A stretch of DNA of 39,282 bases, taken from positions 1 to 39,282 of the forward strand of contig DASVLW010000015.1 of the NCBI GenBank assembly GCA_036384675.1, in the 5' to 3' direction. This DNA is from Minisyncoccota bacterium. Lineage in GTDB: Bacteria > Patescibacteriota > Minisyncoccia > Phycocordibacterales > Phycocordibacteraceae. This document shows, piece after piece, positions 1 to 39,282 of this stretch. Below the pieces are notes generated by a model. It made no database searches, was not told the origin of the DNA, and worked only from the letters and a program-made list of their open reading frames with translations. Numbering within the stretch: position 1 is the first letter of the stretch; every line of letters begins with the position of its first letter. The position numbers were made by a program, and so were the translations under genes.

Positions 1-21
1 CCCGCCGGGGAGCGGAGCGAG

Positions 22-124
22 GGCGGCAGTGGGCGGCAAAAGACAATGTTCAAGCTGCCGGATAAGCAGCGTTAGTGATGGGCGTACCTGCTGTATAGAT
101 TGGCTTTTGCCGCCCGCTGCCGCC
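22..124. repeat. 21-nt inverted repeat pair (22-42 and 104-124, one mismatch) enclosing a 61-bp segment upstream of the first pilin gene
   Basis: Read directly: ggcggcagtgggcggcaaaag (22-42) versus cttttgccgcccgctgccgcc (104-124). The reverse complements differ at a single position. Confidence 0.7.
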
Positions 125-238
125 TGAGTGGAGCGGGCGTTATCCCCATGGGGGACCACGCCCAAAGAGGCCGCAGGCTACAATGGCGGAAGCGGACCGA
201 TTACTCATAAGCCCGCACCACTTAATACACTCGACATT

Positions 239-670
239 ATGAAGCTTGGACATCTGCGACGCGGTTTCACCCTCATCGAACTCCTCGTCGTGATCGCGAT
301 TATCGGCATCCTCTCGTCCGTCGTTCTCGCCTCGCTCAACACGGCGCGCACGAAGGGCAATTACGCGGCGGTGAAGTCGAACCTCTCGACCATCCAGACG
401 CAGGCGGAACTTGACTACGACGCCGCGCCGAACAGCTACGGCACCGTCACGTCCGCCGGCACCTGCGGCGGCACCGGCATGTTCGCGGACAACACCATCC
501 TCGGCGCTGTCGCTTCGGCGCGCAGCGCGGGCGGTACGATGAGCTGCAACACCAACGGCACGGCATACGTAGTGTGGTCCACGACATCGGGTGCGACGTG
601 GTGCATCGACAGCCGCGGCGTCTCGACGACGACCATTCCAGGCTCGAGCAGCGCGACGTCCTGCTACTAA
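239..670 (+). CDS. Type IV pilin (major pilin candidate, paralogue 1) with a prepilin-type N-terminal cleavage/methylation signal
   Basis: MKLGHLRR-GFTLIELLVVIAIIGILSS class III signal (G/F cleavage site, Glu at +5). Small size, and a C-terminal Cys pair (WCIDSRG...SCY). The ATG at 239 is preferred over the GTG at 128 because it gives a short basic leader. Confidence 0.9.
   Translation: MKLGHLRRGFTLIELLVVIAIIGILSSVVLASLNTARTKGNYAAVKSNLSTIQTQAELDYDAAPNSYGTVTSAGTCGGTGMFADNTILGAVASARSAGGTMSCNTNGTAYVVWSTTSGATWCIDSRGVSTTTIPGSSSATSCY
266..405 (+). repeat. 140-nt block 100 percent identical to 846-985 (N-terminal coding part of pilin paralogues 1 and 2)
   Basis: Base-by-base comparison of the two stretches. 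A second identical 54-nt block is at 581-634 = 1161-1214. Confidence 0.95.
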
Positions 671-690
671 TTCCCGGGTTCGGGCGAGAA

Positions 691-718
691 AAAGCGGCCT
701 CTCGGAGGCCGCTTTTTC
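691..718 (+). terminator. Rho-independent terminator after pilin 1
   Basis: gcggcctc-tcg-gaggccgc hairpin (694-712) preceded by an A-run and followed by tttttc. Confidence 0.8.
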
Positions 719-806
719 TTTCCCCAGAGGCGCGGCATCCCTGCCAGGCGGTCGTATATACTGAATGCAATAGCGCCTGCCGCTATCAACCTTATCCTTC
801 TCACTT

Positions 807-1247
807 ATGATCAATACCCACCAGCGCCGCGCTCTCGAACGAGGCTTCACCCTCATCGAACTCCTCGTCGTGATCGCGATTATCGGCATCCTCTCGTCCG
901 TCGTTCTCGCCTCGCTCAACACGGCGCGCACGAAGGGCAATTACGCGGCGGTGAAGTCGAACCTCTCGACCATCCAGACGCAGGCCGAGCTCGACTACGA
1001 TGCTGCCAACAGCTACGGAGCGAATACCTCGACCGACGCCTGCACCGGCTCGACCGGCATGTTCGCCGACGCGACGGTCCTCGGCGCTATCCGTTCGGCG
1101 GCGAGCGCGGGCGGCACCATGAAGTGCAATTCCACCGCAAGCGCGTATGCCGTCTGGTCAACGACATCGGGTGCGACGTGGTGCATCGACAGCCGCGGCG
1201 TCTCGACGACGACCGTTCCAGGAACCGGACAGACACAGTGCTACTAG
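807..1247 (+). CDS. Type IV pilin (major pilin candidate, paralogue 2)
   Basis: MINTHQRRALER-GFTLIELLVVIAIIGILSS signal. The N-terminal 60 aa and C-terminal WSTTSGATWCIDSRGVSTTT are shared with pilin 1, while the central region diverges. Confidence 0.9.
   Translation: MINTHQRRALERGFTLIELLVVIAIIGILSSVVLASLNTARTKGNYAAVKSNLSTIQTQAELDYDAANSYGANTSTDACTGSTGMFADATVLGAIRSAASAGGTMKCNSTASAYAVWSTTSGATWCIDSRGVSTTTVPGTGQTQCY
846..985 (+). repeat. Second copy of the 140-nt identical block (see 266-405)
   Basis: Direct sequence comparison. Confidence 0.95.
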
Positions 1248-1267
1248 CGTAGCGCAGGTTCCAAGCC

Positions 1268-1294
1268 GAAACGGCCGCGGATGCGGCCGTTTCT
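1268..1294 (+). terminator. Hairpin terminator after pilin 2
   Basis: acggccgc-ggat-gcggccgt stem-loop (1271-1290) followed by ttct. Confidence 0.6.
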
Positions 1295-1344
1295 CGTATC
1301 CGGGCTGCTATACTTCATGCGTGGCGACGCTGCAGCTCGTATCC

Positions 1345-2070
1345 ATGTTCGTTTTAGGCGCGATACTCGCGAGCTTCGCGGGCGTCATCGCGGGGCGCCT
1401 TAACACGGGGCAGTCATGGGCGCGCGGCCGCTCCCGGTGCGACGCCTGCGCGCGCACGCTCGCACTCGCGGACCTCTTCCCGGTGCTCTCATGGCTCGCC
1501 TCAGGCGGACGCTGCCGCGGCTGCGGCGCCCGGATACCGGTCGCAAGCCCGCTCGGCGAAGCGGCGCTCGGCGCCGCGTTCGCGTGGGCGTACCTGAGTA
1601 TCGGCTTCGCGCCCGCACTCCTGCCGTTCCTCGCTGCGCTGGTGGTGCTGTGCGCGCTCGTGCTTTATGATCTGGCCCACACCATCGTCCCGCCGGGCCT
1701 GTCCGCGCTCCTCGCGCTCCTCGCGCTCGCGTATGCCGCCGTCGCGACCGCGAGCTGGGCGTCGTTCGGTCTCGCGCTCGCTATCGCCGGCGCCATCGCG
1801 CTCGCACTCGCGCTGCTGCACCTGCTGTCGGGCGGCCGCGCCATGGGACTCGGCGACGCGCCGGTCGCGTTCTCGCTCTCGCTGCTTGCGGCGCCGTACG
1901 CGCTTGCCGGCCTCGCGTTCTCGTTCTGGATAGGCGCGGCCGTCGGCGTGCTCATCCTCGCGGGAAAGCCCCGGGGACAGCGGGCGGGCACGGAAGTCCC
2001 GTTCGTTCCATTCCTCGCCGCAGGATTCCTGCTCGCGTGCTTTACTCATATAAATCCTTTCCCATGGTAG
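1345..2070 (+). CDS. pilD: Prepilin peptidase (A24 family, PilD-like)
   Basis: N-terminal CDAC...CRGC zinc-type motif, polytopic Ala/Leu-rich membrane body, candidate catalytic Asp contexts LYDLAHT and GLGDAP. Embedded between pilin genes. The start is taken at ATG 1345 (in-frame GTG 1321 is possible). The longer ORF from 1147 overlaps pilin 2 and is rejected. Confidence 0.85.
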   Translation: MFVLGAILASFAGVIAGRLNTGQSWARGRSRCDACARTLALADLFPVLSWLASGGRCRGCGARIPVASPLGEAALGAAFAWAYLSIGFAPALLPFLAALVVLCALVLYDLAHTIVPPGLSALLALLALAYAAVATASWASFGLALAIAGAIALALALLHLLSGGRAMGLGDAPVAFSLSLLAAPYALAGLAFSFWIGAAVGVLILAGKPRGQRAGTEVPFVPFLAAGFLLACFTHINPFPW

Positions 2071-2498
2071 CTATCCGCCCGCATCGCCCCCGAGTCCTCC
2101 GCACCGGCTTCACGCTCGTCGAGCTGCTCGTCGTGATCGCCATCATCGGCATCCTCTCGACCATCGTGCTCGTGAGCCTCAACATTGCGCGGAACAAGGG
2201 CATCATGGCTTCCATGCAGACCAATCTGCACACGCTCCAGATCGAAGCGGAGATATATTACGCAAACAACGGCAACAGCTACGGTACGACCGCGGCGGGA
2301 ACCACGACTGCCAATTGCGCGAGCGCGATGTTCTCGGCCGATTCGGCGATAGCAAGCGCCCTGCAGGAAGCGCGGCAGACCGGCGCGGCCGTATCGTGCG
2401 GCGCACAGGGCAGGTATTACAGCGTCTCGGCTTCCGGGAGCGCGGGCACCTGGTGCGTCAACAACGACGGGCTCGCGACGACGACCCCCGGCTGCTAG
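2064..2498 (+). CDS. Type IV pilin (paralogue 3, divergent)
   Basis: MVAIRPHRPRVLRT-GFTLVELLVVIAIIGILST signal and a C-terminal Cys pair (WCVNNDG...PGC). Its start overlaps the peptidase stop (ATGGTAG). Confidence 0.88.
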   Translation: MVAIRPHRPRVLRTGFTLVELLVVIAIIGILSTIVLVSLNIARNKGIMASMQTNLHTLQIEAEIYYANNGNSYGTTAAGTTTANCASAMFSADSAIASALQEARQTGAAVSCGAQGRYYSVSASGSAGTWCVNNDGLATTTPGC

Positions 2499-2549
2499 CG
2501 AAGATATAGGCACCCGCGCCTGTTGGTAGGGAAGCCGCGAGGGCTTAGG

Positions 2550-5500
2550 ATGGTGGTAATGCCCGCCTTGTTCCATGCGCGCCTGAAGCGCTTGCAGCGT
2601 ATGAACGACCGGAAGCCGCTCCGGGGCTTCACGCTCATCGAGATGCTCGTCGTGCTCGCCATCATCGTCGTCATCAGCGCCATCGTGTTCACCGGGGAGA
2701 ACAATTTCAACCGCTCGTTCTTCATCACCAACACCGTGTATGACGTCGCGCTCACCCTGCGCCAGGCGCAGACGTACGGTCTCTCGAGCCAGGCGTACGG
2801 GGCGACGCAGAATGCGGGATACGGCATTTATATAAGCAATGAGTCGCCGTCGACGTACGTCATGTTCGCCGACGTGGGCGGCAGCGATCCGCCGGACAAC
2901 TGCGACACCGGCACGGCCGGGACCCCGACCGCGAAGCCTGGCAACTGCCTCTATGACGGCGCGGGGGAGCAGGTCCAGTCGTTCACGCTCGGCAACGGCT
3001 TCGCCATCACGAATTTCTGCATCGTCCCGGCCAGCGGCTCGGCGAATTGCTATACGCCCGCAGACGATCCCACGCAGGCGCTTTCCATGGTGTTCTCGCG
3101 CCCCAATGAAGACGCCATCATCAATACCGTGTCGGGCAGCGGCAGCGCGACGGTCGCGACGAGCGCATGCTTCACCATATCCGACTCCGTCGGCGACAGC
3201 CGCTACGTATCGGTCGCGCAATCCGGGCGCGTTGCCATCGCGGCGGGCTGTGATGCCGACCAGCTGAGCGGCGGAGGCGGCAGCACCGGCGGCGACGGCA
3301 GCGGCGGACTCGGCGGCGGTTCACCCGCGCCGCACTGCACGCTCGTCGCGGACCCTTCTTCCATTTCGGCGGGAGATTCTTCGGGGCTTACGCTCAATTC
3401 GACCAACGCGACGAGCGCATCCATAGACCATGACGTGGGTCCGGTCGGCGTCAACAGCACGAAATCCGTCTCGCCGACGGAGACGACGCTCTATACGGCG
3501 ATTGTGAACGGGCTCGGCGGCTCGAGCACCTGTACGGCGGCCATAACGGTCACGGCGCCGCAGCCGACATGCACGCTCACCCTGTCGCCGACATCGATAT
3601 CTGCCGGCGGCTCCTCGACGCTCACGTGGGACACGACGGGCGCCACGAGCATCAATATCGACAACGGCATCGGCAGCAAGACGCCGGTCGGCCACGGCAC
3701 CATGACGGTATCGCCGTCGAGCGACACCACATATACCGCGACGGCGGCGGGGCCGGGCGGCAGCACCAATTGCACCGCGTCGCTCAGCGTCACGGCGTCG
3801 CAGCTGAAGACTATTTTCCTCACGTCCGGTACATCGTGGACTGTGCCGGCAGACTGGGACAATGCCCATAATTCCATCGAGGTCATCGGCGGCGGCGGCT
3901 CGGGAGCGGCAGCGGGTGTCGGTTCGCACGGTGGCGGTGGCGGTGGCGCGTACGCGCTCGTCTCCGCCCGCACGCTGACGCCGGGCGCACACATCACGTA
4001 CCAGGTCGGTCCGGGCGGCACGGGCGTCGCGCAAAGCAATCCGGGCAATGGCGGCGGCGACACCTATTTCAACGGTACCGGCACGACCTGCGCGAGTCAG
4101 ATGGTTTGCGCCAAGGGAGGGCAAGGCGGACAGGTCGCGAGCGCCGGCGCTGGCGGTGCCGCGGCAAGCTCAATTGGTTCAACCAGATATTCCGGCGGTG
4201 CCGGCAGTTACGGGGCTGGTGGCGGATCGAACGGCGGCGGCGCAGCCGGGCCTAATGGCGACGGTGGTGCGGGCACTAGCAGCGCGGGCGGCACGGCGGA
4301 TGCGGGCGACGGCGGTGCCGGCGGCAAATCCGGATTGCTTCCAGGCGGCAATGGCACCGAATGGGATTCGACTCACGGTGCCGGCGGCGGCGGATACAGT
4401 GTCGCAGGTGTCAACACGACCGGAGTCGGCGGCAATTACGGCGGCGGCGGCGGCCGCGGAAACACCCAGAGCGCGGCAGGAGCGCAGGGTCTCATCGTCA
4501 TCATGTATGGCGGAAACGCCGGCGCGGGCGGCGTCGGGGGCGGCACCGAAACCCAGCCGGCTCCTACTTGTACGCTCACTGCGTCGCCGACCGCGATAAA
4601 CGCCGGCGGCTCGTCGATGCTCACTTGGACGACAACGGATGCGACGTCGATCACGATCAGCGGCGGCGTCGGATCGGTGACGCCGGTATCGGGCGGCTCC
4701 ACGACCGTCTCGCCGACCGTCGATACTACGTACACTGCGACAGTCAACGGCGCGGGCGGCAGCGGCAACTGCCAAGCGACGACCATAACCGTCAAGCACA
4801 CCACTCCTCAGACGATATTCCTGACATCTGGGTTCACGTGGACCGTGCCAAGCGATTGGAGTACCACCAATAAGGTCGAAGTAATCGGGCCAGTCGGGGT
4901 AGGCGGCATAGGAAGCAACAATGGTTCCGGAGGCGGCGGCGGCGGCGGATATGCAAGCGTGTCGAATCTTGCGCTCACTTCCGGAACATCGGTCAGCTAT
5001 AGCGTGTCCGGCAATTATTCCTACTTCGGAGCCAGCAGCTGCAATAACGCCTATGTATGCGCCGCCGCCGGCGGCGACGGAGGCTCGAGCGGCACCGCGG
5101 GCGCCGGCGGCGCGGGAATCGTGGGCTCCGTCCTCTTCACGGGCGGCAATGGCGGTACCGGCGATGGCGGCGGCTTCCTGGCCGGATTCGGCGGCGGCGG
5201 CGGCGGCGCGGCCGGCCCGCATGGCAAAGGAGCCAACGGCGGCAATGCCGTGTCTGGAACAGCCGGCGGCGCTGGCGGCAGAGGCGACAACGGTTCAGGA
5301 GGCACCGGAGGTGCGGCAGGGGCCGATGGCAATGCCGGTACCGAATGGGACTCGACGCATGGGTCGGGCGGCGGCGGCGGCGGAGCGAACGGCAACGGCG
5401 GAGGGGGAGGAGGTGGGGGTTTCATAAGCAAATTGCCTGACGATGGCAGTGCGTCCATGCCGGCGTATATGCTTGCCGCTGACAGCCGCCTCGCCTTCGG

Positions 5501-5663
5501 CTGGCTCGACGCTTCGCCGCTCAGGATCGCGGCCGGCGTCGGAGGCAGTGGCGGCGGCCTTTACGGCGCGGGCGGCGGCGGCGGGGGTTCCGGCGGCCCG
5601 GGCATCATCGTTATCACGTATACTCCTGCAACAGGCGGCGGGCATCCTCCAGTATCGCCATAG
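2550..5663 (+). CDS. Giant chimeric pseudopilin. It combines a prepilin signal, a FimT/GspH-like minor pilin domain, three Cys-bounded Ig-like repeats and two glycine-rich domains.
   Basis: RGFTLIEMLVVLAIIVVISAIVF signal. An internal module is duplicated (see findings). Start is uncertain: ATG 2550 has GAGGG 6 nt upstream, and ATG 2601 would give a 9-aa leader. The end is firm. Confidence 0.85.
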   Translation: MVVMPALFHARLKRLQRMNDRKPLRGFTLIEMLVVLAIIVVISAIVFTGENNFNRSFFITNTVYDVALTLRQAQTYGLSSQAYGATQNAGYGIYISNESPSTYVMFADVGGSDPPDNCDTGTAGTPTAKPGNCLYDGAGEQVQSFTLGNGFAITNFCIVPASGSANCYTPADDPTQALSMVFSRPNEDAIINTVSGSGSATVATSACFTISDSVGDSRYVSVAQSGRVAIAAGCDADQLSGGGGSTGGDGSGGLGGGSPAPHCTLVADPSSISAGDSSGLTLNSTNATSASIDHDVGPVGVNSTKSVSPTETTLYTAIVNGLGGSSTCTAAITVTAPQPTCTLTLSPTSISAGGSSTLTWDTTGATSINIDNGIGSKTPVGHGTMTVSPSSDTTYTATAAGPGGSTNCTASLSVTASQLKTIFLTSGTSWTVPADWDNAHNSIEVIGGGGSGAAAGVGSHGGGGGGAYALVSARTLTPGAHITYQVGPGGTGVAQSNPGNGGGDTYFNGTGTTCASQMVCAKGGQGGQVASAGAGGAAASSIGSTRYSGGAGSYGAGGGSNGGGAAGPNGDGGAGTSSAGGTADAGDGGAGGKSGLLPGGNGTEWDSTHGAGGGGYSVAGVNTTGVGGNYGGGGGRGNTQSAAGAQGLIVIMYGGNAGAGGVGGGTETQPAPTCTLTASPTAINAGGSSMLTWTTTDATSITISGGVGSVTPVSGGSTTVSPTVDTTYTATVNGAGGSGNCQATTITVKHTTPQTIFLTSGFTWTVPSDWSTTNKVEVIGPVGVGGIGSNNGSGGGGGGGYASVSNLALTSGTSVSYSVSGNYSYFGASSCNNAYVCAAAGGDGGSSGTAGAGGAGIVGSVLFTGGNGGTGDGGGFLAGFGGGGGGAAGPHGKGANGGNAVSGTAGGAGGRGDNGSGGTGGAAGADGNAGTEWDSTHGSGGGGGGANGNGGGGGGGGFISKLPDDGSASMPAYMLAADSRLAFGWLDASPLRIAAGVGGSGGGLYGAGGGGGGSGGPGIIVITYTPATGGGHPPVSP

Positions 5664-5667
5664 CCCT

Positions 5668-7005
5668 ATGTCGAACCATCATTCTCAGCGCGGATACACC
5701 CTTATTGAACTCATCGTTTCAGTGGGCATATTCAGTATCGTGATGCTGCTCGCGTCCGGCGCGTACCTTTCGCTCATCAGCTACACGCGCGAAGCGCGCG
5801 CCGTGAGCACCGTCATGACGAGCCTTTCATACGGCATCGACCAGATGAGCCGCGAGATACGCACGGGCACCGATTACCAGTGCGGCACCGGCGGCTGCGC
5901 GAACGCATCGTCAATAACGGTTACGAACGACCAGGGGCATACGGTGAGCTACCTGCTCGCGGACGGTGCCATCGCGCGCTGCGTCGACGAATCCGTCTGC
6001 ACGGCGGCTATCGCCGTCCCGCTCACGGATCCGTCCATCGACGTCACGAGCCTCGTTTTCAATGTAAAAGGCAACACGTCGTCGAGCGACGGCGTGCAGC
6101 CCTACGTGACCATGACCGTGCGCGGCGAGGCGGCGGTCGCCGGGGAGTCTCCGGTGCCGTTTTCCATAGAAACATCCGCATCGCAGCGCACGCTCGACCT
6201 CGGCGGCTCTTCGGGCGGTTCCGGCGGCAGCGGGGATGACGGAGGCGGAGACACCGGCGGCGATACGTTCGCTACCGGCGGCACGGTGACGCAGAGCGGG
6301 GGATACACCATTCATACGTTCACGTCGAACGGCACCTTTACACCGACGACATCCGGCACGGTCGACGTGCTCGTCATCGGCGGCGGCGGCGGGGGAGGCA
6401 GCGGCAACAGCACGCAGTGCGTGATGGGCGGCGGCGGCGGCGCGGGAGGATTCGTCTATCAGGCCGGTGTCGCGGTGAGCGCCCAGTCTTACTCCATCAC
6501 GGTCGGTGCCGGCGGCCAGGGCGGATGGAGCGGCGCGCTCAATAATGGTGTCAACGGCGGGAGCAGTTTCTTCGGTTCGGTCGTCGGCGCGAACGGCGGC
6601 GGCGGCGGCGGATATGGAAACTGCAGCGGCGCAGGCGGTTCGGGTTCCGTGGGTGCGTCCGGCGGCGGCGGCGGATACGGCACCGGCGGCACGGTCAGCG
6701 GCGGCGCGGGAGGAACCGGCGGCCATAACGGTGCGACGAGCCAAACCGGCGGCACGTCTGGCGGCGGCGGCGGCGCGGGCGCTGCGGCGACCAGCGGTAT
6801 CGGCGGCGCGGGCGCATCCAACACCATATCGGGCTCAGCCGTTACGTATGCCACCGGTGGGCAGGGCAACACCACCGGTCTCACGGCAGGCGTCACGTCG
6901 CCGGCCGCGGCGGCAAACACCGGCAACGGCGGCGCAGGCGGCTGGAGCGCGACGGGCGGCAACGGCGGCTCGGGCATCGTGATAATCCGCTACCCGACGC
7001 CATGA
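5668..7005 (+). CDS. PilW/GspJ-like pseudopilin fused to a C-terminal glycine-rich domain
   Basis: MSNHHSQR-GYTLIELIVSVGIFSIVML signal. The C-terminal part (nt 6268-7002) begins GGYTIHTFTSNGTFTPTTSGTVDVLVIGGGGGGG and ends GGSGIVIIRYPTP, like the domains of the preceding gene. The ATG lies 5 nt after the upstream stop. Confidence 0.88.
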   Translation: MSNHHSQRGYTLIELIVSVGIFSIVMLLASGAYLSLISYTREARAVSTVMTSLSYGIDQMSREIRTGTDYQCGTGGCANASSITVTNDQGHTVSYLLADGAIARCVDESVCTAAIAVPLTDPSIDVTSLVFNVKGNTSSSDGVQPYVTMTVRGEAAVAGESPVPFSIETSASQRTLDLGGSSGGSGGSGDDGGGDTGGDTFATGGTVTQSGGYTIHTFTSNGTFTPTTSGTVDVLVIGGGGGGGSGNSTQCVMGGGGGAGGFVYQAGVAVSAQSYSITVGAGGQGGWSGALNNGVNGGSSFFGSVVGANGGGGGGYGNCSGAGGSGSVGASGGGGGYGTGGTVSGGAGGTGGHNGATSQTGGTSGGGGGAGAAATSGIGGAGASNTISGSAVTYATGGQGNTTGLTAGVTSPAAAANTGNGGAGGWSATGGNGGSGIVIIRYPTP

Positions 7006-7547
7006 ACCCTATGAATTACCGCGCGCCGCATGCAAAGCACCAGGGCTTCACCCTCGTCGAGACGCTGGTGGCTATCGCCATATTCACTATCGCCATCGTC
7101 GCGCCGTTCACTGCCGCGAGCCGCGCGCTCGCCGCCGCGGCCATCGCGCGCGATACGCTCGTCGCGACGAACCTCGCGCAGGAAGGCCTCGAAGGCGTGC
7201 GCGAATTGCGCACGAACGGATACCTGACTGACTCGAGCGACCCCGATCCGGACCTCGACCAGTACCTGGCCGACTGCATCTCGCCCAAGATATGCGACGT
7301 GAACAGCGCGCTCACGACGTACGCCTGCACGGGCAGCGCGTGTTCCGCGCTCTACCTCAACACGACGACCGGCGCATACACGCACACCGCAAGCGGCAGC
7401 ACCGTCTCGCCGTTTTCCCGCACCATCAGCATCCAGAAGAGTCCGAACGGTCAGTCCGGCACCGAGCGCGCGACGGTTACGGTGACGTGGACGTCGCACG
7501 GCGCGCATTCCGTAATCCTAACTGAAGATTTCTATGACTGGTTCTAA
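7002..7547 (+). CDS. PilV/GspI-like minor pseudopilin
   Basis: HQ-GFTLVETLVAIAIFTIAIVAPF prepilin-type signal. ATGA overlap with the upstream gene. Confidence 0.85.
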   Translation: MNPMNYRAPHAKHQGFTLVETLVAIAIFTIAIVAPFTAASRALAAAAIARDTLVATNLAQEGLEGVRELRTNGYLTDSSDPDPDLDQYLADCISPKICDVNSALTTYACTGSACSALYLNTTTGAYTHTASGSTVSPFSRTISIQKSPNGQSGTERATVTVTWTSHGAHSVILTEDFYDWF

Positions 7548-8049
7548 CGCATCATCGCGCTCGCGGGGCTTCACGCTCATCATCGCGGTCATACTCGCGG
7601 CGGTCGCGACCGCGATAGGGCTCGCGCTCTCTTCCATAGCCTTCAAGAGCGTCCGGCTGTCGGACACGGCACAGGACTCGTCCGCCGCGTTCTATGCCGC
7701 CGACACGGGCCTCGAATGCACGCTGTTCGCCGACCAGAAGCAGGCGGCGTTCGAGTACGCGACGCACGCGAGTCCGCTCGCTGCGGCGACGATGACATGC
7801 ATAACGCCTTCGGGCACGCAGTCCGTCACTCTTACGGCATCAACGTTCAACGGCTCGACTCTAAAGTTCGTCTCGCAGTCGCCGAGCGGCTATTCCGGCG
7901 GATGGTTCCCGGTGGCGGGCGGCGGCTGCGCCCGCATCACGGCGTTCAAGCAGTCGTCGAGCGCGACGACGCTCTATGCCGAGGGCCTGAACACCTGCGA
8001 CACGAGCAGTCCGCGGCTCGTGGAGCGCGGTATCTACTCATATTATTAA
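7534..8049 (+). CDS. PilX-like pilus assembly/minor pilin protein
   Basis: SRSR-GFTLIIAVILAAVATAIGLAL hydrophobic N-terminus without Glu+5, followed by AFYAADTGLE, as in the PilX N-terminal domain. It overlaps the upstream gene by 14 nt. Confidence 0.75.
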   Translation: MTGSNASSRSRGFTLIIAVILAAVATAIGLALSSIAFKSVRLSDTAQDSSAAFYAADTGLECTLFADQKQAAFEYATHASPLAAATMTCITPSGTQSVTLTASTFNGSTLKFVSQSPSGYSGGWFPVAGGGCARITAFKQSSSATTLYAEGLNTCDTSSPRLVERGIYSYY

Positions 8050-8157
8050 CGCCCGCTCCCTCAAGGAGCCGGGAAGTCCCTCTCGGGTCCGGCATACTTT
8101 TCTGCTGAAAAGTCGCCTCACTCTCGCGCCGCCGCGCTCCGAGAGCCCCTCGATTGA

Positions 8158-10236
<2,079 letters not shown>

Positions 10237-10249
10237 TAGAGTGACCGTT

Positions 10250-10543
10250 ATGGCCATCAGTGAAGATGTCAAGAAGCTCGCCGCGCTCGCGCGGCTCGAC
10301 ATACCGGACGATACGCTCGCCGCGTTTGCGGCCGAGTTCGACGGCATACTGAAATACGTCGGGCAGCTCGAGTCCCTGACGCTCGATACCGCTGGCGCGC
10401 CGTCCGCGGGCGCGCTGCGCAACGTGTTCCGCGAGGACGGCGCGCCGCACGAGAGCGGGAAATACACCGAGAAGCTCGCGGGCGCCTTCCCGCAGCGGGA
10501 AGGCGATGCGTTGTCCGTGAAGCAGATCATCTCGCACGACTAG
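10250..10543 (+). CDS. gatC: Asp/Glu-tRNA(Asn/Gln) amidotransferase subunit C
   Basis: About 97 aa. VKKLAALARLDIPDD...FDGILKYVGQLESL is typical GatC, and the gene lies directly upstream of gatA. GTG 10241 is an alternative start. Confidence 0.9.
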   Translation: MAISEDVKKLAALARLDIPDDTLAAFAAEFDGILKYVGQLESLTLDTAGAPSAGALRNVFREDGAPHESGKYTEKLAGAFPQREGDALSVKQIISHD

Positions 10544-10546
10544 CGT

Positions 10547-11992
10547 ATGGATACTAAGAAGCCGAACGAGCTTTCCATAACCGAAGCGGCGCGCGCGCTG
10601 CGCGCGAAGGAGTTCACCGTCCGCGAGCTGTGGGATGCCTGCGCCGCGGCGGCGCAGGAGCGCAACGGAGAATTGAACGCATACCTTGAGCTGTTCGCGG
10701 CGGACGATGCGGCGATAGACGCGGCGCAGAAGCGCATCGACGCGGAAGCGGCGGGAGGCGAAAAAGCGCCCGCGCTTTGCGGCATCCCGCTCGCGATGAA
10801 GGACAATATCCTGATAGATGGGCATATCGCGAGCGCCGCAAGCAGGATGCTCGCGAATTATGTCGCGTCGTACGACGCGACGGTGACGCGCAAGCTCAAA
10901 GAAGCCGGCGCTTTGTTCATCGGCCGCACTAACATGGACGAGTTCGCGATGGGCAGTTCCACCGAGCATTCAGCGTACGGCACGTCGAAGAACCCATACG
11001 ACGTTTCGCGCGTTCCGGGCGGTTCTTCGGGCGGTTCGGCGTCCGCGGCGAGCGGGCATCTGGCGCTCGGCGCGCTCGGCACCGACACGGGCGGCTCCAT
11101 CCGCCAGCCAGCCGCGCATACGGGGCTTGTCGGCATGAAGCCGACTTATGGCGCGGTCTCGCGCTCGGGCCTCATCGCGCTCGGCAGCAGCCTCGATCAG
11201 GCCGGGCCGCTCGCGAAATCCGTCGCCGACGCGAAAGCGATGTTCGAGACTATCCGCGGACAGGACCCGTTCGACGCCACGAGCATCCCCGCCGGACTGT
11301 ATCCCGCGCGCGCGGCTTCCGCGAAGCTGCGCATCGGCGTGCCGCACCATCTTATAGAGAAAGGAATTGATGACGACGTACGGGCGCATTTTAATGCGGT
11401 CCTGCAGAAACTTGAAAGCGAAGGGCACGCCATCGTCGATGTTTCGCTTCCGACGAGCTCCTACGCGCTGCCGGTCTATTACGTCATCATGCCGGCGGAA
11501 GCGTCCGCGAACCTCGCGCGGTTCGACGGCATCCGCTACGGTCTTGCCGAGCGCGGCGAATCGCTCCTGGCTGACTACCTGAAGAGCCGTACGGAAGGAT
11601 TCGGCCCCGAAACGCAGCGCCGCATCCTGCTCGGGACGTTCGTGCTTTCAAGCGGATATATCGACGCGTACTACCGCAAGGCGGACGCAGCGCGCCGCGT
11701 GCTCACGGCCGAATACGATGCGGCATTTGAAAGCTGCGACGTGATCGCGTTCCCGACGACGCCATCTCCGGCGTTCAAGTTCGGAGAGAAATCCGATCCT
11801 GTCTCCATGTATCTCGAAGATATCTTCACCGTCACGGCGAATCTCACCGGCATGCCGGCTATTTCCGTACCGATGGGCATGGTCGAGCGCGACGGCGTAT
11901 CGCTTCCGACCGGCATCCATTTCACCGCGCCCAAGGGCGCGGACGACATCCTGTTCACAGCCGGCGCGGCCGTCACCGGCGAGTCGCTGTAA
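10547..11992 (+). CDS. gatA: Asp/Glu-tRNA(Asn/Gln) amidotransferase subunit A
   Basis: 481 aa. Amidase signature GGSSGGSASAA and MKDNI motif. The length and order gatC-gatA fit. Confidence 0.96.
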   Translation: MDTKKPNELSITEAARALRAKEFTVRELWDACAAAAQERNGELNAYLELFAADDAAIDAAQKRIDAEAAGGEKAPALCGIPLAMKDNILIDGHIASAASRMLANYVASYDATVTRKLKEAGALFIGRTNMDEFAMGSSTEHSAYGTSKNPYDVSRVPGGSSGGSASAASGHLALGALGTDTGGSIRQPAAHTGLVGMKPTYGAVSRSGLIALGSSLDQAGPLAKSVADAKAMFETIRGQDPFDATSIPAGLYPARAASAKLRIGVPHHLIEKGIDDDVRAHFNAVLQKLESEGHAIVDVSLPTSSYALPVYYVIMPAEASANLARFDGIRYGLAERGESLLADYLKSRTEGFGPETQRRILLGTFVLSSGYIDAYYRKADAARRVLTAEYDAAFESCDVIAFPTTPSPAFKFGEKSDPVSMYLEDIFTVTANLTGMPAISVPMGMVERDGVSLPTGIHFTAPKGADDILFTAGAAVTGESL

Positions 11993-12013
11993 TCGGCAAG
12001 CTATAATGGCGGC

Positions 12014-12616
12014 ATGAACGACCTCGCCGTCTCGACCAGCTCGGTGGACCAGTCGCCGATCCACTTCCTCAACCTCGAATACTGGTTCCGGCTGCTCTAC
12101 GAACTCTTCTTCGGCGCGCATGTCACGGGGCTCGCGGCATGGTTCGCGGGCATTTGGACGTGGGTCACGTTCATCGGATATCTCGTCGCCATACTCGCCA
12201 TCGGCGTCATCACGTTCACCGTCATAGAGCTTTATAAATTGCGCGACCGCGAGAAGGCCGTGTACGGCCCTCTGCCCGAAATAGCCGATGACGACACCGC
12301 CGAGCACGCGCGCTGGCGCCACATCGAGTCCCTGATGGAAAGCCAGAACCCCAACGACTGGCGGCAGGCCATCATCGAGGCGGACATCTATCTGGGCGAC
12401 ATCCTCGCGCGCGAGGGATACCACGGCGACACCATCGGCGAGAAATTGAAGGGTATCGAAGCGTCGGACCTCGACGCGCTCAACGACGCGTGGGAAGCGC
12501 ACAAGGTGCGCAACGACATCGCGCATCAGGGTTCGGCATACCCGTTCTCCGAAAGCCTCGCCCGCCGCACCATCGCGCGATACGAGAACGTCTTCCGCGA
12601 ACTCCACGGGCTCTAG
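12014..12616 (+). CDS. Hypothetical membrane protein (two predicted TM helices plus a soluble C-terminal domain)
   Basis: The ORF has hydrophobic segments (AWFAGIWTWVTFIGYLVAILAIGVITF) and codon usage like its neighbours. No family was recognised. Confidence 0.7.
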   Translation: MNDLAVSTSSVDQSPIHFLNLEYWFRLLYELFFGAHVTGLAAWFAGIWTWVTFIGYLVAILAIGVITFTVIELYKLRDREKAVYGPLPEIADDDTAEHARWRHIESLMESQNPNDWRQAIIEADIYLGDILAREGYHGDTIGEKLKGIEASDLDALNDAWEAHKVRNDIAHQGSAYPFSESLARRTIARYENVFRELHGL

Positions 12617-12981
12617 CGGCTCCTCTTTTTCGCTCTTACGGACGTCCTGATTCGATGGCAGTTGGCACAGACCAGCTCGCATTTCTCGATTTCCTTCTTG
12701 ACCGTTTCGATGCTAAGCACGGATTGAGACCAGCTGCCGACATTGAATTTCTTCGTTCCACTGCCGGTGTGGTCGAAATCAAGGACGGAAGGGAAGTCCC
12801 TGCCCTTGAATCCGCAATCGGTGCACGTTCCGTTCCGCTTGTATTCCTCAAGAAATGCGGCAACGCGCCGCTTGTTTCGCTTAACGTACTCGAGATGCTT
12901 TTTCCGATTCTTCGGATACCACACCTCTTTCATGTATGCGGCATGGTACCGTTTCCGTTCATCGCGATCCTTGAGAGGCAT
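12613..12981 (-). CDS. Free-standing HNH endonuclease
   Basis: CTDCG...LDFDH...CELVCANCH motif set (HNH with Zn-coordinating Cys pairs) and a basic N-terminal half. GC is markedly lower than in flanking genes. Its 3' end overlaps the convergent gene by 4 nt. Confidence 0.85.
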   Translation of the reverse strand: MPLKDRDERKRYHAAYMKEVWYPKNRKKHLEYVKRNKRRVAAFLEEYKRNGTCTDCGFKGRDFPSVLDFDHTGSGTKKFNVGSWSQSVLSIETVKKEIEKCELVCANCHRIRTSVRAKKRSR

Positions 12982-13062
12982 GCAATTAGTATAGCATCAT
13001 GATATTCAGCATGATTATGAATCCATCGCATAAAATGCTTCACTCAGCGAATGGTCGCAATA

Positions 13063-13091
13063 TTGCAAAACCTCTTTCCAGAGAGTATTAT
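13063..13091 (+). promoter_or_regulatory. Sigma70-like promoter for the intron-containing tRNA gene
   Basis: TTGCAA (13063-13068), 17-nt spacer, TATTAT (13086-13091), about 30 nt upstream of the tRNA 5' end. Confidence 0.55.
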
Positions 13092-13121
13092 GGCCATAAG
13101 CTTCATGCGTGGAGCTATGAA

Positions 13122-13436
13122 AGCGGGGTAGAGGAGAGGTACCTCGGGAGGCTCATGTGAACAACGTGACCCTATCCGGCAACGGATAGCGGAAAACTCT
13201 CTAAATTGCTGGAACGCCGTGAGAGCTTCCTGTGCTACAGCGTGATCCGAAAGGATGGGCGCGAATGCGTGAAAAACAGGAAGATTCGGTAATCAGCAGC
13301 CAAGTCTCGATAATTCGGGGAAGGTTCAGAGACTATAATGGGAGAATCCCTCCGGGATTATGGGATAGTCCATTCCTGCTGGAAACAGCAGGTGCAAAAG
13401 AACCTCCAGACGCCGGTTCGATTCCGGCCCCCGCAA
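13122..13436 (+). tRNA. tRNA-Met(CAU), initiator-like, interrupted by a group I intron (exons 13122-13156 and 13401-13436, 71-nt mature tRNA)
   Basis: Manual cloverleaf. Acceptor agcgggg/ccccgca (1:72 A.A unpaired), U8 A9, D arm gagg-agaggta-cctc (A11:U24). Anticodon stem ggagg/cctcc with loop CUCAU|AA restored by joining the exons. Variable loop agac, T arm gccgg-ttcgatt-ccggc, discriminator A. CCA is not encoded. Confidence 0.85.
13157..13400 (+). ncRNA. Group I intron (244 nt, no ORF) in the tRNA anticodon loop after position 36
   Basis: - The 5' exon ends in U, and P1 can pair ggctcat with gtgaccc (U.G at the splice site).
- P2 is ctatccg-GCAA-cggatag.
- Conserved core elements are present: P aaattgctggaa (13203), Q aatcagcagcc (13291), R ggttcagagacta (13323) and S gatagtcc (13364).
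- P5 is cttcctgt/acaggaag.
- P9 is cctgctg-GAAA-cagcagg.
- The terminal nucleotide is G at 13400. Confidence 0.85.
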
Positions 13437-13510
13437 CAAGGTTGTGATAGTGAATGAGTACCGGTAGGCATCAGAATCTTGGTACTGTACCGATGCCCGT
13501 CAAATCGAGA

Positions 13511-13536
13511 AAAACCGCCAGGAGGGCGGTTTTTCT
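13511..13536 (+). terminator. Rho-independent terminator downstream of the tRNA gene
   Basis: aaaaccgcc-aggag-ggcggtttt hairpin followed by a T-run. Confidence 0.75.
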
Positions 13537-13622
13537 CATTACCTGAAAGGGGAGTGCTCGCCAAAGAACCCTTAAATACCTTGTATGGGTTAGGTACGGT
13601 ACCGACGCGGGCAACACGATAC

Positions 13623-13652
13623 GCAAATCACCGCCGCAGGGCGGTGATTTGC
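13623..13652 (+). other. Perfect 13-bp stem hairpin without a U-tract, upstream of cyoA
   Basis: gcaaatcaccgcc-gcag-ggcggtgatttgc read directly. Confidence 0.6.
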
Positions 13653-13702
13653 GCTATGGCAGCAGGCATTCGCCGCGATCGCGGTGGTAGACTGAAACGG
13701 TA

Positions 13703-14689
13703 ATGAATCGGAGATATCTGCTGCCATACATCGCGGTGCTCGCGCTTGCGGTCGCGACGGTCTGGTACCTGCACGGCGCGCATCTGCCGGTGCTCGAACC
13801 GGCGGGACCCGTCGCCGCCGCAGAATTGCGCGTCATGGTGATAACGACCCTGCTGTGCGCCATCGTCGTCATACCGGTCTTCGTCCTGCTGTTCTATTTC
13901 GCGTGGAAATACCGCGCGGGCAACACGGCGACGAACGTCGACCACCGCCCCGACTGGGATCACGACAACTGGATAGCCGAGACGCTCTGGTGGCTCGTGC
14001 CCGCGGCAATCATCGCATGCCTGGCCGTGCTCGCGTGGCGAAGCTCGTACGCGCTCGACCCGTACAAGCCGCTCGATTCAGACGCGCCCGCGCTGACCAT
14101 CCAGGTCGTCGCGCTCGACTGGAAATGGCTCTTCATCTATCCCGAGCAGGGGATAGCCAGCGTGAATCTGGTCGAATTCCCGGCGGATGTACCGGTGCGC
14201 TTTGAGCTTACCGCGGACGCGCCGATGAACTCGTTCTGGGTGCCGAGCCTCGGCGGGCAGATCATGGTGATGCCGGGCATGCAGACGCAGCTCAATCTCA
14301 TGGCGAGCCGCGTCGGCGACTACCAGGGCGCGTCGGCGAACATCAGCGGCGACGGCTTCGCGGGCATGGCGTTCACCGCGCGGGCGGTATCACAGGACGA
14401 TTTTAGTGCGTGGGTCGCGTCGGCGCAGGACTCCGCGCGCCCGCTCACGCTCGATGCGTACGGCGCGCTTGCCGCGCCGAGCTCGTATAATCCGGTCATG
14501 CTGTATTCATCGGCAGACACCGGCCTGTTCGGGACGATCATAAATCGCGTGATGATGCCCGAACAGGGGGAATTCCCGGCGGCGATGCCTGCCGGCGATA
14601 TGCCGGATATGAACGGGATGTCCGGCATGGACATGCGCGGGATGGATATGAGCATGCCGATGCATATGAACACGAATACCGCGCCATGA
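13703..14689 (+). CDS. cyoA: Cytochrome bo-type ubiquinol oxidase subunit II (CuA-less) with a Met-rich C-terminal tail
   Basis: Two N-terminal TM helices and a cupredoxin region NSFWVPSLGGQIMVMPGMQTQL...GASANISGDGFAGM. This matches the quinol-oxidase form, in which the CuA Cys/His ligands are replaced. Confidence 0.93.
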   Translation: MNRRYLLPYIAVLALAVATVWYLHGAHLPVLEPAGPVAAAELRVMVITTLLCAIVVIPVFVLLFYFAWKYRAGNTATNVDHRPDWDHDNWIAETLWWLVPAAIIACLAVLAWRSSYALDPYKPLDSDAPALTIQVVALDWKWLFIYPEQGIASVNLVEFPADVPVRFELTADAPMNSFWVPSLGGQIMVMPGMQTQLNLMASRVGDYQGASANISGDGFAGMAFTARAVSQDDFSAWVASAQDSARPLTLDAYGALAAPSSYNPVMLYSSADTGLFGTIINRVMMPEQGEFPAAMPAGDMPDMNGMSGMDMRGMDMSMPMHMNTNTAP

Positions 14690-16671
14690 GCTGGAACTTG
14701 CTTATATTCGGTGAGCTATCGTGGTCGGTGTTCCCGCAGAACCCTATCGCGCTCGGCGGCGCGGCGTTCATGGTCTGCTGCGCGCTCCTGGTACTTGCCG
14801 GCATTACATACCTCGGGCGCTGGAAATGGCTCTGGAGCGAATGGCTCACGTCGCTTGACCCGAAGCGCCTCGGCGTCATGTACATCGCGGTATCCGGCGT
14901 GATGCTCGTGCGCGGCGGCATCGACGCGCTCCTCATGCGCGCGCAGCAGGCGACATCCGTCGGCGCGTCGGACGGCATCCTCGCCGCGAATCATTTCCAG
15001 CAGATATTCTCGGCGCACGGGTCGATCATGATCTTCTTCGTCGCGATGGGGTTCATGTTCGGCATCATCAACCTCGTGCTGCCGCTCCAGATAGGGTCGC
15101 GCGATGTCGCGTTCCCGTTCCTGAACTCCCTCAGCTTCTGGCTCTTCGCCGCCGGCGCAGTGCTCATCAACCTCTCGCTCATCGTCGGCGACTTCTCGAC
15201 CGCCGGGTGGCTTTCGTATCCGCCCTTGTCCGAGCTCGCGTACAGCCCCACGACCGGCGTCGACTACTGGATATGGAGCCTGCAGATAGGCGGGCTCGGG
15301 AGCCTGCTCGCGGGGATAAATTTCCTCATCACCATCATAAAGATGCGCGCCGCCGGCATGACGCCCATGCGCATGCCGGTGTTCGTCTGGAGCGTCGCCG
15401 GGTCTATGTCGCTCGTCGTCTTTGCGTTTCCGATACTCACCGCGACTCTCGCGCTCTTGGCGCTCGACCGCACGCTCGGCATGCATTTCTTCACCGCGGG
15501 CGGCGGCGGGAACATGATGATGTACGTGAACCTGATATGGGCGTGGGGGCACCCGGAAGTGTACATACTCATCCTGCCGGCGTTCGGCATATTCTCGGAA
15601 GTCGTCCCGGCGTTCTCGGGCAAGAAGCTTGCGGGATATTTCTCGATGGTGCTGTCCATCTGGGCCATCGTGTTCCTCTCGTTCCTGGTCTGGCTGCACC
15701 ACTTCTTCACGATGGGCGCCGAGGCCGACGTGAATGCATTCTTCGGCATCATGACGGCGGTCATCGCGATACCGACGGGCGTCAAGATATTCAACTGGCT
15801 GTTCACGATGTACCGCGGCCGCATCCGCTTCTATACGCCGATGCTCTGGTTCATGGGCTTCGTCGTTCTCTTCACGCTCGGCGGCGTGGCGGGCGTCGTG
15901 CTCGCCGAGCCGCCGGCCGACTACCAGCTCCACAACAGCCTCTTCCTCGTCGCGCATTTCCACACCATGATCGTGAGCGGCGTCCTGTTCGGCTACTTCG
16001 CCGGCATCACCTACTGGTTCCCGAAGATATTCGGCTTCCGGCTCGACGAGAGCCTCGGACGCAAGGCGTTCTGGTGTTGGCTGTTCGGATTCATACTCGC
16101 GTTCGGCCCGCTCTACATATTGGGATTCATGGGGGCGACGCGCCGGCTCGACCACTATGCGGCCGGGCTCGGATGGCAGCCGCTATTCATCGTTGCCGGC
16201 GTCGGCGTGCTCATTATCGCGCTCGGATTCGCGTTCCAGGTCGCGCAGCTCGTGCGGAGCGTGCGGCAGCGCCGCATGAATATGGATACGACGGGCGATC
16301 CGTGGGATGGCCGGACGCTCGAGTGGTCGACGGCTTCGCCGCCGCCCGCGTACAACTTCGCGGTGCTGCCGGCCGTCCATTCGCTCGACGCGTTCTGGGC
16401 GGCGAAGCAGGAAGGCCTTTCTCCCGAAGCGCGCTATGAAGACATCCGCATGCCGAAGAACACGGGCGCCGGCATCGTCATCGCGGCGTTCGTATTCCTG
16501 TTTGGGTTCGGTATCGTCTGGCATATGTGGTGGCTCGCGATTCTCGGCATAGCCGGCGCGTTCATATGCGTACTCGTCCGGACATTCGCCGAGGACACGG
16601 AATACGTGCTGCCTGCGGCTGAAATCCGGAAGCAGGAAGAAGCCCGCGGCCGTCCGGTCGTAGCCGTATGA
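14686..16671 (+). CDS. cyoB: Cytochrome bo-type ubiquinol oxidase subunit I (heme-copper oxidase catalytic subunit)
   Basis: 661 aa. WAWGHPEVYILILPAFG, HHFFTMG and FLVAHFH motifs. ATGA overlap with cyoA. Confidence 0.97.
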   Translation: MSWNLLIFGELSWSVFPQNPIALGGAAFMVCCALLVLAGITYLGRWKWLWSEWLTSLDPKRLGVMYIAVSGVMLVRGGIDALLMRAQQATSVGASDGILAANHFQQIFSAHGSIMIFFVAMGFMFGIINLVLPLQIGSRDVAFPFLNSLSFWLFAAGAVLINLSLIVGDFSTAGWLSYPPLSELAYSPTTGVDYWIWSLQIGGLGSLLAGINFLITIIKMRAAGMTPMRMPVFVWSVAGSMSLVVFAFPILTATLALLALDRTLGMHFFTAGGGGNMMMYVNLIWAWGHPEVYILILPAFGIFSEVVPAFSGKKLAGYFSMVLSIWAIVFLSFLVWLHHFFTMGAEADVNAFFGIMTAVIAIPTGVKIFNWLFTMYRGRIRFYTPMLWFMGFVVLFTLGGVAGVVLAEPPADYQLHNSLFLVAHFHTMIVSGVLFGYFAGITYWFPKIFGFRLDESLGRKAFWCWLFGFILAFGPLYILGFMGATRRLDHYAAGLGWQPLFIVAGVGVLIIALGFAFQVAQLVRSVRQRRMNMDTTGDPWDGRTLEWSTASPPPAYNFAVLPAVHSLDAFWAAKQEGLSPEARYEDIRMPKNTGAGIVIAAFVFLFGFGIVWHMWWLAILGIAGAFICVLVRTFAEDTEYVLPAAEIRKQEEARGRPVVAV

Positions 16672-17285
16672 TGGATGAGCGCATGACAGTCTTGAACGAG
16701 CAGCAGGAAGCGGAGGAGAATGCCGCTGACGGCACCACGGTCTTCGGGCTGTGGGTGTATCTCATGACCGACCTCGTGCTGTTCGCGAGCCTGTTCGCGG
16801 CGTATGCCGTGCTGCATACCAGTACGTTCGGCGGGCCGTCGGGCCGCGACATCTTCGACCTGCCGCTCGTCCTTGCCGAAACCCTGCTGCTCCTGACCAG
16901 CAGCTTCACGTGCGGGCTCGCGCTCCTGGCCGCGCGCGCCGGCAGCGCGCGCGGCGCCGTCAATTGGCTCGGCGCCACGTTCCTGCTCGGCGCCGCATTC
17001 CTCGCCATCGAGTTCTCGGAATTCGCGCGGCTTGCGGGCGCCGGGAACGGCCCGCCGCGCAGCGCGTTCCTTTCTTCGTATTTCACGCTCGTTGGAACGC
17101 ACGGACTGCATATCGTCGCGGGGCTGCTCTGGATCGCCGCGCTCATATTCGCCGTCCTGCGCCGCGGGCTTTCACGCTCCTCCCTGCGCAAGCTCATGCT
17201 CTTCAGCATGTTCTGGCATTTCCTCGACCTCGTATGGATATTCATATTCACCGTCGTATATTTGATGGGAGCGAACCTGCTATGA
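16668..17285 (+). CDS. cyoC: Cytochrome bo-type ubiquinol oxidase subunit III
   Basis: 205 aa, five hydrophobic helices, FWHFLDLVWIFIF motif. ATGA overlap with cyoB. Confidence 0.93.
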   Translation: MMDERMTVLNEQQEAEENAADGTTVFGLWVYLMTDLVLFASLFAAYAVLHTSTFGGPSGRDIFDLPLVLAETLLLLTSSFTCGLALLAARAGSARGAVNWLGATFLLGAAFLAIEFSEFARLAGAGNGPPRSAFLSSYFTLVGTHGLHIVAGLLWIAALIFAVLRRGLSRSSLRKLMLFSMFWHFLDLVWIFIFTVVYLMGANLL

Positions 17286-17665
17286 ATACCGGCGATTATT
17301 TCGAAAACATCGGCGCATGGCCGCGGGGCACGGGCATTCGCGGGTATGCGTGGGGATTCGCCCTGTCGCTTCTGTTCACGCTTGCCGCGTATGTCCTCGC
17401 CGCGCACCACCTGCTCGCCCCGCGGCCGCTCGCCCTGCTGCTTGCGGCATTCGCGCTCGCGCAGGCGTTCGTGCAGCTTGCGTGCTTCCTTCATGTGGGG
17501 AAGAGCGCCGGCGCGCGGGAGCGGCTCTACATGCTCGGCAGCTTCGGGCTCGTCATCCTGATACTGATCGCGGGCTCGATATGGATCATGTTCAGCCTGA
17601 ACGCGCGCATGATGCCCGGCACGATGCAGATGGAACAATATATGCAGAGCCAGCAGGGGATATGA
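17282..17665 (+). CDS. cyoD: Cytochrome bo-type ubiquinol oxidase subunit IV
   Basis: 127 aa, three TM helices, in the expected position, ATGA overlaps on both sides. The longer ORF from 16751 overlaps cyoC and is rejected. Confidence 0.85.
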   Translation: MNTGDYFENIGAWPRGTGIRGYAWGFALSLLFTLAAYVLAAHHLLAPRPLALLLAAFALAQAFVQLACFLHVGKSAGARERLYMLGSFGLVILILIAGSIWIMFSLNARMMPGTMQMEQYMQSQQGI

Positions 17666-18525
17666 CCGGCATGTTGAAGGACTATTATCGCCTCACGAAG
17701 CCCGGTATCGTGTACGGCAACGCGTTCACGACGCTCGCCGCGTTCCTCTATGCTTCCGGCTGGCACGCGAGCGCCGCGCTGTTCTGCGCGACGCTCGCCG
17801 GCAGTATGCTCGTCGTCGCGTCGGCGTGCGTATTCAATAATTATCTCGATCGCGGCATCGACGCGAAGATGGAGCGTACGAAGAACCGTCCGCTCGTGAC
17901 CGGCGCGATATCGGGCGCGAACGCGATCGCGTACGGAAGCGCGCTCGGCATCATCGGCGTCGCGCTGCTCTCTATATATGCGAACCCGCTCACGGCGGCG
18001 ATCGCGCTGTTCGGATTCCTTTCATACGTCTTCGCGTACGGCTGGGCGAAGCGCGCGTCCTACTGGGGCACGGTTGTCGGCAGCATCCCCGGCGCGGTGC
18101 CCGTCGTCGTGGGCTATACCGCCGTAACCGGCCGGATTGATGCGGCTGCCGCGACGCTCTTCTTCATCCTCGTCTTCTGGCAGATGCCGCATTTCTACGC
18201 CATAGCGACATACCGCCTCGACGAATATGCCGCGGCGGGCATCCCCGTTCTTCCCGCGCGAAAGGGAATACGCGCGGCCAAAATCCATATCCTCCTCTAT
18301 ATCATCGCGTACCTCGCCGCAGCGTCCGCGCTCACGGCGCTCGGTTATGCGGGCTATGCCTATCTCGCCGCGGTGCTACTCATTGGGCTGATGTGGCTCT
18401 GGCGCGCCGGAAAAGGATTCAGGGCGCCGGACGATGCGGCGTGGGCGCGCGGCGTGTTCCGGTTCTCGCTCATCGTCCTGGTAACCTTCTCAGCAGCGCT
18501 TTCGGTCGCATCGCTGCTGCCATAA
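17662..18525 (+). CDS. cyoE: Protoheme IX farnesyltransferase (heme O synthase)
   Basis: LKDYYRLTKPGIV..., NNYLDRGIDAKMERTKNRPL (UbiA-family Asp-rich motif), polytopic. ATGA overlap with cyoD. Confidence 0.93.
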   Translation: MTGMLKDYYRLTKPGIVYGNAFTTLAAFLYASGWHASAALFCATLAGSMLVVASACVFNNYLDRGIDAKMERTKNRPLVTGAISGANAIAYGSALGIIGVALLSIYANPLTAAIALFGFLSYVFAYGWAKRASYWGTVVGSIPGAVPVVVGYTAVTGRIDAAAATLFFILVFWQMPHFYAIATYRLDEYAAAGIPVLPARKGIRAAKIHILLYIIAYLAAASALTALGYAGYAYLAAVLLIGLMWLWRAGKGFRAPDDAAWARGVFRFSLIVLVTFSAALSVASLLP

Positions 18526-18628
18526 CGCCGCAGCAGGCGGCGCAGGTTATGCACCTGCCCAGGTGGCACTGCTTCCCGCGAGCGTCCATACTCAAAGCAG
18601 CGCTCTCGCGCCTAACCATCCTCCCTAC

Positions 18629-19051
18629 ATGAAGCATGTTACTCATCGCGACATCGCGAAGGTGCTGGTCGGTCTCGTGCTCGCCGACCTCATCAGCGTC
18701 CTGTTCTTCGGCAACGCGGGCTTGTTCCCGCTTACCATCCTTGGCGTCACGTGGACATCGGCGGCTATCGTGCCCATCGTCGTCTTTGACGCGGCGATCA
18801 TCCTGCTGCTCGTTCACTATGGCTGGAGCATGAAGCTCCCGCTCTCCTCGCCGAGCGAGCGCACGCTGCTCGTCATCGCGGGCATCATCTTCCTCGCCGT
18901 CGCGCTCGCGCACCTGGCGCGCCTCGCGCTCGGGATCGACATCGCGCTTGGCGACTTCGCCGTGCCGCTCTGGCTCTCGTGGATAGGATTCCTCGTCGCC
19001 GGCTATCTGTCCTACGCAAGTTTCCATTTCGCGCTGCGCGCGAAGCGGTAA
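18629..19051 (+). CDS. Hypothetical small membrane protein (four predicted TM helices)
   Basis: The ORF from ATG 18629 (MKHVTHRDIAKVLVGLVLADL...) is hydrophobic throughout. No family was recognised. Confidence 0.65.
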   Translation: MKHVTHRDIAKVLVGLVLADLISVLFFGNAGLFPLTILGVTWTSAAIVPIVVFDAAIILLLVHYGWSMKLPLSSPSERTLLVIAGIIFLAVALAHLARLALGIDIALGDFAVPLWLSWIGFLVAGYLSYASFHFALRAKR

Positions 19052-19068
19052 TTGCCCGCATAGGAAAC

Positions 19069-19097
19069 GCGAAACGGCGCCGCAGGCGCCGTTTCGC
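19069..19097. terminator. Bidirectional hairpin terminator between convergent genes
   Basis: gcgaaacggcgcc-gca-ggcgccgtttcgc, a 13-bp perfect stem. Confidence 0.7.
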
Positions 19098-19116
19098 ATT
19101 GCGCGTCTCGCGCCGG

Positions 19117-19467
19117 TTATTGCATCCGCGAAAGGATTTCCCGCAGCACGACCGCGTTATTGTGCGCGGGATCCTTCGCGCCGTATACGAGCGTGATGCG
19201 CCTGCCGCTTTTCGCGACCGCCTTCAGTTCGGCTTTCGCGCCGCGCAGCTCCGCCTTATACCGTTTCCTGAACTCCGCCCAGCGCTTGGGGTCGTGCCCG
19301 AACCATTGCCGGAGCTTCGCGCTCGGCGCGATGTTCTTCTCCCACGCATCGAGCTTCAGCTTCGCCTTGGAGACGCCGCGCGGCCACAGGCGGTCCACCA
19401 GCACGCGGCGCCCGTCGGCCGCCGCAGCCTTCTCATACGCCCGCTTAATCGTGATCATATATCTCAT
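19117..19467 (-). CDS. DUF488 family protein (YeaO-like)
   Basis: IKRAYEKAAAADGRRVLVDRLWPRGVSKAKLKLDAWEKNIAPSAKLRQWF closely parallels the YeaO/DUF488 pattern (VDRLWPRG...W.K...PS..LR.WF). Confidence 0.85.
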   Translation of the reverse strand: MRYMITIKRAYEKAAAADGRRVLVDRLWPRGVSKAKLKLDAWEKNIAPSAKLRQWFGHDPKRWAEFRKRYKAELRGAKAELKAVAKSGRRITLVYGAKDPAHNNAVVLREILSRMQ

Positions 19468-19562
19468 GATACATCCGCTACTGCCCGCATATACGCCCTC
19501 TGGGGAACTGCAGGTTCATAACCGACCTGAAATAAAAAGGCAGCGGGTGTACTGTCGTATAT

Positions 19563-21911
19563 ATGACCTCACCAGGACTCACGACCGCCGAAGCGTCCGC
19601 GTATCAGCGCGCGCACGGCTATAACGAGATACTCGATCCGAAGCCGTCGCTGCTGCGGCGCATCATGAAGCGCGCGATATCGCCCATCAGCGGCATGCTG
19701 CTCGTGGCCGCCATCCTCTCGTTTCTGGGCGGCAAGGCGTTCGACGGCTCGTTCATCCTCGCGCTTCTGGCGCTGAACGTCGGCATCACCGTATGGCAGG
19801 AACACAAGGCCGACAGCGCGATAGAGAAGCTGAACGAGCACTTGGCGTCGTCGGTGAAGGCGCTGCGCGACGGCGCATGGACGGACCTTAACGCGCGGCT
19901 GCTCGTCCCGCATGACATCGTGCGGCTTTCGGCGGGGGACATCATCCCCGCAGACGCCGTCGTGGCCGAAGCGAACAACGCGAGCGCGAACGAGGCTGCC
20001 GTCACCGGCGAATCGCTGCCGAAGGAGAAGCGGGATGGAGATACGCTCCTATCCGGCTCATACCTCGCATCAGGCCTCGCGACCGTCGAAATAACGGCTA
20101 TCGGCAGCAATACCTCATTTGGCAAGACGCTCGCGAAGATAGATCCGCATCCCCGCAAAAGCGCGCTCGAAAAGGACATCCTGCGCATATCGCGGTTCCT
20201 TTCGGGGCTGAGCATCGTCGCGGTCCTCGCGCTCACCGCGGCGCTCGCGCTCGGCCGCACGCCGTGGCTCGATGTGCTGCGGCTCGACTTGTCGCTCGTC
20301 ATCGCCGGCATACCGATAAGCCTGCCGACGGTCATGACGCTCATCATCGCCTTCGGCGTCGTCGCGCTCGCGAAGAAAGAAGTCATCGTGCGGCGCCTCT
20401 CGTCGCTCGAAGAGCTCGCGAACGCGGACCTGCTGCTCACCGACAAGACGGGCACGCTCACCAAGAACCTCATCGCCGTGAGCGACGTCCGGGCATACGA
20501 CGGCTTCAGCGCGGACGACGTGCGCCGCCTGGGCGCGCTCGTCGCCGCGCGCGACCCCGACACGACCATCAATCAGGCGCTGCTCGCGGGCCCGCATGCC
20601 GCCGCGAATGGCGCCGTGCGCACGTATATCCCCGGGGATTCTTCGAGAAAGCGCAGCACGCTGACGCTCGAAGACGGCGGGCGCATCCGGACCCTCTCGC
20701 TCGGAGCGCCGCAGGCCGTCGCGGCGCTGTGCGGGCTGCCCGCGGATATCCGCGCGCGATTCGATACGGATGTAGCGGATTATGCCGCGCGCGGCTACCG
20801 CACGCTCGCGCTCGCGGCGGCGGACGGTGAAGCGGAGTCCGGCATGGCGCTCGCGGGGCTGTTCGCGCTTTCGGATGAACTGCGCGACGACGCGGCGTCG
20901 GTCATCAGGTTCCTCGGCGACAACGGCATCGATGTCGTCATGGTGACGGGCGACAACCGCGCCATCGCCGCCGAGATAGCCGATAAGCTCGGCATCCCGG
21001 GCACCCGCGTCGTGCCGCGCGACGAGCTCGCGGCCGCGGGCTGGGATTCGGTTGCCGCATCCACGTTCCGCGATACGCGCGCGTTCGCGGAAATCCTGCC
21101 GGAAGACAAGTACGAGCTCGTTACGCGCGCCCGCCGCTTCTATACCGTCGCGAGCAACGGCGACGGCGTGAACGACCTGCCGGCAGTGAAGGCCGCGAGC
21201 GTCGGCTTCGCGGTGAGCAACGCCGTGGACGTGCTGAAGGCCGCCGCCGACATCGTCCTGCTGACGGACGGCATCGGCGTCATGAAAGACGCCTTCATCG
21301 AAGGGCGCAAGATATTCGAGCGTTTGTATTCGTATTCGCTCTACCGCATATCCGAAAGCTTCCGGCTCATCGTCACCATCGTCATCCTCGGGCTCGCGAC
21401 CGGCGCGTATCCGCTGTCGCCGCTGCAGCTCATACTCATCGCGCTCCTGAACGACATCCCCATCATCTCGCTGGCGTTCGACCGCGTGAAAGTCGCGAAC
21501 CGGCCGTCGAAGATACAGGTGAAGCGGCAGTTCTCGCAGAGCCTTCTGTATGGCGCCGTGGGCGTGGCAAACAGCCTGCTGCTGTATTTCTTTGCGACCG
21601 ATTACCTGCATCTTCCGCTGCCGGTCGTCGAGACGCTGTTCTTCCTGAAGCTCACGGTCTCGGGCCACCTGCTCATATACGTAGCGCATACCAAAGAGCG
21701 CTGGTGGCGCTACCTGCCGAGCAGGGAAGTGATATTCGCAACGAGCGCGACGCAAGCGGTTGCGACCGGGCTCGCGCTCACCGGCTTCCTGATGCCCGCC
21801 GCGATACCGTGGCAGCTCGCGCTTTTGATCTGGGTATGGTCGTTCTTCTTCATGCAGATCGGCGAGCTGGTAAAATTCCCGCACCGGATGGTTATGCGTT
21901 CACGGAAATAA
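19563..21911 (+). CDS. P-type ATPase, type III (plasma-membrane H+/Mg2+-ATPase-like)
   Basis: 782 aa. TGESLP, IPISLPTVMTL (TM4), DKTGTLT, MVTGDN and GDGVNDLPAVKAASVGFAV motifs. There is no CPC or heavy-metal-binding domain. Confidence 0.9.
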   Translation: MTSPGLTTAEASAYQRAHGYNEILDPKPSLLRRIMKRAISPISGMLLVAAILSFLGGKAFDGSFILALLALNVGITVWQEHKADSAIEKLNEHLASSVKALRDGAWTDLNARLLVPHDIVRLSAGDIIPADAVVAEANNASANEAAVTGESLPKEKRDGDTLLSGSYLASGLATVEITAIGSNTSFGKTLAKIDPHPRKSALEKDILRISRFLSGLSIVAVLALTAALALGRTPWLDVLRLDLSLVIAGIPISLPTVMTLIIAFGVVALAKKEVIVRRLSSLEELANADLLLTDKTGTLTKNLIAVSDVRAYDGFSADDVRRLGALVAARDPDTTINQALLAGPHAAANGAVRTYIPGDSSRKRSTLTLEDGGRIRTLSLGAPQAVAALCGLPADIRARFDTDVADYAARGYRTLALAAADGEAESGMALAGLFALSDELRDDAASVIRFLGDNGIDVVMVTGDNRAIAAEIADKLGIPGTRVVPRDELAAAGWDSVAASTFRDTRAFAEILPEDKYELVTRARRFYTVASNGDGVNDLPAVKAASVGFAVSNAVDVLKAAADIVLLTDGIGVMKDAFIEGRKIFERLYSYSLYRISESFRLIVTIVILGLATGAYPLSPLQLILIALLNDIPIISLAFDRVKVANRPSKIQVKRQFSQSLLYGAVGVANSLLLYFFATDYLHLPLPVVETLFFLKLTVSGHLLIYVAHTKERWWRYLPSREVIFATSATQAVATGLALTGFLMPAAIPWQLALLIWVWSFFFMQIGELVKFPHRMVMRSRK

Positions 21912-21914
21912 TCC

Positions 21915-22631
21915 ATGCATACGACCAGACTCAAGGAGAAACGGGACATAGCAGAAGGCACGATGGAGTTCACGTTCGCGCGTCCGGACGGATTCGGCTA
22001 CCGCGCAGGCCAGACCATCGACCTGCGCCTCATCGACCCGCCCGAAACGGACGCGGAAGGGAACTTTCGCACCTTCTCGCTCGTAAGCGCGCCGCACGAG
22101 CCCGTACTGAAAATCGCGACGCGCATCCGCGATAGCGCATACAAGCGCGTGCTCGCGGCCATGCCTGAGGGCACCCCGCTCTCGTTCGAAGGGCCGTTCG
22201 GGTCGTTCTTCCTGCATGAGAACACCGCACGCCCGGCGATATTCCTGTCAGGCGGCATCGGCATAACGCCGTTCCGCTCCATCCTGTCGGACGCCGCCGA
22301 ACGCGCGCTCCCGCACCGGATAGCCCTGCTGTATGCCAACCGCCGGCCCGAAGATGCGGCATTTCTCGATGAATTAGAAGCGTTCGCCGCGAAACATCCC
22401 AACTTCACGCTCGTCCCTACCATGACCGGGATGGAAACATCGCGAGAGCCGTGGGGCGGAGAGCGCGGCCACATCGACGCATCGATGCTCGCGCGCCATG
22501 TACCGGCTGGCACATCGCCCGTCTATTACCTCGCCGGCCCGTCCGCGATGGTCATGGCGATGCGCTCGATGCTCATCGGGAACGGCGTGAGCGGCGACGA
22601 TATCCGCTTCGAGGAATTCGCAGGGTATTAG
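21915..22631 (+). CDS. FAD/NAD(P)-binding oxidoreductase (ferredoxin-NADP reductase-like fold)
   Basis: RTFSLVS (RxYS-type FAD motif) and FLSGGIGITPFRSIL (NAD(P)-binding). 238 aa. Starts 3 nt after the ATPase stop. Confidence 0.85.
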   Translation: MHTTRLKEKRDIAEGTMEFTFARPDGFGYRAGQTIDLRLIDPPETDAEGNFRTFSLVSAPHEPVLKIATRIRDSAYKRVLAAMPEGTPLSFEGPFGSFFLHENTARPAIFLSGGIGITPFRSILSDAAERALPHRIALLYANRRPEDAAFLDELEAFAAKHPNFTLVPTMTGMETSREPWGGERGHIDASMLARHVPAGTSPVYYLAGPSAMVMAMRSMLIGNGVSGDDIRFEEFAGY

Positions 22632-22675
22632 GGAGGCGGGAGTATACTGAGTTGCATTATCCTTCATCCGGCAGC

Positions 22676-23164
22676 ATGAAAACATCCACCATCGTTACCA
22701 TCGTCGTCATAGTGCTCGTCGTCATCGGCCTCGGCTGGTGGCTCGCACAGCCGAAGTCCGCGCTCGAATCGGGCCCGGTAGAGCAGGCGCCGGCAGCCGC
22801 CACGACGTCCGAGGCGGTCCCGGGCGACAACCTGACGCTCGGCCAGGATACCGACGCGAAGCTCGGCAATTACGTCATCGCCTATAACGGCATGACGCTC
22901 TATACCTATGCGCCCGATACGGACGGCCTATCGCACTGCATGGACGCGTGTGCGGCGGCGTGGCCGCCGTATGTCGTGACCTCGACCGATAACCTCGTCG
23001 CCGAGTCTCCGCTCGCGGGAACCATCGGCACGATAACGCGCGCGGATGGGACGGAGCAGGTGACGTATAACGGCCATCCGCTCTACTTCTACGCGAACGA
23101 TGCGCAATCGGGCGATACGACGGGGCAGGGCGTCGGCGGCGTGTGGTTCGTCGCGAAGCCGTAA
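22676..23164 (+). CDS. Secreted or membrane-anchored protein with two Yx(FWY)xxD-type repeats (COG4315-like)
   Basis: N-terminal TM/signal helix, then GMTLYTYAPD...CMDACAAAWPP and GHPLYFYANDAQSGDTTGQG repeats. Confidence 0.8.
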   Translation: MKTSTIVTIVVIVLVVIGLGWWLAQPKSALESGPVEQAPAAATTSEAVPGDNLTLGQDTDAKLGNYVIAYNGMTLYTYAPDTDGLSHCMDACAAAWPPYVVTSTDNLVAESPLAGTIGTITRADGTEQVTYNGHPLYFYANDAQSGDTTGQGVGGVWFVAKP

Positions 23165-23183
23165 TATCATTCGAATACGAAGA

Positions 23184-23221
23184 AAAACCGTCCGCCGGGT
23201 TATCCCCAGCGGACGGTTTTT
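23184..23221 (+). terminator. Rho-independent terminator
   Basis: aaaaccgtccgc...gcggacggtttt long stem followed by a T-run. Confidence 0.85.
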
Positions 23222-23266
23222 CTTCGGCTGATAGGCTACGAGTCTACTCCGCTAACTCAATTCGGT

Positions 23267-23893
23267 ATGAAACTCTACTACTCCCCGGGCGCCTGCTCGC
23301 TTTCCCCGCACATCGTTGCCCGCGAGTCGGGACTGGCGGTCGACCTGTCGAAAGTCACCTTCGCCGGCGCCGCGCGCACGACCGCCGAAGGCGAGGATTT
23401 CTTCTCGGTAAATCCGCGCGGCGGCTACGTCCCGGCGCTCCGGCTCGACGACGATTCGGTGCTTATGGAAGGCCCGGCCATCATCCATTATCTCGCCGAC
23501 CAGGCGCCGGATAAGAACCTCATGCCCGAGCGGGGAACGAAGGCATATTATGCCGCTCTTTCCTGGGTGGCATTCGTCAGCAGCGAGCTCCACAAGGGGT
23601 TCGGCCCGCTATTCCGCGCGGATGCGCCCGAATCCGAGAAGGATCTCGCGATTACGAAGCTGAAGAAACGGTTCGTGGTGCTCAATGGCGCGCTCGCGGG
23701 GAAGCCGTATCTGCTCGGCGACGCGTTCAGCGTCGCGGACGCGTATGCGTACACCATCATGCGCTGGATGCCGCGCGGCGGCATCGCGCTTGCGGAATTC
23801 CCGAACCTCGCCGCGTTCGCTGCGCGCATGGAAGCCCGCCCGGGCGTCGCGCTCGCGCTTGCCGAGGAAGGGCTCGAATCCATGAAGGCATAG
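23267..23893 (+). CDS. gst: Glutathione S-transferase, beta class (GstA-like)
   Basis: MKLYYSPGACSLSPHIVARESG..., FSVNPRGGYVPAL and SELHKGFGPLFR are collinear with my recollection of the Escherichia coli GstA sequence. Confidence 0.9.
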   Translation: MKLYYSPGACSLSPHIVARESGLAVDLSKVTFAGAARTTAEGEDFFSVNPRGGYVPALRLDDDSVLMEGPAIIHYLADQAPDKNLMPERGTKAYYAALSWVAFVSSELHKGFGPLFRADAPESEKDLAITKLKKRFVVLNGALAGKPYLLGDAFSVADAYAYTIMRWMPRGGIALAEFPNLAAFAARMEARPGVALALAEEGLESMKA

Positions 23894-23975
23894 TGCACCG
23901 GCGCGGTCCGGCGCCCCGTATACTCGGTATATATGGGCAGTAACACCGACTTAAGCGCGTAAGCGCCGCGACATC

Positions 23976-25637
23976 ATGGCTTCGCTATCCGCACATCCAC
24001 GGTATAGGCAGGCACGCGCATGGGTATTCGCCCACAAGGGCGTGAGCGCGCTCGTCGCTATTGCGCTCGTTTCGGGCGTCTACAGTTCGGTAAAGGCCGC
24101 GGGAGCGGTGTCGGCCGATCCGCATTACGTCATCGCGGCCGCCGCCCTCGGCACGGTGTCCTCGAGCGTCTCGGGCACCGGCCAGGTATCAGCTTCCGAC
24201 GAAGTCGACTTGTCGGCGAAATCCGCCGGCACCATTACCGCGGTGAACGTCGCCCCGGGCGCGCATGTGAAGGCGGGGCAGGTACTTGTCGCGACCGACG
24301 CCACCGACGACGCGTTCGCGCTCGAAAACGCGCAGATATCGCTCGACCGCCTCACCAATCCGAAAGCGTCGGACCAGCAGAGCGCCGTCGCCGCGAACGA
24401 GAGCGCACTCGTGAGCGGCGTCAGCGCGCTCGCCAAGGCATACGCGGACGATGACAGCGTCATCGCGGGGCTCGCGAATCTGCTCGACGTCAACGACGGC
24501 TACCTCGCGTCTACCAACCTTCTCCTCAGCGGCGACGCACGCACGCTCATCAGCACGGCGAATCTGAGTTATGGCGCGGCAAAGCGCGCGCTTGCGCAGA
24601 GCGAAGCCGCGAATGCGTCGATATCGAATTCAAGCAGCGTGAGCGACGTCGAGGCCGCGCTCGCAAGCACGGCGGACGTGGCGAAACAGGTGGCGACCGC
24701 CGCGAGCGACGCACAGACGGCAGTCGCCTACGTGGCCGCCCATGATTCTCCGACCAATGCAGCGGCTGCCAGCAGCGCACGGTCGACGGCGTCAGGATTC
24801 ACGTCGAGCGCGAACGGCGCGGTGTCGAGCCTGCTGTCCGCCCGCACCTCGCTCGTGAACGCGGGCCAGTCCCTCTCCGACCTCACCAATCCCGACACGC
24901 TCGACCTGCGCAGCGCGCAGCTCTCCGTGCGCCAGAAGCAGGAAGCCTATGACGATCACTTCGTCACGGCGCCGTTCGACGGCATCGTGGGTTCGGTCGA
25001 CGCGCACGTGGGGGATCAGTCGAGCGGGACGCTCGTGACCCTCGTCACGACCGACGAGATAGCCGAACTTTCACTCAACGAGGTCGACGCGGCGAAAGTC
25101 GCGGTGGGGCAGAAGGCGATGCTCACGTTCGACGCCGTCGACGGCCTGACCATCGCCGGCGAAGTGGCGTCCATCGATGCGGTGGGTACCGTATCGAGCG
25201 GCGTCGTGAACTACGGCGTGAAGATATCGTTCGCAACCGACGACCCGCGCGTGAAGCCCGGCATGACGGTCGAAGCGACCATCATCACCGCCCGGAAAGA
25301 CGGCGTCGTCGCCGTGCCGAACGCGGCTATCCATTCGGCGGGCGATGCGAGCTACGTTCTTTCCATCCCGGGTGCCGCGGCAGGGGCAGGCGGCGCGCAG
25401 GGCATCACCGGTACGCCGACGCAGGTGCCGGTCGAGCTCGGCCTTGCCGGCGACGACACGACCGAGATAACGTCGGGACTGGCGGCGGGCGATACGTACG
25501 TGGCGCGCGCCATCACGGCGGCGGCAACGTCGGCGGCGAGTTCCGCGACCCGCGCGACGGGCGCTATCACGGCCCCGGTGCGCGCCACCGGCGCGGGCGC
25601 CGTACGCGTACAGCGAAGCCCTGGCTTCGGCGGCTGA
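23976..25637 (+). CDS. Efflux-transporter periplasmic adaptor (HlyD/MacA family) with a long Ala/Ser-rich coiled-coil insert
   Basis: N-terminal TM anchor and a barrel-sandwich hybrid motif (GTITAVNVAPGAHVKAGQVLV). The C-terminal beta-barrel part is (AELSLNEVDAAKVAVGQKAMLTFDA...). It lies directly upstream of the ABC ATPase and FtsX permease. Confidence 0.85.
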   Translation: MASLSAHPRYRQARAWVFAHKGVSALVAIALVSGVYSSVKAAGAVSADPHYVIAAAALGTVSSSVSGTGQVSASDEVDLSAKSAGTITAVNVAPGAHVKAGQVLVATDATDDAFALENAQISLDRLTNPKASDQQSAVAANESALVSGVSALAKAYADDDSVIAGLANLLDVNDGYLASTNLLLSGDARTLISTANLSYGAAKRALAQSEAANASISNSSSVSDVEAALASTADVAKQVATAASDAQTAVAYVAAHDSPTNAAAASSARSTASGFTSSANGAVSSLLSARTSLVNAGQSLSDLTNPDTLDLRSAQLSVRQKQEAYDDHFVTAPFDGIVGSVDAHVGDQSSGTLVTLVTTDEIAELSLNEVDAAKVAVGQKAMLTFDAVDGLTIAGEVASIDAVGTVSSGVVNYGVKISFATDDPRVKPGMTVEATIITARKDGVVAVPNAAIHSAGDASYVLSIPGAAAGAGGAQGITGTPTQVPVELGLAGDDTTEITSGLAAGDTYVARAITAAATSAASSATRATGAITAPVRATGAGAVRVQRSPGFGG

Positions 25638-25639
25638 CC

Positions 25640-26347
25640 ATGATCGAGGTCAAGGACGTCACGAAGACGTACGACACGGGCGGCGAGCCGTTCACGGCGC
25701 TCAAGGGCGTCACGTTCACGATACGGGACGGGGAGTTCGTCGCCATCATGGGCCCTTCAGGCTCGGGCAAGTCGACGCTCATGCATATACTCGGCGCGCT
25801 CGACTCGCCCACGTCCGGCACGTACCTGCTCGACGGCAAGGACGTATCCACGCTGTCGGACGATGAGCTCGCCGACATCCGGCGCGAGCGCATAGGGTTC
25901 GTATTTCAGTCGTTCAACCTGCTGCCGCGCGCCACCGTGCTGCGCAACGTCATGCTGCCGCTCATCTATGAGGGCGTCGCGCCGGACGAACGCCGCGCGC
26001 GGGCAAGCGCGGCGCTCATAGCCGCCGGCATGCCGGAATCCCATTTCGACCACGGGTCGAACCAGCTCTCGGGCGGACAGATACAGCGCGTCGCCATCGC
26101 GCGGGCCCTGGTGAATGAGCCGAGCCTCATCCTCGCCGACGAGCCGACCGGCAACCTCGATACGCGCACCGGACAGGTCGTGCTCGGCACGTTCCAGAAG
26201 CTGAACGAAGAGATGGGGCGCACCATCGTGCTCATCACGCACGAGCCGGACGTCGCGCAGCACGCCGACCGCATCATCCATATCCGCGACGGCCTTATCG
26301 TCGAGGACAAGCCCAACCCGCACAAAGCGCGCGCCGCTATCGACTGA
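25640..26347 (+). CDS. ABC transporter ATP-binding protein (MacB/LolD-type)
   Basis: Walker A GPSGSGKST, signature LSGGQIQR, Walker B LILADEPT. Confidence 0.95.
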   Translation: MIEVKDVTKTYDTGGEPFTALKGVTFTIRDGEFVAIMGPSGSGKSTLMHILGALDSPTSGTYLLDGKDVSTLSDDELADIRRERIGFVFQSFNLLPRATVLRNVMLPLIYEGVAPDERRARASAALIAAGMPESHFDHGSNQLSGGQIQRVAIARALVNEPSLILADEPTGNLDTRTGQVVLGTFQKLNEEMGRTIVLITHEPDVAQHADRIIHIRDGLIVEDKPNPHKARAAID

Positions 26348-26354
26348 TTCCTCT

Positions 26355-27584
26355 ATGAAAACCGACGACCTCTTCCATGAGACATTCGCCGCGCTGCTCG
26401 CCAACAAGGCGCGCACGGCGCTCACGATGCTCGGCATCGTCATCGGCATCGGGTCCGTCATCGCGCTCGTGTCGATAGGGCAGGGCGCGCAGGCGTCCAT
26501 CAATTCGAGCATCAATGCGCTCGGCAGCAATCTCATCGAGATCATGCCGGGCGCGACGCAGAGTTTCGGCGGCCCGTCCGCGGGCCGCGGGGGCGCGACG
26601 ACGCTCACGAACGCCGATGCCGGCGCGATAGCGTCCTCGGTCGCGGACATCACGGCCGTATCGCCCGAGCTCACCGGCCGCTACCAGATAGTCGCGAAGG
26701 GCGCGAACACCAACACGACGGTGCTCGGCGTCACGTCGGCATACCCGGCGGTCCACAACCTGCAGGTCGCCGAGGGCGACTTCGTGAGCGACCAGGACAA
26801 CAAAACGCTCGCGAAAGTCGCGGTGCTCGGCCCCACCGTCCTCACCGACCTGTTCGGCGACGATGCGACCGCGGACGCCGCCATCGGCCAGACCATCCGC
26901 GTGAACGGCCAATTGTTCAAGGTCATCGGCGTTACGGTCGCCAAGGGAGGCTCGGGCTTCACGAGCCAGGACGATCAGATTTTCATACCGCTACAGACCG
27001 AGCAGAAATACCTCGCCGGCGGCACGCACCTCTCGACCGTGAGCATCGAGGCGGCGAGCGCGGATGCCATGGCGCAGGTGCAGGCGGATGTAACGTCGCT
27101 CCTGCTGGAGCGGCACAAGATTTCGGATCCGACCAAAGCCGACTTCAGCATCCTCAATCAGAACGACCTTCTTTCCACCGCGTCGAGCATCACGGGCACG
27201 TTCACGCTGCTTCTGGGCGCTATCGCGGGCATATCGCTTCTGGTCGGCGGCATCGGCATTATGAACATGATGCTCACCACCGTCACCGAGCGCACGCGCG
27301 AAATCGGCCTGCGCAAGGCCATCGGCGCGAAGCGCCGGGACATCAGCATGCAGTTTTTGGCCGAAGCCGTTGCACTCACGCTCGTGGGCGGCGCGGTCGG
27401 GCTCGCGCTCGGCGCGTTCGCGTCATTCCTCATCGCGTCGTTCACGACGCTTGCGCCGGCCATTACGCTGTCATCGGTCGCGCTCGCTATCGGCGTCTCA
27501 GCCGGCATCGGCATCGTATTCGGGTACTATCCGGCGCGGCGCGCGGCGGCGCTCAATCCTATCGACGCGCTGCGGTACGAATAA
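26355..27584 (+). CDS. ABC transporter permease, FtsX/MacB type with a periplasmic core domain
   Basis: 409 aa. One N-terminal TM, a large extracytoplasmic domain and three C-terminal TMs. TERTREIGLRKAIGA motif. Confidence 0.93.
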   Translation: MKTDDLFHETFAALLANKARTALTMLGIVIGIGSVIALVSIGQGAQASINSSINALGSNLIEIMPGATQSFGGPSAGRGGATTLTNADAGAIASSVADITAVSPELTGRYQIVAKGANTNTTVLGVTSAYPAVHNLQVAEGDFVSDQDNKTLAKVAVLGPTVLTDLFGDDATADAAIGQTIRVNGQLFKVIGVTVAKGGSGFTSQDDQIFIPLQTEQKYLAGGTHLSTVSIEAASADAMAQVQADVTSLLLERHKISDPTKADFSILNQNDLLSTASSITGTFTLLLGAIAGISLLVGGIGIMNMMLTTVTERTREIGLRKAIGAKRRDISMQFLAEAVALTLVGGAVGLALGAFASFLIASFTTLAPAITLSSVALAIGVSAGIGIVFGYYPARRAAALNPIDALRYE

Positions 27585-27800
27585 CGCCCGCTCACTCGGG
27601 GCCGCCGCCATTCCTCTTTTTTCGGCTCGGTCGCCGGCGATGATTTCCTCTCGGCTCCGCAAGGCCGGAGGAAATTATCGCGCAACTGCCTCGCCTGCAA
27701 AAAGCAGGAATGCCGGCACCCCCGCTCCGCTCCCCGACGGACGGCTGCACCAGAGGCGCGGCCGCTCCCGTATTCACCGTATATCAGTTTTGTTACACGC

Positions 27801-28310
27801 ATGATGCCTCATCTCACTACCAATCAGATAATCGGCGCGCTCGTCATCCTGGTCGTCGTCGCGGGCGGCTCGTTCTACGCGGGCCAGCATGCCGCAGGCG
27901 CTCACGCGGCGGGAATGCGCGGCGGCTATGCCGCGGGCGGCATGATGATGGGCGGGCAGGGCGGCGCGCAGCAGGGCCTTGCAGCACGTACGGGCGGCCT
28001 GTCGGGGGCGCGCACGGGCGGCGCAGGCGCCATGGGCGGACTCGTGTCGGGCAGCATCGTCTCCAAAGATGCGACCAGCGTCACGGTTTCTCTTACCGGC
28101 GGCGGCTCCGAGATCGTCTATCTGTCGCCGAGTACGACCGTTATGAAGAGCGACGCGGGATCCGCGGACGACCTCGCCGCAGGACAGAATGTCGTCATCA
28201 CGGGCGCTAAGAACAGCGACGGCAGCGTAAGCGCTTCGTCCATCCAGATTCGCCCTGCAGGAACGCAGGCCGTTCAGGTCTCTCCGGCTGTTCCGCAGTC
28301 GCCGCGATAG
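27801..28310 (+). CDS. Hypothetical membrane-anchored protein with a Gly/Met/Ala-rich linker and a small beta-rich C-terminal domain
   Basis: N-terminal TM (IIGALVILVVVAGG) and a low-complexity linker. The C-terminal domain is IVSKDATSVTVSL...DLAAGQNVVITGAKNSDGSVSASSIQIRP. It is followed by a strong terminator. Confidence 0.7.
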   Translation: MMPHLTTNQIIGALVILVVVAGGSFYAGQHAAGAHAAGMRGGYAAGGMMMGGQGGAQQGLAARTGGLSGARTGGAGAMGGLVSGSIVSKDATSVTVSLTGGGSEIVYLSPSTTVMKSDAGSADDLAAGQNVVITGAKNSDGSVSASSIQIRPAGTQAVQVSPAVPQSPR

Positions 28311-28326
28311 GGTAAGAACGCAGGAG

Positions 28327-28371
28327 CAAAATACCGGGCCTGCAGGCAAAGCCTGCAGGCCCGGTATTTTG
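28327..28371 (+). terminator. Rho-independent terminator
   Basis: ataccgggcctgcaggc-aaa-gcctgcaggcccggtat 17-bp stem followed by tttt. Confidence 0.9.
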
Positions 28372-28387
28372 GCGGTATCATACGGGC

Positions 28388-28882
28388 ATGGAACCCGACC
28401 GCACCCCTACCTTCGTGGATTTCCTCGAAACCTCGGCGTTCGTCGACGCCAGCGACCTCGTCCCCGAGCCGGGCGACGTTACGGATGTGTGCGCCATCTG
28501 CTTCATCGGGGAGCGCCTCGTGCTCGTGCGCGCCGCAGCGGACAGCCCGTGGGACCTCGTCATGGACGAGGCGCACCCGCACGAGACCGTGCAGGAAGCC
28601 ACCGAGCGCGTCGTACAGCAGCGTATCTGCATGAAGGGAACCATGTGCACGCTGCTCGGCTACCTGGTCGTGCCGACCGATGACGGCGACGCGCTCGTCG
28701 CATGTTCGAGCGTCACGGTCGAACCCGATGGCGTGCATACGCCCGACACCGAAGGCCCGGCGGCGACCATGAAGGTCGTGGAGCTGTCGCGCGTGCGCGA
28801 CTATCTGCCCTGGACCAGCCGCCTTTCGGTGCTCCTGCATCGCGCGAACGCGGAACACCCCTCCATCCAGAGCGGGTTGTAA
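28388..28882 (+). CDS. Hypothetical protein
   Basis: 164-aa ORF with local codon bias. No motif was recognised. Confidence 0.6.
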   Translation: MEPDRTPTFVDFLETSAFVDASDLVPEPGDVTDVCAICFIGERLVLVRAAADSPWDLVMDEAHPHETVQEATERVVQQRICMKGTMCTLLGYLVVPTDDGDALVACSSVTVEPDGVHTPDTEGPAATMKVVELSRVRDYLPWTSRLSVLLHRANAEHPSIQSGL

Positions 28883-28894
28883 TGGTGCGCGGTT

Positions 28895-29704
28895 CTAGGC
28901 CAGCTGCCTGCCAAGCAGGAACGCTTCCTGCCCGGGTCCATCGCGCCGTCTTACAAACACCGCCAGCGCGTCTTCCGGAGCGTAGATATTCTTTCCGCCG
29001 TCCGTTCCTATCAATTCGCCTTTTCGTGCTGGTTCGAAATCCGCGAATTCTCTCGACGGAGAAAAATCGACCTCAGCGACGTGGCAGAAAAACATGTGAA
29101 CGTGCTTTTGATCGGGAACGGCAGGGACGGGTGCCGTTTCAATAATGCCGAGGTGCGCGAGGAATTGCGTGATGGAACTGGTCGCTCGATGAACCTGCGC
29201 GCCGCCGTCGAACACGGAACCGCACTCGATGCCGAGGGACAGCTTACCGAGACGGCTCATGTATCCGTCCGTTGCGCCCGGCTCAACCGCGTCCCAGCCG
29301 TCGGTTATGAGCGGGAAATCCAGCGTCTTGGCCAGCGCGCGCGATTCGTTTCCTTCGCATATGACGAATGGCGTGGCAGAGCGGCTGTTGCTCGCATGGA
29401 TATCAAGCAGGGCATCGCACTCCTTGAGAAGCTCCATCAACTCGCGGGCCCTGTTGTCCTCATAGGTTGAGCCGGTATTGTTTTCCAGAAAGCAGCGATT
29501 CATATTCTTTTCCACGAAACGCAGGTTCTGCGCGATCGCAAGGGGATTGGCTTCGACAAAATAAACCGTGCCGCACTCCAGTTTTAGATTCGACGCAGCC
29601 TGCCGCACAGCATCGACGCCGACGCGCTCGTTGCCGTGCACCCCGCCGAATACGGCGGCCGTCTTGCCGGGCCGCCCGCTGTCTATTCTCGTTACTCCTT
29701 CCAT
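28895..29704 (-). CDS. Succinylglutamate desuccinylase/aspartoacylase family zinc hydrolase (M14-like)
   Basis: VFGGVHGNERVG (HxxE zinc motif), DIHAS and GIECGS are typical of the AstE/AspA family. Confidence 0.85.
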   Translation of the reverse strand: MEGVTRIDSGRPGKTAAVFGGVHGNERVGVDAVRQAASNLKLECGTVYFVEANPLAIAQNLRFVEKNMNRCFLENNTGSTYEDNRARELMELLKECDALLDIHASNSRSATPFVICEGNESRALAKTLDFPLITDGWDAVEPGATDGYMSRLGKLSLGIECGSVFDGGAQVHRATSSITQFLAHLGIIETAPVPAVPDQKHVHMFFCHVAEVDFSPSREFADFEPARKGELIGTDGGKNIYAPEDALAVFVRRRDGPGQEAFLLGRQLA

Positions 29705-29800
29705 CTGACCAGTCTACCCTATTTACCGAGCAGTCCTTGCCGGCGTAAGGGAAGTGGAATCACTATTTTGCGAACGTGAGAGCACTCGATTGGGCGGGCC

Positions 29801-29829
29801 TTTACATTTTCTATTCCAGGTCGTATATT
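29801..29829 (+). promoter_or_regulatory. Sigma70-like promoter
   Basis: TTTACA, 17-nt spacer, TATATT. A GAGGAG Shine-Dalgarno lies 7 nt before ATG 29861. Confidence 0.55.
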
Positions 29830-29860
29830 TTATTCCAGTAGTTTCTTTGAGGAGATTGCC

Positions 29861-30379
29861 ATGAACAAGCAGCTCATGCCGCCGAAGGGCGGACGCATAG
29901 AGACTCTCACTGTCTCCATTGATCCAAAACGCATGTGGGAAGACTTGCTGCGTGCCGGAGCGCCCGATACGCCCGCAAGGGACCTGGAACCGTGTGTGAT
30001 CTGGAACGAAGCGCTCATGCCGCCTGAAAATATCGAGGCGGGAAGGGCGGAGATTATCCTCGTGAATTTCGGGAGCCAGTGCGAATACAGTACGGCCGAA
30101 GCATTCGGTACCCGGAATCATCTCGCGCCCGTTCACCCTCGTCACTGCTTGGCTATTGCTGAGCAGTATCCCCGCCTTCACAAGAAACTCGGCGTGAAAT
30201 GGTGCTCGGTCGTCCGGCCTCGCACGTTTACTCACCCCGAGCAGCGGAAAGAGCTGATCTTCCACGTCCTGTTCGCGGACGATGAGCGCAGAGCTCAGGT
30301 GGTGAGCATGTGGCGGCGCGTTTACACCTGGGAGTGGGGTGCGTTCCTGCGGCTGCCCGAGCGGTTGCGTCTCGCGTAA
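29861..30379 (+). CDS. Hypothetical protein
   Basis: 172-aa ORF with a good SD and promoter. Lower GC than the upstream region. No family was recognised. Confidence 0.7.
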   Translation: MNKQLMPPKGGRIETLTVSIDPKRMWEDLLRAGAPDTPARDLEPCVIWNEALMPPENIEAGRAEIILVNFGSQCEYSTAEAFGTRNHLAPVHPRHCLAIAEQYPRLHKKLGVKWCSVVRPRTFTHPEQRKELIFHVLFADDERRAQVVSMWRRVYTWEWGAFLRLPERLRLA

Positions 30380-30402
30380 GCCTTGTGGCGTGTGAATATA
30401 AC

Positions 30403-30428
30403 GAGCCGGCTCTGAAACGAGCCGGCTC
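30403..30428 (+). terminator. Hairpin formed by two copies of the self-complementary decamer gagccggctc
   Basis: gagccggctc-tgaaac-gagccggctc read directly. There is no U-tract. Confidence 0.4.
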
Positions 30429-30508
30429 GAACTGTCTCTCAAACCTTAATTCCTTACCGAGAACGAACGCCTCGTTTCCGTGCCACTTATTATTCATAGG
30501 ATAAGCAA

Positions 30509-30540
30509 TAAGCGCATCCTCTTGCATGAGGATGCGCTTA
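30509..30540 (-). terminator. Hairpin terminator 14 nt downstream of the minus-strand GNAT gene
   Basis: taagcgcatcctc-ttgcat-gaggatgcgctta, a 13-bp stem. Confidence 0.7.
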
Positions 30541-30553
30541 CGACTCGAGAATC

Positions 30554-31078
30554 TCATCGAACCAACAGCTGGCACTGGGCCAGCACGGCGCGATGCGGAC
30601 AGTGAGCCTTTTGTTCATCAGTCTCCCATCGATCACAGGGCCCGCATACTACCGCGTAGGGAGCGGCGTGCGGCCATTCTGATCGAGAAGCTTCTCTGAA
30701 GCCGTGTTTGAGCGCGAGCGTGACGACGCGTGGATTGTGCGTAACGACAAACCCATGCGCCCCGGGCGGCAAGAGATCAAGCCGGCCGCGATAGATCATG
30801 TGAGCCAGGCCCAAGCCCGGCCCGCGAAACTCGTTCGCGACCCACAGCGAGCCCAGCTCGAACCATGTACTATCGGATGTCGGCCACAGGACGCCGATTC
30901 CGATAATGCGCTCGGATTGTGCGGCCGAAACATCGCCCTGCCGGACCACGATGGCTCGTTTTTGTTCGTATGCCATGCGCAGGGCGTCGGGCGCGATGCG
31001 TTCTTTCAGAAAGACCTCATCTCCGTCATTCTCTCGGCTCATTTCGTCCGAAAGAGTCTGCCATATATTCCGGTCCAT
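30554..31078 (-). CDS. GNAT family N-acetyltransferase with a Cys/His-rich C-terminal tail
   Basis: ELGSLWVANEFRGPGLGLAHMIY (acetyl-CoA binding R/Q-x-x-G-x-G/A). AAGGAGA SD 6 nt before ATG 31078. The tail is VVCGPCDRWETDEQKAHCPH. The longer ORF to 31258 is rejected. Confidence 0.8.
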   Translation of the reverse strand: MDRNIWQTLSDEMSRENDGDEVFLKERIAPDALRMAYEQKRAIVVRQGDVSAAQSERIIGIGVLWPTSDSTWFELGSLWVANEFRGPGLGLAHMIYRGRLDLLPPGAHGFVVTHNPRVVTLALKHGFREASRSEWPHAAPYAVVCGPCDRWETDEQKAHCPHRAVLAQCQLLVR

Positions 31079-31212
31079 GACCGTCTCCTTGACGTGTGTT
31101 ACCCCGGATGGAGAATACCAGAAATATGCCGTATTACAAGTTATGCCGGATCCGGTAAAAAATAAGGGGTGCCCGGCCAACGGCCGAACACCCCTTGATA
31201 CGGATCGTCGCG

Positions 31213-32937
31213 TTACATGCGTTCGAGCGTCTCGATGCCCAGCAGAGAAAGGCCCCACCGTATCGATTCACCCGCAGCGCACGCAAGCGCGAGCCGTTCG
31301 TTCCTCAACACTGCATCCTCGCACTTGAATATAGGATGAGCTTTGTAGAAACGGTTGAAGCTCCGGGCGAGCACGATAGTGCGTTTCGCGACCAGCGTCG
31401 GATTGTAGTCCTCGGCAGCTCGAAGCACCACGTCCGGAAAGTCGATTATTTCCCGGGCGAGTTCGCGTTCCTCCGGGTTACCGAGCTTCGTGAATCGCTC
31501 CACGAGTCCGGCTGCATCCGCTTTGGCGACCAAGCTCCTGATGCGGGCATATGTATAGAGGCAGTATGGGCCCGTATCTCCCTCGAAGGCGAGGGATTTT
31601 TTCGGATCAAACAGTATCTTCTTCGTTGATCCGAAGCCCAGCAGATAGAACTTGATCGCCGCAAGGCCTATAATATCCGCCCGCCGCATGACTTCTTCGT
31701 CTGCGACTGGCGATTCGGCCTTGCTGCGGATGACCTGCGCGGCGAGCTTTTGCATCTCGTCCGCCAGGTCGTCCGCATCGACAACCGTTCCTTCGCGCGA
31801 CTTCATGCGGCCTTCCGGAAGCTCCACCATCCCGTAGGAGAGGTGGTAGCAGCGGGAAGCCCATGGGTACTCGAAGGCGCGCAGCATGCTGAACAGGGCA
31901 GCGAAATGCTGATCCTGCTCGGATGCCACGACGTACAGCGAGCGGTCCAGATTCCAGTCATCGGCTTTCCGCACCGCGGTGCCGAGATCCTGGGTCAGGT
32001 AGACGCTCGTCCCATCTTTCCGCAGGACTGTTTCGCTGCGCTCGTTGCCGTTCTTGTCCTTCCCGAAAGAATCGGGAAGGGGGTAGGCGACCGAGCCGTC
32101 GTCGCGCCGCACGAATATGCCGCGCCCGATTCCTTCCGCTACGATGTCTTTGCCGAGCCGATACGTCTGCGACTCGTAATACATCGCATCGAACCGGAAT
32201 CCATACCGCGCGTAGGTTTCCGCGAAGCCAGCGTACACCCAGTCATTCATGCGCTTCCAAAGCGCCATGACTGAAGGATCGCCTGCTTCCCATTTGCGGA
32301 GCATGTCCTCCGCTTCCGGTTTCAGCGCGTCGTCCTTGCCTGATTCCGCCGCATAGCGGATGTACCAGTCGCCGACGAAGTGATCGCTCTTGCGGCCGGC
32401 CGATTCGGGAGTCTGCCCATTCCCGAAACGGTCGTACACCAGCATGCTTTTGCAGATATGGATGCCCCGATCGTTGACCAGATTCCCGCGGATGACCGTA
32501 TGTCCGGCCGCCTCAAGGATATTTGCGACCGAGGTGCCGAGAACGCCGTTGCGTACATGCCCCAGATGCAGAGGTTTGTTGGTGTTCGGAGACAAATACT
32601 CGACCATAATCCGTTCGGCAGCCAAGGCCTCGTGGATAGACAGAACGAGCTTGTCCCGCGACGAGGCAATCGCTTTCTCGAACAGCGCGCTCGCCCAGAT
32701 ATTCACATACGGGCCCGCGACGCTGATCCGCGACGCGATGCCTTCCGGAGCGAGCACATCTGCAATTCGGCGAGCCAGAGATGTAGGCTCGACACCGAGC
32801 TGGTGCGCCGCCGAAGTGGCGCACCACGAGTAGTCGCCCTGTCCCGGCGGGGGCCGTCCGAGTTCGACCGTTACTTCAATGTCGTCAAAGATCAACGTGA
32901 GCGCTTGCGAAAGCGCCTGCTTGATTTCCGTGGTCAT
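31213..32937 (-). CDS. argS: Arginine--tRNA ligase
   Basis: 574 aa. SPNTNKPLHLGHVRN (HIGH), a class I core, a C-terminal DALR anticodon-binding domain ending ...LLGIETLERM. Confidence 0.96.
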   Translation of the reverse strand: MTTEIKQALSQALTLIFDDIEVTVELGRPPPGQGDYSWCATSAAHQLGVEPTSLARRIADVLAPEGIASRISVAGPYVNIWASALFEKAIASSRDKLVLSIHEALAAERIMVEYLSPNTNKPLHLGHVRNGVLGTSVANILEAAGHTVIRGNLVNDRGIHICKSMLVYDRFGNGQTPESAGRKSDHFVGDWYIRYAAESGKDDALKPEAEDMLRKWEAGDPSVMALWKRMNDWVYAGFAETYARYGFRFDAMYYESQTYRLGKDIVAEGIGRGIFVRRDDGSVAYPLPDSFGKDKNGNERSETVLRKDGTSVYLTQDLGTAVRKADDWNLDRSLYVVASEQDQHFAALFSMLRAFEYPWASRCYHLSYGMVELPEGRMKSREGTVVDADDLADEMQKLAAQVIRSKAESPVADEEVMRRADIIGLAAIKFYLLGFGSTKKILFDPKKSLAFEGDTGPYCLYTYARIRSLVAKADAAGLVERFTKLGNPEERELAREIIDFPDVVLRAAEDYNPTLVAKRTIVLARSFNRFYKAHPIFKCEDAVLRNERLALACAAGESIRWGLSLLGIETLERM

Positions 32938-33020
32938 TGATTTCTCCTATATCACGTTCTGAAATTGTTTTACCAGCTTGATTAGAGTCTGTCAATTCTC
33001 GATAAATGCATCACGCGTCG

Positions 33021-34382
33021 CTACCATCCGAAAAGCGCGCCGATTTCTGCCGCATCTTCTTTCTTGCGAAGCACGGCGACCGAGCCTTCTTGAAGGGAGA
33101 TCCGGGTCGGATGAGAGAGCAGGCAATGATACGAGGCTAGCGAATCCTGGTACGCGCCTGTATCGAATACTGCTATATATAAGTTAGTACCCGGCTTGAG
33201 CGCAGGCATGGAGATCTTTTGCCCGCCTTCGGGCACATACTCGTCATCGCTGTCGCAGGAGCTTCCCGCGAGCCACACGGTTTCGGGCGTGGCGTCGCGC
33301 AATCTGTTCACCGGGGTGATATGCCAGCGCTGATGAAGCGACCACGTGTCAGGAAGGTTCGCAATGAAACTGCCGTCGATGACGTACCACTTTCCGCGCA
33401 TGCCCTTGCCGATCGGCTTATCTCCTATGATGCGAAACACGCTTATCTGGGCGGGAGCGATGACATGCCGTCCCCATTCGCACATTATATGAGGAGATGG
33501 CACGCCCAGCCTCGCTGATTCCTTCTTGCAGGCCGAGACGATCGCAGCCGCCAGCTTCTCCGTCGTATAAAAGGACTTTTTCTCGTAGGGTATGCCTGCG
33601 CCTCCTCCTATATTCAAGGTCTCGAGGCCCGGATTCTTTATTTTCATATCCGCATATAGCTTCATGGCCTGCCGTATCGGCGTCACGAAGCCGTCGATTC
33701 CCTCTATCTGGCTGCTTATATGGTACGAGAGAATTGAGAGGTTCGGTATCGTGCCGAGCGCGCGAAGGTCTTTTTCCGGAAAGCCGAACCGATTGAACTT
33801 CTTATCCCAATGGGAATCGACTTTGACGCTCAAGTCGACGCGGATCCCTACCTTGCCCGAATAGGTGCCGAGCGCAGCGAGTTCTCCCGCATCTTCTATG
33901 ATAGGCACGATAGAAAAACCTTCCCGATACATCCGGCGTATGAGATCTAGGTATTCCGAAGTCTTGGGGCCATTGCAGTGGATATGAAGATCCGCTCGGG
34001 CTTCGCCATTTCTGATCATCCCCCGGACGAGCATGAGCTCATTGGCAGAAGACGTCTCGATCTCAGCGCCCGCATTCAAGACGCTGGTCACATACTCTTT
34101 GCGCTGATTCACCTTCATCGGGTAGTGATACGAGAATGTTCCCGCATACGATTCCTTGCGGATAGCGTCATTGAACGACTGAATCACAGCCCGCACGCGA
34201 TCCGTCGCTACTTCAGGCAGGAATACTTCGAGAGGCGTCCCGTATTGCTTCGCGAGCCCGTCAACGCTGTGCGTATGATTTCCAGACCGTATTGTCAGTT
34301 CGCCGTTCTTTGAAACGCCGAAAGGACTAGTATTGAATTTCTTCTCCCCGAGCTTCCATCGCCTTAAGGCAGAGACGGGCAT
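33021..34382 (-). CDS. PLP-dependent Orn/DAP/Arg decarboxylase family protein (short SpeA-like arginine decarboxylase candidate)
   Basis: YPMKVNQ (PLP-Lys context as in SpeA PIKVNQ), YHISSQ, NIGGGAGIPY and SSCDSDD motifs. 453 aa. Confidence 0.85.
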   Translation of the reverse strand: MPVSALRRWKLGEKKFNTSPFGVSKNGELTIRSGNHTHSVDGLAKQYGTPLEVFLPEVATDRVRAVIQSFNDAIRKESYAGTFSYHYPMKVNQRKEYVTSVLNAGAEIETSSANELMLVRGMIRNGEARADLHIHCNGPKTSEYLDLIRRMYREGFSIVPIIEDAGELAALGTYSGKVGIRVDLSVKVDSHWDKKFNRFGFPEKDLRALGTIPNLSILSYHISSQIEGIDGFVTPIRQAMKLYADMKIKNPGLETLNIGGGAGIPYEKKSFYTTEKLAAAIVSACKKESARLGVPSPHIMCEWGRHVIAPAQISVFRIIGDKPIGKGMRGKWYVIDGSFIANLPDTWSLHQRWHITPVNRLRDATPETVWLAGSSCDSDDEYVPEGGQKISMPALKPGTNLYIAVFDTGAYQDSLASYHCLLSHPTRISLQEGSVAVLRKKEDAAEIGALFGW

Positions 34383-34497
34383 ATGTTGGGCTCATATTCT
34401 GCTTAGTAGCGAGTTTGTCAAGCTTCCGCCGGTCGTTTCTATATCATCAGGCGGGCAAATATATAGCCAGCCGCAAAATGCTACCATCTAACTATTC

Positions 34498-35028
34498 ATG
34501 ACCGCGTGGCTCGCGAAGCATCATCATAAGATCCGGGAGATAGGAACCGGGCTTTTCCTGTGGGAAGGGTTCAATTTCGTATACGACTTCATCTTCTATC
34601 CGTTCGCGCTCGCGTACTGGGGGCTGCTGGTCGGCGGCACGGTCGTCGTCGTGCTGTCGTTCGCGGTGAACGCGTTCGTGTTCTGGCTCTACGAATACAT
34701 GCGGGTGGACTGGCTCGCGGCGCACGCGCTGCGCGAGCTCGAGGACAAGGAGAACAAGAGCAATATCGAGAAGCTCGCGTCATGGATAGGGAAGGAGAAA
34801 CTGACGCTCTGGGAGAAACTCGCAAGCCCTATCGTGTTCGTGACGCTGCTGTTCCCGCTCGATCCGGTCATCGTCGCCGTTCATTACCGCAAAGCGCATT
34901 TCAAGGGCCTCGGCTGGCGGGACTGGGGCATATTTGCCGCTGCAACCGCCGTCGCGAACGCGTGGTGGCTCCTGAAGGTGGGGCTTGTCGTCGAGGCGGC
35001 GCTTTATGCCTGGCAGTACTTGTTCTAG
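34498..35028 (+). CDS. Hypothetical membrane protein
   Basis: 176 aa with four or five hydrophobic helices. No family was recognised. Confidence 0.65.
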   Translation: MTAWLAKHHHKIREIGTGLFLWEGFNFVYDFIFYPFALAYWGLLVGGTVVVVLSFAVNAFVFWLYEYMRVDWLAAHALRELEDKENKSNIEKLASWIGKEKLTLWEKLASPIVFVTLLFPLDPVIVAVHYRKAHFKGLGWRDWGIFAAATAVANAWWLLKVGLVVEAALYAWQYLF

Positions 35029-35112
35029 TGCGGGGTCTGGACATCAGCCGGGTTCGTAGTAGTACTTATAGGTATACGGCCGCAGGGCAGACCCGAGACA
35101 GCCGCCTCATTC

Positions 35113-35955
35113 ATGCAAGCGGAATCAACGCTTCCTCTCACTGATATCGATGCGACGCTGTCGAATCGGGAGATATTCAATGCTCTCGTCTACACGCCCT
35201 GGGACGAGGCGCTCAAAGAGCTCGAGCGCCGGCAGGAAGACTCCGCCTTGACCGCGTATCTGGAGCGCATGTTCCCGAACGGCATTCCCGAAGCCATGCG
35301 CGGCAAGAAGAGCATGGTGCTCTTCAGAAATGTCGCGACGTCGAATTACGAGATGCATCGGTTTATGATGGCCGCCGATTCGCTCGGCAGCCTCAATCCG
35401 TTCATCCTCGAATACACGCGGGATAAATTCAATGATCGGAACGAGGGCAAGTACTTCCTCGGCAAGCTCTGCTTCCATAAGGGTATGAATAAAAAGGGAG
35501 AGGCGGTATGGGAGAGCCTCCGCATCATGGATTTCAATGCGAGTAACAATGTCCCTCTTAACGAGGTGAAAACACTCTGGGGCCAATCATTAGTCGATTT
35601 TCATCATGAATTATTCGAGCGGAGCTTCCCACGGCAAACGGATAGAGTCATAGACGTATCCGAGTGGGTTCGTTCTTTCGGCGGACGCGCGAAAGATTAC
35701 TACAAGCCGTTCTTCTCGCTTTTCCTGCGCGATGGCATCCTGTTCGAGAATTATCTTCTGGACACCAAAGAAGGACCGTTTACCAAAGAGGTCATCCTGC
35801 CAGCTCTTACAGAGATAATGCATGAAACCGGCCTCAAGCCGCTCATCGTCGCTCTTGAGCCCACTCACATAGAAGGAGACCAGTTCTGGTATGCGCATCC
35901 TCTCAGGGACATGGTGATTACTCGGGAGAAGCTGGACAGGGGTCTGGTATCATGA
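35113..35955 (+). CDS. Hypothetical protein (uncharacterised, soluble)
   Basis: 280-aa ORF with no overlapping alternative and lower GC. No motif was recognised. Confidence 0.7.
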   Translation: MQAESTLPLTDIDATLSNREIFNALVYTPWDEALKELERRQEDSALTAYLERMFPNGIPEAMRGKKSMVLFRNVATSNYEMHRFMMAADSLGSLNPFILEYTRDKFNDRNEGKYFLGKLCFHKGMNKKGEAVWESLRIMDFNASNNVPLNEVKTLWGQSLVDFHHELFERSFPRQTDRVIDVSEWVRSFGGRAKDYYKPFFSLFLRDGILFENYLLDTKEGPFTKEVILPALTEIMHETGLKPLIVALEPTHIEGDQFWYAHPLRDMVITREKLDRGLVS

Positions 35956-35965
35956 ACCCATACCT

Positions 35966-36337
35966 ATGAAGGGATCACCGGTCTACGTTCTCCTTCTCAT
36001 CATCGGCGCACTGCTCGTGGTGGTCGCGTATCGATATGAAGAATATGTCCAGTTGCGGAATTTCACGCTCGTCGTAAACGGTCCCTGCGATCCTGCCGCG
36101 CACGACTGCTTCGTTTCTGATTGCTCAACGGATGATGATCCGAGCTGCGACACGACCCCGTACGACAAAATAGAGATTACGGACAATCAAGCGCCAGCAT
36201 GCCTAGAAGAGCACGCCTGTACGGAATTCTCGTGCCCCGCAGATTCCGATAGCTGCTCGATCACCTATTGCTCGGCGGACGCCCTCGAAGACGGCGAGAC
36301 GTGCAGCGCCGAGCCTTCTGACAACACTCAACTATGA
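35966..36337 (+). CDS. Small membrane-anchored, acidic, Cys-rich protein
   Basis: N-terminal TM (VYVLLLIIGALLVVVAY) followed by about 85 aa with 10 Cys and many Asp/Glu. Its stop overlaps the kinase start (ATGA). Confidence 0.7.
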   Translation: MKGSPVYVLLLIIGALLVVVAYRYEEYVQLRNFTLVVNGPCDPAAHDCFVSDCSTDDDPSCDTTPYDKIEITDNQAPACLEEHACTEFSCPADSDSCSITYCSADALEDGETCSAEPSDNTQL

Positions 36338-38013
36338 TGGCTGGCATTTCTTTCATCAACGTTCATTACTGCTACGCGTACCTGCTCGATCAGATACCAG
36401 TCGGATTGCTGCTATATTCGCACATACCGACCGCTATCATCGCGGTGTTATTCGGCGGATTCGTGGCGACTCAGGCCCGCAAACTCTCTGGCGTTACGCT
36501 TTTTATCGTATGCCTTGCGTTCGCAGGCTGGTGCGCCGCAGACCTTGCCTCATGGTTCGCTTTTCTCGGTTCGGGTCTCACGATGTTCACGTGGACGCTT
36601 GTGGACCTGTTTGCCGTCGTATTCTTCTTCTTCGCATACTATTTCCTCTATACCTTCCTCGCCGAACGTGATCTTCCAATGTGGCAGAAAATCGCGAGCG
36701 TCGTTATACTCGCGCCCGCATTCATTTATACATTCCTCGGTACCAATCTCACTGGATACGATGCAAATACCTGCGAGGCTCTGGAAAGCCAGTGGATCGT
36801 GCTTTACCCATATGTCGTGGAAGCTGTTTACCTGATTGCAGTCGTGGTATTCGCGATTGCGCGCTATCTGAAATCGCGATCGACGGTCGAGCGAAGGAAA
36901 GCTATTCTCGCGAGTACCGGCGTATTCCTGTTTTTGCTGTTCTTCTTCGTAGCGACGCTTGCGGTCAACCTACTCGTCAATTACGACTCGGCCGAGGAAT
37001 TCGCTTACAACTTCGGTATTTATGGACTCTTCGGCATGCCGGTTCTTCTCGGTTATCTAAGCTATCTTATCGTCAGATATCATGCTTTCGACCTTAAAAT
37101 ATTCGGCGCACAGGCCCTGATACTTGCGCTCGCGGTCTTGCTTGCGGCCGAAGTCGTATTCACGACGAGCGTCGTGAACCAGATACTCATCGCTATCACG
37201 CTGTTTATCACGGCTGTCTTAGGTATTATCCTCATCCGCAGCGTCCGGCGCGAGATAGAGCAGCGCGAACACATCGAGAAGCTCGCCAAGGACCTCGCGG
37301 TCGCGAACGACCGGCTCAAAGAACTCGATCAGCTCAAGAACGAGTTCCTTTCCGTGGCGTCGCACCAGCTGCGCGCGCCGATAGCGGCCATCCGCGGCTA
37401 TGCGGCCAATATCCTCGACGGCAGCTACGGCGCCGTCCCTGCGCCGCTCACGCAGCCGCTCGGCGTCATCCAGGAGTCTTCAAGGCTCATGGTCAACTCC
37501 ATCGAGGACTACCTGAACATCTCGCGCATCGAGCAAGGCCGCATGAAGTACGAGAAGAGCGACTTCGACTTCGGCAAGCTGGCGGAGGAAGTCACGAGCG
37601 AACTGCAGCCGGTGGCGGGCGCGAAGAAGATTGCGCTCTCGTACCATGGCGCGGACGGCGTCATGGTGAACGCGGATGTCGGCAAGGTGAAGCAGGTCAT
37701 CACGAACCTCATCGACAACGCCATCAAATACACCGAACAGGGCAGCGTCGCGGTCTCGATAGAAAAGAAGGACGGCAAGGCGGTCTTCATGACGAAAGAC
37801 ACGGGTATTGGCATCGCTCCCGAAGAAATAGACAAGCTGTTCTCGAAGTTCACCCGCGCGCGCGACGCGAACAAGGTGAATACGACCGGCACCGGCCTCG
37901 GGCTCTACGTCGCCAAGCAGCTGACCGAAGGCAACGGCGGTACGGTGCGCGTCGAGTCCGACGGCCTCGGCAAGGGCTCGCGCTTCATCGTCGAGCTTCC
38001 GGCGAAGGCCTGA
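36334..38013 (+). CDS. Sensor histidine kinase with a multi-TM N-terminal sensor region
   Basis: About 300 aa of repeated hydrophobic helices, a coiled-coil linker, the HisKA H-box FLSVASHQLRAPI, and HATPase_c N, G1 and G2 boxes (NLIDNAIKYT, DTGIGI, GTGLGL). Confidence 0.93.
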   Translation: MMAGISFINVHYCYAYLLDQIPVGLLLYSHIPTAIIAVLFGGFVATQARKLSGVTLFIVCLAFAGWCAADLASWFAFLGSGLTMFTWTLVDLFAVVFFFFAYYFLYTFLAERDLPMWQKIASVVILAPAFIYTFLGTNLTGYDANTCEALESQWIVLYPYVVEAVYLIAVVVFAIARYLKSRSTVERRKAILASTGVFLFLLFFFVATLAVNLLVNYDSAEEFAYNFGIYGLFGMPVLLGYLSYLIVRYHAFDLKIFGAQALILALAVLLAAEVVFTTSVVNQILIAITLFITAVLGIILIRSVRREIEQREHIEKLAKDLAVANDRLKELDQLKNEFLSVASHQLRAPIAAIRGYAANILDGSYGAVPAPLTQPLGVIQESSRLMVNSIEDYLNISRIEQGRMKYEKSDFDFGKLAEEVTSELQPVAGAKKIALSYHGADGVMVNADVGKVKQVITNLIDNAIKYTEQGSVAVSIEKKDGKAVFMTKDTGIGIAPEEIDKLFSKFTRARDANKVNTTGTGLGLYVAKQLTEGNGGTVRVESDGLGKGSRFIVELPAKA

Positions 38014-38037
38014 TCCGGCGCATGCTCATTAAAAAAG

Positions 38038-38062
38038 TGCGCCGTCCCTTAGGAACGGCGCA
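38038..38062. terminator. Bidirectional hairpin terminator between convergent genes
   Basis: tgcgccgt...acggcgca stem flanked by aaaaaa upstream and T-rich sequence downstream. Confidence 0.6.
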
Positions 38063-38078
38063 GGAACCATTTTCATTT

Positions 38079-38666
38079 TTAGGGGCGTGTGCTCTTTTTT
38101 GATTTCTGCCAGAGCTTTCGCCAGCGATCCGCGTAAACCGCAAGGATGTGCTCGTTGATGAGGCGGCCGCCCAGATATTTGTGCTTGGGCAGCGTGGCCT
38201 CATGACGGTAGCCGCATTTCTCACTGTACCGGAGGCTGCGCTTGTTGGCGGCATACACATGCGAGTAGACCTTGCGCAGATTGATCGTGTTGAACGCGAA
38301 GTCGAGCAGCAGCATTTTCGCTTCGGTGCCGTATCCGCGGCATTGGCAATCCTGTTCTCCGATGGCAGCGCCGGTGACGGCGGTTCCATTATCGCGATCG
38401 ATATCGAACAAGCTCATCCAGCCGATCGGCCGATCATGCTCCGGCGTTTCGCCCTTCAGCATGATGATGAACGCGAAGCGATTCAGTTGCTTGCCGCTGT
38501 CCAGGATGGACTGGCGTATTTCGGCTTCCGAGCGCGGATACTGATAACTAAGGTACTTCAGGATATCCGGGTCGTTAGACCATTTGAACAGGCAGGGTAT
38601 GTCAGATTCGATGCGGGGGCGCAGATAAACGCGCGACCCCTCGCGAAAGATAACGCGAGCCGGCAT
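38079..38666 (-). CDS. GNAT family N-acetyltransferase (RimJ/RimL-like)
   Basis: LRPRIESDIPCLFKWSNDPDILKYL and CQCRGYGTEAKMLLLDFAFN are typical of RimJ/RimL-type acetyltransferases. Confidence 0.88.
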   Translation of the reverse strand: MPARVIFREGSRVYLRPRIESDIPCLFKWSNDPDILKYLSYQYPRSEAEIRQSILDSGKQLNRFAFIIMLKGETPEHDRPIGWMSLFDIDRDNGTAVTGAAIGEQDCQCRGYGTEAKMLLLDFAFNTINLRKVYSHVYAANKRSLRYSEKCGYRHEATLPKHKYLGGRLINEHILAVYADRWRKLWQKSKKSTRP

Positions 38667-38798
38667 GTGGTCTCTCCTTATGCAGGGTTCAGTCCTGAAT
38701 ATATATTATACTAATATTATATTTTGTCAAATATGACGCAGATGCGACGTGCGCCCGGATTGAAGCGAGGCAGTATATTTGGTAGTGTCAATCGTACG

Positions 38799-38872
38799 GT
38801 CGGGGTAGCTCAGTTGGTAAGAGCGCAGCATTCATAACGCTGAGGTCGTGGGTTCGACTCCCACCCTCGACA
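38799..38872 (+). tRNA. tRNA with CAU anticodon (elongator Met or Ile2 type)
   Basis: Manual cloverleaf. Acceptor gtcgggg/cctcgac (G5.U68), D arm gctc-agttggtaa-gagc (C11:G24, elongator-like). Anticodon arm cagca-TTCATAA-cgctg (31:39 A.C), T arm gtggg-ttcgact-cccac, discriminator A. Confidence 0.9.
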
Positions 38873-39047
38873 CCGAGAGAGGCGAAGCGAATGAGGGGTT
38901 CGGGGAGCATGGCGCTTGCGCGCCATGCGTGCGGGAGTCGAACGCCGGAGCGATATTCGGCTCGCGGGCCGAACCGCGAGGCAGGGCCGGAACCGAAGGC
39001 AAGCGACGGCGAGCCGGGAGTTCTGGCCGGCCCTTCCCGCGACACCC

Positions 39048-39076
39048 TTGTAAGGAATCGGGAAAAACGCTATATT
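39048..39076 (+). promoter_or_regulatory. Sigma70-like promoter upstream of tRNA-Asp
   Basis: TTGTAA, 17-nt spacer, TATATT, about 70 nt upstream of the tRNA. Confidence 0.5.
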
Positions 39077-39149
39077 CTGGGCACGTTCGACCCGCGGGTG
39101 ACACGCGCATGCGTCTCTCCCTGTGTGCCAACGGACCGCATAACACTAT

Positions 39150-39223
39150 GCGGGAGTAGCTCAACTGGTTAGAGCGCCGCCCTGTCACGGCGGAGGTTGC
39201 GGGTTCAAGTCCCGTCTCTCGCG
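39150..39223 (+). tRNA. tRNA-Asp(GUC)
   Basis: Manual cloverleaf. Acceptor gcgggag/ctctcgc, D arm gctc-aactggtta-gagc, anticodon arm ccgcc-CTGTCAC-ggcgg, T arm gcggg-ttcaagt-cccgt, discriminator G. Confidence 0.92.
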
Positions 39224-39228
39224 CAAGA

Positions 39229-39256
39229 CACAACGTCCCCGAAAGGGGACGTTGTG
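39229..39256 (+). terminator. Hairpin terminator after tRNA-Asp
   Basis: cacaacgtcccc-GAAA-ggggacgttgtg, a 12-bp stem. Confidence 0.7.
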
Positions 39257-39282
39257 CTTAAGCGAGGGAAGGAAGCGCAGCT

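Follow-up and report, generated by a model that had tools for sequence, protein, structure and literature searches.

The window, i.e. the whole stretch of DNA analysed here, makes up bases 1-39,282 of contig C15 in a genome assembly (G000) of 665 kb in 82 contigs that is 95.6% complete. It derives from an ultrasmall, uncultured bacterium of the Paceibacterota (CPR). Homologues retrieved by protein search are labelled Kaiserbacteria, Paceibacterota or Patescibacteria. Near its beginning, the window carries two tandem genes for type IV pilins, which are located on the forward strand like the other genes, blocks and elements with coordinates below. Pilin gene 1 (239-670) encodes 143 aa and pilin gene 2 (807-1247) 146 aa, and the two proteins share 83% amino-acid identity. 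Both match the N_methyl family PF07963 (E 2.7e-9 and 1.2e-8, respectively). The leader of pilin 1 (MKLGHLRRG, encoded by 239-265) and that of pilin 2 (MINTHQRRALERG, encoded by 807-845) are each followed by FTLIELL, with the cleavage site between Gly and Phe. The first-pass annotation had stated that leaders and upstream regions differ between the two genes. This is borne out, as the leaders are distinct and the DNA upstream of pilin 1 does not align with that upstream of pilin 2.

The gene for the prepilin peptidase PilD follows at 1345-2070 (241 aa in the gene call). It matches PF06750 with E 2e-21; its match to PF01478 (E 6e-4) is below Pfam's cut-off. An alternative GTG start is present at 1321. 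A third pilin paralogue (2064-2498, 144 aa) is 46% identical and has no identical tracts in common with pilins 1 and 2. Further downstream, two giant glycine-rich minor pilins, another minor pilin and a PilX-like protein are encoded. At the other side, contig C53 abuts the window start. It carries pilC (PF00482, E 1.7e-30) and two T2SSE ATPases, and a contig from a sister sample (L053) joins it to window position 1. Pilins 1 and 2 sit between pilB-pilT-pilC on this neighbouring contig and pilD. RecA is present in the genome (G000:C8:10221-11006, 445 bits).

The 412-nt spacer between pilC and pilin gene 1 contains a dispersed palindromic repeat (6-145, without strand assignment; arms 22-47 and 99-124), which lies outside the pilin duplication. 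It folds into a hairpin of -74.9 kcal/mol and has copies of 84% identity on contigs C36 and C52. A second dispersed palindromic repeat, found just 5' of the first in the same spacer, has copies on C20, C40 and C8. Contig C15 begins at this point because the repeats of this spacer have copies on five other contigs. A search for a locus-specific inversion system found none, the upstream palindrome being a multi-copy repeat. No long simple-sequence tract was seen on inspection by eye.

Each pilin gene is preceded by a -10-like motif that might be part of a promoter. TACAAT (179-184) is located 55 nt upstream of pilin 1, and the sequence around it, 'GCTACAATGG', is kept in a relative with a single pilin gene (L043). 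TATACT (757-762) lies upstream of pilin 2. It belongs to the word TATACT-NN-ATGC, found a second time in front of pilD at 1309; in L043, pilD is preceded by a related word (TATACTCGATGC). A sigma-70 consensus scan yielded no full promoter at the pilin locus. The proposal that each gene has its own terminator agrees with a strong hairpin 3' of either gene. The pilin 1 hairpin (682-724) comprises a GC stem, a TCG loop and a T run (-39.6 kcal/mol, z -4.1), and the terminator-like hairpin of pilin 2 (1268-1293) is part of a fold of -31.3 kcal/mol (z -2.8). Neither hairpin (682-724, 1268-1293) was picked up by a consensus terminator scan. Rfam families including riboswitches were searched for, and none reached the threshold.

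The structure of pilin 1 was modelled with AlphaFold (AF2) from an alignment of 57 sequences (pLDDT 85.5). The model has a lollipop layout, in which a long helix (residues 12-62) is followed by a loop that includes a short helix and by strands 100-105, 110-115 and 120-124. Four cysteines are invariant in the family alignment. A profile search matched solved type IV pilins, among them 6xxd (4.9e-12) and 5kua (1.4e-8). Foldseek against the PDB returned no significant match; its top two entries were pilins. Assignment to the type IV pilins is based on the short basic leader ending in Gly, on FTLIE with Glu at +5, on the lollipop fold and on the context of PilD, PilB, PilT and PilC. Small size, the neighbouring genes pilC and pilD, and a terminator of their own suggest that pilins 1 and 2 are major pilins.

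Identical blocks and a divergent core

Pilin genes 1 and 2 are mosaics of identical and divergent segments. The first block, R1, spans 140 nt at 266-405 and recurs at 846-985 with 0/140 differences. It encodes the larger part of the alpha-1 helix (mature residues 1-46) and starts exactly with the first codon of the mature protein, the Phe after the cleavage site. The second block, R2, spans 54 nt at 581-634 and recurs at 1161-1214 with 0/54 differences. It encodes the end of strand beta-2, strand beta-3 and the loop around Cys122. Thus, the 100% identity of both blocks noticed in the first inspection is exact. Between them, core type 1 (406-580) and core type 2 (986-1160) differ at 48/172 aligned sites and by two 3-nt indels, which confirms the diverged core of about 175 nt with indels. 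At the offset of 580 nt, R1 and R2 are the sole long exact runs, and between them runs reach only 8-14 nt. When the positions of the differences were shuffled, an identical run of at least 140 nt was obtained in 0 of 100,000 trials.

In the model, R1 corresponds to helix residues 10-55. The core runs from the last part of the helix through the alpha-beta loop to strands 1 and 2, and R2 extends from the end of strand 2 over strand 3 to the loop that follows Cys122. The earlier assignment of the core to the alpha-beta loop and beta-sheet region is therefore in accord with the model, which places R1 on alpha-1 and the core on the alpha-beta loop and the first strands. Both edges of R1 and R2 are set by synonymous differences, and protein identity runs several residues further. 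For this reason, the block edges look like ends of recombination tracts and not like limits of protein constraint.

Substitution rates were calculated per segment, as had been recommended for core and flanks. Between pilins 1 and 2, synonymous differences amount to 0/37.3 sites in R1 and 0/14.7 sites in R2 (dS 0 and dN 0 in both blocks). The core has 24/43 (dS 1.0-1.1, dN 0.21, dN/dS about 0.2), and the C-terminal tail shows a dS of 0.93, a dN of 0.48 and a dN/dS of 0.52. Consequently, dS changes abruptly at the tract ends, R1 and R2 having values of 0, the core about 1.0 and the tail 0.9. No positive selection was seen in the core, where dN/dS is 0.2-0.3 between paralogues as well as between orthologues. 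The core is an old divergence under purifying selection and not a fast-evolving hypervariable patch.

Even between orthologues, synonymous divergence in R1 is 3-5 times below that of the core (dS 0.12 vs 0.5), so that some nucleotide-level constraint or inter-strain exchange acts at R1. Given this slower synonymous rate of R1, a naive calculation, which puts zero differences in R1 at a probability of 1e-14, yields too small a value. By our own estimate, the probability amounts to about 3e-4 at a four-fold slower rate.

Related strains, hybrid contigs and other genomes

Relatives were gathered by protein search and contig look-ups. Three strains were compared: the window strain W; strain B (L051, a megahit contig with pilin 1' and the start of pilin 2'); and strain C (L046, with pilin 2''). 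Strains B and C are represented by short metagenome contigs. More distant relatives, D (L044/L045) and E (L043, with the pilC end upstream), have a single pilin before pilD. In collection scans with a 32-nt word from R1, a single JGI contig (L043) matched, and no match was obtained among genome contigs.

Paralogues of window strain W differ at 0/140 sites in R1, 48/172 in the core and 0/54 in R2. In strain B, the two paralogues were comparable over 116 nt of R1 and differ at 0/116. Pilin 1' of strain B and pilin 2'' of strain C, compared across the two strains, differ at 0/140 sites in R1, 52/172 in the core and 15/54 in R2. For the orthologues W1 and B1, the corresponding values are 4/140, 30/175 and 11/54, and for W2 and C2 they are 4/140, 32/175 and 9/54. 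Because the cores of orthologues (30/175 and 32/175) differ less than those of the paralogues in W (48/172), the duplication that gave rise to core types 1 and 2 is older than the strain split. Core type 2 of the window is nearest to strain C and to the single-gene relative D (41/175) and not to core type 1. In R1 and R2, it is the paralogues within a genome that resemble each other, and in the core the opposite holds, as expected for concerted evolution.

All four differences in R1 between W and B/C are synonymous. When polarised with D and E, the W-type and B-type derived states are each common to both paralogues. These four diagnostic sites fall within 31 nt and could stem from a single event. 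Identity of R2 between the copies is found only in W; the orthologues differ there by 17-28%. In both copies of W, R2 combines type-1-like with type-2-like states in a patchwork. Judged from these sequence comparisons, R1 appears to have been homogenised after the strain split and R2 in the window's lineage only. The inspection of related genomes that had been suggested as a check thus revealed identity of R1 within the genome, two R1 versions (W vs B/C) and stable core types. The first-pass annotation had attributed the flank identity to gene conversion or recombination, and this attribution is strengthened by blocks that are identical between paralogues in a genome and different between orthologues.

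In public assemblies of sister samples, three contigs (L047, L048, L049) carry one hybrid gene in which leader 1 is fused to the body of pilin 2 (protein P0001). They correspond to the window from position 1 or 87 to 405, joined to 986 onward. They were considered as real variants with a 580-bp deletion. This was rejected in favour of loop-skipping by the assembler, based on an orphan contig, on contig ends and on L050, a plain chimera from the same series of samples. The orphan contig L063 from the same sample as L047 equals window 351-900, i.e. the skipped loop, and contig ends at 351, 900 and 931 coincide with the positions where a k=55 graph branches at the 140-nt repeat. Such an orphan loop contig was found in one of the three samples only and not for samples ..414 and ..443, for which the loop-skipping reading rests on analogy. 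Taken together, the three hybrid contigs are best read as probable products of loop-skipping.

L050 encodes protein P0008 with leader 2 and a type-1-like core. It was considered as a recombinant and rejected as a chimera: a pilin cycle of 589 nt sits within unrelated DsbA-like/ABC-ATPase DNA, with a shared word of 15 nt at the insertion point. L046 matches the window at 100% identity as far as position 913 and diverges thereafter. It may be an inter-strain recombinant or may reflect a strain switch during assembly at a shared stretch of 68 nt, which is longer than k. Independent assemblies of G000 and of samples ..441 and ..435 yielded contigs with both genes, and the megahit contig of strain B contains pilin 1 and the start of pilin 2.

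Shuffling of cores, antigenic variation and switching between pilin types had been proposed for this locus. The data support none of the three. In the strains compared, core types 1 and 2 form stable lineages of orthologues with a dN/dS of about 0.2. The 665-kb assembly was searched in full at the DNA and protein level, and neither silent or truncated pilin cassettes nor further close copies were detected. Mosaic cores from exchanged variable segments were not seen among the three strains W, B and C. The hybrid single-gene contigs, which might pass for the chimeric cores expected under that proposal, are explained by loop-skipping.

Homologues are present in 23 of 24 other genomes of the genus, many of which have two to five in tandem. 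Most tandem pairs have only exact runs of 20-50 nt in common. Longer exact blocks at the N-terminal end occur in G018 (95 nt) and in G030 from another family (79 nt, besides exact blocks of 40 and 26 nt). In G017, a closed one-contig genome of about 1 Mb, pilT-pilC is followed by three pilins (A, B, C), by a pilin interrupted by an inserted ORF, by another pilin and by pilD. The bodies are identical in A and B. Spacer, leader and an N-terminal block of 179-197 nt are identical in B and C, the cores of B and C are divergent and the C-terminal block is nearly identical. Copy B combines the C-type leader with the A-type body. An exact direct repeat of 668 nt has a period of 489 nt (489 nt plus the 179-nt R1). 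Due to this repeat, its period and the composition of copy B, the three-gene array is the expected duplication product of an unequal crossover in the N-terminal block of a two-gene ancestor. With matching N- and C-terminal blocks on either side of a divergent core in A/B and C, G017 is an independent case of the same mosaic.

Origin and consequences of the mosaic

We consider it probable (about 0.8) that the two genes are old tandem type IV pilin paralogues between which two tracts were recently copied by gene conversion, and that their products are subunits used together. Interlocus gene conversion, presumably of the RecA type, would have copied the tracts of 140 nt and 54 nt between pilins 1 and 2. 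The longer tract is predicted to encode the alpha-1 helix of the filament core (residues 1-46) and the shorter one the last part of the beta-sheet, where a conserved cysteine is located. Two old, purified types persist for the alpha-beta loop, the first strands and the C-terminal tail. As a result, the two subunits would fit the same peptidase and filament core and display different surfaces. Provided that both genes are expressed, the two pilins would most likely co-assemble or serve side by side, like PilE1 and PilE2 of Streptococcus sanguinis. The identical blocks are also substrates for unequal crossover leading to changes in copy number and to recombination of leader and body. Copy-number change by unequal crossover at such blocks is shown by the three-gene array of G017.

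An improbable variant gives the blocks a different role, as recombination borders of a cassette array in which all genes are expressed. Through frequent unequal crossover and conversion, subpopulations would possess one, two or three pilin genes. New combinations of leader and body or of head and tail would then diversify, within a population, the pilus with which an episymbiotic CPR bacterium attaches to its host; we regard this as equally doubtful. It is likewise improbable that the array of G017 is one product of such a system and that real single-gene variants co-exist with the loop-skipping artefacts.

A similarly low probability is assigned to a very recent perfect tandem duplication, after which one core was replaced by a divergent cassette from another strain via the conserved flanks. 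CPR bacteria are equipped with the machinery for type IV pili and competence, the pilin core varies strongly between strains, core 2 is nearer to the single-gene relative D than to core 1, and L046 looks like window-identical DNA joined to a divergent allele inside R1. However, the join in L046 may be a strain switch in the assembly, and leaders, 5' regions and C-terminal tails differ too, which is not expected after a recent duplication. Moreover, strain B has both genes and both leader types. This means, the pair is older than the split of W and B, and R1 is still identical within each strain. The patchwork of type-1 and type-2 states common to both R2 copies also disagrees with this scenario. 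Gene conversion between old paralogues faces two further competitors, both of which we judge very improbable. Selection at the nucleotide level on codon usage, mRNA structure or a regulatory RNA might keep the blocks identical without recombination, and the low synonymous divergence of R1 between orthologues (3-5 times below the core) would be in line with such a constraint. Yet, orthologues do differ synonymously in R1 (4-11/140) and strongly in R2 (9-24/54) where paralogues are identical, and no Rfam family reached the threshold. Alternatively, the tandem arrangement might be an assembly artefact, with strain variants of one pilin stitched together or a repeat collapsed or polished to a consensus. 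Public assemblies of this sample series do err at the locus (loop skipped in L047-L049, chimera in L050), and the window's contig begins at a repeat. On the other hand, leaders, spacers and terminators of the two genes differ, two-gene contigs were obtained independently in ..441, ..435 and G000 as well as in the megahit contig of strain B, and the contig ends at 351, 900 and 931 fit k=55 branching at a true 140-nt repeat. In addition, the closed genome G017 of the same genus has the same mosaic.

Type IV pili are the main predicted organelle for host contact and DNA uptake in CPR bacteria. Members of the genus often keep tandem pilins, some with a shared core helix and distinct heads, and it can be hypothesized that their pili consist of two subunits or exist in alternative forms. 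The locus has a practical side as well. The 140-nt repeat makes short-read assemblers lose one pilin gene, and in this way the hybrid protein P0001 was deposited publicly. Because assemblers skip the loop at the repeat, pilin copy number in CPR metagenome-assembled genomes is likely under-counted. Two publications on CPR type IV pili (PMC11623550, PMC13278184) make no mention of pilin gene conversion or recombination.

Comparison with known systems

In S. sanguinis, PilE1 and PilE2 have 78% identity and different heads, and both are present in one heteropolymeric filament (PMC6497953; 8pfb, bioRxiv 10.1101/2023.06.15.545089). The words 'tandem' and 'duplication' are absent from PMC6497953. The pilins studied here resemble this pair: two major pilins are about 80% identical (83% here), have the same fold and differ mainly in the head loops. 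The present pair comes from a CPR bacterium, its co-assembly is a prediction, and what is documented for it are nucleotide-identical conversion tracts and their comparison between strains. The pilE1 and pilE2 genes, which we take to be adjacent, would match the tandem arrangement as well.

The tandem lpl paralogues of Staphylococcus aureus contain a conserved stretch in each ORF that is the site of homologous recombination (PMC2568036, Tsuru & Kobayashi 2008). Their unit of rearrangement comprises the 3' part of one ORF, the spacer and the 5' part of the next (PMC2568036). The 489-nt unit of G017 and the 580-nt unit of the window fit this lpl unit exactly, and both systems are composed of tandem paralogues for surface proteins. 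They differ in the protein family, as lpl genes encode lipoproteins, in the number of conserved blocks (two here, one central block there) and in that only two copies are present here.

In Neisseria, promoterless, 5'-truncated silent pilS cassettes donate variable segments to one expression locus, pilE, at high frequency. Gene conversion among pilins is common to both systems, and in both, conserved stretches including a cysteine-containing segment flank the variable parts of the head. In contrast to Neisseria, both copies are complete here and silent copies are absent. Furthermore, the conserved parts are exchanged and the variable cores stay put. The process, with comparable cases in many other tandem paralogues, is well-known textbook gene conversion in a new host and not a new mechanism.

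Synonymous divergence in the alpha-1 helix block

The 140-nt block shared by the two tandem pilin genes (266-405 in pilin 1), which encodes most of the alpha-1 helix, was compared with its counterparts in strains B and C (L051, L046), relative D (L044) and the single-gene relative E (L043). Orthologue dS is 0.12-0.26 in the block and 0.5-0.8 in the remaining gene. This means, synonymous divergence of the block is 3-5 times below that of the rest of the gene, orthologues included. Such a low value points to a constraint that may act at the codon or nucleotide level or, alternatively, to exchange of the block between strains. L058 (sample ..435) represents a near-identical strain with 17 SNPs in 3.1 kb. 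At window position 914, one of the four diagnostic sites in the block, its pilin 2 carries the sister-strain base C; this state was read from pilin 2 alone, as L058 starts at 495 and the pilin 1 copy (266-405) lies outside the contig.

Upstream regions of pilin 1, pilin 2 and pilD

The word TATACT-NN-ATGC was found twice, before pilin 2 (757-770) and before pilD (1309-1322), and L043 has a related word, TATACTCGATGC, 5' of pilD. Judged from these sequence similarities, pilin 2 may be driven by a second copy of the region that holds the pilD promoter. If so, one boundary of the original duplication would lie at this copied region.

The 412-nt pilC-pilin 1 spacer contains two distinct dispersed palindromic repeats. 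One is located at window 6-145 (arms 22-47/99-124), and contigs C36 and C52 carry copies of it at 84% identity. The second repeat lies immediately 5' of window position 1, at 774-935 of L053, the sister-sample contig that bridges the pilC contig to the window; copies were found on C8, C40 and C20, the last one (98.6%) at a contig end. The assembly break at this point is due to these two repeats. An inverted repeat acting as a pilin-specific invertible promoter was also considered, but the copies dispersed over other contigs argue against it.

Probable assembly artefacts and an apparently split pilin gene

P0001, a cluster representative in public protein collections (contigs L047, L048 and L049), is a hybrid pilin composed of leader 1 and the pilin 2 body. 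Most likely, it results from assembler loop-skipping at the 140-nt repeat, since the skipped 550-nt loop (L063) is present in the same sample as L047. Public contig L050 (1-1517) is chimeric: at the 15-nt shared word ATGTTCGCGGACAGC, a pilin cycle of 589 nt interrupts DNA of an unrelated organism, in the spacer that separates its DsbA-like and ABC-ATPase genes. At 702-704, the terminator hairpin of pilin 1 has a 3-nt loop that reads TCG in the window and its reverse complement, CGA, in sister-sample contigs L056 and L058, reflecting either a flipped loop or an assembly quirk at the palindrome.

In the tandem pilin array of G017, a closed genome of the same genus, a fourth pilin gene is apparently split (about 4880-6400 of L059, which is G017:C1:618000-628000 on the reverse strand). 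Its N-terminal fragment of 51 aa is separated from the C-terminal fragment by a 307-aa ORF, which looks like a putative inserted mobile-element gene.

Follow-up and report, generated by a model that had tools for sequence, protein, structure and literature searches.

What does a protein of more than 1,000 residues do behind a prepilin leader, and is it the product of a single gene at all? This question is raised by a locus from an uncultured Candidatus Paceibacterota bacterium (Patescibacteria/CPR), represented by a MAG from which a stretch of 39,282 nucleotides (the window) was analyzed. The gene is labeled by NCBI as encoding a prepilin-type domain protein, with nothing more, and had been described in an initial annotation of the DNA as a chimeric pseudopilin. 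We therefore asked whether this giant pilin is real, which modules it comprises and what these modules could do on a pilus.

Gene integrity and operon context

The ORF check of the window revealed a single uninterrupted frame, free of stops, spanning 2523..5663 on the + strand, which contains the gene of interest:

2550..5663, + strand: giant modular minor pilin, 1,037 aa from 2550 (prepilin models, gene calls and the L104 orthologue, see below)

Translation could start at 2550, at 2559 (the ENA call) or at 2601 (the NCBI call, HEX7651229.1), and processing between G26 and F27 leaves the same mature protein of 1,011 aa whichever start is used. The modules are arranged in the order leader, α1 helix and β head, two Ig-like modules, a glycine-rich domain, a third Ig-like module and a second glycine-rich domain. 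The ORF, the sequence models and the predicted folds all bear out this picture of one chimeric pilin, as originally proposed. The motifs quoted in support of it were found without exception in the translation from 2550, i.e., RGFTLIEMLVVLAIIVV, three repeats of the form PxPxCTL...GGSxxC...TV, KTIFLTSGTSWTVPADW...IEVIGGGGSG, GNGTEWDSTHGAGGGG and GAQGLIVIMYGG, followed by a second set with QTIFLTSGFTWTVPSDW, GTEWDSTHGSGGGG and GPGIIVITYTP; the module boundaries given with them were likewise accurate.

With a GC content of ~66%, GGC-rich runs and the general tendency of high-GC DNA to hold long spurious ORFs, the gene could be suspected of being such an ORF, or a small pilin gene mis-joined to separate surface-protein genes or fused to them by a frameshift, but the probability of such an artefact is negligible. 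An assembly from an independent run (L104, Logan SRR11658454) contains the same ORF as a 1,035-aa orthologue with 99.4% amino acid identity, and the assembly of a sibling sample (L103) spans the junction between the second glycine-rich domain and the next gene at 99.9% nucleotide identity, which confirms the 3' end. The comparison with L104 yielded 32 synonymous and 5 non-synonymous changes, equivalent to a dN/dS of 0.056 over all modules, with synonymous to non-synonymous ratios of 7:0 and 8:1 in the first and second glycine-rich domains, respectively. Moreover, since the module copies within the gene share at most 70% DNA identity, the collapse or expansion of near-identical repeats during assembly is not an issue. 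For each module, homologues are encoded in the matching frame, and in two relatives (P0003, the closest homologue, and L105) the same head is followed by the same Ig repeats as an in-frame fusion. Taken with the dN/dS value, the two assemblies refute the mis-assembly or frameshift fusion that the initial annotation had named as the finding that would overturn it: the giant pilin is a real gene. Its product contains 16 Cys, with an even number in every module, which fits an extracellular, disulfide-bonded protein.

Six further pilin-type genes (three for PilA-like pilins and three for minor pilins) and one for a prepilin peptidase share the operon with the giant pilin gene:

239..670, + strand: PilA-like small pilin 1, 143 aa, candidate major pilin (N_methyl E 2.7e-9; HEX7651225.1)
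807..1247, + strand: PilA-like small pilin 2, 146 aa, paralogue of pilin 1 (N_methyl E 1.2e-8; HEX7651226.1)
1345..2070, + strand: prepilin peptidase, PilD-like, 241 aa (A24_N_bact E 3e-21)
2064..2498, + strand: small pilin 3, 144 aa (N_methyl E 9e-7; HEX7651228.1)
5668..7005, + strand: second modular minor pilin, 445 aa (N_methyl; PF21722 E 2e-17; HEX7651230.1)
7002..7547, + strand: PilV/GspI-like minor pilin, 181 aa (N_methyl; TIGR01707 GspI and TIGR02523 PilV weak, below cut-off)
7534..8049, + strand: minor pilin-like protein with a PilX_N domain, 171 aa (PF14341 27.1 bits, cut-off 25.5; HEX7651232.1)

Small pilins 1 and 2 are 81% identical to each other, and small pilin 3 shares 44-47% identity with both. 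The peptidase also gave a weak Peptidase_A24 match under the cut-off (20.1 bits). The second modular pilin consists of a head (aa 1-175), a Gly linker and a Gly_rich_2 module of type B (aa ~200-445, PF21722 64.4 bits), and homologues with the same architecture exist. As the first pilin lies at the very end of the contig, genes for the assembly ATPase and the platform protein are missing from the window. In P0003, the syntenic locus encodes PilM, PilB, PilT and PilC, which points to a retractile type IV pilus rather than a T2SS as the probable context and speaks against the earlier designation of the protein as a pseudopilin.

Pilin head, Ig-like modules and glycine-rich domains

The giant pilin was divided into the following segments:

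2550..2627, + strand: class III (prepilin) leader, ending at G26, cut before F27 (FTLIE, E at +5)
2628..3269, + strand: pilin module with an α1 helix (aa 29-78) and an all-β head (aa 90-231), six Cys (AlphaFold, family)
3270..3323, + strand: Gly/Ser-rich flexible linker, aa 241-258 (sequence; pLDDT <50 at aa 243-255)
3324..3557, + strand: Ig-like module 1, Cys263/Cys328 (pLDDT >90, seven predicted β strands; 53-56% identical to modules 2 and 3)
3558..3797, + strand: Ig-like module 2, Cys341/Cys408 (AlphaFold, tandem-Ig Foldseek matches, sequence repeat)
3798..4514, + strand: glycine-rich domain 1, Gly_rich_2 type A, predicted TNF-like β-sandwich with polyglycine lattice (PF21722, AlphaFold, Foldseek, profile)
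4515..4553, + strand: Gly-rich linker (sequence; low pLDDT)
4554..4793, + strand: Ig-like module 3, Cys674/Cys741 (pLDDT >90; 68% identical to module 2)
4794..5627, + strand: glycine-rich domain 2, type A paralogue (45% identity to domain 1, E 2e-56)
5421..5534, + strand: 38-aa non-glycine insert in glycine-rich domain 2 (FISKLPDDGSASMPAYMLAADSRLAFGWLDASPLRIAA, aa 958-995), at a family-wide insertion hot spot

The junction between leader and α1N reads ...KPLRG|FTLIEMLVVLAIIVV, i.e., a hydrophilic leader with Gly at -1, F at +1 and E at +5, and the general prepilin models matched above their cut-offs (PF07963, N_methyl, aa 25-47: 30.7 versus 21.2 bits; TIGR02532: 28.6 versus 16.3 bits). AlphaFold predicted a long helix followed by β strands for the pilin module (pLDDT ~85-97). 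With a class III signal, a predicted helix plus β-head fold and cognate peptidase and pilus genes, the protein qualifies as a type IV pilin by sequence, modeled fold and context. The globular part, previously put at ~190 aa, in fact measures ~215 aa, and its description as FimT/GspH-like was not sustained: TIGR01708 (GspH) covered aa 25-77 only, with 26.5 bits where the cut-off is 80, no GspH/FimT Pfam model matched any of the 38 members of the head family, and the alignment of the head profile to solved pilins in the PDB was limited to α1N. Beyond α1N, no significant match of the head to GspH, FimT or FimU was obtained. The head instead falls within a family of stand-alone Patescibacteria pilins of ~220 aa, with invariant Cys and Gly columns. 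One homologue of the head is named 'FimT family' by NCBI, as a label only.

The three repeats behind the linker share 53-68% identity (composition-corrected E 1e-19 to 4e-23), and the models (pLDDT >90 for all three) predict them to be seven-stranded, Ig-like β-sandwiches that match Ig structures. In the Foldseek search with the full-length model, all matches listed were Ig domains, with tandem arrays (GhpA, Dscam, Fc receptors and titin) at the top. The Pfam search returned no model for the Ig-like repeats themselves; the stretch of modules 1 and 2 (nt 3324-3797) matched phrog_2155, a virion structural protein, with an E-value of 2.3e-28, best over module 2.

Glycine-rich domain 1 matched PF21722 with 30.2 bits (gathering cut-off 24.3) over model positions 3-225 of 226, and the domain was modeled with high confidence (pLDDT 93.9, pTM 0.90). 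The best PDB match of the model in Foldseek was the fibre protein gp24 of cyanophage Pam3 (7ypx_A, E 1.1e-7, TM 0.57), next came the tail tip of mycobacteriophage Bxb1 (9d93, E 2e-7) and then ALK/LTK (E 1e-3 to 5e-2). A type-A sequence profile also retrieved Pam3 gp24 from the PDB (7ypx_A, E 1.7e-10; 7yfw_a, 4e-10), in an alignment collinear from the first strand through the terminal G.qGiIvvqY strand. Since a sequence profile finds gp24, the likeness to the phage fibre reflects homology, and the resemblance to phage tail fibres that had been noted initially was thus confirmed by Pfam, by structure comparison (Pam3, Bxb1) and by the profile. In the DSSP assignment, confident segments of the domain were neither helix nor strand, which is compatible with polyglycine-II and no proof of it. 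Together, model and profile place the unit in the class of TNF-like domains with a polyglycine lattice exemplified by Pam3 gp24, S16 gp38 and the TG domain of ALK.

Glycine-rich domain 2 counts as Gly_rich_2 through its paralogy with domain 1. The two are 45% identical over 232 columns and score 169 bits, whereas 200 shuffles of domain 2 gave 83.6 bits at most (mean 69.7); the repeats in the protein, Ig-like and glycine-rich alike, are hence beyond chance. The initial claim that the whole arrangement recurs holds for the architecture, but the glycine-rich domains are not each other's closest relatives; they are old, diverged paralogues rather than the product of a recent duplication. Conserved glycine blocks stand out in the family alignment, as do five hot spots for insertions, situated behind positions 141, 162, 179, 204 and 220 of the domain; one of these harbors the insert of domain 2.

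Relatives of the modules and their exchange

Large modular pilins are already known as a class: Raynaud et al. (2021) reported >1,200 such proteins in 264 architectures, many of them from CPR (PMC8179133). The giant pilin falls under their definition, as its Ig-like and Gly_rich_2 modules are shared with phage proteins, with RHS/Tc-like toxins and with surface proteins, and its 1,011 mature residues exceed the 860-aa extreme of that survey (PMC8179133). The Gly_rich_2 module on a pilus is so far undescribed, and pilin-Gly_rich_2 fusions recur in public and metagenome data (at least 13 of type B and 2 further ones of type A), none of those found being characterized. In view of the established class and these recurrent fusions, the argument for novelty made initially was overstated.

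The S. sanguinis modular pilins PilB (vWA module) and PilC (lectin module) are adhesins (PMC8179133). They share with the giant pilin a pilin module, a short flexible linker and modules that are not pilus-specific, and in both cases minor pilins of a pilus operon have been proposed to act as adhesins displayed at the tip (PMC8179133). In contrast to PilB and PilC, the giant pilin has five extra modules instead of one, namely three Ig-like and two TNF-like/polyglycine domains rather than a vWA or ConA-lectin domain. PilX1 and PilX2 of the Saccharibacteria member TM7x are also Patescibacteria minor pilins with added C-terminal domains, and the thin pilus depends on PilX2 to bind the host (PMC12206443); however, their additions are a β-jelly-roll and a β-propeller, not Ig and polyglycine, and TM7x belongs to another Patescibacteria class. 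ETEC CofB, V. cholerae TcpB and PilY1 are likewise large tip components of pili that bind through β-rich domains on a linker (PMC8179133), but CofB and TcpB are type IVb and form trimers with lectin-like ends, while PilY1 is a non-pilin tip adhesin, and no homology of the giant pilin to CofB/TcpB or PilY1 was detected.

On the phage side, the glycine-rich unit is predicted to have in common with Pam3 gp24 (7YPX/7YFW), gp38 of Salmonella phage S16 and the Bxb1 tail tip (9D93) a TNF-like β-sandwich and a lattice of glycine loops with variable distal loops, a domain that phages use to recognize their host receptor (Pam3 paper). Compared with Pam3 gp24, the carrier is a pilin instead of a trimeric fibre shaft, no N-terminal trimerizing helix bundle or fibre chaperone is evident, two diverged copies are present per chain and identity is only ~22%. 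The Pam3 fibre domain works as a trimer, whereas the pilin would present a monomer; monomeric use of this type of domain is known from S16 gp38 and ALK. The TG/GRD domain of ALK/LTK, a monomeric ligand binder whose relation to the fibre domain is remarked upon in the Pam3 paper, shares the fold class, yet this match is much weaker (TM ~0.28), the setting is an animal receptor tyrosine kinase and no sequence-level match between the glycine-rich domain and ALK/LTK was detected.

At E<=1e-3, 237 viral models matched the glycine-rich domain, including annotated tail fibres, and 174 relatives were located in viral contigs, one of them adjoining tail-fibre genes. The domain was also found at the N-terminus of both RHS/Tc-toxin-like proteins and large surface proteins with signal peptides. 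Among the 150 best family representatives, pilin fusions number just 2, so that its usual setting is not a pilus. Comparison of related loci shows that the modules grafted onto pilins are shuffled: the same operon slot holds a head with six Ig modules (P0003), a head with three (L105) or the arrangement of the window and L104 (head, two Ig, Gly, Ig, Gly); the pilin heads that bear a type A module are of three kinds (in the window, in P0125 and in P0472); and the type B module of the next gene (5668..7005) has been exchanged between near-identical strains.

Proposed function and alternative readings

On balance, we consider it probable that the protein is a modular minor type IV pilin whose phage-type binding heads are exposed at the tip of the pilus and recognize partner cells or surfaces; the adhesin or host-contact role suggested in the initial annotation is thus the most reasonable reading. 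The leader would be cut at G26|F27 by the operon-encoded prepilin peptidase, the hydrophobic α1 and the β head would insert the protein into the pilus, and it would most likely take its place in a tip complex alongside the three minor pilins of the same operon. The C-terminal ~780 residues would form a disulfide-stabilized string of beads, in the module order given above, that keeps the two diverged TNF-like/polyglycine-lattice domains away from the filament. The surface ligand of these heads could be a glycan, a lipid or a protein, exposed by a partner or host cell or else by a substrate, and retraction of the pilus would then draw the bacterium onto its target. Because the neighboring minor pilin has a third Gly_rich_2 module of another subtype, one tip would display several binding heads.

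A membrane-anchored surface protein could, alternatively, borrow the prepilin pathway for export and anchoring and never polymerize, its Ig/Gly array acting at the cell surface, e.g., in a host contact zone. Archaeal sugar-binding proteins with pilin-type signals offer a parallel, type-A glycine-rich proteins are mostly large surface proteins that have a TM anchor or an ordinary signal peptide (21/21 genome loci; 84/141 representatives), and a mature subunit of 1,011 aa would be bulky in a filament. We nevertheless regard this reading as unlikely, given that the gene lies within a minor-pilin operon, downstream of the prepilin peptidase and between a small pilin and three minor pilins, that the head belongs fully to a family of pilins that normally stand alone, and that characterized modular pilins of similar design are pilus-borne (PMC8179133).

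If the protein is a pilus subunit, its glycine-rich domains might also serve abiotic or regular surfaces, the biofilm matrix or DNA uptake instead of adhesion to partner cells. Pili of Patescibacteria have also been implicated in DNA uptake, and polyglycine-II lattices give rise to flat surfaces of the kind seen in certain antifreeze proteins. Glycine-rich PPII bundles are known from antifreeze-type proteins, and in the tail proteins of mycobacteriophages a contact with lipids has been suggested for them, which lends this reading some support (PMC13243192; PMC13252515). It seems doubtful all the same, as the solved homologues nearest in sequence and fold are receptor-binding tips of phage fibres, and the recombinational turnover of the neighboring module in near-identical strains fits a specificity determinant better than a generic part in binding surfaces or DNA.

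Lastly, although both the glycine-rich and the Ig-like modules are rich in phage relatives, it is very improbable that the gene is the remnant of a tail-fibre gene caught from a prophage and devoid of a pilus role: the neighborhood has no phage genes (the flanks encode pilins, LigA and GatA), identity to the best viral relatives is 48-50% as against 53-59% to cellular ones, and strong purifying selection acts on a gene joined in frame to a conserved pilin head.

The giant pilin gene and its operon

The giant pilin is encoded in a single open frame without stops, 2523..5663 (+), of 1,046 codons counted from the first TTG; translation from the ATG at 2550 yields 1,037 residues, in which every motif quoted in the initial annotation was found in place. 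Candidate start codons lie at 2550 (with AGGG 7-10 nt upstream), 2559 (the ENA call) and 2601 (the NCBI call). Although the start is uncertain, the mature protein is unaffected by the choice, as it is predicted to begin at F27, the first residue of FTLIE after ...KPLRG, and to comprise 1,011 residues. Behind a pilin head, it carries two Ig-like repeats (Ig1, Ig2), a glycine-rich domain (Gly1), a third Ig-like repeat (Ig3) and a second glycine-rich domain (Gly2). The Ig-like repeats (78-80 aa) are 53-68% identical to each other, with E values of 1e-19 to 4e-23 under SEG and composition correction. Gly1 and Gly2 share 45% identity over 232 columns and score 169 bits, against a maximum of 83.6 bits for 200 residue shuffles of Gly2—and the motifs common to both go beyond glycine (TIFLTSG..WTVP.DW, GTEWDSTHG and IVI.Y).

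Repeat-driven mis-assembly is no concern, since the repeat copies are at most 70% identical at the DNA level and tandem-repeat finding returned short GGC-type runs only. The same protein is also encoded on a 39,443-bp ENA contig, and a third-party MAG record at NCBI lists it as HEX7651229.1, where it is called simply a prepilin-type domain protein. Housekeeping proteins encoded on the contig are assigned to Candidatus Paceibacterota bacterium. Moreover, the Logan contig L104 (SRR11658454) encodes an orthologue of 1,035 aa at the corresponding place in the operon with 99.4% protein identity, and in L103, assembled from a sibling sample, the DNA from within Gly2 into the next gene is 99.9% identical. 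Between the window and L104, the giant pilin differs by 32 synonymous and 5 non-synonymous changes (dN/dS 0.056), with synonymous to non-synonymous counts of 7:0 in Gly1 and 8:1 in Gly2; the gene is under strong purifying selection. Because these independent assemblies agree in structure and 3' junction and synonymous changes predominate, a frameshift fusion, a chimeric join and a spurious GC-rich ORF are excluded, and the single real ORF of the initial annotation stands. The surrounding genes are arranged as follows.

Pilin operon of the window
239-670 (+): PilA-like pilin 1, 81% identical to its tandem paralogue, PilA-like pilin 2
807-1247 (+): PilA-like pilin 2, 81% identical to PilA-like pilin 1
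between PilA-like pilin 2 and the third small pilin: prepilin peptidase
2064-2498 (+): third small pilin, 44-47% identical to the two PilA-like pilins
2550-5663 (+): giant pilin
5668-7005 (+): 445-aa pilin with a type-B Gly_rich_2 domain
7002-7547 (+): PilV/GspI-like pilin
7534-8049 (+): PilX_N protein, followed by LigA and GatA

The three small pilins represent several candidate major pilins within one operon. The contig end falls at the first pilin; the closest homologue of the giant pilin, P0003 (head 56% identical), lies in the same synteny, with genes for PilM, PilB, a response regulator, PilT and PilC upstream. The presence of PilT and PilM (together with PilB and PilC) in this relative points to a type IV pilus of the retractile kind rather than to a type II secretion system, so that the earlier term "pseudopilin" should be dropped. 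The slot of the giant pilin is architecturally plastic: it holds the head and six Ig repeats in P0003 (657 aa), the head and three Ig repeats in the related contig L105 (490 aa), and the head followed by Ig-Ig-Gly-Ig-Gly in both the window and L104.

The pilin head and Ig-like modules

In both Pfam and NCBIfam, the prepilin N-methylation motif scores above threshold over residues 25-47, in line with the prepilin-type N-terminus first proposed. The GspH/FimT-like character ascribed to the head was not borne out: TIGR01708 (GspH) scored 26.5 bits against a cut-off of 80, over the N-terminal helix only; none of the 38 head-family members matched a GspH or FimT Pfam model; and the head-family profile matched solved pilins in α1N alone. 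The whole protein as a single-sequence query against the PDB retrieved only Geopilin α1N matches. Relatives of the head are mostly stand-alone pilins of ~220 aa, with source names of Paceibacteria, Minisyncoccia, Kaiserbacteria and Parcubacteria. In a metagenome scan with the head profile, the generic GFTL[IV]E pattern returned at least 37 loci, mostly unrelated pilins; nine had a head-wide match and are, among the matches listed, distant relatives of 187-293 aa without extensions.

Full-length AlphaFold modeling, based on a mixed alignment of 58 sequences, was confident for the head and the Ig modules and poor for both Gly domains (pLDDT ~35). The predicted head consists of a confident α1 helix (aa 29-78) and an all-β part (aa 90-231), and is separated from the Ig-like modules by a predicted disordered Gly/Ser linker. 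The Ig-like modules form three confident seven-stranded sandwiches (aa 262-335, 340-415 and 673-749). In a Foldseek search of this model against the PDB, the matches listed were all Ig domains, and the best were tandem Ig arrays, e.g., the Aureispira grappling-hook protein GhpA, Dscam, Fc receptors and titin. No model in the Pfam copy searched matches the repeats, and the Ig1-Ig2 stretch (nt 3324-3797) matches phrog_2155, a phage virion protein (E 2.3e-28, best over Ig2, 3558-3797); the Cys-bracketed unit is a widespread repeat outside that Pfam copy. The protein contains 16 Cys, with an even number in every module: the head has six, and the five added modules have two apiece. This distribution fits intramodule disulfides in an exported protein. 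Hundreds of large surface proteins, from Acidobacteria, Patescibacteria and other groups, also contain the Ig-like repeat.

Glycine-rich domains and their phage-fibre relatives

Gly1 matches Pfam PF21722 (Gly_rich_2) above threshold and across the whole model. The retrieved Gly_rich_2 homologues split into two subtypes: type A (FLTSGTSWTVPADWN...IEVIGGGG...GTEWD.THG.GGGG...GLIVITY), to which both Gly1 and Gly2 belong, and type B (GGYTIHTFTSSGTFT...LVVGGGGGG...GGSGIVIIRYPTP), which includes the unit of the downstream 445-aa pilin. Because type B is too diverged from type A, a phmmer screen for proteins combining pilin and Gly units missed most of them, and separate iterated profiles resolved the subtypes. 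A profile of Gly1 and Gly2 retrieved 3,117 of 1.84 billion cluster representatives at E<=1e-3, and 1,286 at E<=1e-10.

Modeled as a single domain with a type-A alignment of 71 sequences, Gly1 reached a pLDDT of 93.9 and a pTM of 0.90, with about nine strands and long, confidently predicted stretches outside any helix or strand. The best PDB match was the cyanophage Pam3 fibre (7ypx_A; E 1.1e-7, TM 0.57 in both normalisations), followed by the mycobacteriophage Bxb1 tail tip (9d93; E 2e-7) and ALK/LTK glycine-rich/TNF-like entries (E 1e-3 to 5e-2); the PDB yielded nothing significant beyond these. A viral model library added 237 entries at E<=1e-3, among them annotated tail-fibre proteins (coliphage Goslar, Achromobacter phage Mano) and cyanophage gp38. 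In addition, the type-A profile finds Pam3 gp24 by sequence alone (E 1.7e-10), with a collinear alignment up to the last strand, so that the two are homologous beyond having a common fold. The likeness to phage tail-fibre domains noted in the initial annotation thereby gained support from both structure and sequence. PHROGs gave a weak match on Gly1 (phrog_863, "tail fiber assembly", E 5.6e-4) and none on Gly2. Relatives of the domain were located in viral contigs in 174 cases; in one of these (L023), the gene follows head genes and adjoins a tail-fibre PHROG. The family alignment displays conserved glycine blocks and insertion hot spots after domain positions 141, 162, 179, 204 and 220, one of which holds a 38-aa hydrophobic/aromatic insert in Gly2 (aa 958-995).

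In Pam3, the corresponding region is a TNF-like sandwich, with loops that build up a glycine-rich lattice of four layers; the region is similar to S16 gp38 and ALK, and its conserved stem and variable distal tip recognise the host receptor (PMC9608196). The polyglycine-rich proteins of Bxb1 are located on the central fibre of the tail tip, and lipid contacts have been suggested for such domains in mycobacteriophage work (PMC13252515).

With G-G columns excluded, Gly1 is 30% identical to Gly2 and 41% to the homologue P0066. As neither is the closest relative of the other, a recent internal duplication is ruled out, and the pair appears to be old or separately acquired. A recent capture from phage was also ruled out: viral relatives are no more identical than cellular ones.

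Type-A domains at 21 genome loci span Kaiserbacteria, Paceibacterota, Saccharibacteria, Hyphomicrobium, Labrys, Micavibrio and others; none is pilin-fused, and all 21 loci encode large signal-peptide or TM-anchored proteins. Pilin-fused versions do occur elsewhere: among the 150 best representatives, two carry type A on a pilin, each with a different head, and no further type-A pilins were found. The head of P0125 (463 aa) resembles that of the window's 445-aa pilin, and the head of P0472 (495 aa) is of another, GYSFVE type. Pilins rarely carry type A, and fusions of type B are commoner (13/119 retrieved). Since the heads of the giant pilin, P0125 and P0472 differ, type A has been grafted independently onto at least three pilin scaffolds. 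Type-A domains also often occur in tandem pairs in unrelated carriers, such as P0069 (aa 37-574), P0087 (aa 1122-1585), P0047, P0051 and others, including the N-terminus of a Bradyrhizobium RHS-repeat protein and a carrier with Tc-toxin-like (TcdB_toxin_midN/SpvB) Pfam domains. The tandem pairs suggest a general targeting or receptor-binding module common to phage fibres, polymorphic toxins and pilins.

Module exchange and a candidate role in partner recognition

The giant pilin is best understood as a minor pilin of the modular kind described by Raynaud et al. 2021 (PMC8179133). The S. sanguinis PilB/PilC modular pilins are a precedent (PMC8179133), as is, within Patescibacteria, TM7x PilX2—a minor pilin that bears an extra domain at its C-terminus and is required for binding to the host (PMC12206443). 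The pilin module would bring the protein into the filament, probably in a tip complex with the operon's other minor pilins, and the C-terminal beads-on-a-string array would present two diverged phage-type receptor-binding heads, the ligand of which could be a glycan, a protein or a lipid. The type-A carriers at the genome loci have signal peptides or TM anchors, and the giant pilin itself is encoded among other pilins; that it is a surface-anchored protein merely exported via the prepilin pathway strikes us as improbable.

A modular minor pilin is also the setting for a module swap in the downstream gene. Between the window (5668-7005) and L104 (3562-4929), the head of the 445-aa pilin has no non-synonymous changes and a dS of 0.08. 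From the Gly linker onward (~nt 6240), the type-B module is only ~70% identical, with a dS of 0.63 (0.98 in aa 201-320) and a dN of 0.17-0.27, while the flanking genes have a dS of ~0.02. This step change at the linker, together with the identical head and the near-identical flanks, marks replacement of the module by recombination between near-identical strains—the behaviour that would be expected of a specificity determinant. It is unlikely, in our judgment, that the giant pilin serves the pilus in some way unrelated to recognising a partner.

As a class, modular pilins are well established and highly diverse, above all in CPR genomes (PMC8179133), and pilin-Gly_rich_2 fusions exist in public data, uncharacterised; calling the architecture categorically new is therefore unjustified, but the initial statement that no characterised equivalent is known held. 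In the literature searched, drawn largely from outside the subscription journals, nothing of relevance turned up on Gly_rich_2 (PF21722) or glycine-rich CPR pilins. New relative to the literature found is the scale, with five added modules and 1,011 mature residues against an extreme of 860 aa in the 2021 survey (PMC8179133). The same applies to a pilus subunit carrying a homologue of phage fibre tips and the ALK ligand domain, and to two adjacent minor pilins bearing three such heads together.

Placing these heads on minor pilins could have consequences beyond this operon. Cultivated Patescibacteria live attached to other microbes, and their partner recognition is largely obscure; for Paceibacterota, we know of almost no experimental handle on it. 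The locus provides a concrete candidate recognition device: minor pilins with homologues of phage receptor-binding fibre tips. We tentatively propose, as a possibility, that Paceibacterota pili use swappable receptor-binding modules of the phage-fibre/polymorphic-toxin class, that several TNF-like/polyglycine heads on tip minor pilins determine which partner an episymbiont recognises, and that strain-to-strain exchange by recombination sets host range, as swaps of phage receptor-binding proteins do. The pilus tip would then recognise its target much like a phage fibre, and the modules would predict the hosts to which an uncultured CPR cell attaches. If so, the modular-pilin principle would extend to a new binding fold, one module family would connect the adhesins of pili with phage receptor-binding proteins, the targeting domains of RHS/Tc toxins and the ligand-binding domain of ALK, and partner specificity in uncultured CPR bacteria could be inferred from sequence. 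If not confirmed, the giant pilin would still be an extreme, well-documented case of pilin modularity.

Other features of the window include a complete group I intron at 13144-13392 (+) (Rfam, 72.9 bits, E 8e-17), placed by ARAGORN with introns allowed in the anticodon loop of a tRNA-Met(CAT) gene (span 13122-13437) within a low-GC intergenic stretch. Genes for haem-copper oxidase subunit II (COX2 and COX_ARM, quinol-oxidase type) and subunit I, along with a UbiA-family prenyltransferase that may be a haem O synthase, lie at 13703-16671 (+) and 17317-18525 (+); to our knowledge, respiratory oxidases are uncommon in such reduced genomes. Finally, GC is 0.53-0.59 over the final 10 kb (29000-39282), down from 0.62-0.70 before it; this stretch contains genes for ArgRS, an Orn/DAP decarboxylase-family protein, a histidine kinase and two tRNAs, and could represent a compositional island or a binning/assembly join.

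What the first reader, a model, noticed from the sequence alone, without database searches (positions are those of the whole stretch)
6268..7002. A third copy of the same glycine-rich domain sits on the neighbouring PilW/GspJ-like pseudopilin
The adjacent gene (5668-7005) has its own prepilin signal and a PilW/GspJ-like N-domain. Its C-terminal 245 aa begins GGYTIHTFTSNGTFTPTTSGTVDVLVIGGGGGGGSG and ends GGNGGSGIVIIRYPTP. These are the same start and end signatures as the two domains in the giant pseudopilin. Two consecutive minor pilins therefore carry three copies of one domain family. They are followed by PilV-like and PilX-like genes joined by overlapping stop/start codons. This looks like a dedicated priming or tip complex decorated with glycine-rich modules, playing the role that PilY1/PilC-type adhesins play elsewhere. 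No PilY1 homologue is visible in the window.
Basis: partly seen in the sequence, partly recalled or inferred. Interest (0 to 1): 0.7.

Follow-up and report, generated by a model that had tools for sequence, protein, structure and literature searches.

The report
Swappable phage-fibre-like tip module on pilin
A minor subunit of the type IV pilus of an uncultivated ultrasmall (Paceibacterota/CPR) bacterium carries at its end a real glycine-rich domain of the kind phages use at their tail-fibre tips to recognise hosts. This one module differs sharply between otherwise near-identical strains, which suggests, but does not show, that it is an exchangeable binding head.

Summary
Nt 6268-7002 encode a full-length PF21722 (Gly_rich_2) domain (74.7 bits, E 1.4e-20). 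It is joined by a disordered Gly/Ser/Asp linker to a GspJ/PilW-like minor pilin (5668-7005). The two domains in the neighbouring giant pseudopilin belong to the same family but to a different subtype. Direct BLASTP against the third copy finds nothing. Profile-profile comparison (E 7.9e-7; 31 shuffled or reversed controls fail) and structure prediction support homology, so this is not mere low complexity. Both predicted folds match cyanophage Pam3 tail-fibre gp24 and mycobacteriophage Bxb1 tail-tip proteins best. The four genes are the standard core minor-pilin set of the Patescibacteria pilus operon, not a special complex. Most relatives of this pilin are about 180 aa and carry no module; a few carry this domain, the other subtype, or Ig-like repeats. 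A strain 98-99.7% identical across 6 kb is only 76% identical in nt 6240-6975, while a lineage with 53-62% identical operon proteins has an 82% identical module. The module is therefore an exchanged cassette. A tip-displayed binding role is inferred, not shown. This is a new variant of the known "modular pilin" theme.

The parts
5668..7005 (+). Modular minor pilin, 445 aa. It has a GspJ/PilW-like pilin module, a linker and a Gly_rich_2 module. It is the second of four core minor pilins.
   Evidence: ORF and gene call. PF07963 plus PF21722. AlphaFold model with mean pLDDT 84.5.
5668..6201 (+). Pilin module, aa 1-178. It contains the class III signal peptide QRG|YTLIE (Glu5 present), helix alpha1 (aa 12-66) and a beta-sheet head that ends ...SIETSASQRTLDL.
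   Evidence: Foldseek hits: EpsJ 3cfi (prob 0.99), XcpW 3nje and 5bw0, GspJ 3ci0. The stand-alone homologue P0244 (178 aa, 60% identical) ends at exactly this point.
6202..6267 (+). Flexible Gly/Ser/Asp linker (GGSSGGSGGSGDDGGGDTGGDT). It is length-polymorphic between strains.
   Evidence: pLDDT below 50 for aa 174-197. 68.7% nt identity with indels against strain L086.
6268..7002 (+). Gly_rich_2 (PF21722) module, subtype A. The model shows beta strands (an N-terminal hairpin plus the C-terminal GIVIIRY strand among them) and long confidently predicted Gly-rich segments without regular secondary structure. The domain is almost uncharged and has two Cys.
   Evidence: Pfam 74.7 bits. phrog_2295 E 3e-32. 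Mostly pLDDT above 90. Foldseek to Pam3 gp24 7ypx_A E 1e-4 and to Bxb1 9d93 Qa/Qb. 183 BFVD hits. Composition.
6240..6975 (+). Divergent tract (allelic cassette) relative to the near-identical strain L086. The flanks 6109-6239 and 6976-7234 are identical.
   Evidence: 210 of 273 differences over 6 kb fall within 6200-7000. d3 is 75.8% nt identical against 98-99.7% elsewhere. 61 synonymous and 56 non-synonymous codon differences. Boundaries.
2559..5663 (+). Giant first minor pilin (1034-1046 aa). It is GspH/FimU-like by position only. Order of parts: pilin module, 2 Ig-like repeats, Gly-rich subtype B (d1), Ig-like repeat, Gly-rich subtype B (d2).
   Evidence: ORF. Gene call P0121. PF07963 plus PF21722. 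Orthologues of 208-823 aa with 0 or 1 modules.
3798..4514 (+). Gly-rich module d1, subtype B (TIFLTSGTSWTVPADW ... GTEWDSTHG ... GLIVIMY).
   Evidence: PF21722 38.8 bits. Alignment A2 shows conserved non-Gly core residues. 99.0% nt identical in L086.
4794..5627 (+). Gly-rich module d2, subtype B. It has a private insertion of about 45 aa (domain aa 203-247) predicted with low confidence.
   Evidence: phmmer to d1 i-E 3.5e-15. AlphaFold pLDDT 79.4. Foldseek top hit Pam3 gp24 E 3e-4.
3324..3797 (+). Two Ig-like spacer repeats (CTLxxxPxSIxxGxSxxLTW...). A third lies at 4557-4793.
   Evidence: Repeat motif positions. Most hits cover only 7-17% of the giant; I read these as hits to the Ig-like repeats, but did not map them.
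7002..7547 (+). Third minor pilin, PilV/GspI-like (weak, below curated cutoffs). Its start overlaps the stop of the target gene (ATGA).
   Evidence: TIGR01707 gspI 31.1 bits and TIGR02523 pilV 25.7 bits, both below cutoff. Junction sequence.
7534..8049 (+). Fourth minor pilin, PilX/GspK-like (SRG|FTLIIAV, no Glu5). It overlaps the previous gene by 14 nt.
   Evidence: PF14341 PilX_N 27.1 bits, above the 25.5 cutoff. Sequence.
1345..2070 (+). Prepilin peptidase, flanked by three major-pilin-like genes (239-670, 807-1247, 2064-2498).
   Evidence: PF06750. PF07963 on the pilins.

Best explanation
Nt 6268-7002 encode a genuine, folded domain of about 245 aa of the Gly_rich_2 family (PF21722). The model shows a set of beta strands and long, confidently predicted glycine-rich segments without regular secondary structure. 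Its best solved match, Pam3 gp24, is described as a TNF-like domain plus a glycine-rich lattice.

The domain is grafted through a disordered Gly/Ser/Asp linker onto the exact C-terminus of a GspJ/PilW-like core minor pilin. The pilin belongs to the type IV pilus operon of a Candidatus Paceibacterota (CPR/Patescibacteria) bacterium. The protein is therefore a 'modular pilin'.

Inferred mechanism: the four minor pilins prime pilus assembly and end up at the filament tip. The linker lets the module, together with the two subtype-B modules on the giant first minor pilin, project from the tip. There the module binds a ligand on another cell or surface. The ligand is most likely a glycan or another uncharged envelope component of a host bacterium. 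This would parallel the same fold at phage tail-fibre tips.

The module behaves as a recombining cassette. It is swapped independently of its pilin carrier, both between near-identical strains and between distant lineages. Exposed specificity determinants under diversifying or frequency-dependent selection typically show this pattern.

Shown here: domain identity, homology of the three copies, modular architecture, operon context and cassette exchange. Inferred: tip location, binding function and ligand class.
For: Domain reality and family:
- Pfam 74.7 bits over the full model.
- More than 100 full-length matches.
- Conserved non-Gly core residues.
- AlphaFold pLDDT mostly above 90 in the module.

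Homology of the copies.

Fold:
- Top PDB matches for both d3 and d2 are Pam3 tail-fibre gp24 (7ypx_A, 7yfw_a) and Bxb1 tail-tip chains.
- A sequence profile finds Pam3 gp24 colinearly, including the terminal GIIIVQY strand (E 0.017).
- 183 BFVD viral hits, phrog_2295 and phrog_863, and at least 67 IMG/VR loci.
- In Pam3 the TNF-like plus glycine-rich domains are described as the host-recognition part (PMC9608196). Mycobacteriophage 'polyglycine-rich/brush' domains are regarded as candidate anti-receptors (PMC13252515 and PMC13243795).

Carrier: GspJ/EpsJ/XcpW fold. P0244 ends at the fusion point. Alternative modules sit on the same carrier: subtype B, Ig-like repeats, Ig plus propeller-like repeats.

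Operon: conserved synteny in five other loci, and in the strain variant L086.

Cassette exchange:
- 75.8% nt identity in the module against 98-99.7% in the flanks.
- 82% module identity to a lineage whose operon proteins are 53-62% identical.

Precedent: modular pilins act as adhesins (PMC8179133). Accessory-domain minor pilins affect host binding in Saccharibacteria TM7x (PMC11623550).

d3 has 1 Arg, 0 Lys, 1 Asp and 0 Glu, which argues against DNA binding.
Against: - No binding, localisation or expression data exist for this protein or any pilin-borne Gly_rich_2 domain.
- Tip location is extrapolated from GspK-I-J and PilVWX systems of diderm bacteria.
- Pam3 gp24 works as a trimer and needs a chaperone. 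No chaperone gene is evident here, and a pilin-borne copy is presumably monomeric.
- Foldseek TM-scores to Pam3 are modest (0.44-0.49 normalised to the target), and S16 gp38 itself was not retrieved.
- The elevated synonymous divergence shows recombination but does not by itself show positive selection.
- Most orthologous pilins lack any module, so the module is dispensable for pilus assembly and its role may be niche-specific.
- The carrier-versus-module identity comparison is inflated by the 36% glycine content. A rough arithmetic estimate, assuming all glycines match, leaves about 74% versus 66% identity at non-Gly positions; I did not compute this directly.
Confidence: 0.62

Rival explanations
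1. The variable module is mainly a target or shield in an arms race with phages or predators that use the pilus tip as receptor. Its diversification would reflect evasion, not choice of attachment partner. The module need not bind anything specific.
For: There is cassette replacement between near-identical strains with high synonymous divergence. Type IV pili are common phage receptors (established knowledge). The domain family is shared with phages.
Against: In every characterised context this fold is on the attacking side, as a receptor-binding tip. A pure shield would not need a conserved, elaborately folded 245-aa scaffold. The giant's two modules are conserved between the strains (99.0% and 98.6%).
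Confidence: 0.15
2. The module has a structural or assembly role. Examples would be stabilising or capping the minor-pilin complex, limiting retraction, or spacing the tip away from the cell, without ligand specificity.
For: The minor pilins are assembly primers (PMC7541494 is listed; established knowledge). Ig-like repeats that look like spacers accompany the modules on the giant pilin.
Against: Most orthologues (143 of the best 150 representatives) lack any extension and presumably still assemble pili. An assembly part would not be expected to be the single hypervariable segment of the operon.
Confidence: 0.1
3. The pilus is a DNA-uptake (competence) filament and the glycine-rich module is its DNA receptor.
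For: CPR bacteria are thought to depend on scavenged nucleotides, and type IV filaments mediate DNA capture in other bacteria (PMC12153270 is listed).
Against: d3 has one Arg, no Lys and pI 6.9. d1 and d2 are acidic, with pI 5.6 and 4.8. In TM7x the pilin mutants of the T4P-2 system showed near-wild-type competence. No similarity to ComP, ComZ or ComGG-type DNA receptors was found.
Confidence: 0.05
4. The resemblance among the three regions is only glycine-rich low complexity, with no real shared domain.
For: BLASTP with compositional adjustment finds nothing between d3 and d1 or d2. d2 gets no Pfam hit.
Against: Full-length curated-profile hits for d3 and d1. Order-dependent profile-profile similarity with 31 failed controls. 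Shuffle z-scores. Conserved aromatic and hydrophobic core columns. Confident AlphaFold models that retrieve the same PDB folds.
Confidence: 0.02

Closest known systems
Modular type IV pilins (S. sanguinis PilB with a vWA module and PilC with a lectin module; Raynaud et al. 2021, PMC8179133)
   Same: A pilin module with a class III signal peptide, a short flexible linker and a grafted functional module. That paper proposes the arrangement is tip-exposed and gives the filament a binding function, and reports many examples from CPR genomes.
   Different: The module here is PF21722, which is not among the architectures quoted in the passages of that paper I read. The carrier is a GspJ/PilW-type core minor pilin. 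Two neighbouring pilins carry three modules. The module is an exchanged cassette.
Accessory-domain minor pilins of Saccharibacteria TM7x (PilX1 with a beta-jelly-roll, PilX2 with a beta-propeller; PMC11623550)
   Same: A Patescibacteria type IV pilus with core minor pilins, one or more of which bear large C-terminal domains proposed as tip adhesins. Deleting pilX2 lowers host binding.
   Different: The module fold and the carrier pilin differ (second rather than 'X' pilin). There are no experimental data for the Paceibacterota protein.
Cyanophage Pam3 tail fibre gp24 (PDB 7YPX/7YFW), described as TNF-like plus glycine-rich domain
   Same: It is the best structural match for both d3 and d2 (E 1e-4 and 3e-4, prob 1.0). 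It is also detectable by sequence profile, with colinear GGGGxGG motifs and the terminal beta-strand. In the phage it is described as the receptor-recognition part.
   Different: gp24 is a homotrimer attached by an alpha-helical shaft and folded with chaperone gp25. Here the domain hangs on a pilin, probably as a single copy, and no chaperone gene is seen. Sequence identity is about 24%.
Polyglycine-rich / 'brush' domains of mycobacteriophage tail tips (Bxb1, PDB 9D93) and the S16 gp38 adhesin
   Same: Glycine-rich finger lattices placed at the host-contacting end of a fibre. Bxb1 chains Qa/Qb are the second-best PDB matches. They are regarded as candidate anti-receptors.
   Different: S16 gp38 itself was not retrieved by Foldseek. 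Ligands are unknown for most of these domains. They occur in a phage hub or fibre context.
PilY1/PilC tip adhesins of type IVa pili
   Same: The proposed functional position is the same: a large binding protein presented by the core minor-pilin complex.
   Different: PilY1 is not a pilin and is defined by a C-terminal beta-propeller (PF05567). No such domain is in the window. This is an analogy only.
ALK/LTK extracellular TNF-like/glycine-rich (TG) domain (PF12810)
   Same: The Pam3 paper relates gp24 to the ALK ligand-binding domain. Weak Foldseek hits were found here.
   Different: There is no Pfam PF12810 hit even at E 10. Foldseek probability is 0.38 or less and TM about 0.2. It is not a member.

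Membership tests
Pfam PF21722 Gly_rich_2 | Match to the curated profile above the gathering score (24.3 bits), over most of the model | tested here: met
   d3 scores 74.7 bits over 1-225/226. d1 scores 38.8 bits over 3-225/226. d2 has no Pfam hit but is linked to d1 by phmmer i-E 3.5e-15 and shares the same top PDB folds.
Type IV pilin / pseudopilin | Class III signal peptide: Gly-1, aromatic +1, Glu+5, hydrophobic alpha1-N helix | tested here: met
   QRG|YTLIELIVSVGIFSIVMLL. PF07963 32.1 bits and TIGR02532 26.5 bits, both above cutoff. Predicted helix at aa 12-66. A prepilin peptidase gene lies in the operon.
GspJ / PilW-type core minor pilin | Sequence match to the gspJ (TIGR01711) or PilW models | tested here: not met
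   No gspJ or PilW model hit for this protein, only generic N-terminal pilin hits.
GspJ / PilW-type core minor pilin | Fold of the globular head like GspJ/EpsJ/XcpW, and position in a four-gene minor-pilin block | tested here: met
   Foldseek: 3cfi EpsJ prob 0.99, 3nje and 5bw0 XcpW prob 0.97-0.98, 3ci0_J prob 0.91; TM normalised to target 0.43-0.51; E 0.06-0.4. It is the second of four minor pilins in six syntenic loci.
Modular pilin (sensu Raynaud et al. 2021) | [quoted passage not shown] | tested here: met
   Domain map. The same domain occurs mostly in non-pilin proteins: 78 of 83 ORFs in genome loci lack a prepilin motif. Stand-alone pilin orthologues end at the fusion point.
Modular pilin (sensu Raynaud et al. 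2021) | Module exposed on the filament and mediating a pilus function | not testable with these tools
   This needs microscopy and binding assays.
Phage tail-fibre TNF-like / polyglycine-rich receptor-binding domain (Pam3 gp24 type) | Shared fold and colinear motifs with the solved structure | tested here: met
   Foldseek to 7ypx_A: E 1.1e-4 (d3 model) and 3.1e-4 (d2 model), prob 1.0. hmmsearch E 0.017 with colinear N- and C-terminal strands.
Phage tail-fibre TNF-like / polyglycine-rich receptor-binding domain (Pam3 gp24 type) | Homotrimeric assembly with a dedicated chaperone | tested here: inconclusive
   Oligomeric state could not be modelled. No Tfa/gp25-like gene is evident among the operon genes, but this was not searched exhaustively.
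S16 gp38-type polyglycine-II sandwich adhesin | Structural match to PDB 6F45 | tested here: not met
   6F45 is absent from the top 50 Foldseek matches of both models. The link is only indirect, through the Pam3 paper.
ALK/LTK glycine-rich domain (PF12810) | Profile match or confident fold match | tested here: not met
   No PF12810 hit at E up to 10. Foldseek prob 0.06-0.38 and TM about 0.13-0.22.
PilY1/PilC adhesin | C-terminal PilY1 beta-propeller (PF05567), non-pilin | tested here: not met
   No such Pfam hit in this protein or in any large ORF of the window.
Diversity-generating retroelement target | Nearby reverse transcriptase, template repeat, adenine-specific substitutions | tested here: not met
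   No RT among the Pfam hits. No long DNA repeat of 6200-7005 in the window. The substitution spectrum is not A-biased, and there are 36 indel columns and 61 synonymous codon changes.

The most novel reading that the evidence does not exclude
Paceibacterota, and perhaps many CPR/DPANN episymbionts, may recognise their host cells with the same receptor-binding fold that phages use at tail-fibre tips. The fold would be mounted on the pilus tip as a recombination-swappable specificity cassette. Under this reading, module alleles determine which host the episymbiont can attach to and are traded between lineages, possibly also with phages. A further speculative extension: the three modules supplied by the two adjacent pilins pack into a TNF-like pseudo-trimer that mimics a trimeric phage fibre tip.
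Probability: 0.25. Interest if true: 0.8.

Novelty: new variant of a known kind. Interest (0 to 1): 0.6.

Why it matters
How uncultivated ultrasmall bacteria of the CPR find and hold on to their hosts is largely unknown. Type IV pili are the main candidates, and only one cultivated system (TM7x) has been dissected.

This locus offers a concrete, sequence-defined candidate for a host-specificity determinant:
- a phage-fibre-type glycine-rich head on a core minor pilin;
- clear domain boundaries;
- natural allelic variants on an isogenic background;
- evidence of exchange between lineages.

This makes several questions testable. Examples are binding assays with allele swaps, correlating module alleles with co-occurring host taxa in metagenomes, and comparison with phage receptor-binding proteins. 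It also extends the 'modular pilin' concept to a widespread but uncharacterised Pfam family. The same carrier pilin accepts several alternative modules.

Tried and rejected
- Pairwise BLASTP of d3 against d1 and d2 found nothing. I replaced it with shuffle tests, profile-profile comparison and structure comparison.
- tblastn of d3 against INPHARED phage genomes gave no match, probably because the low-complexity filter masks the query. Viral occurrence was shown instead through BFVD, PHROGs and IMG/VR.
- Literature searches for PF21722/Gly_rich_2, and for Patescibacteria together with polyglycine, returned no paper. A search for glycine-rich, minor pilin and Patescibacteria found no paper containing all three terms. 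The Bxb1 Cell paper is not held. The held version of the Jabs preprint lacks the text.
- The DGR hypothesis for the hypervariable tract was rejected: no RT, no template repeat, no A-bias, many synonymous changes and indels.
- Classifying the giant's pilin module as GspH/FimU failed. Only generic N-terminal pilin hits were found, so that label rests on gene order.
- The closest-relative contig with an unextended second pilin and a 433-aa fourth pilin (JGI 3300056388) has no DNA available, so its extra module could not be identified.
- The metagenome scan for more strain-level alleles gave only two loci, one truncated just inside the module.
- The word-indexed search with the N-domain returned only short proteins and omitted known fused homologues. 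It was therefore not used to estimate the fused fraction; the exhaustive HMMER search was used instead.
- Model coordinates are not exposed, so polyglycine-II geometry and the mapping of variable sites onto the structure could not be checked directly.
Full report
**What is at the coordinates**

The window carries, on the + strand, three major-pilin-like genes and a prepilin peptidase (239-2498). Four pilin-type genes follow:
- a giant one (2559-5663);
- the target (5668-7005);
- a PilV/GspI-like one (7002-7547);
- a PilX_N one (7534-8049).

After these come ligA, gatC and gatA. The target starts MSNHHSQRG|YTLIELIV, a class III signal peptide that scores above the curated cutoffs. The giant's stop lies 4 nt before the target's ATG. 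There is an ATGA overlap at 7002-7005 and a 14-nt overlap at 7534-7547. NCBI names several proteins of this contig 'MAG TPA ... [Candidatus Paceibacterota bacterium]', so the organism is a CPR/Patescibacteria bacterium.

**Is the C-terminal region a real domain?**

Yes. Nt 6268-7002 match Pfam PF21722 (Gly_rich_2) end to end at 74.7 bits, E 1.4e-20, and phrog_2295 at E 3e-32. The whole 245-aa unit aligns over query positions 2-244 to more than 100 diverse proteins. Conserved non-glycine positions include H216, F218, L235, Y394, N417, V438, I439 and Y442. An AlphaFold model built on 58 sequences has mean pLDDT 84.5. The module is mostly above 90, and only the linker (aa 174-197) falls below 50.

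**Are the three copies one family?**

The giant's d1 (3798-4514) matches PF21722 at 38.8 bits; d2 (4794-5627) does not. d1 and d2 are clearly related: Smith-Waterman z=19 against shuffles, and phmmer i-E 2e-13 / 3.5e-15 over nearly the full length.

d3 against d1 or d2 gives no BLASTP alignment and only z=3.2-3.9 against composition-preserving shuffles.

Other evidence supports homology. A profile of d3-type domains against a profile of d1/d2-type domains gives hhalign probability 91.7%, E 7.9e-7 (global mode 95.8%, E 3e-9 over 214 columns). The reversed alignment and 30 column-shuffled alignments score 8-16 against 50.8 for the real one. A separate AlphaFold model of d2 (pLDDT 79.4) retrieves the same top PDB entries as the d3 model.

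The correct statement is three copies of one family in two subtypes:
- Subtype A (d3): GGYTIHTFTSSGTFTP ... GGSGIVIIRYPTP.
- Subtype B (d1, d2): TIFLTSGTSWTVPSDWN..IEVIGGGG ... GTEWD..HG.GGGG ... GLIVITYTP.

**What the fold is**

The best solved matches of the full-length model are cyanophage Pam3 fibre gp24 (7ypx_A E 1.1e-4; 7yfw_a) and mycobacteriophage Bxb1 tail-tip chains (9d93 Qa/Qb/Pa). ALK/LTK glycine-rich domains appear only weakly.

A sequence profile also finds Pam3 gp24 colinearly, down to the terminal 'GIIIVQY' strand (E 0.017). BFVD gives 183 viral matches at E<1e-3, mostly 'glycine-rich domain-containing proteins' of cyanophages, uncultured Caudovirales, prasinoviruses and a halovirus. 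IMG/VR holds at least 67 loci.

The Pam3 paper describes gp24 as a TNF-like plus glycine-rich domain responsible for recognising the host receptor. It relates gp24 to the S16 gp38 adhesin and to ALK (PMC9608196). Mycobacteriophage papers call such modules polyglycine-rich or 'brush' domains and treat them as candidate anti-receptors.

The N-terminal half of the target matches EpsJ, XcpW and GspJ (probabilities 0.91-0.99).

**Context: an ordinary operon with facultative modules**

Homologues sit in a conserved Patescibacteria-type cluster. The order is PilB, response regulator, PilT, PilC, pilin(s), prepilin peptidase, four minor pilins, ligA, gatC, gatA. The window simply starts downstream of PilC.

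Lengths of the two module-bearing pilins vary widely across these loci.

First minor pilin:

| Locus | Length (aa) | Modules |
|---|---|---|
| L006 | 208 | not examined |
| L005 | 220 | not examined |
| L003 | 224 | none (sequence read) |
| L002 | 490 | Ig-like repeats only |
| P0122 | 657 | Ig-like repeats only |
| L087 | 823 | one subtype-B module |
| window | 1046 | two subtype-B modules |

Second minor pilin:
- 446-474 aa with a Gly-rich module in L002, L005 and L006 (PF21722; subtype A by sequence in L002 and L005), and subtype B in L003.
- 179 aa with no module in the JGI contig that also holds P0122. There the fourth pilin is 433 aa instead of about 170.

An exhaustive HMMER search with the pilin module alone finds 1872 representatives at E<1e-10. 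Of the best 150, only 7 exceed 270 aa. Their extensions are subtype A, subtype B, Ig-like repeats, or Ig plus propeller-like repeats. The stand-alone homologue P0244 (178 aa, 60% identical) ends ...SIETSATQRLLDL, exactly where the linker begins here.

Conversely, only 5 of 83 Gly_rich_2 ORFs in GTDB species representatives carry a prepilin motif. The rest sit in ORFs without a prepilin motif, many longer than 1,000 codons stop-to-stop, in CPR, DPANN archaea, Elusimicrobiota, Planctomycetota and other phyla.

This is the 'modular pilin' pattern described by Raynaud et al. (PMC8179133). It resembles the accessory-domain minor pilins of Saccharibacteria TM7x, where deleting pilX2 lowers host binding (PMC11623550).

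**The most informative result: the module is a cassette**

A 6,070-bp contig from another sample (L086, SRR11658454) aligns to window 2110-8146. Identity by segment:

| Segment | nt identity |
|---|---|
| Third pilin gene | 99.7% |
| Giant, N-domain plus Ig repeats | 98.5% |
| d1 | 99.0% |
| Ig spacer | 99.3% |
| d2 | 98.6% |
| Target pilin module | 98.1% |
| Linker | 68.7% |
| d3 | 75.8% |
| PilV-like gene | 99.3% |
| PilX-like gene | 99.0% |

Of 273 differences, 210 lie within 6200-7000. The divergent tract runs from 6240 to 6975, between perfectly identical stretches at 6109-6239 and 6976-7234. Within the module there are 61 synonymous and 56 non-synonymous codon differences plus indels. 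The spectrum is not adenine-biased, and the window holds no template-like repeat or reverse transcriptase. This points to replacement by a diverged allele through recombination, not hypermutation or a DGR.

In the opposite direction, the module of P0003/L002 is 82% identical to d3, although that genome's peptidase and four minor-pilin modules are only 53-62% identical. Glycine content inflates both figures. A rough arithmetic estimate, assuming all glycines match, keeps the ranking at non-Gly positions (about 74% versus 66%); I did not compute this directly.

The module therefore has an evolutionary history separate from its carrier. The giant's two modules are conserved between the two strains.

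**Mechanism (inferred)**

The steps rest on established knowledge of GspH-I-J-K and FimU-PilVWX complexes. The four minor pilins prime assembly and cap the filament. The fourth pilin lacks Glu5, as tip-most GspK-type subunits do (for the sequence; the rule is from my own knowledge). The disordered linker of about 22-25 aa would let the module project from the tip.

Several observations favour an exposed binding head that recognises a glycan or other neutral envelope component of a partner cell:
- The fold serves as a receptor-binding tip in phages.
- The domain is almost uncharged and rich in Ser, Thr, Asn and Tyr.
- It is the only hypervariable segment of the operon.

Nothing here demonstrates tip location or binding.

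**Rivals**

- Variation driven by evasion of pilus-tip phages, about 0.15.
- A purely structural role, about 0.1. This is weakened because most orthologues lack any module.
- A DNA receptor, about 0.05. This is weakened by the lack of positive charge.
- Low-complexity coincidence, refuted.

**Novelty**

The domain family is already in Pfam, and database records name family members generically as 'glycine-rich domain-containing' or 'prepilin-type ... domain-containing' proteins. Modular pilins and CPR accessory-domain pilins are published concepts. No held paper mentions PF21722 or links Patescibacteria pili to polyglycine-type domains.

Three points appear new:
- a phage-fibre-type head on a GspJ-like core minor pilin;
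- shuffling of alternative modules among the core minor pilins;
- cassette-like exchange of this one module.

I rate it a new variant of a known kind, with interest 0.6.

Noticed in passing
window 13703-18525: A haem-copper oxidase operon (COX2, COX1, COX3 and a UbiA-family, CyoE-like prenyltransferase) sits on the contig that NCBI assigns to a Candidatus Paceibacterota MAG. Respiratory oxidases are unusual for CPR genomes. This could be a real trait or a binning or assembly issue.
   Followed up: partly
window ~29000-39282: G+C falls from about 0.64-0.68 to about 0.53-0.59 for the last 10 kb (ArgRS, a PLP decarboxylase, a histidine kinase). NCBI assigns ArgRS to the same MAG contig, so this may be an island or a compositional boundary rather than a chimera.
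   Followed up: partly
window 5400-5534 (d2, domain aa 203-247): d2 carries a private insertion of about 45 aa (FISKLPDDGSASMPAYMLAADSRLAFGWLDASPLRIAA...). It is absent from the 20 other subtype-B domains aligned and is predicted with pLDDT below 50. It may be a specificity loop or a disordered insert.
   Followed up: partly
proteins P0055 and P0072 (homologues): In these pilin-Gly_rich_2 fusions the 'GGYTIHTFTSSGTFTP' hairpin lies after the C-terminal GIVIIRY strand instead of before the domain. This is an apparent circular permutation and suggests that the hairpin packs against the last strand.
   Followed up: no
JGI 3300056388 contig of 18,926 bp (no DNA held): In this relative (second pilin 61% identical; giant homologue P0122 56% identical) the second minor pilin has no module (179 aa), but the fourth (PilX-like) is 433 aa instead of about 170. 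Extra modules therefore seem to move among the four minor pilins. The nature of that module is unknown.
   Followed up: no
protein P0171: This 1309-aa protein has several subtype-B glycine-rich modules and precomputed Pfam hits PF05203 and PF05268. I recall these as Hint-type and phage-tail-fibre-type families, but did not check this. It may be a self-processing or phage-derived surface protein.
   Followed up: no
window 239-670 and 807-1247: Two adjacent major-pilin-like genes share an almost identical mature N-terminal half (GFTLIELLVVIAIIGILSSVVLASLNTARTKGNYAAVKSNLSTIQTQAELDYDAA). This looks like a recent tandem duplication with divergent C-terminal heads.
   Followed up: no
locus L025 (uncultured bacterium MJ111018A_bin-779), ORFs at 3471 and 4688: Two consecutive genes each encode a prepilin signal followed by a Gly_rich_2 domain on a major-pilin-like N-terminus (G|FTIVELLVVIVVIG). 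The same module has therefore been grafted independently onto other pilin classes.
   Followed up: no
Genome-contig loci L007, L011, L044, L046, L053, L061, L065, L076, L079, L082: The Gly_rich_2 domain is also frequent in DPANN archaea (Woesearchaeota, Pacearchaeota, Nanoarchaeota), often in very large ORFs. Like CPR, these are episymbiotic lineages, which hints at a shared toolkit for cell-cell contact.
   Followed up: no
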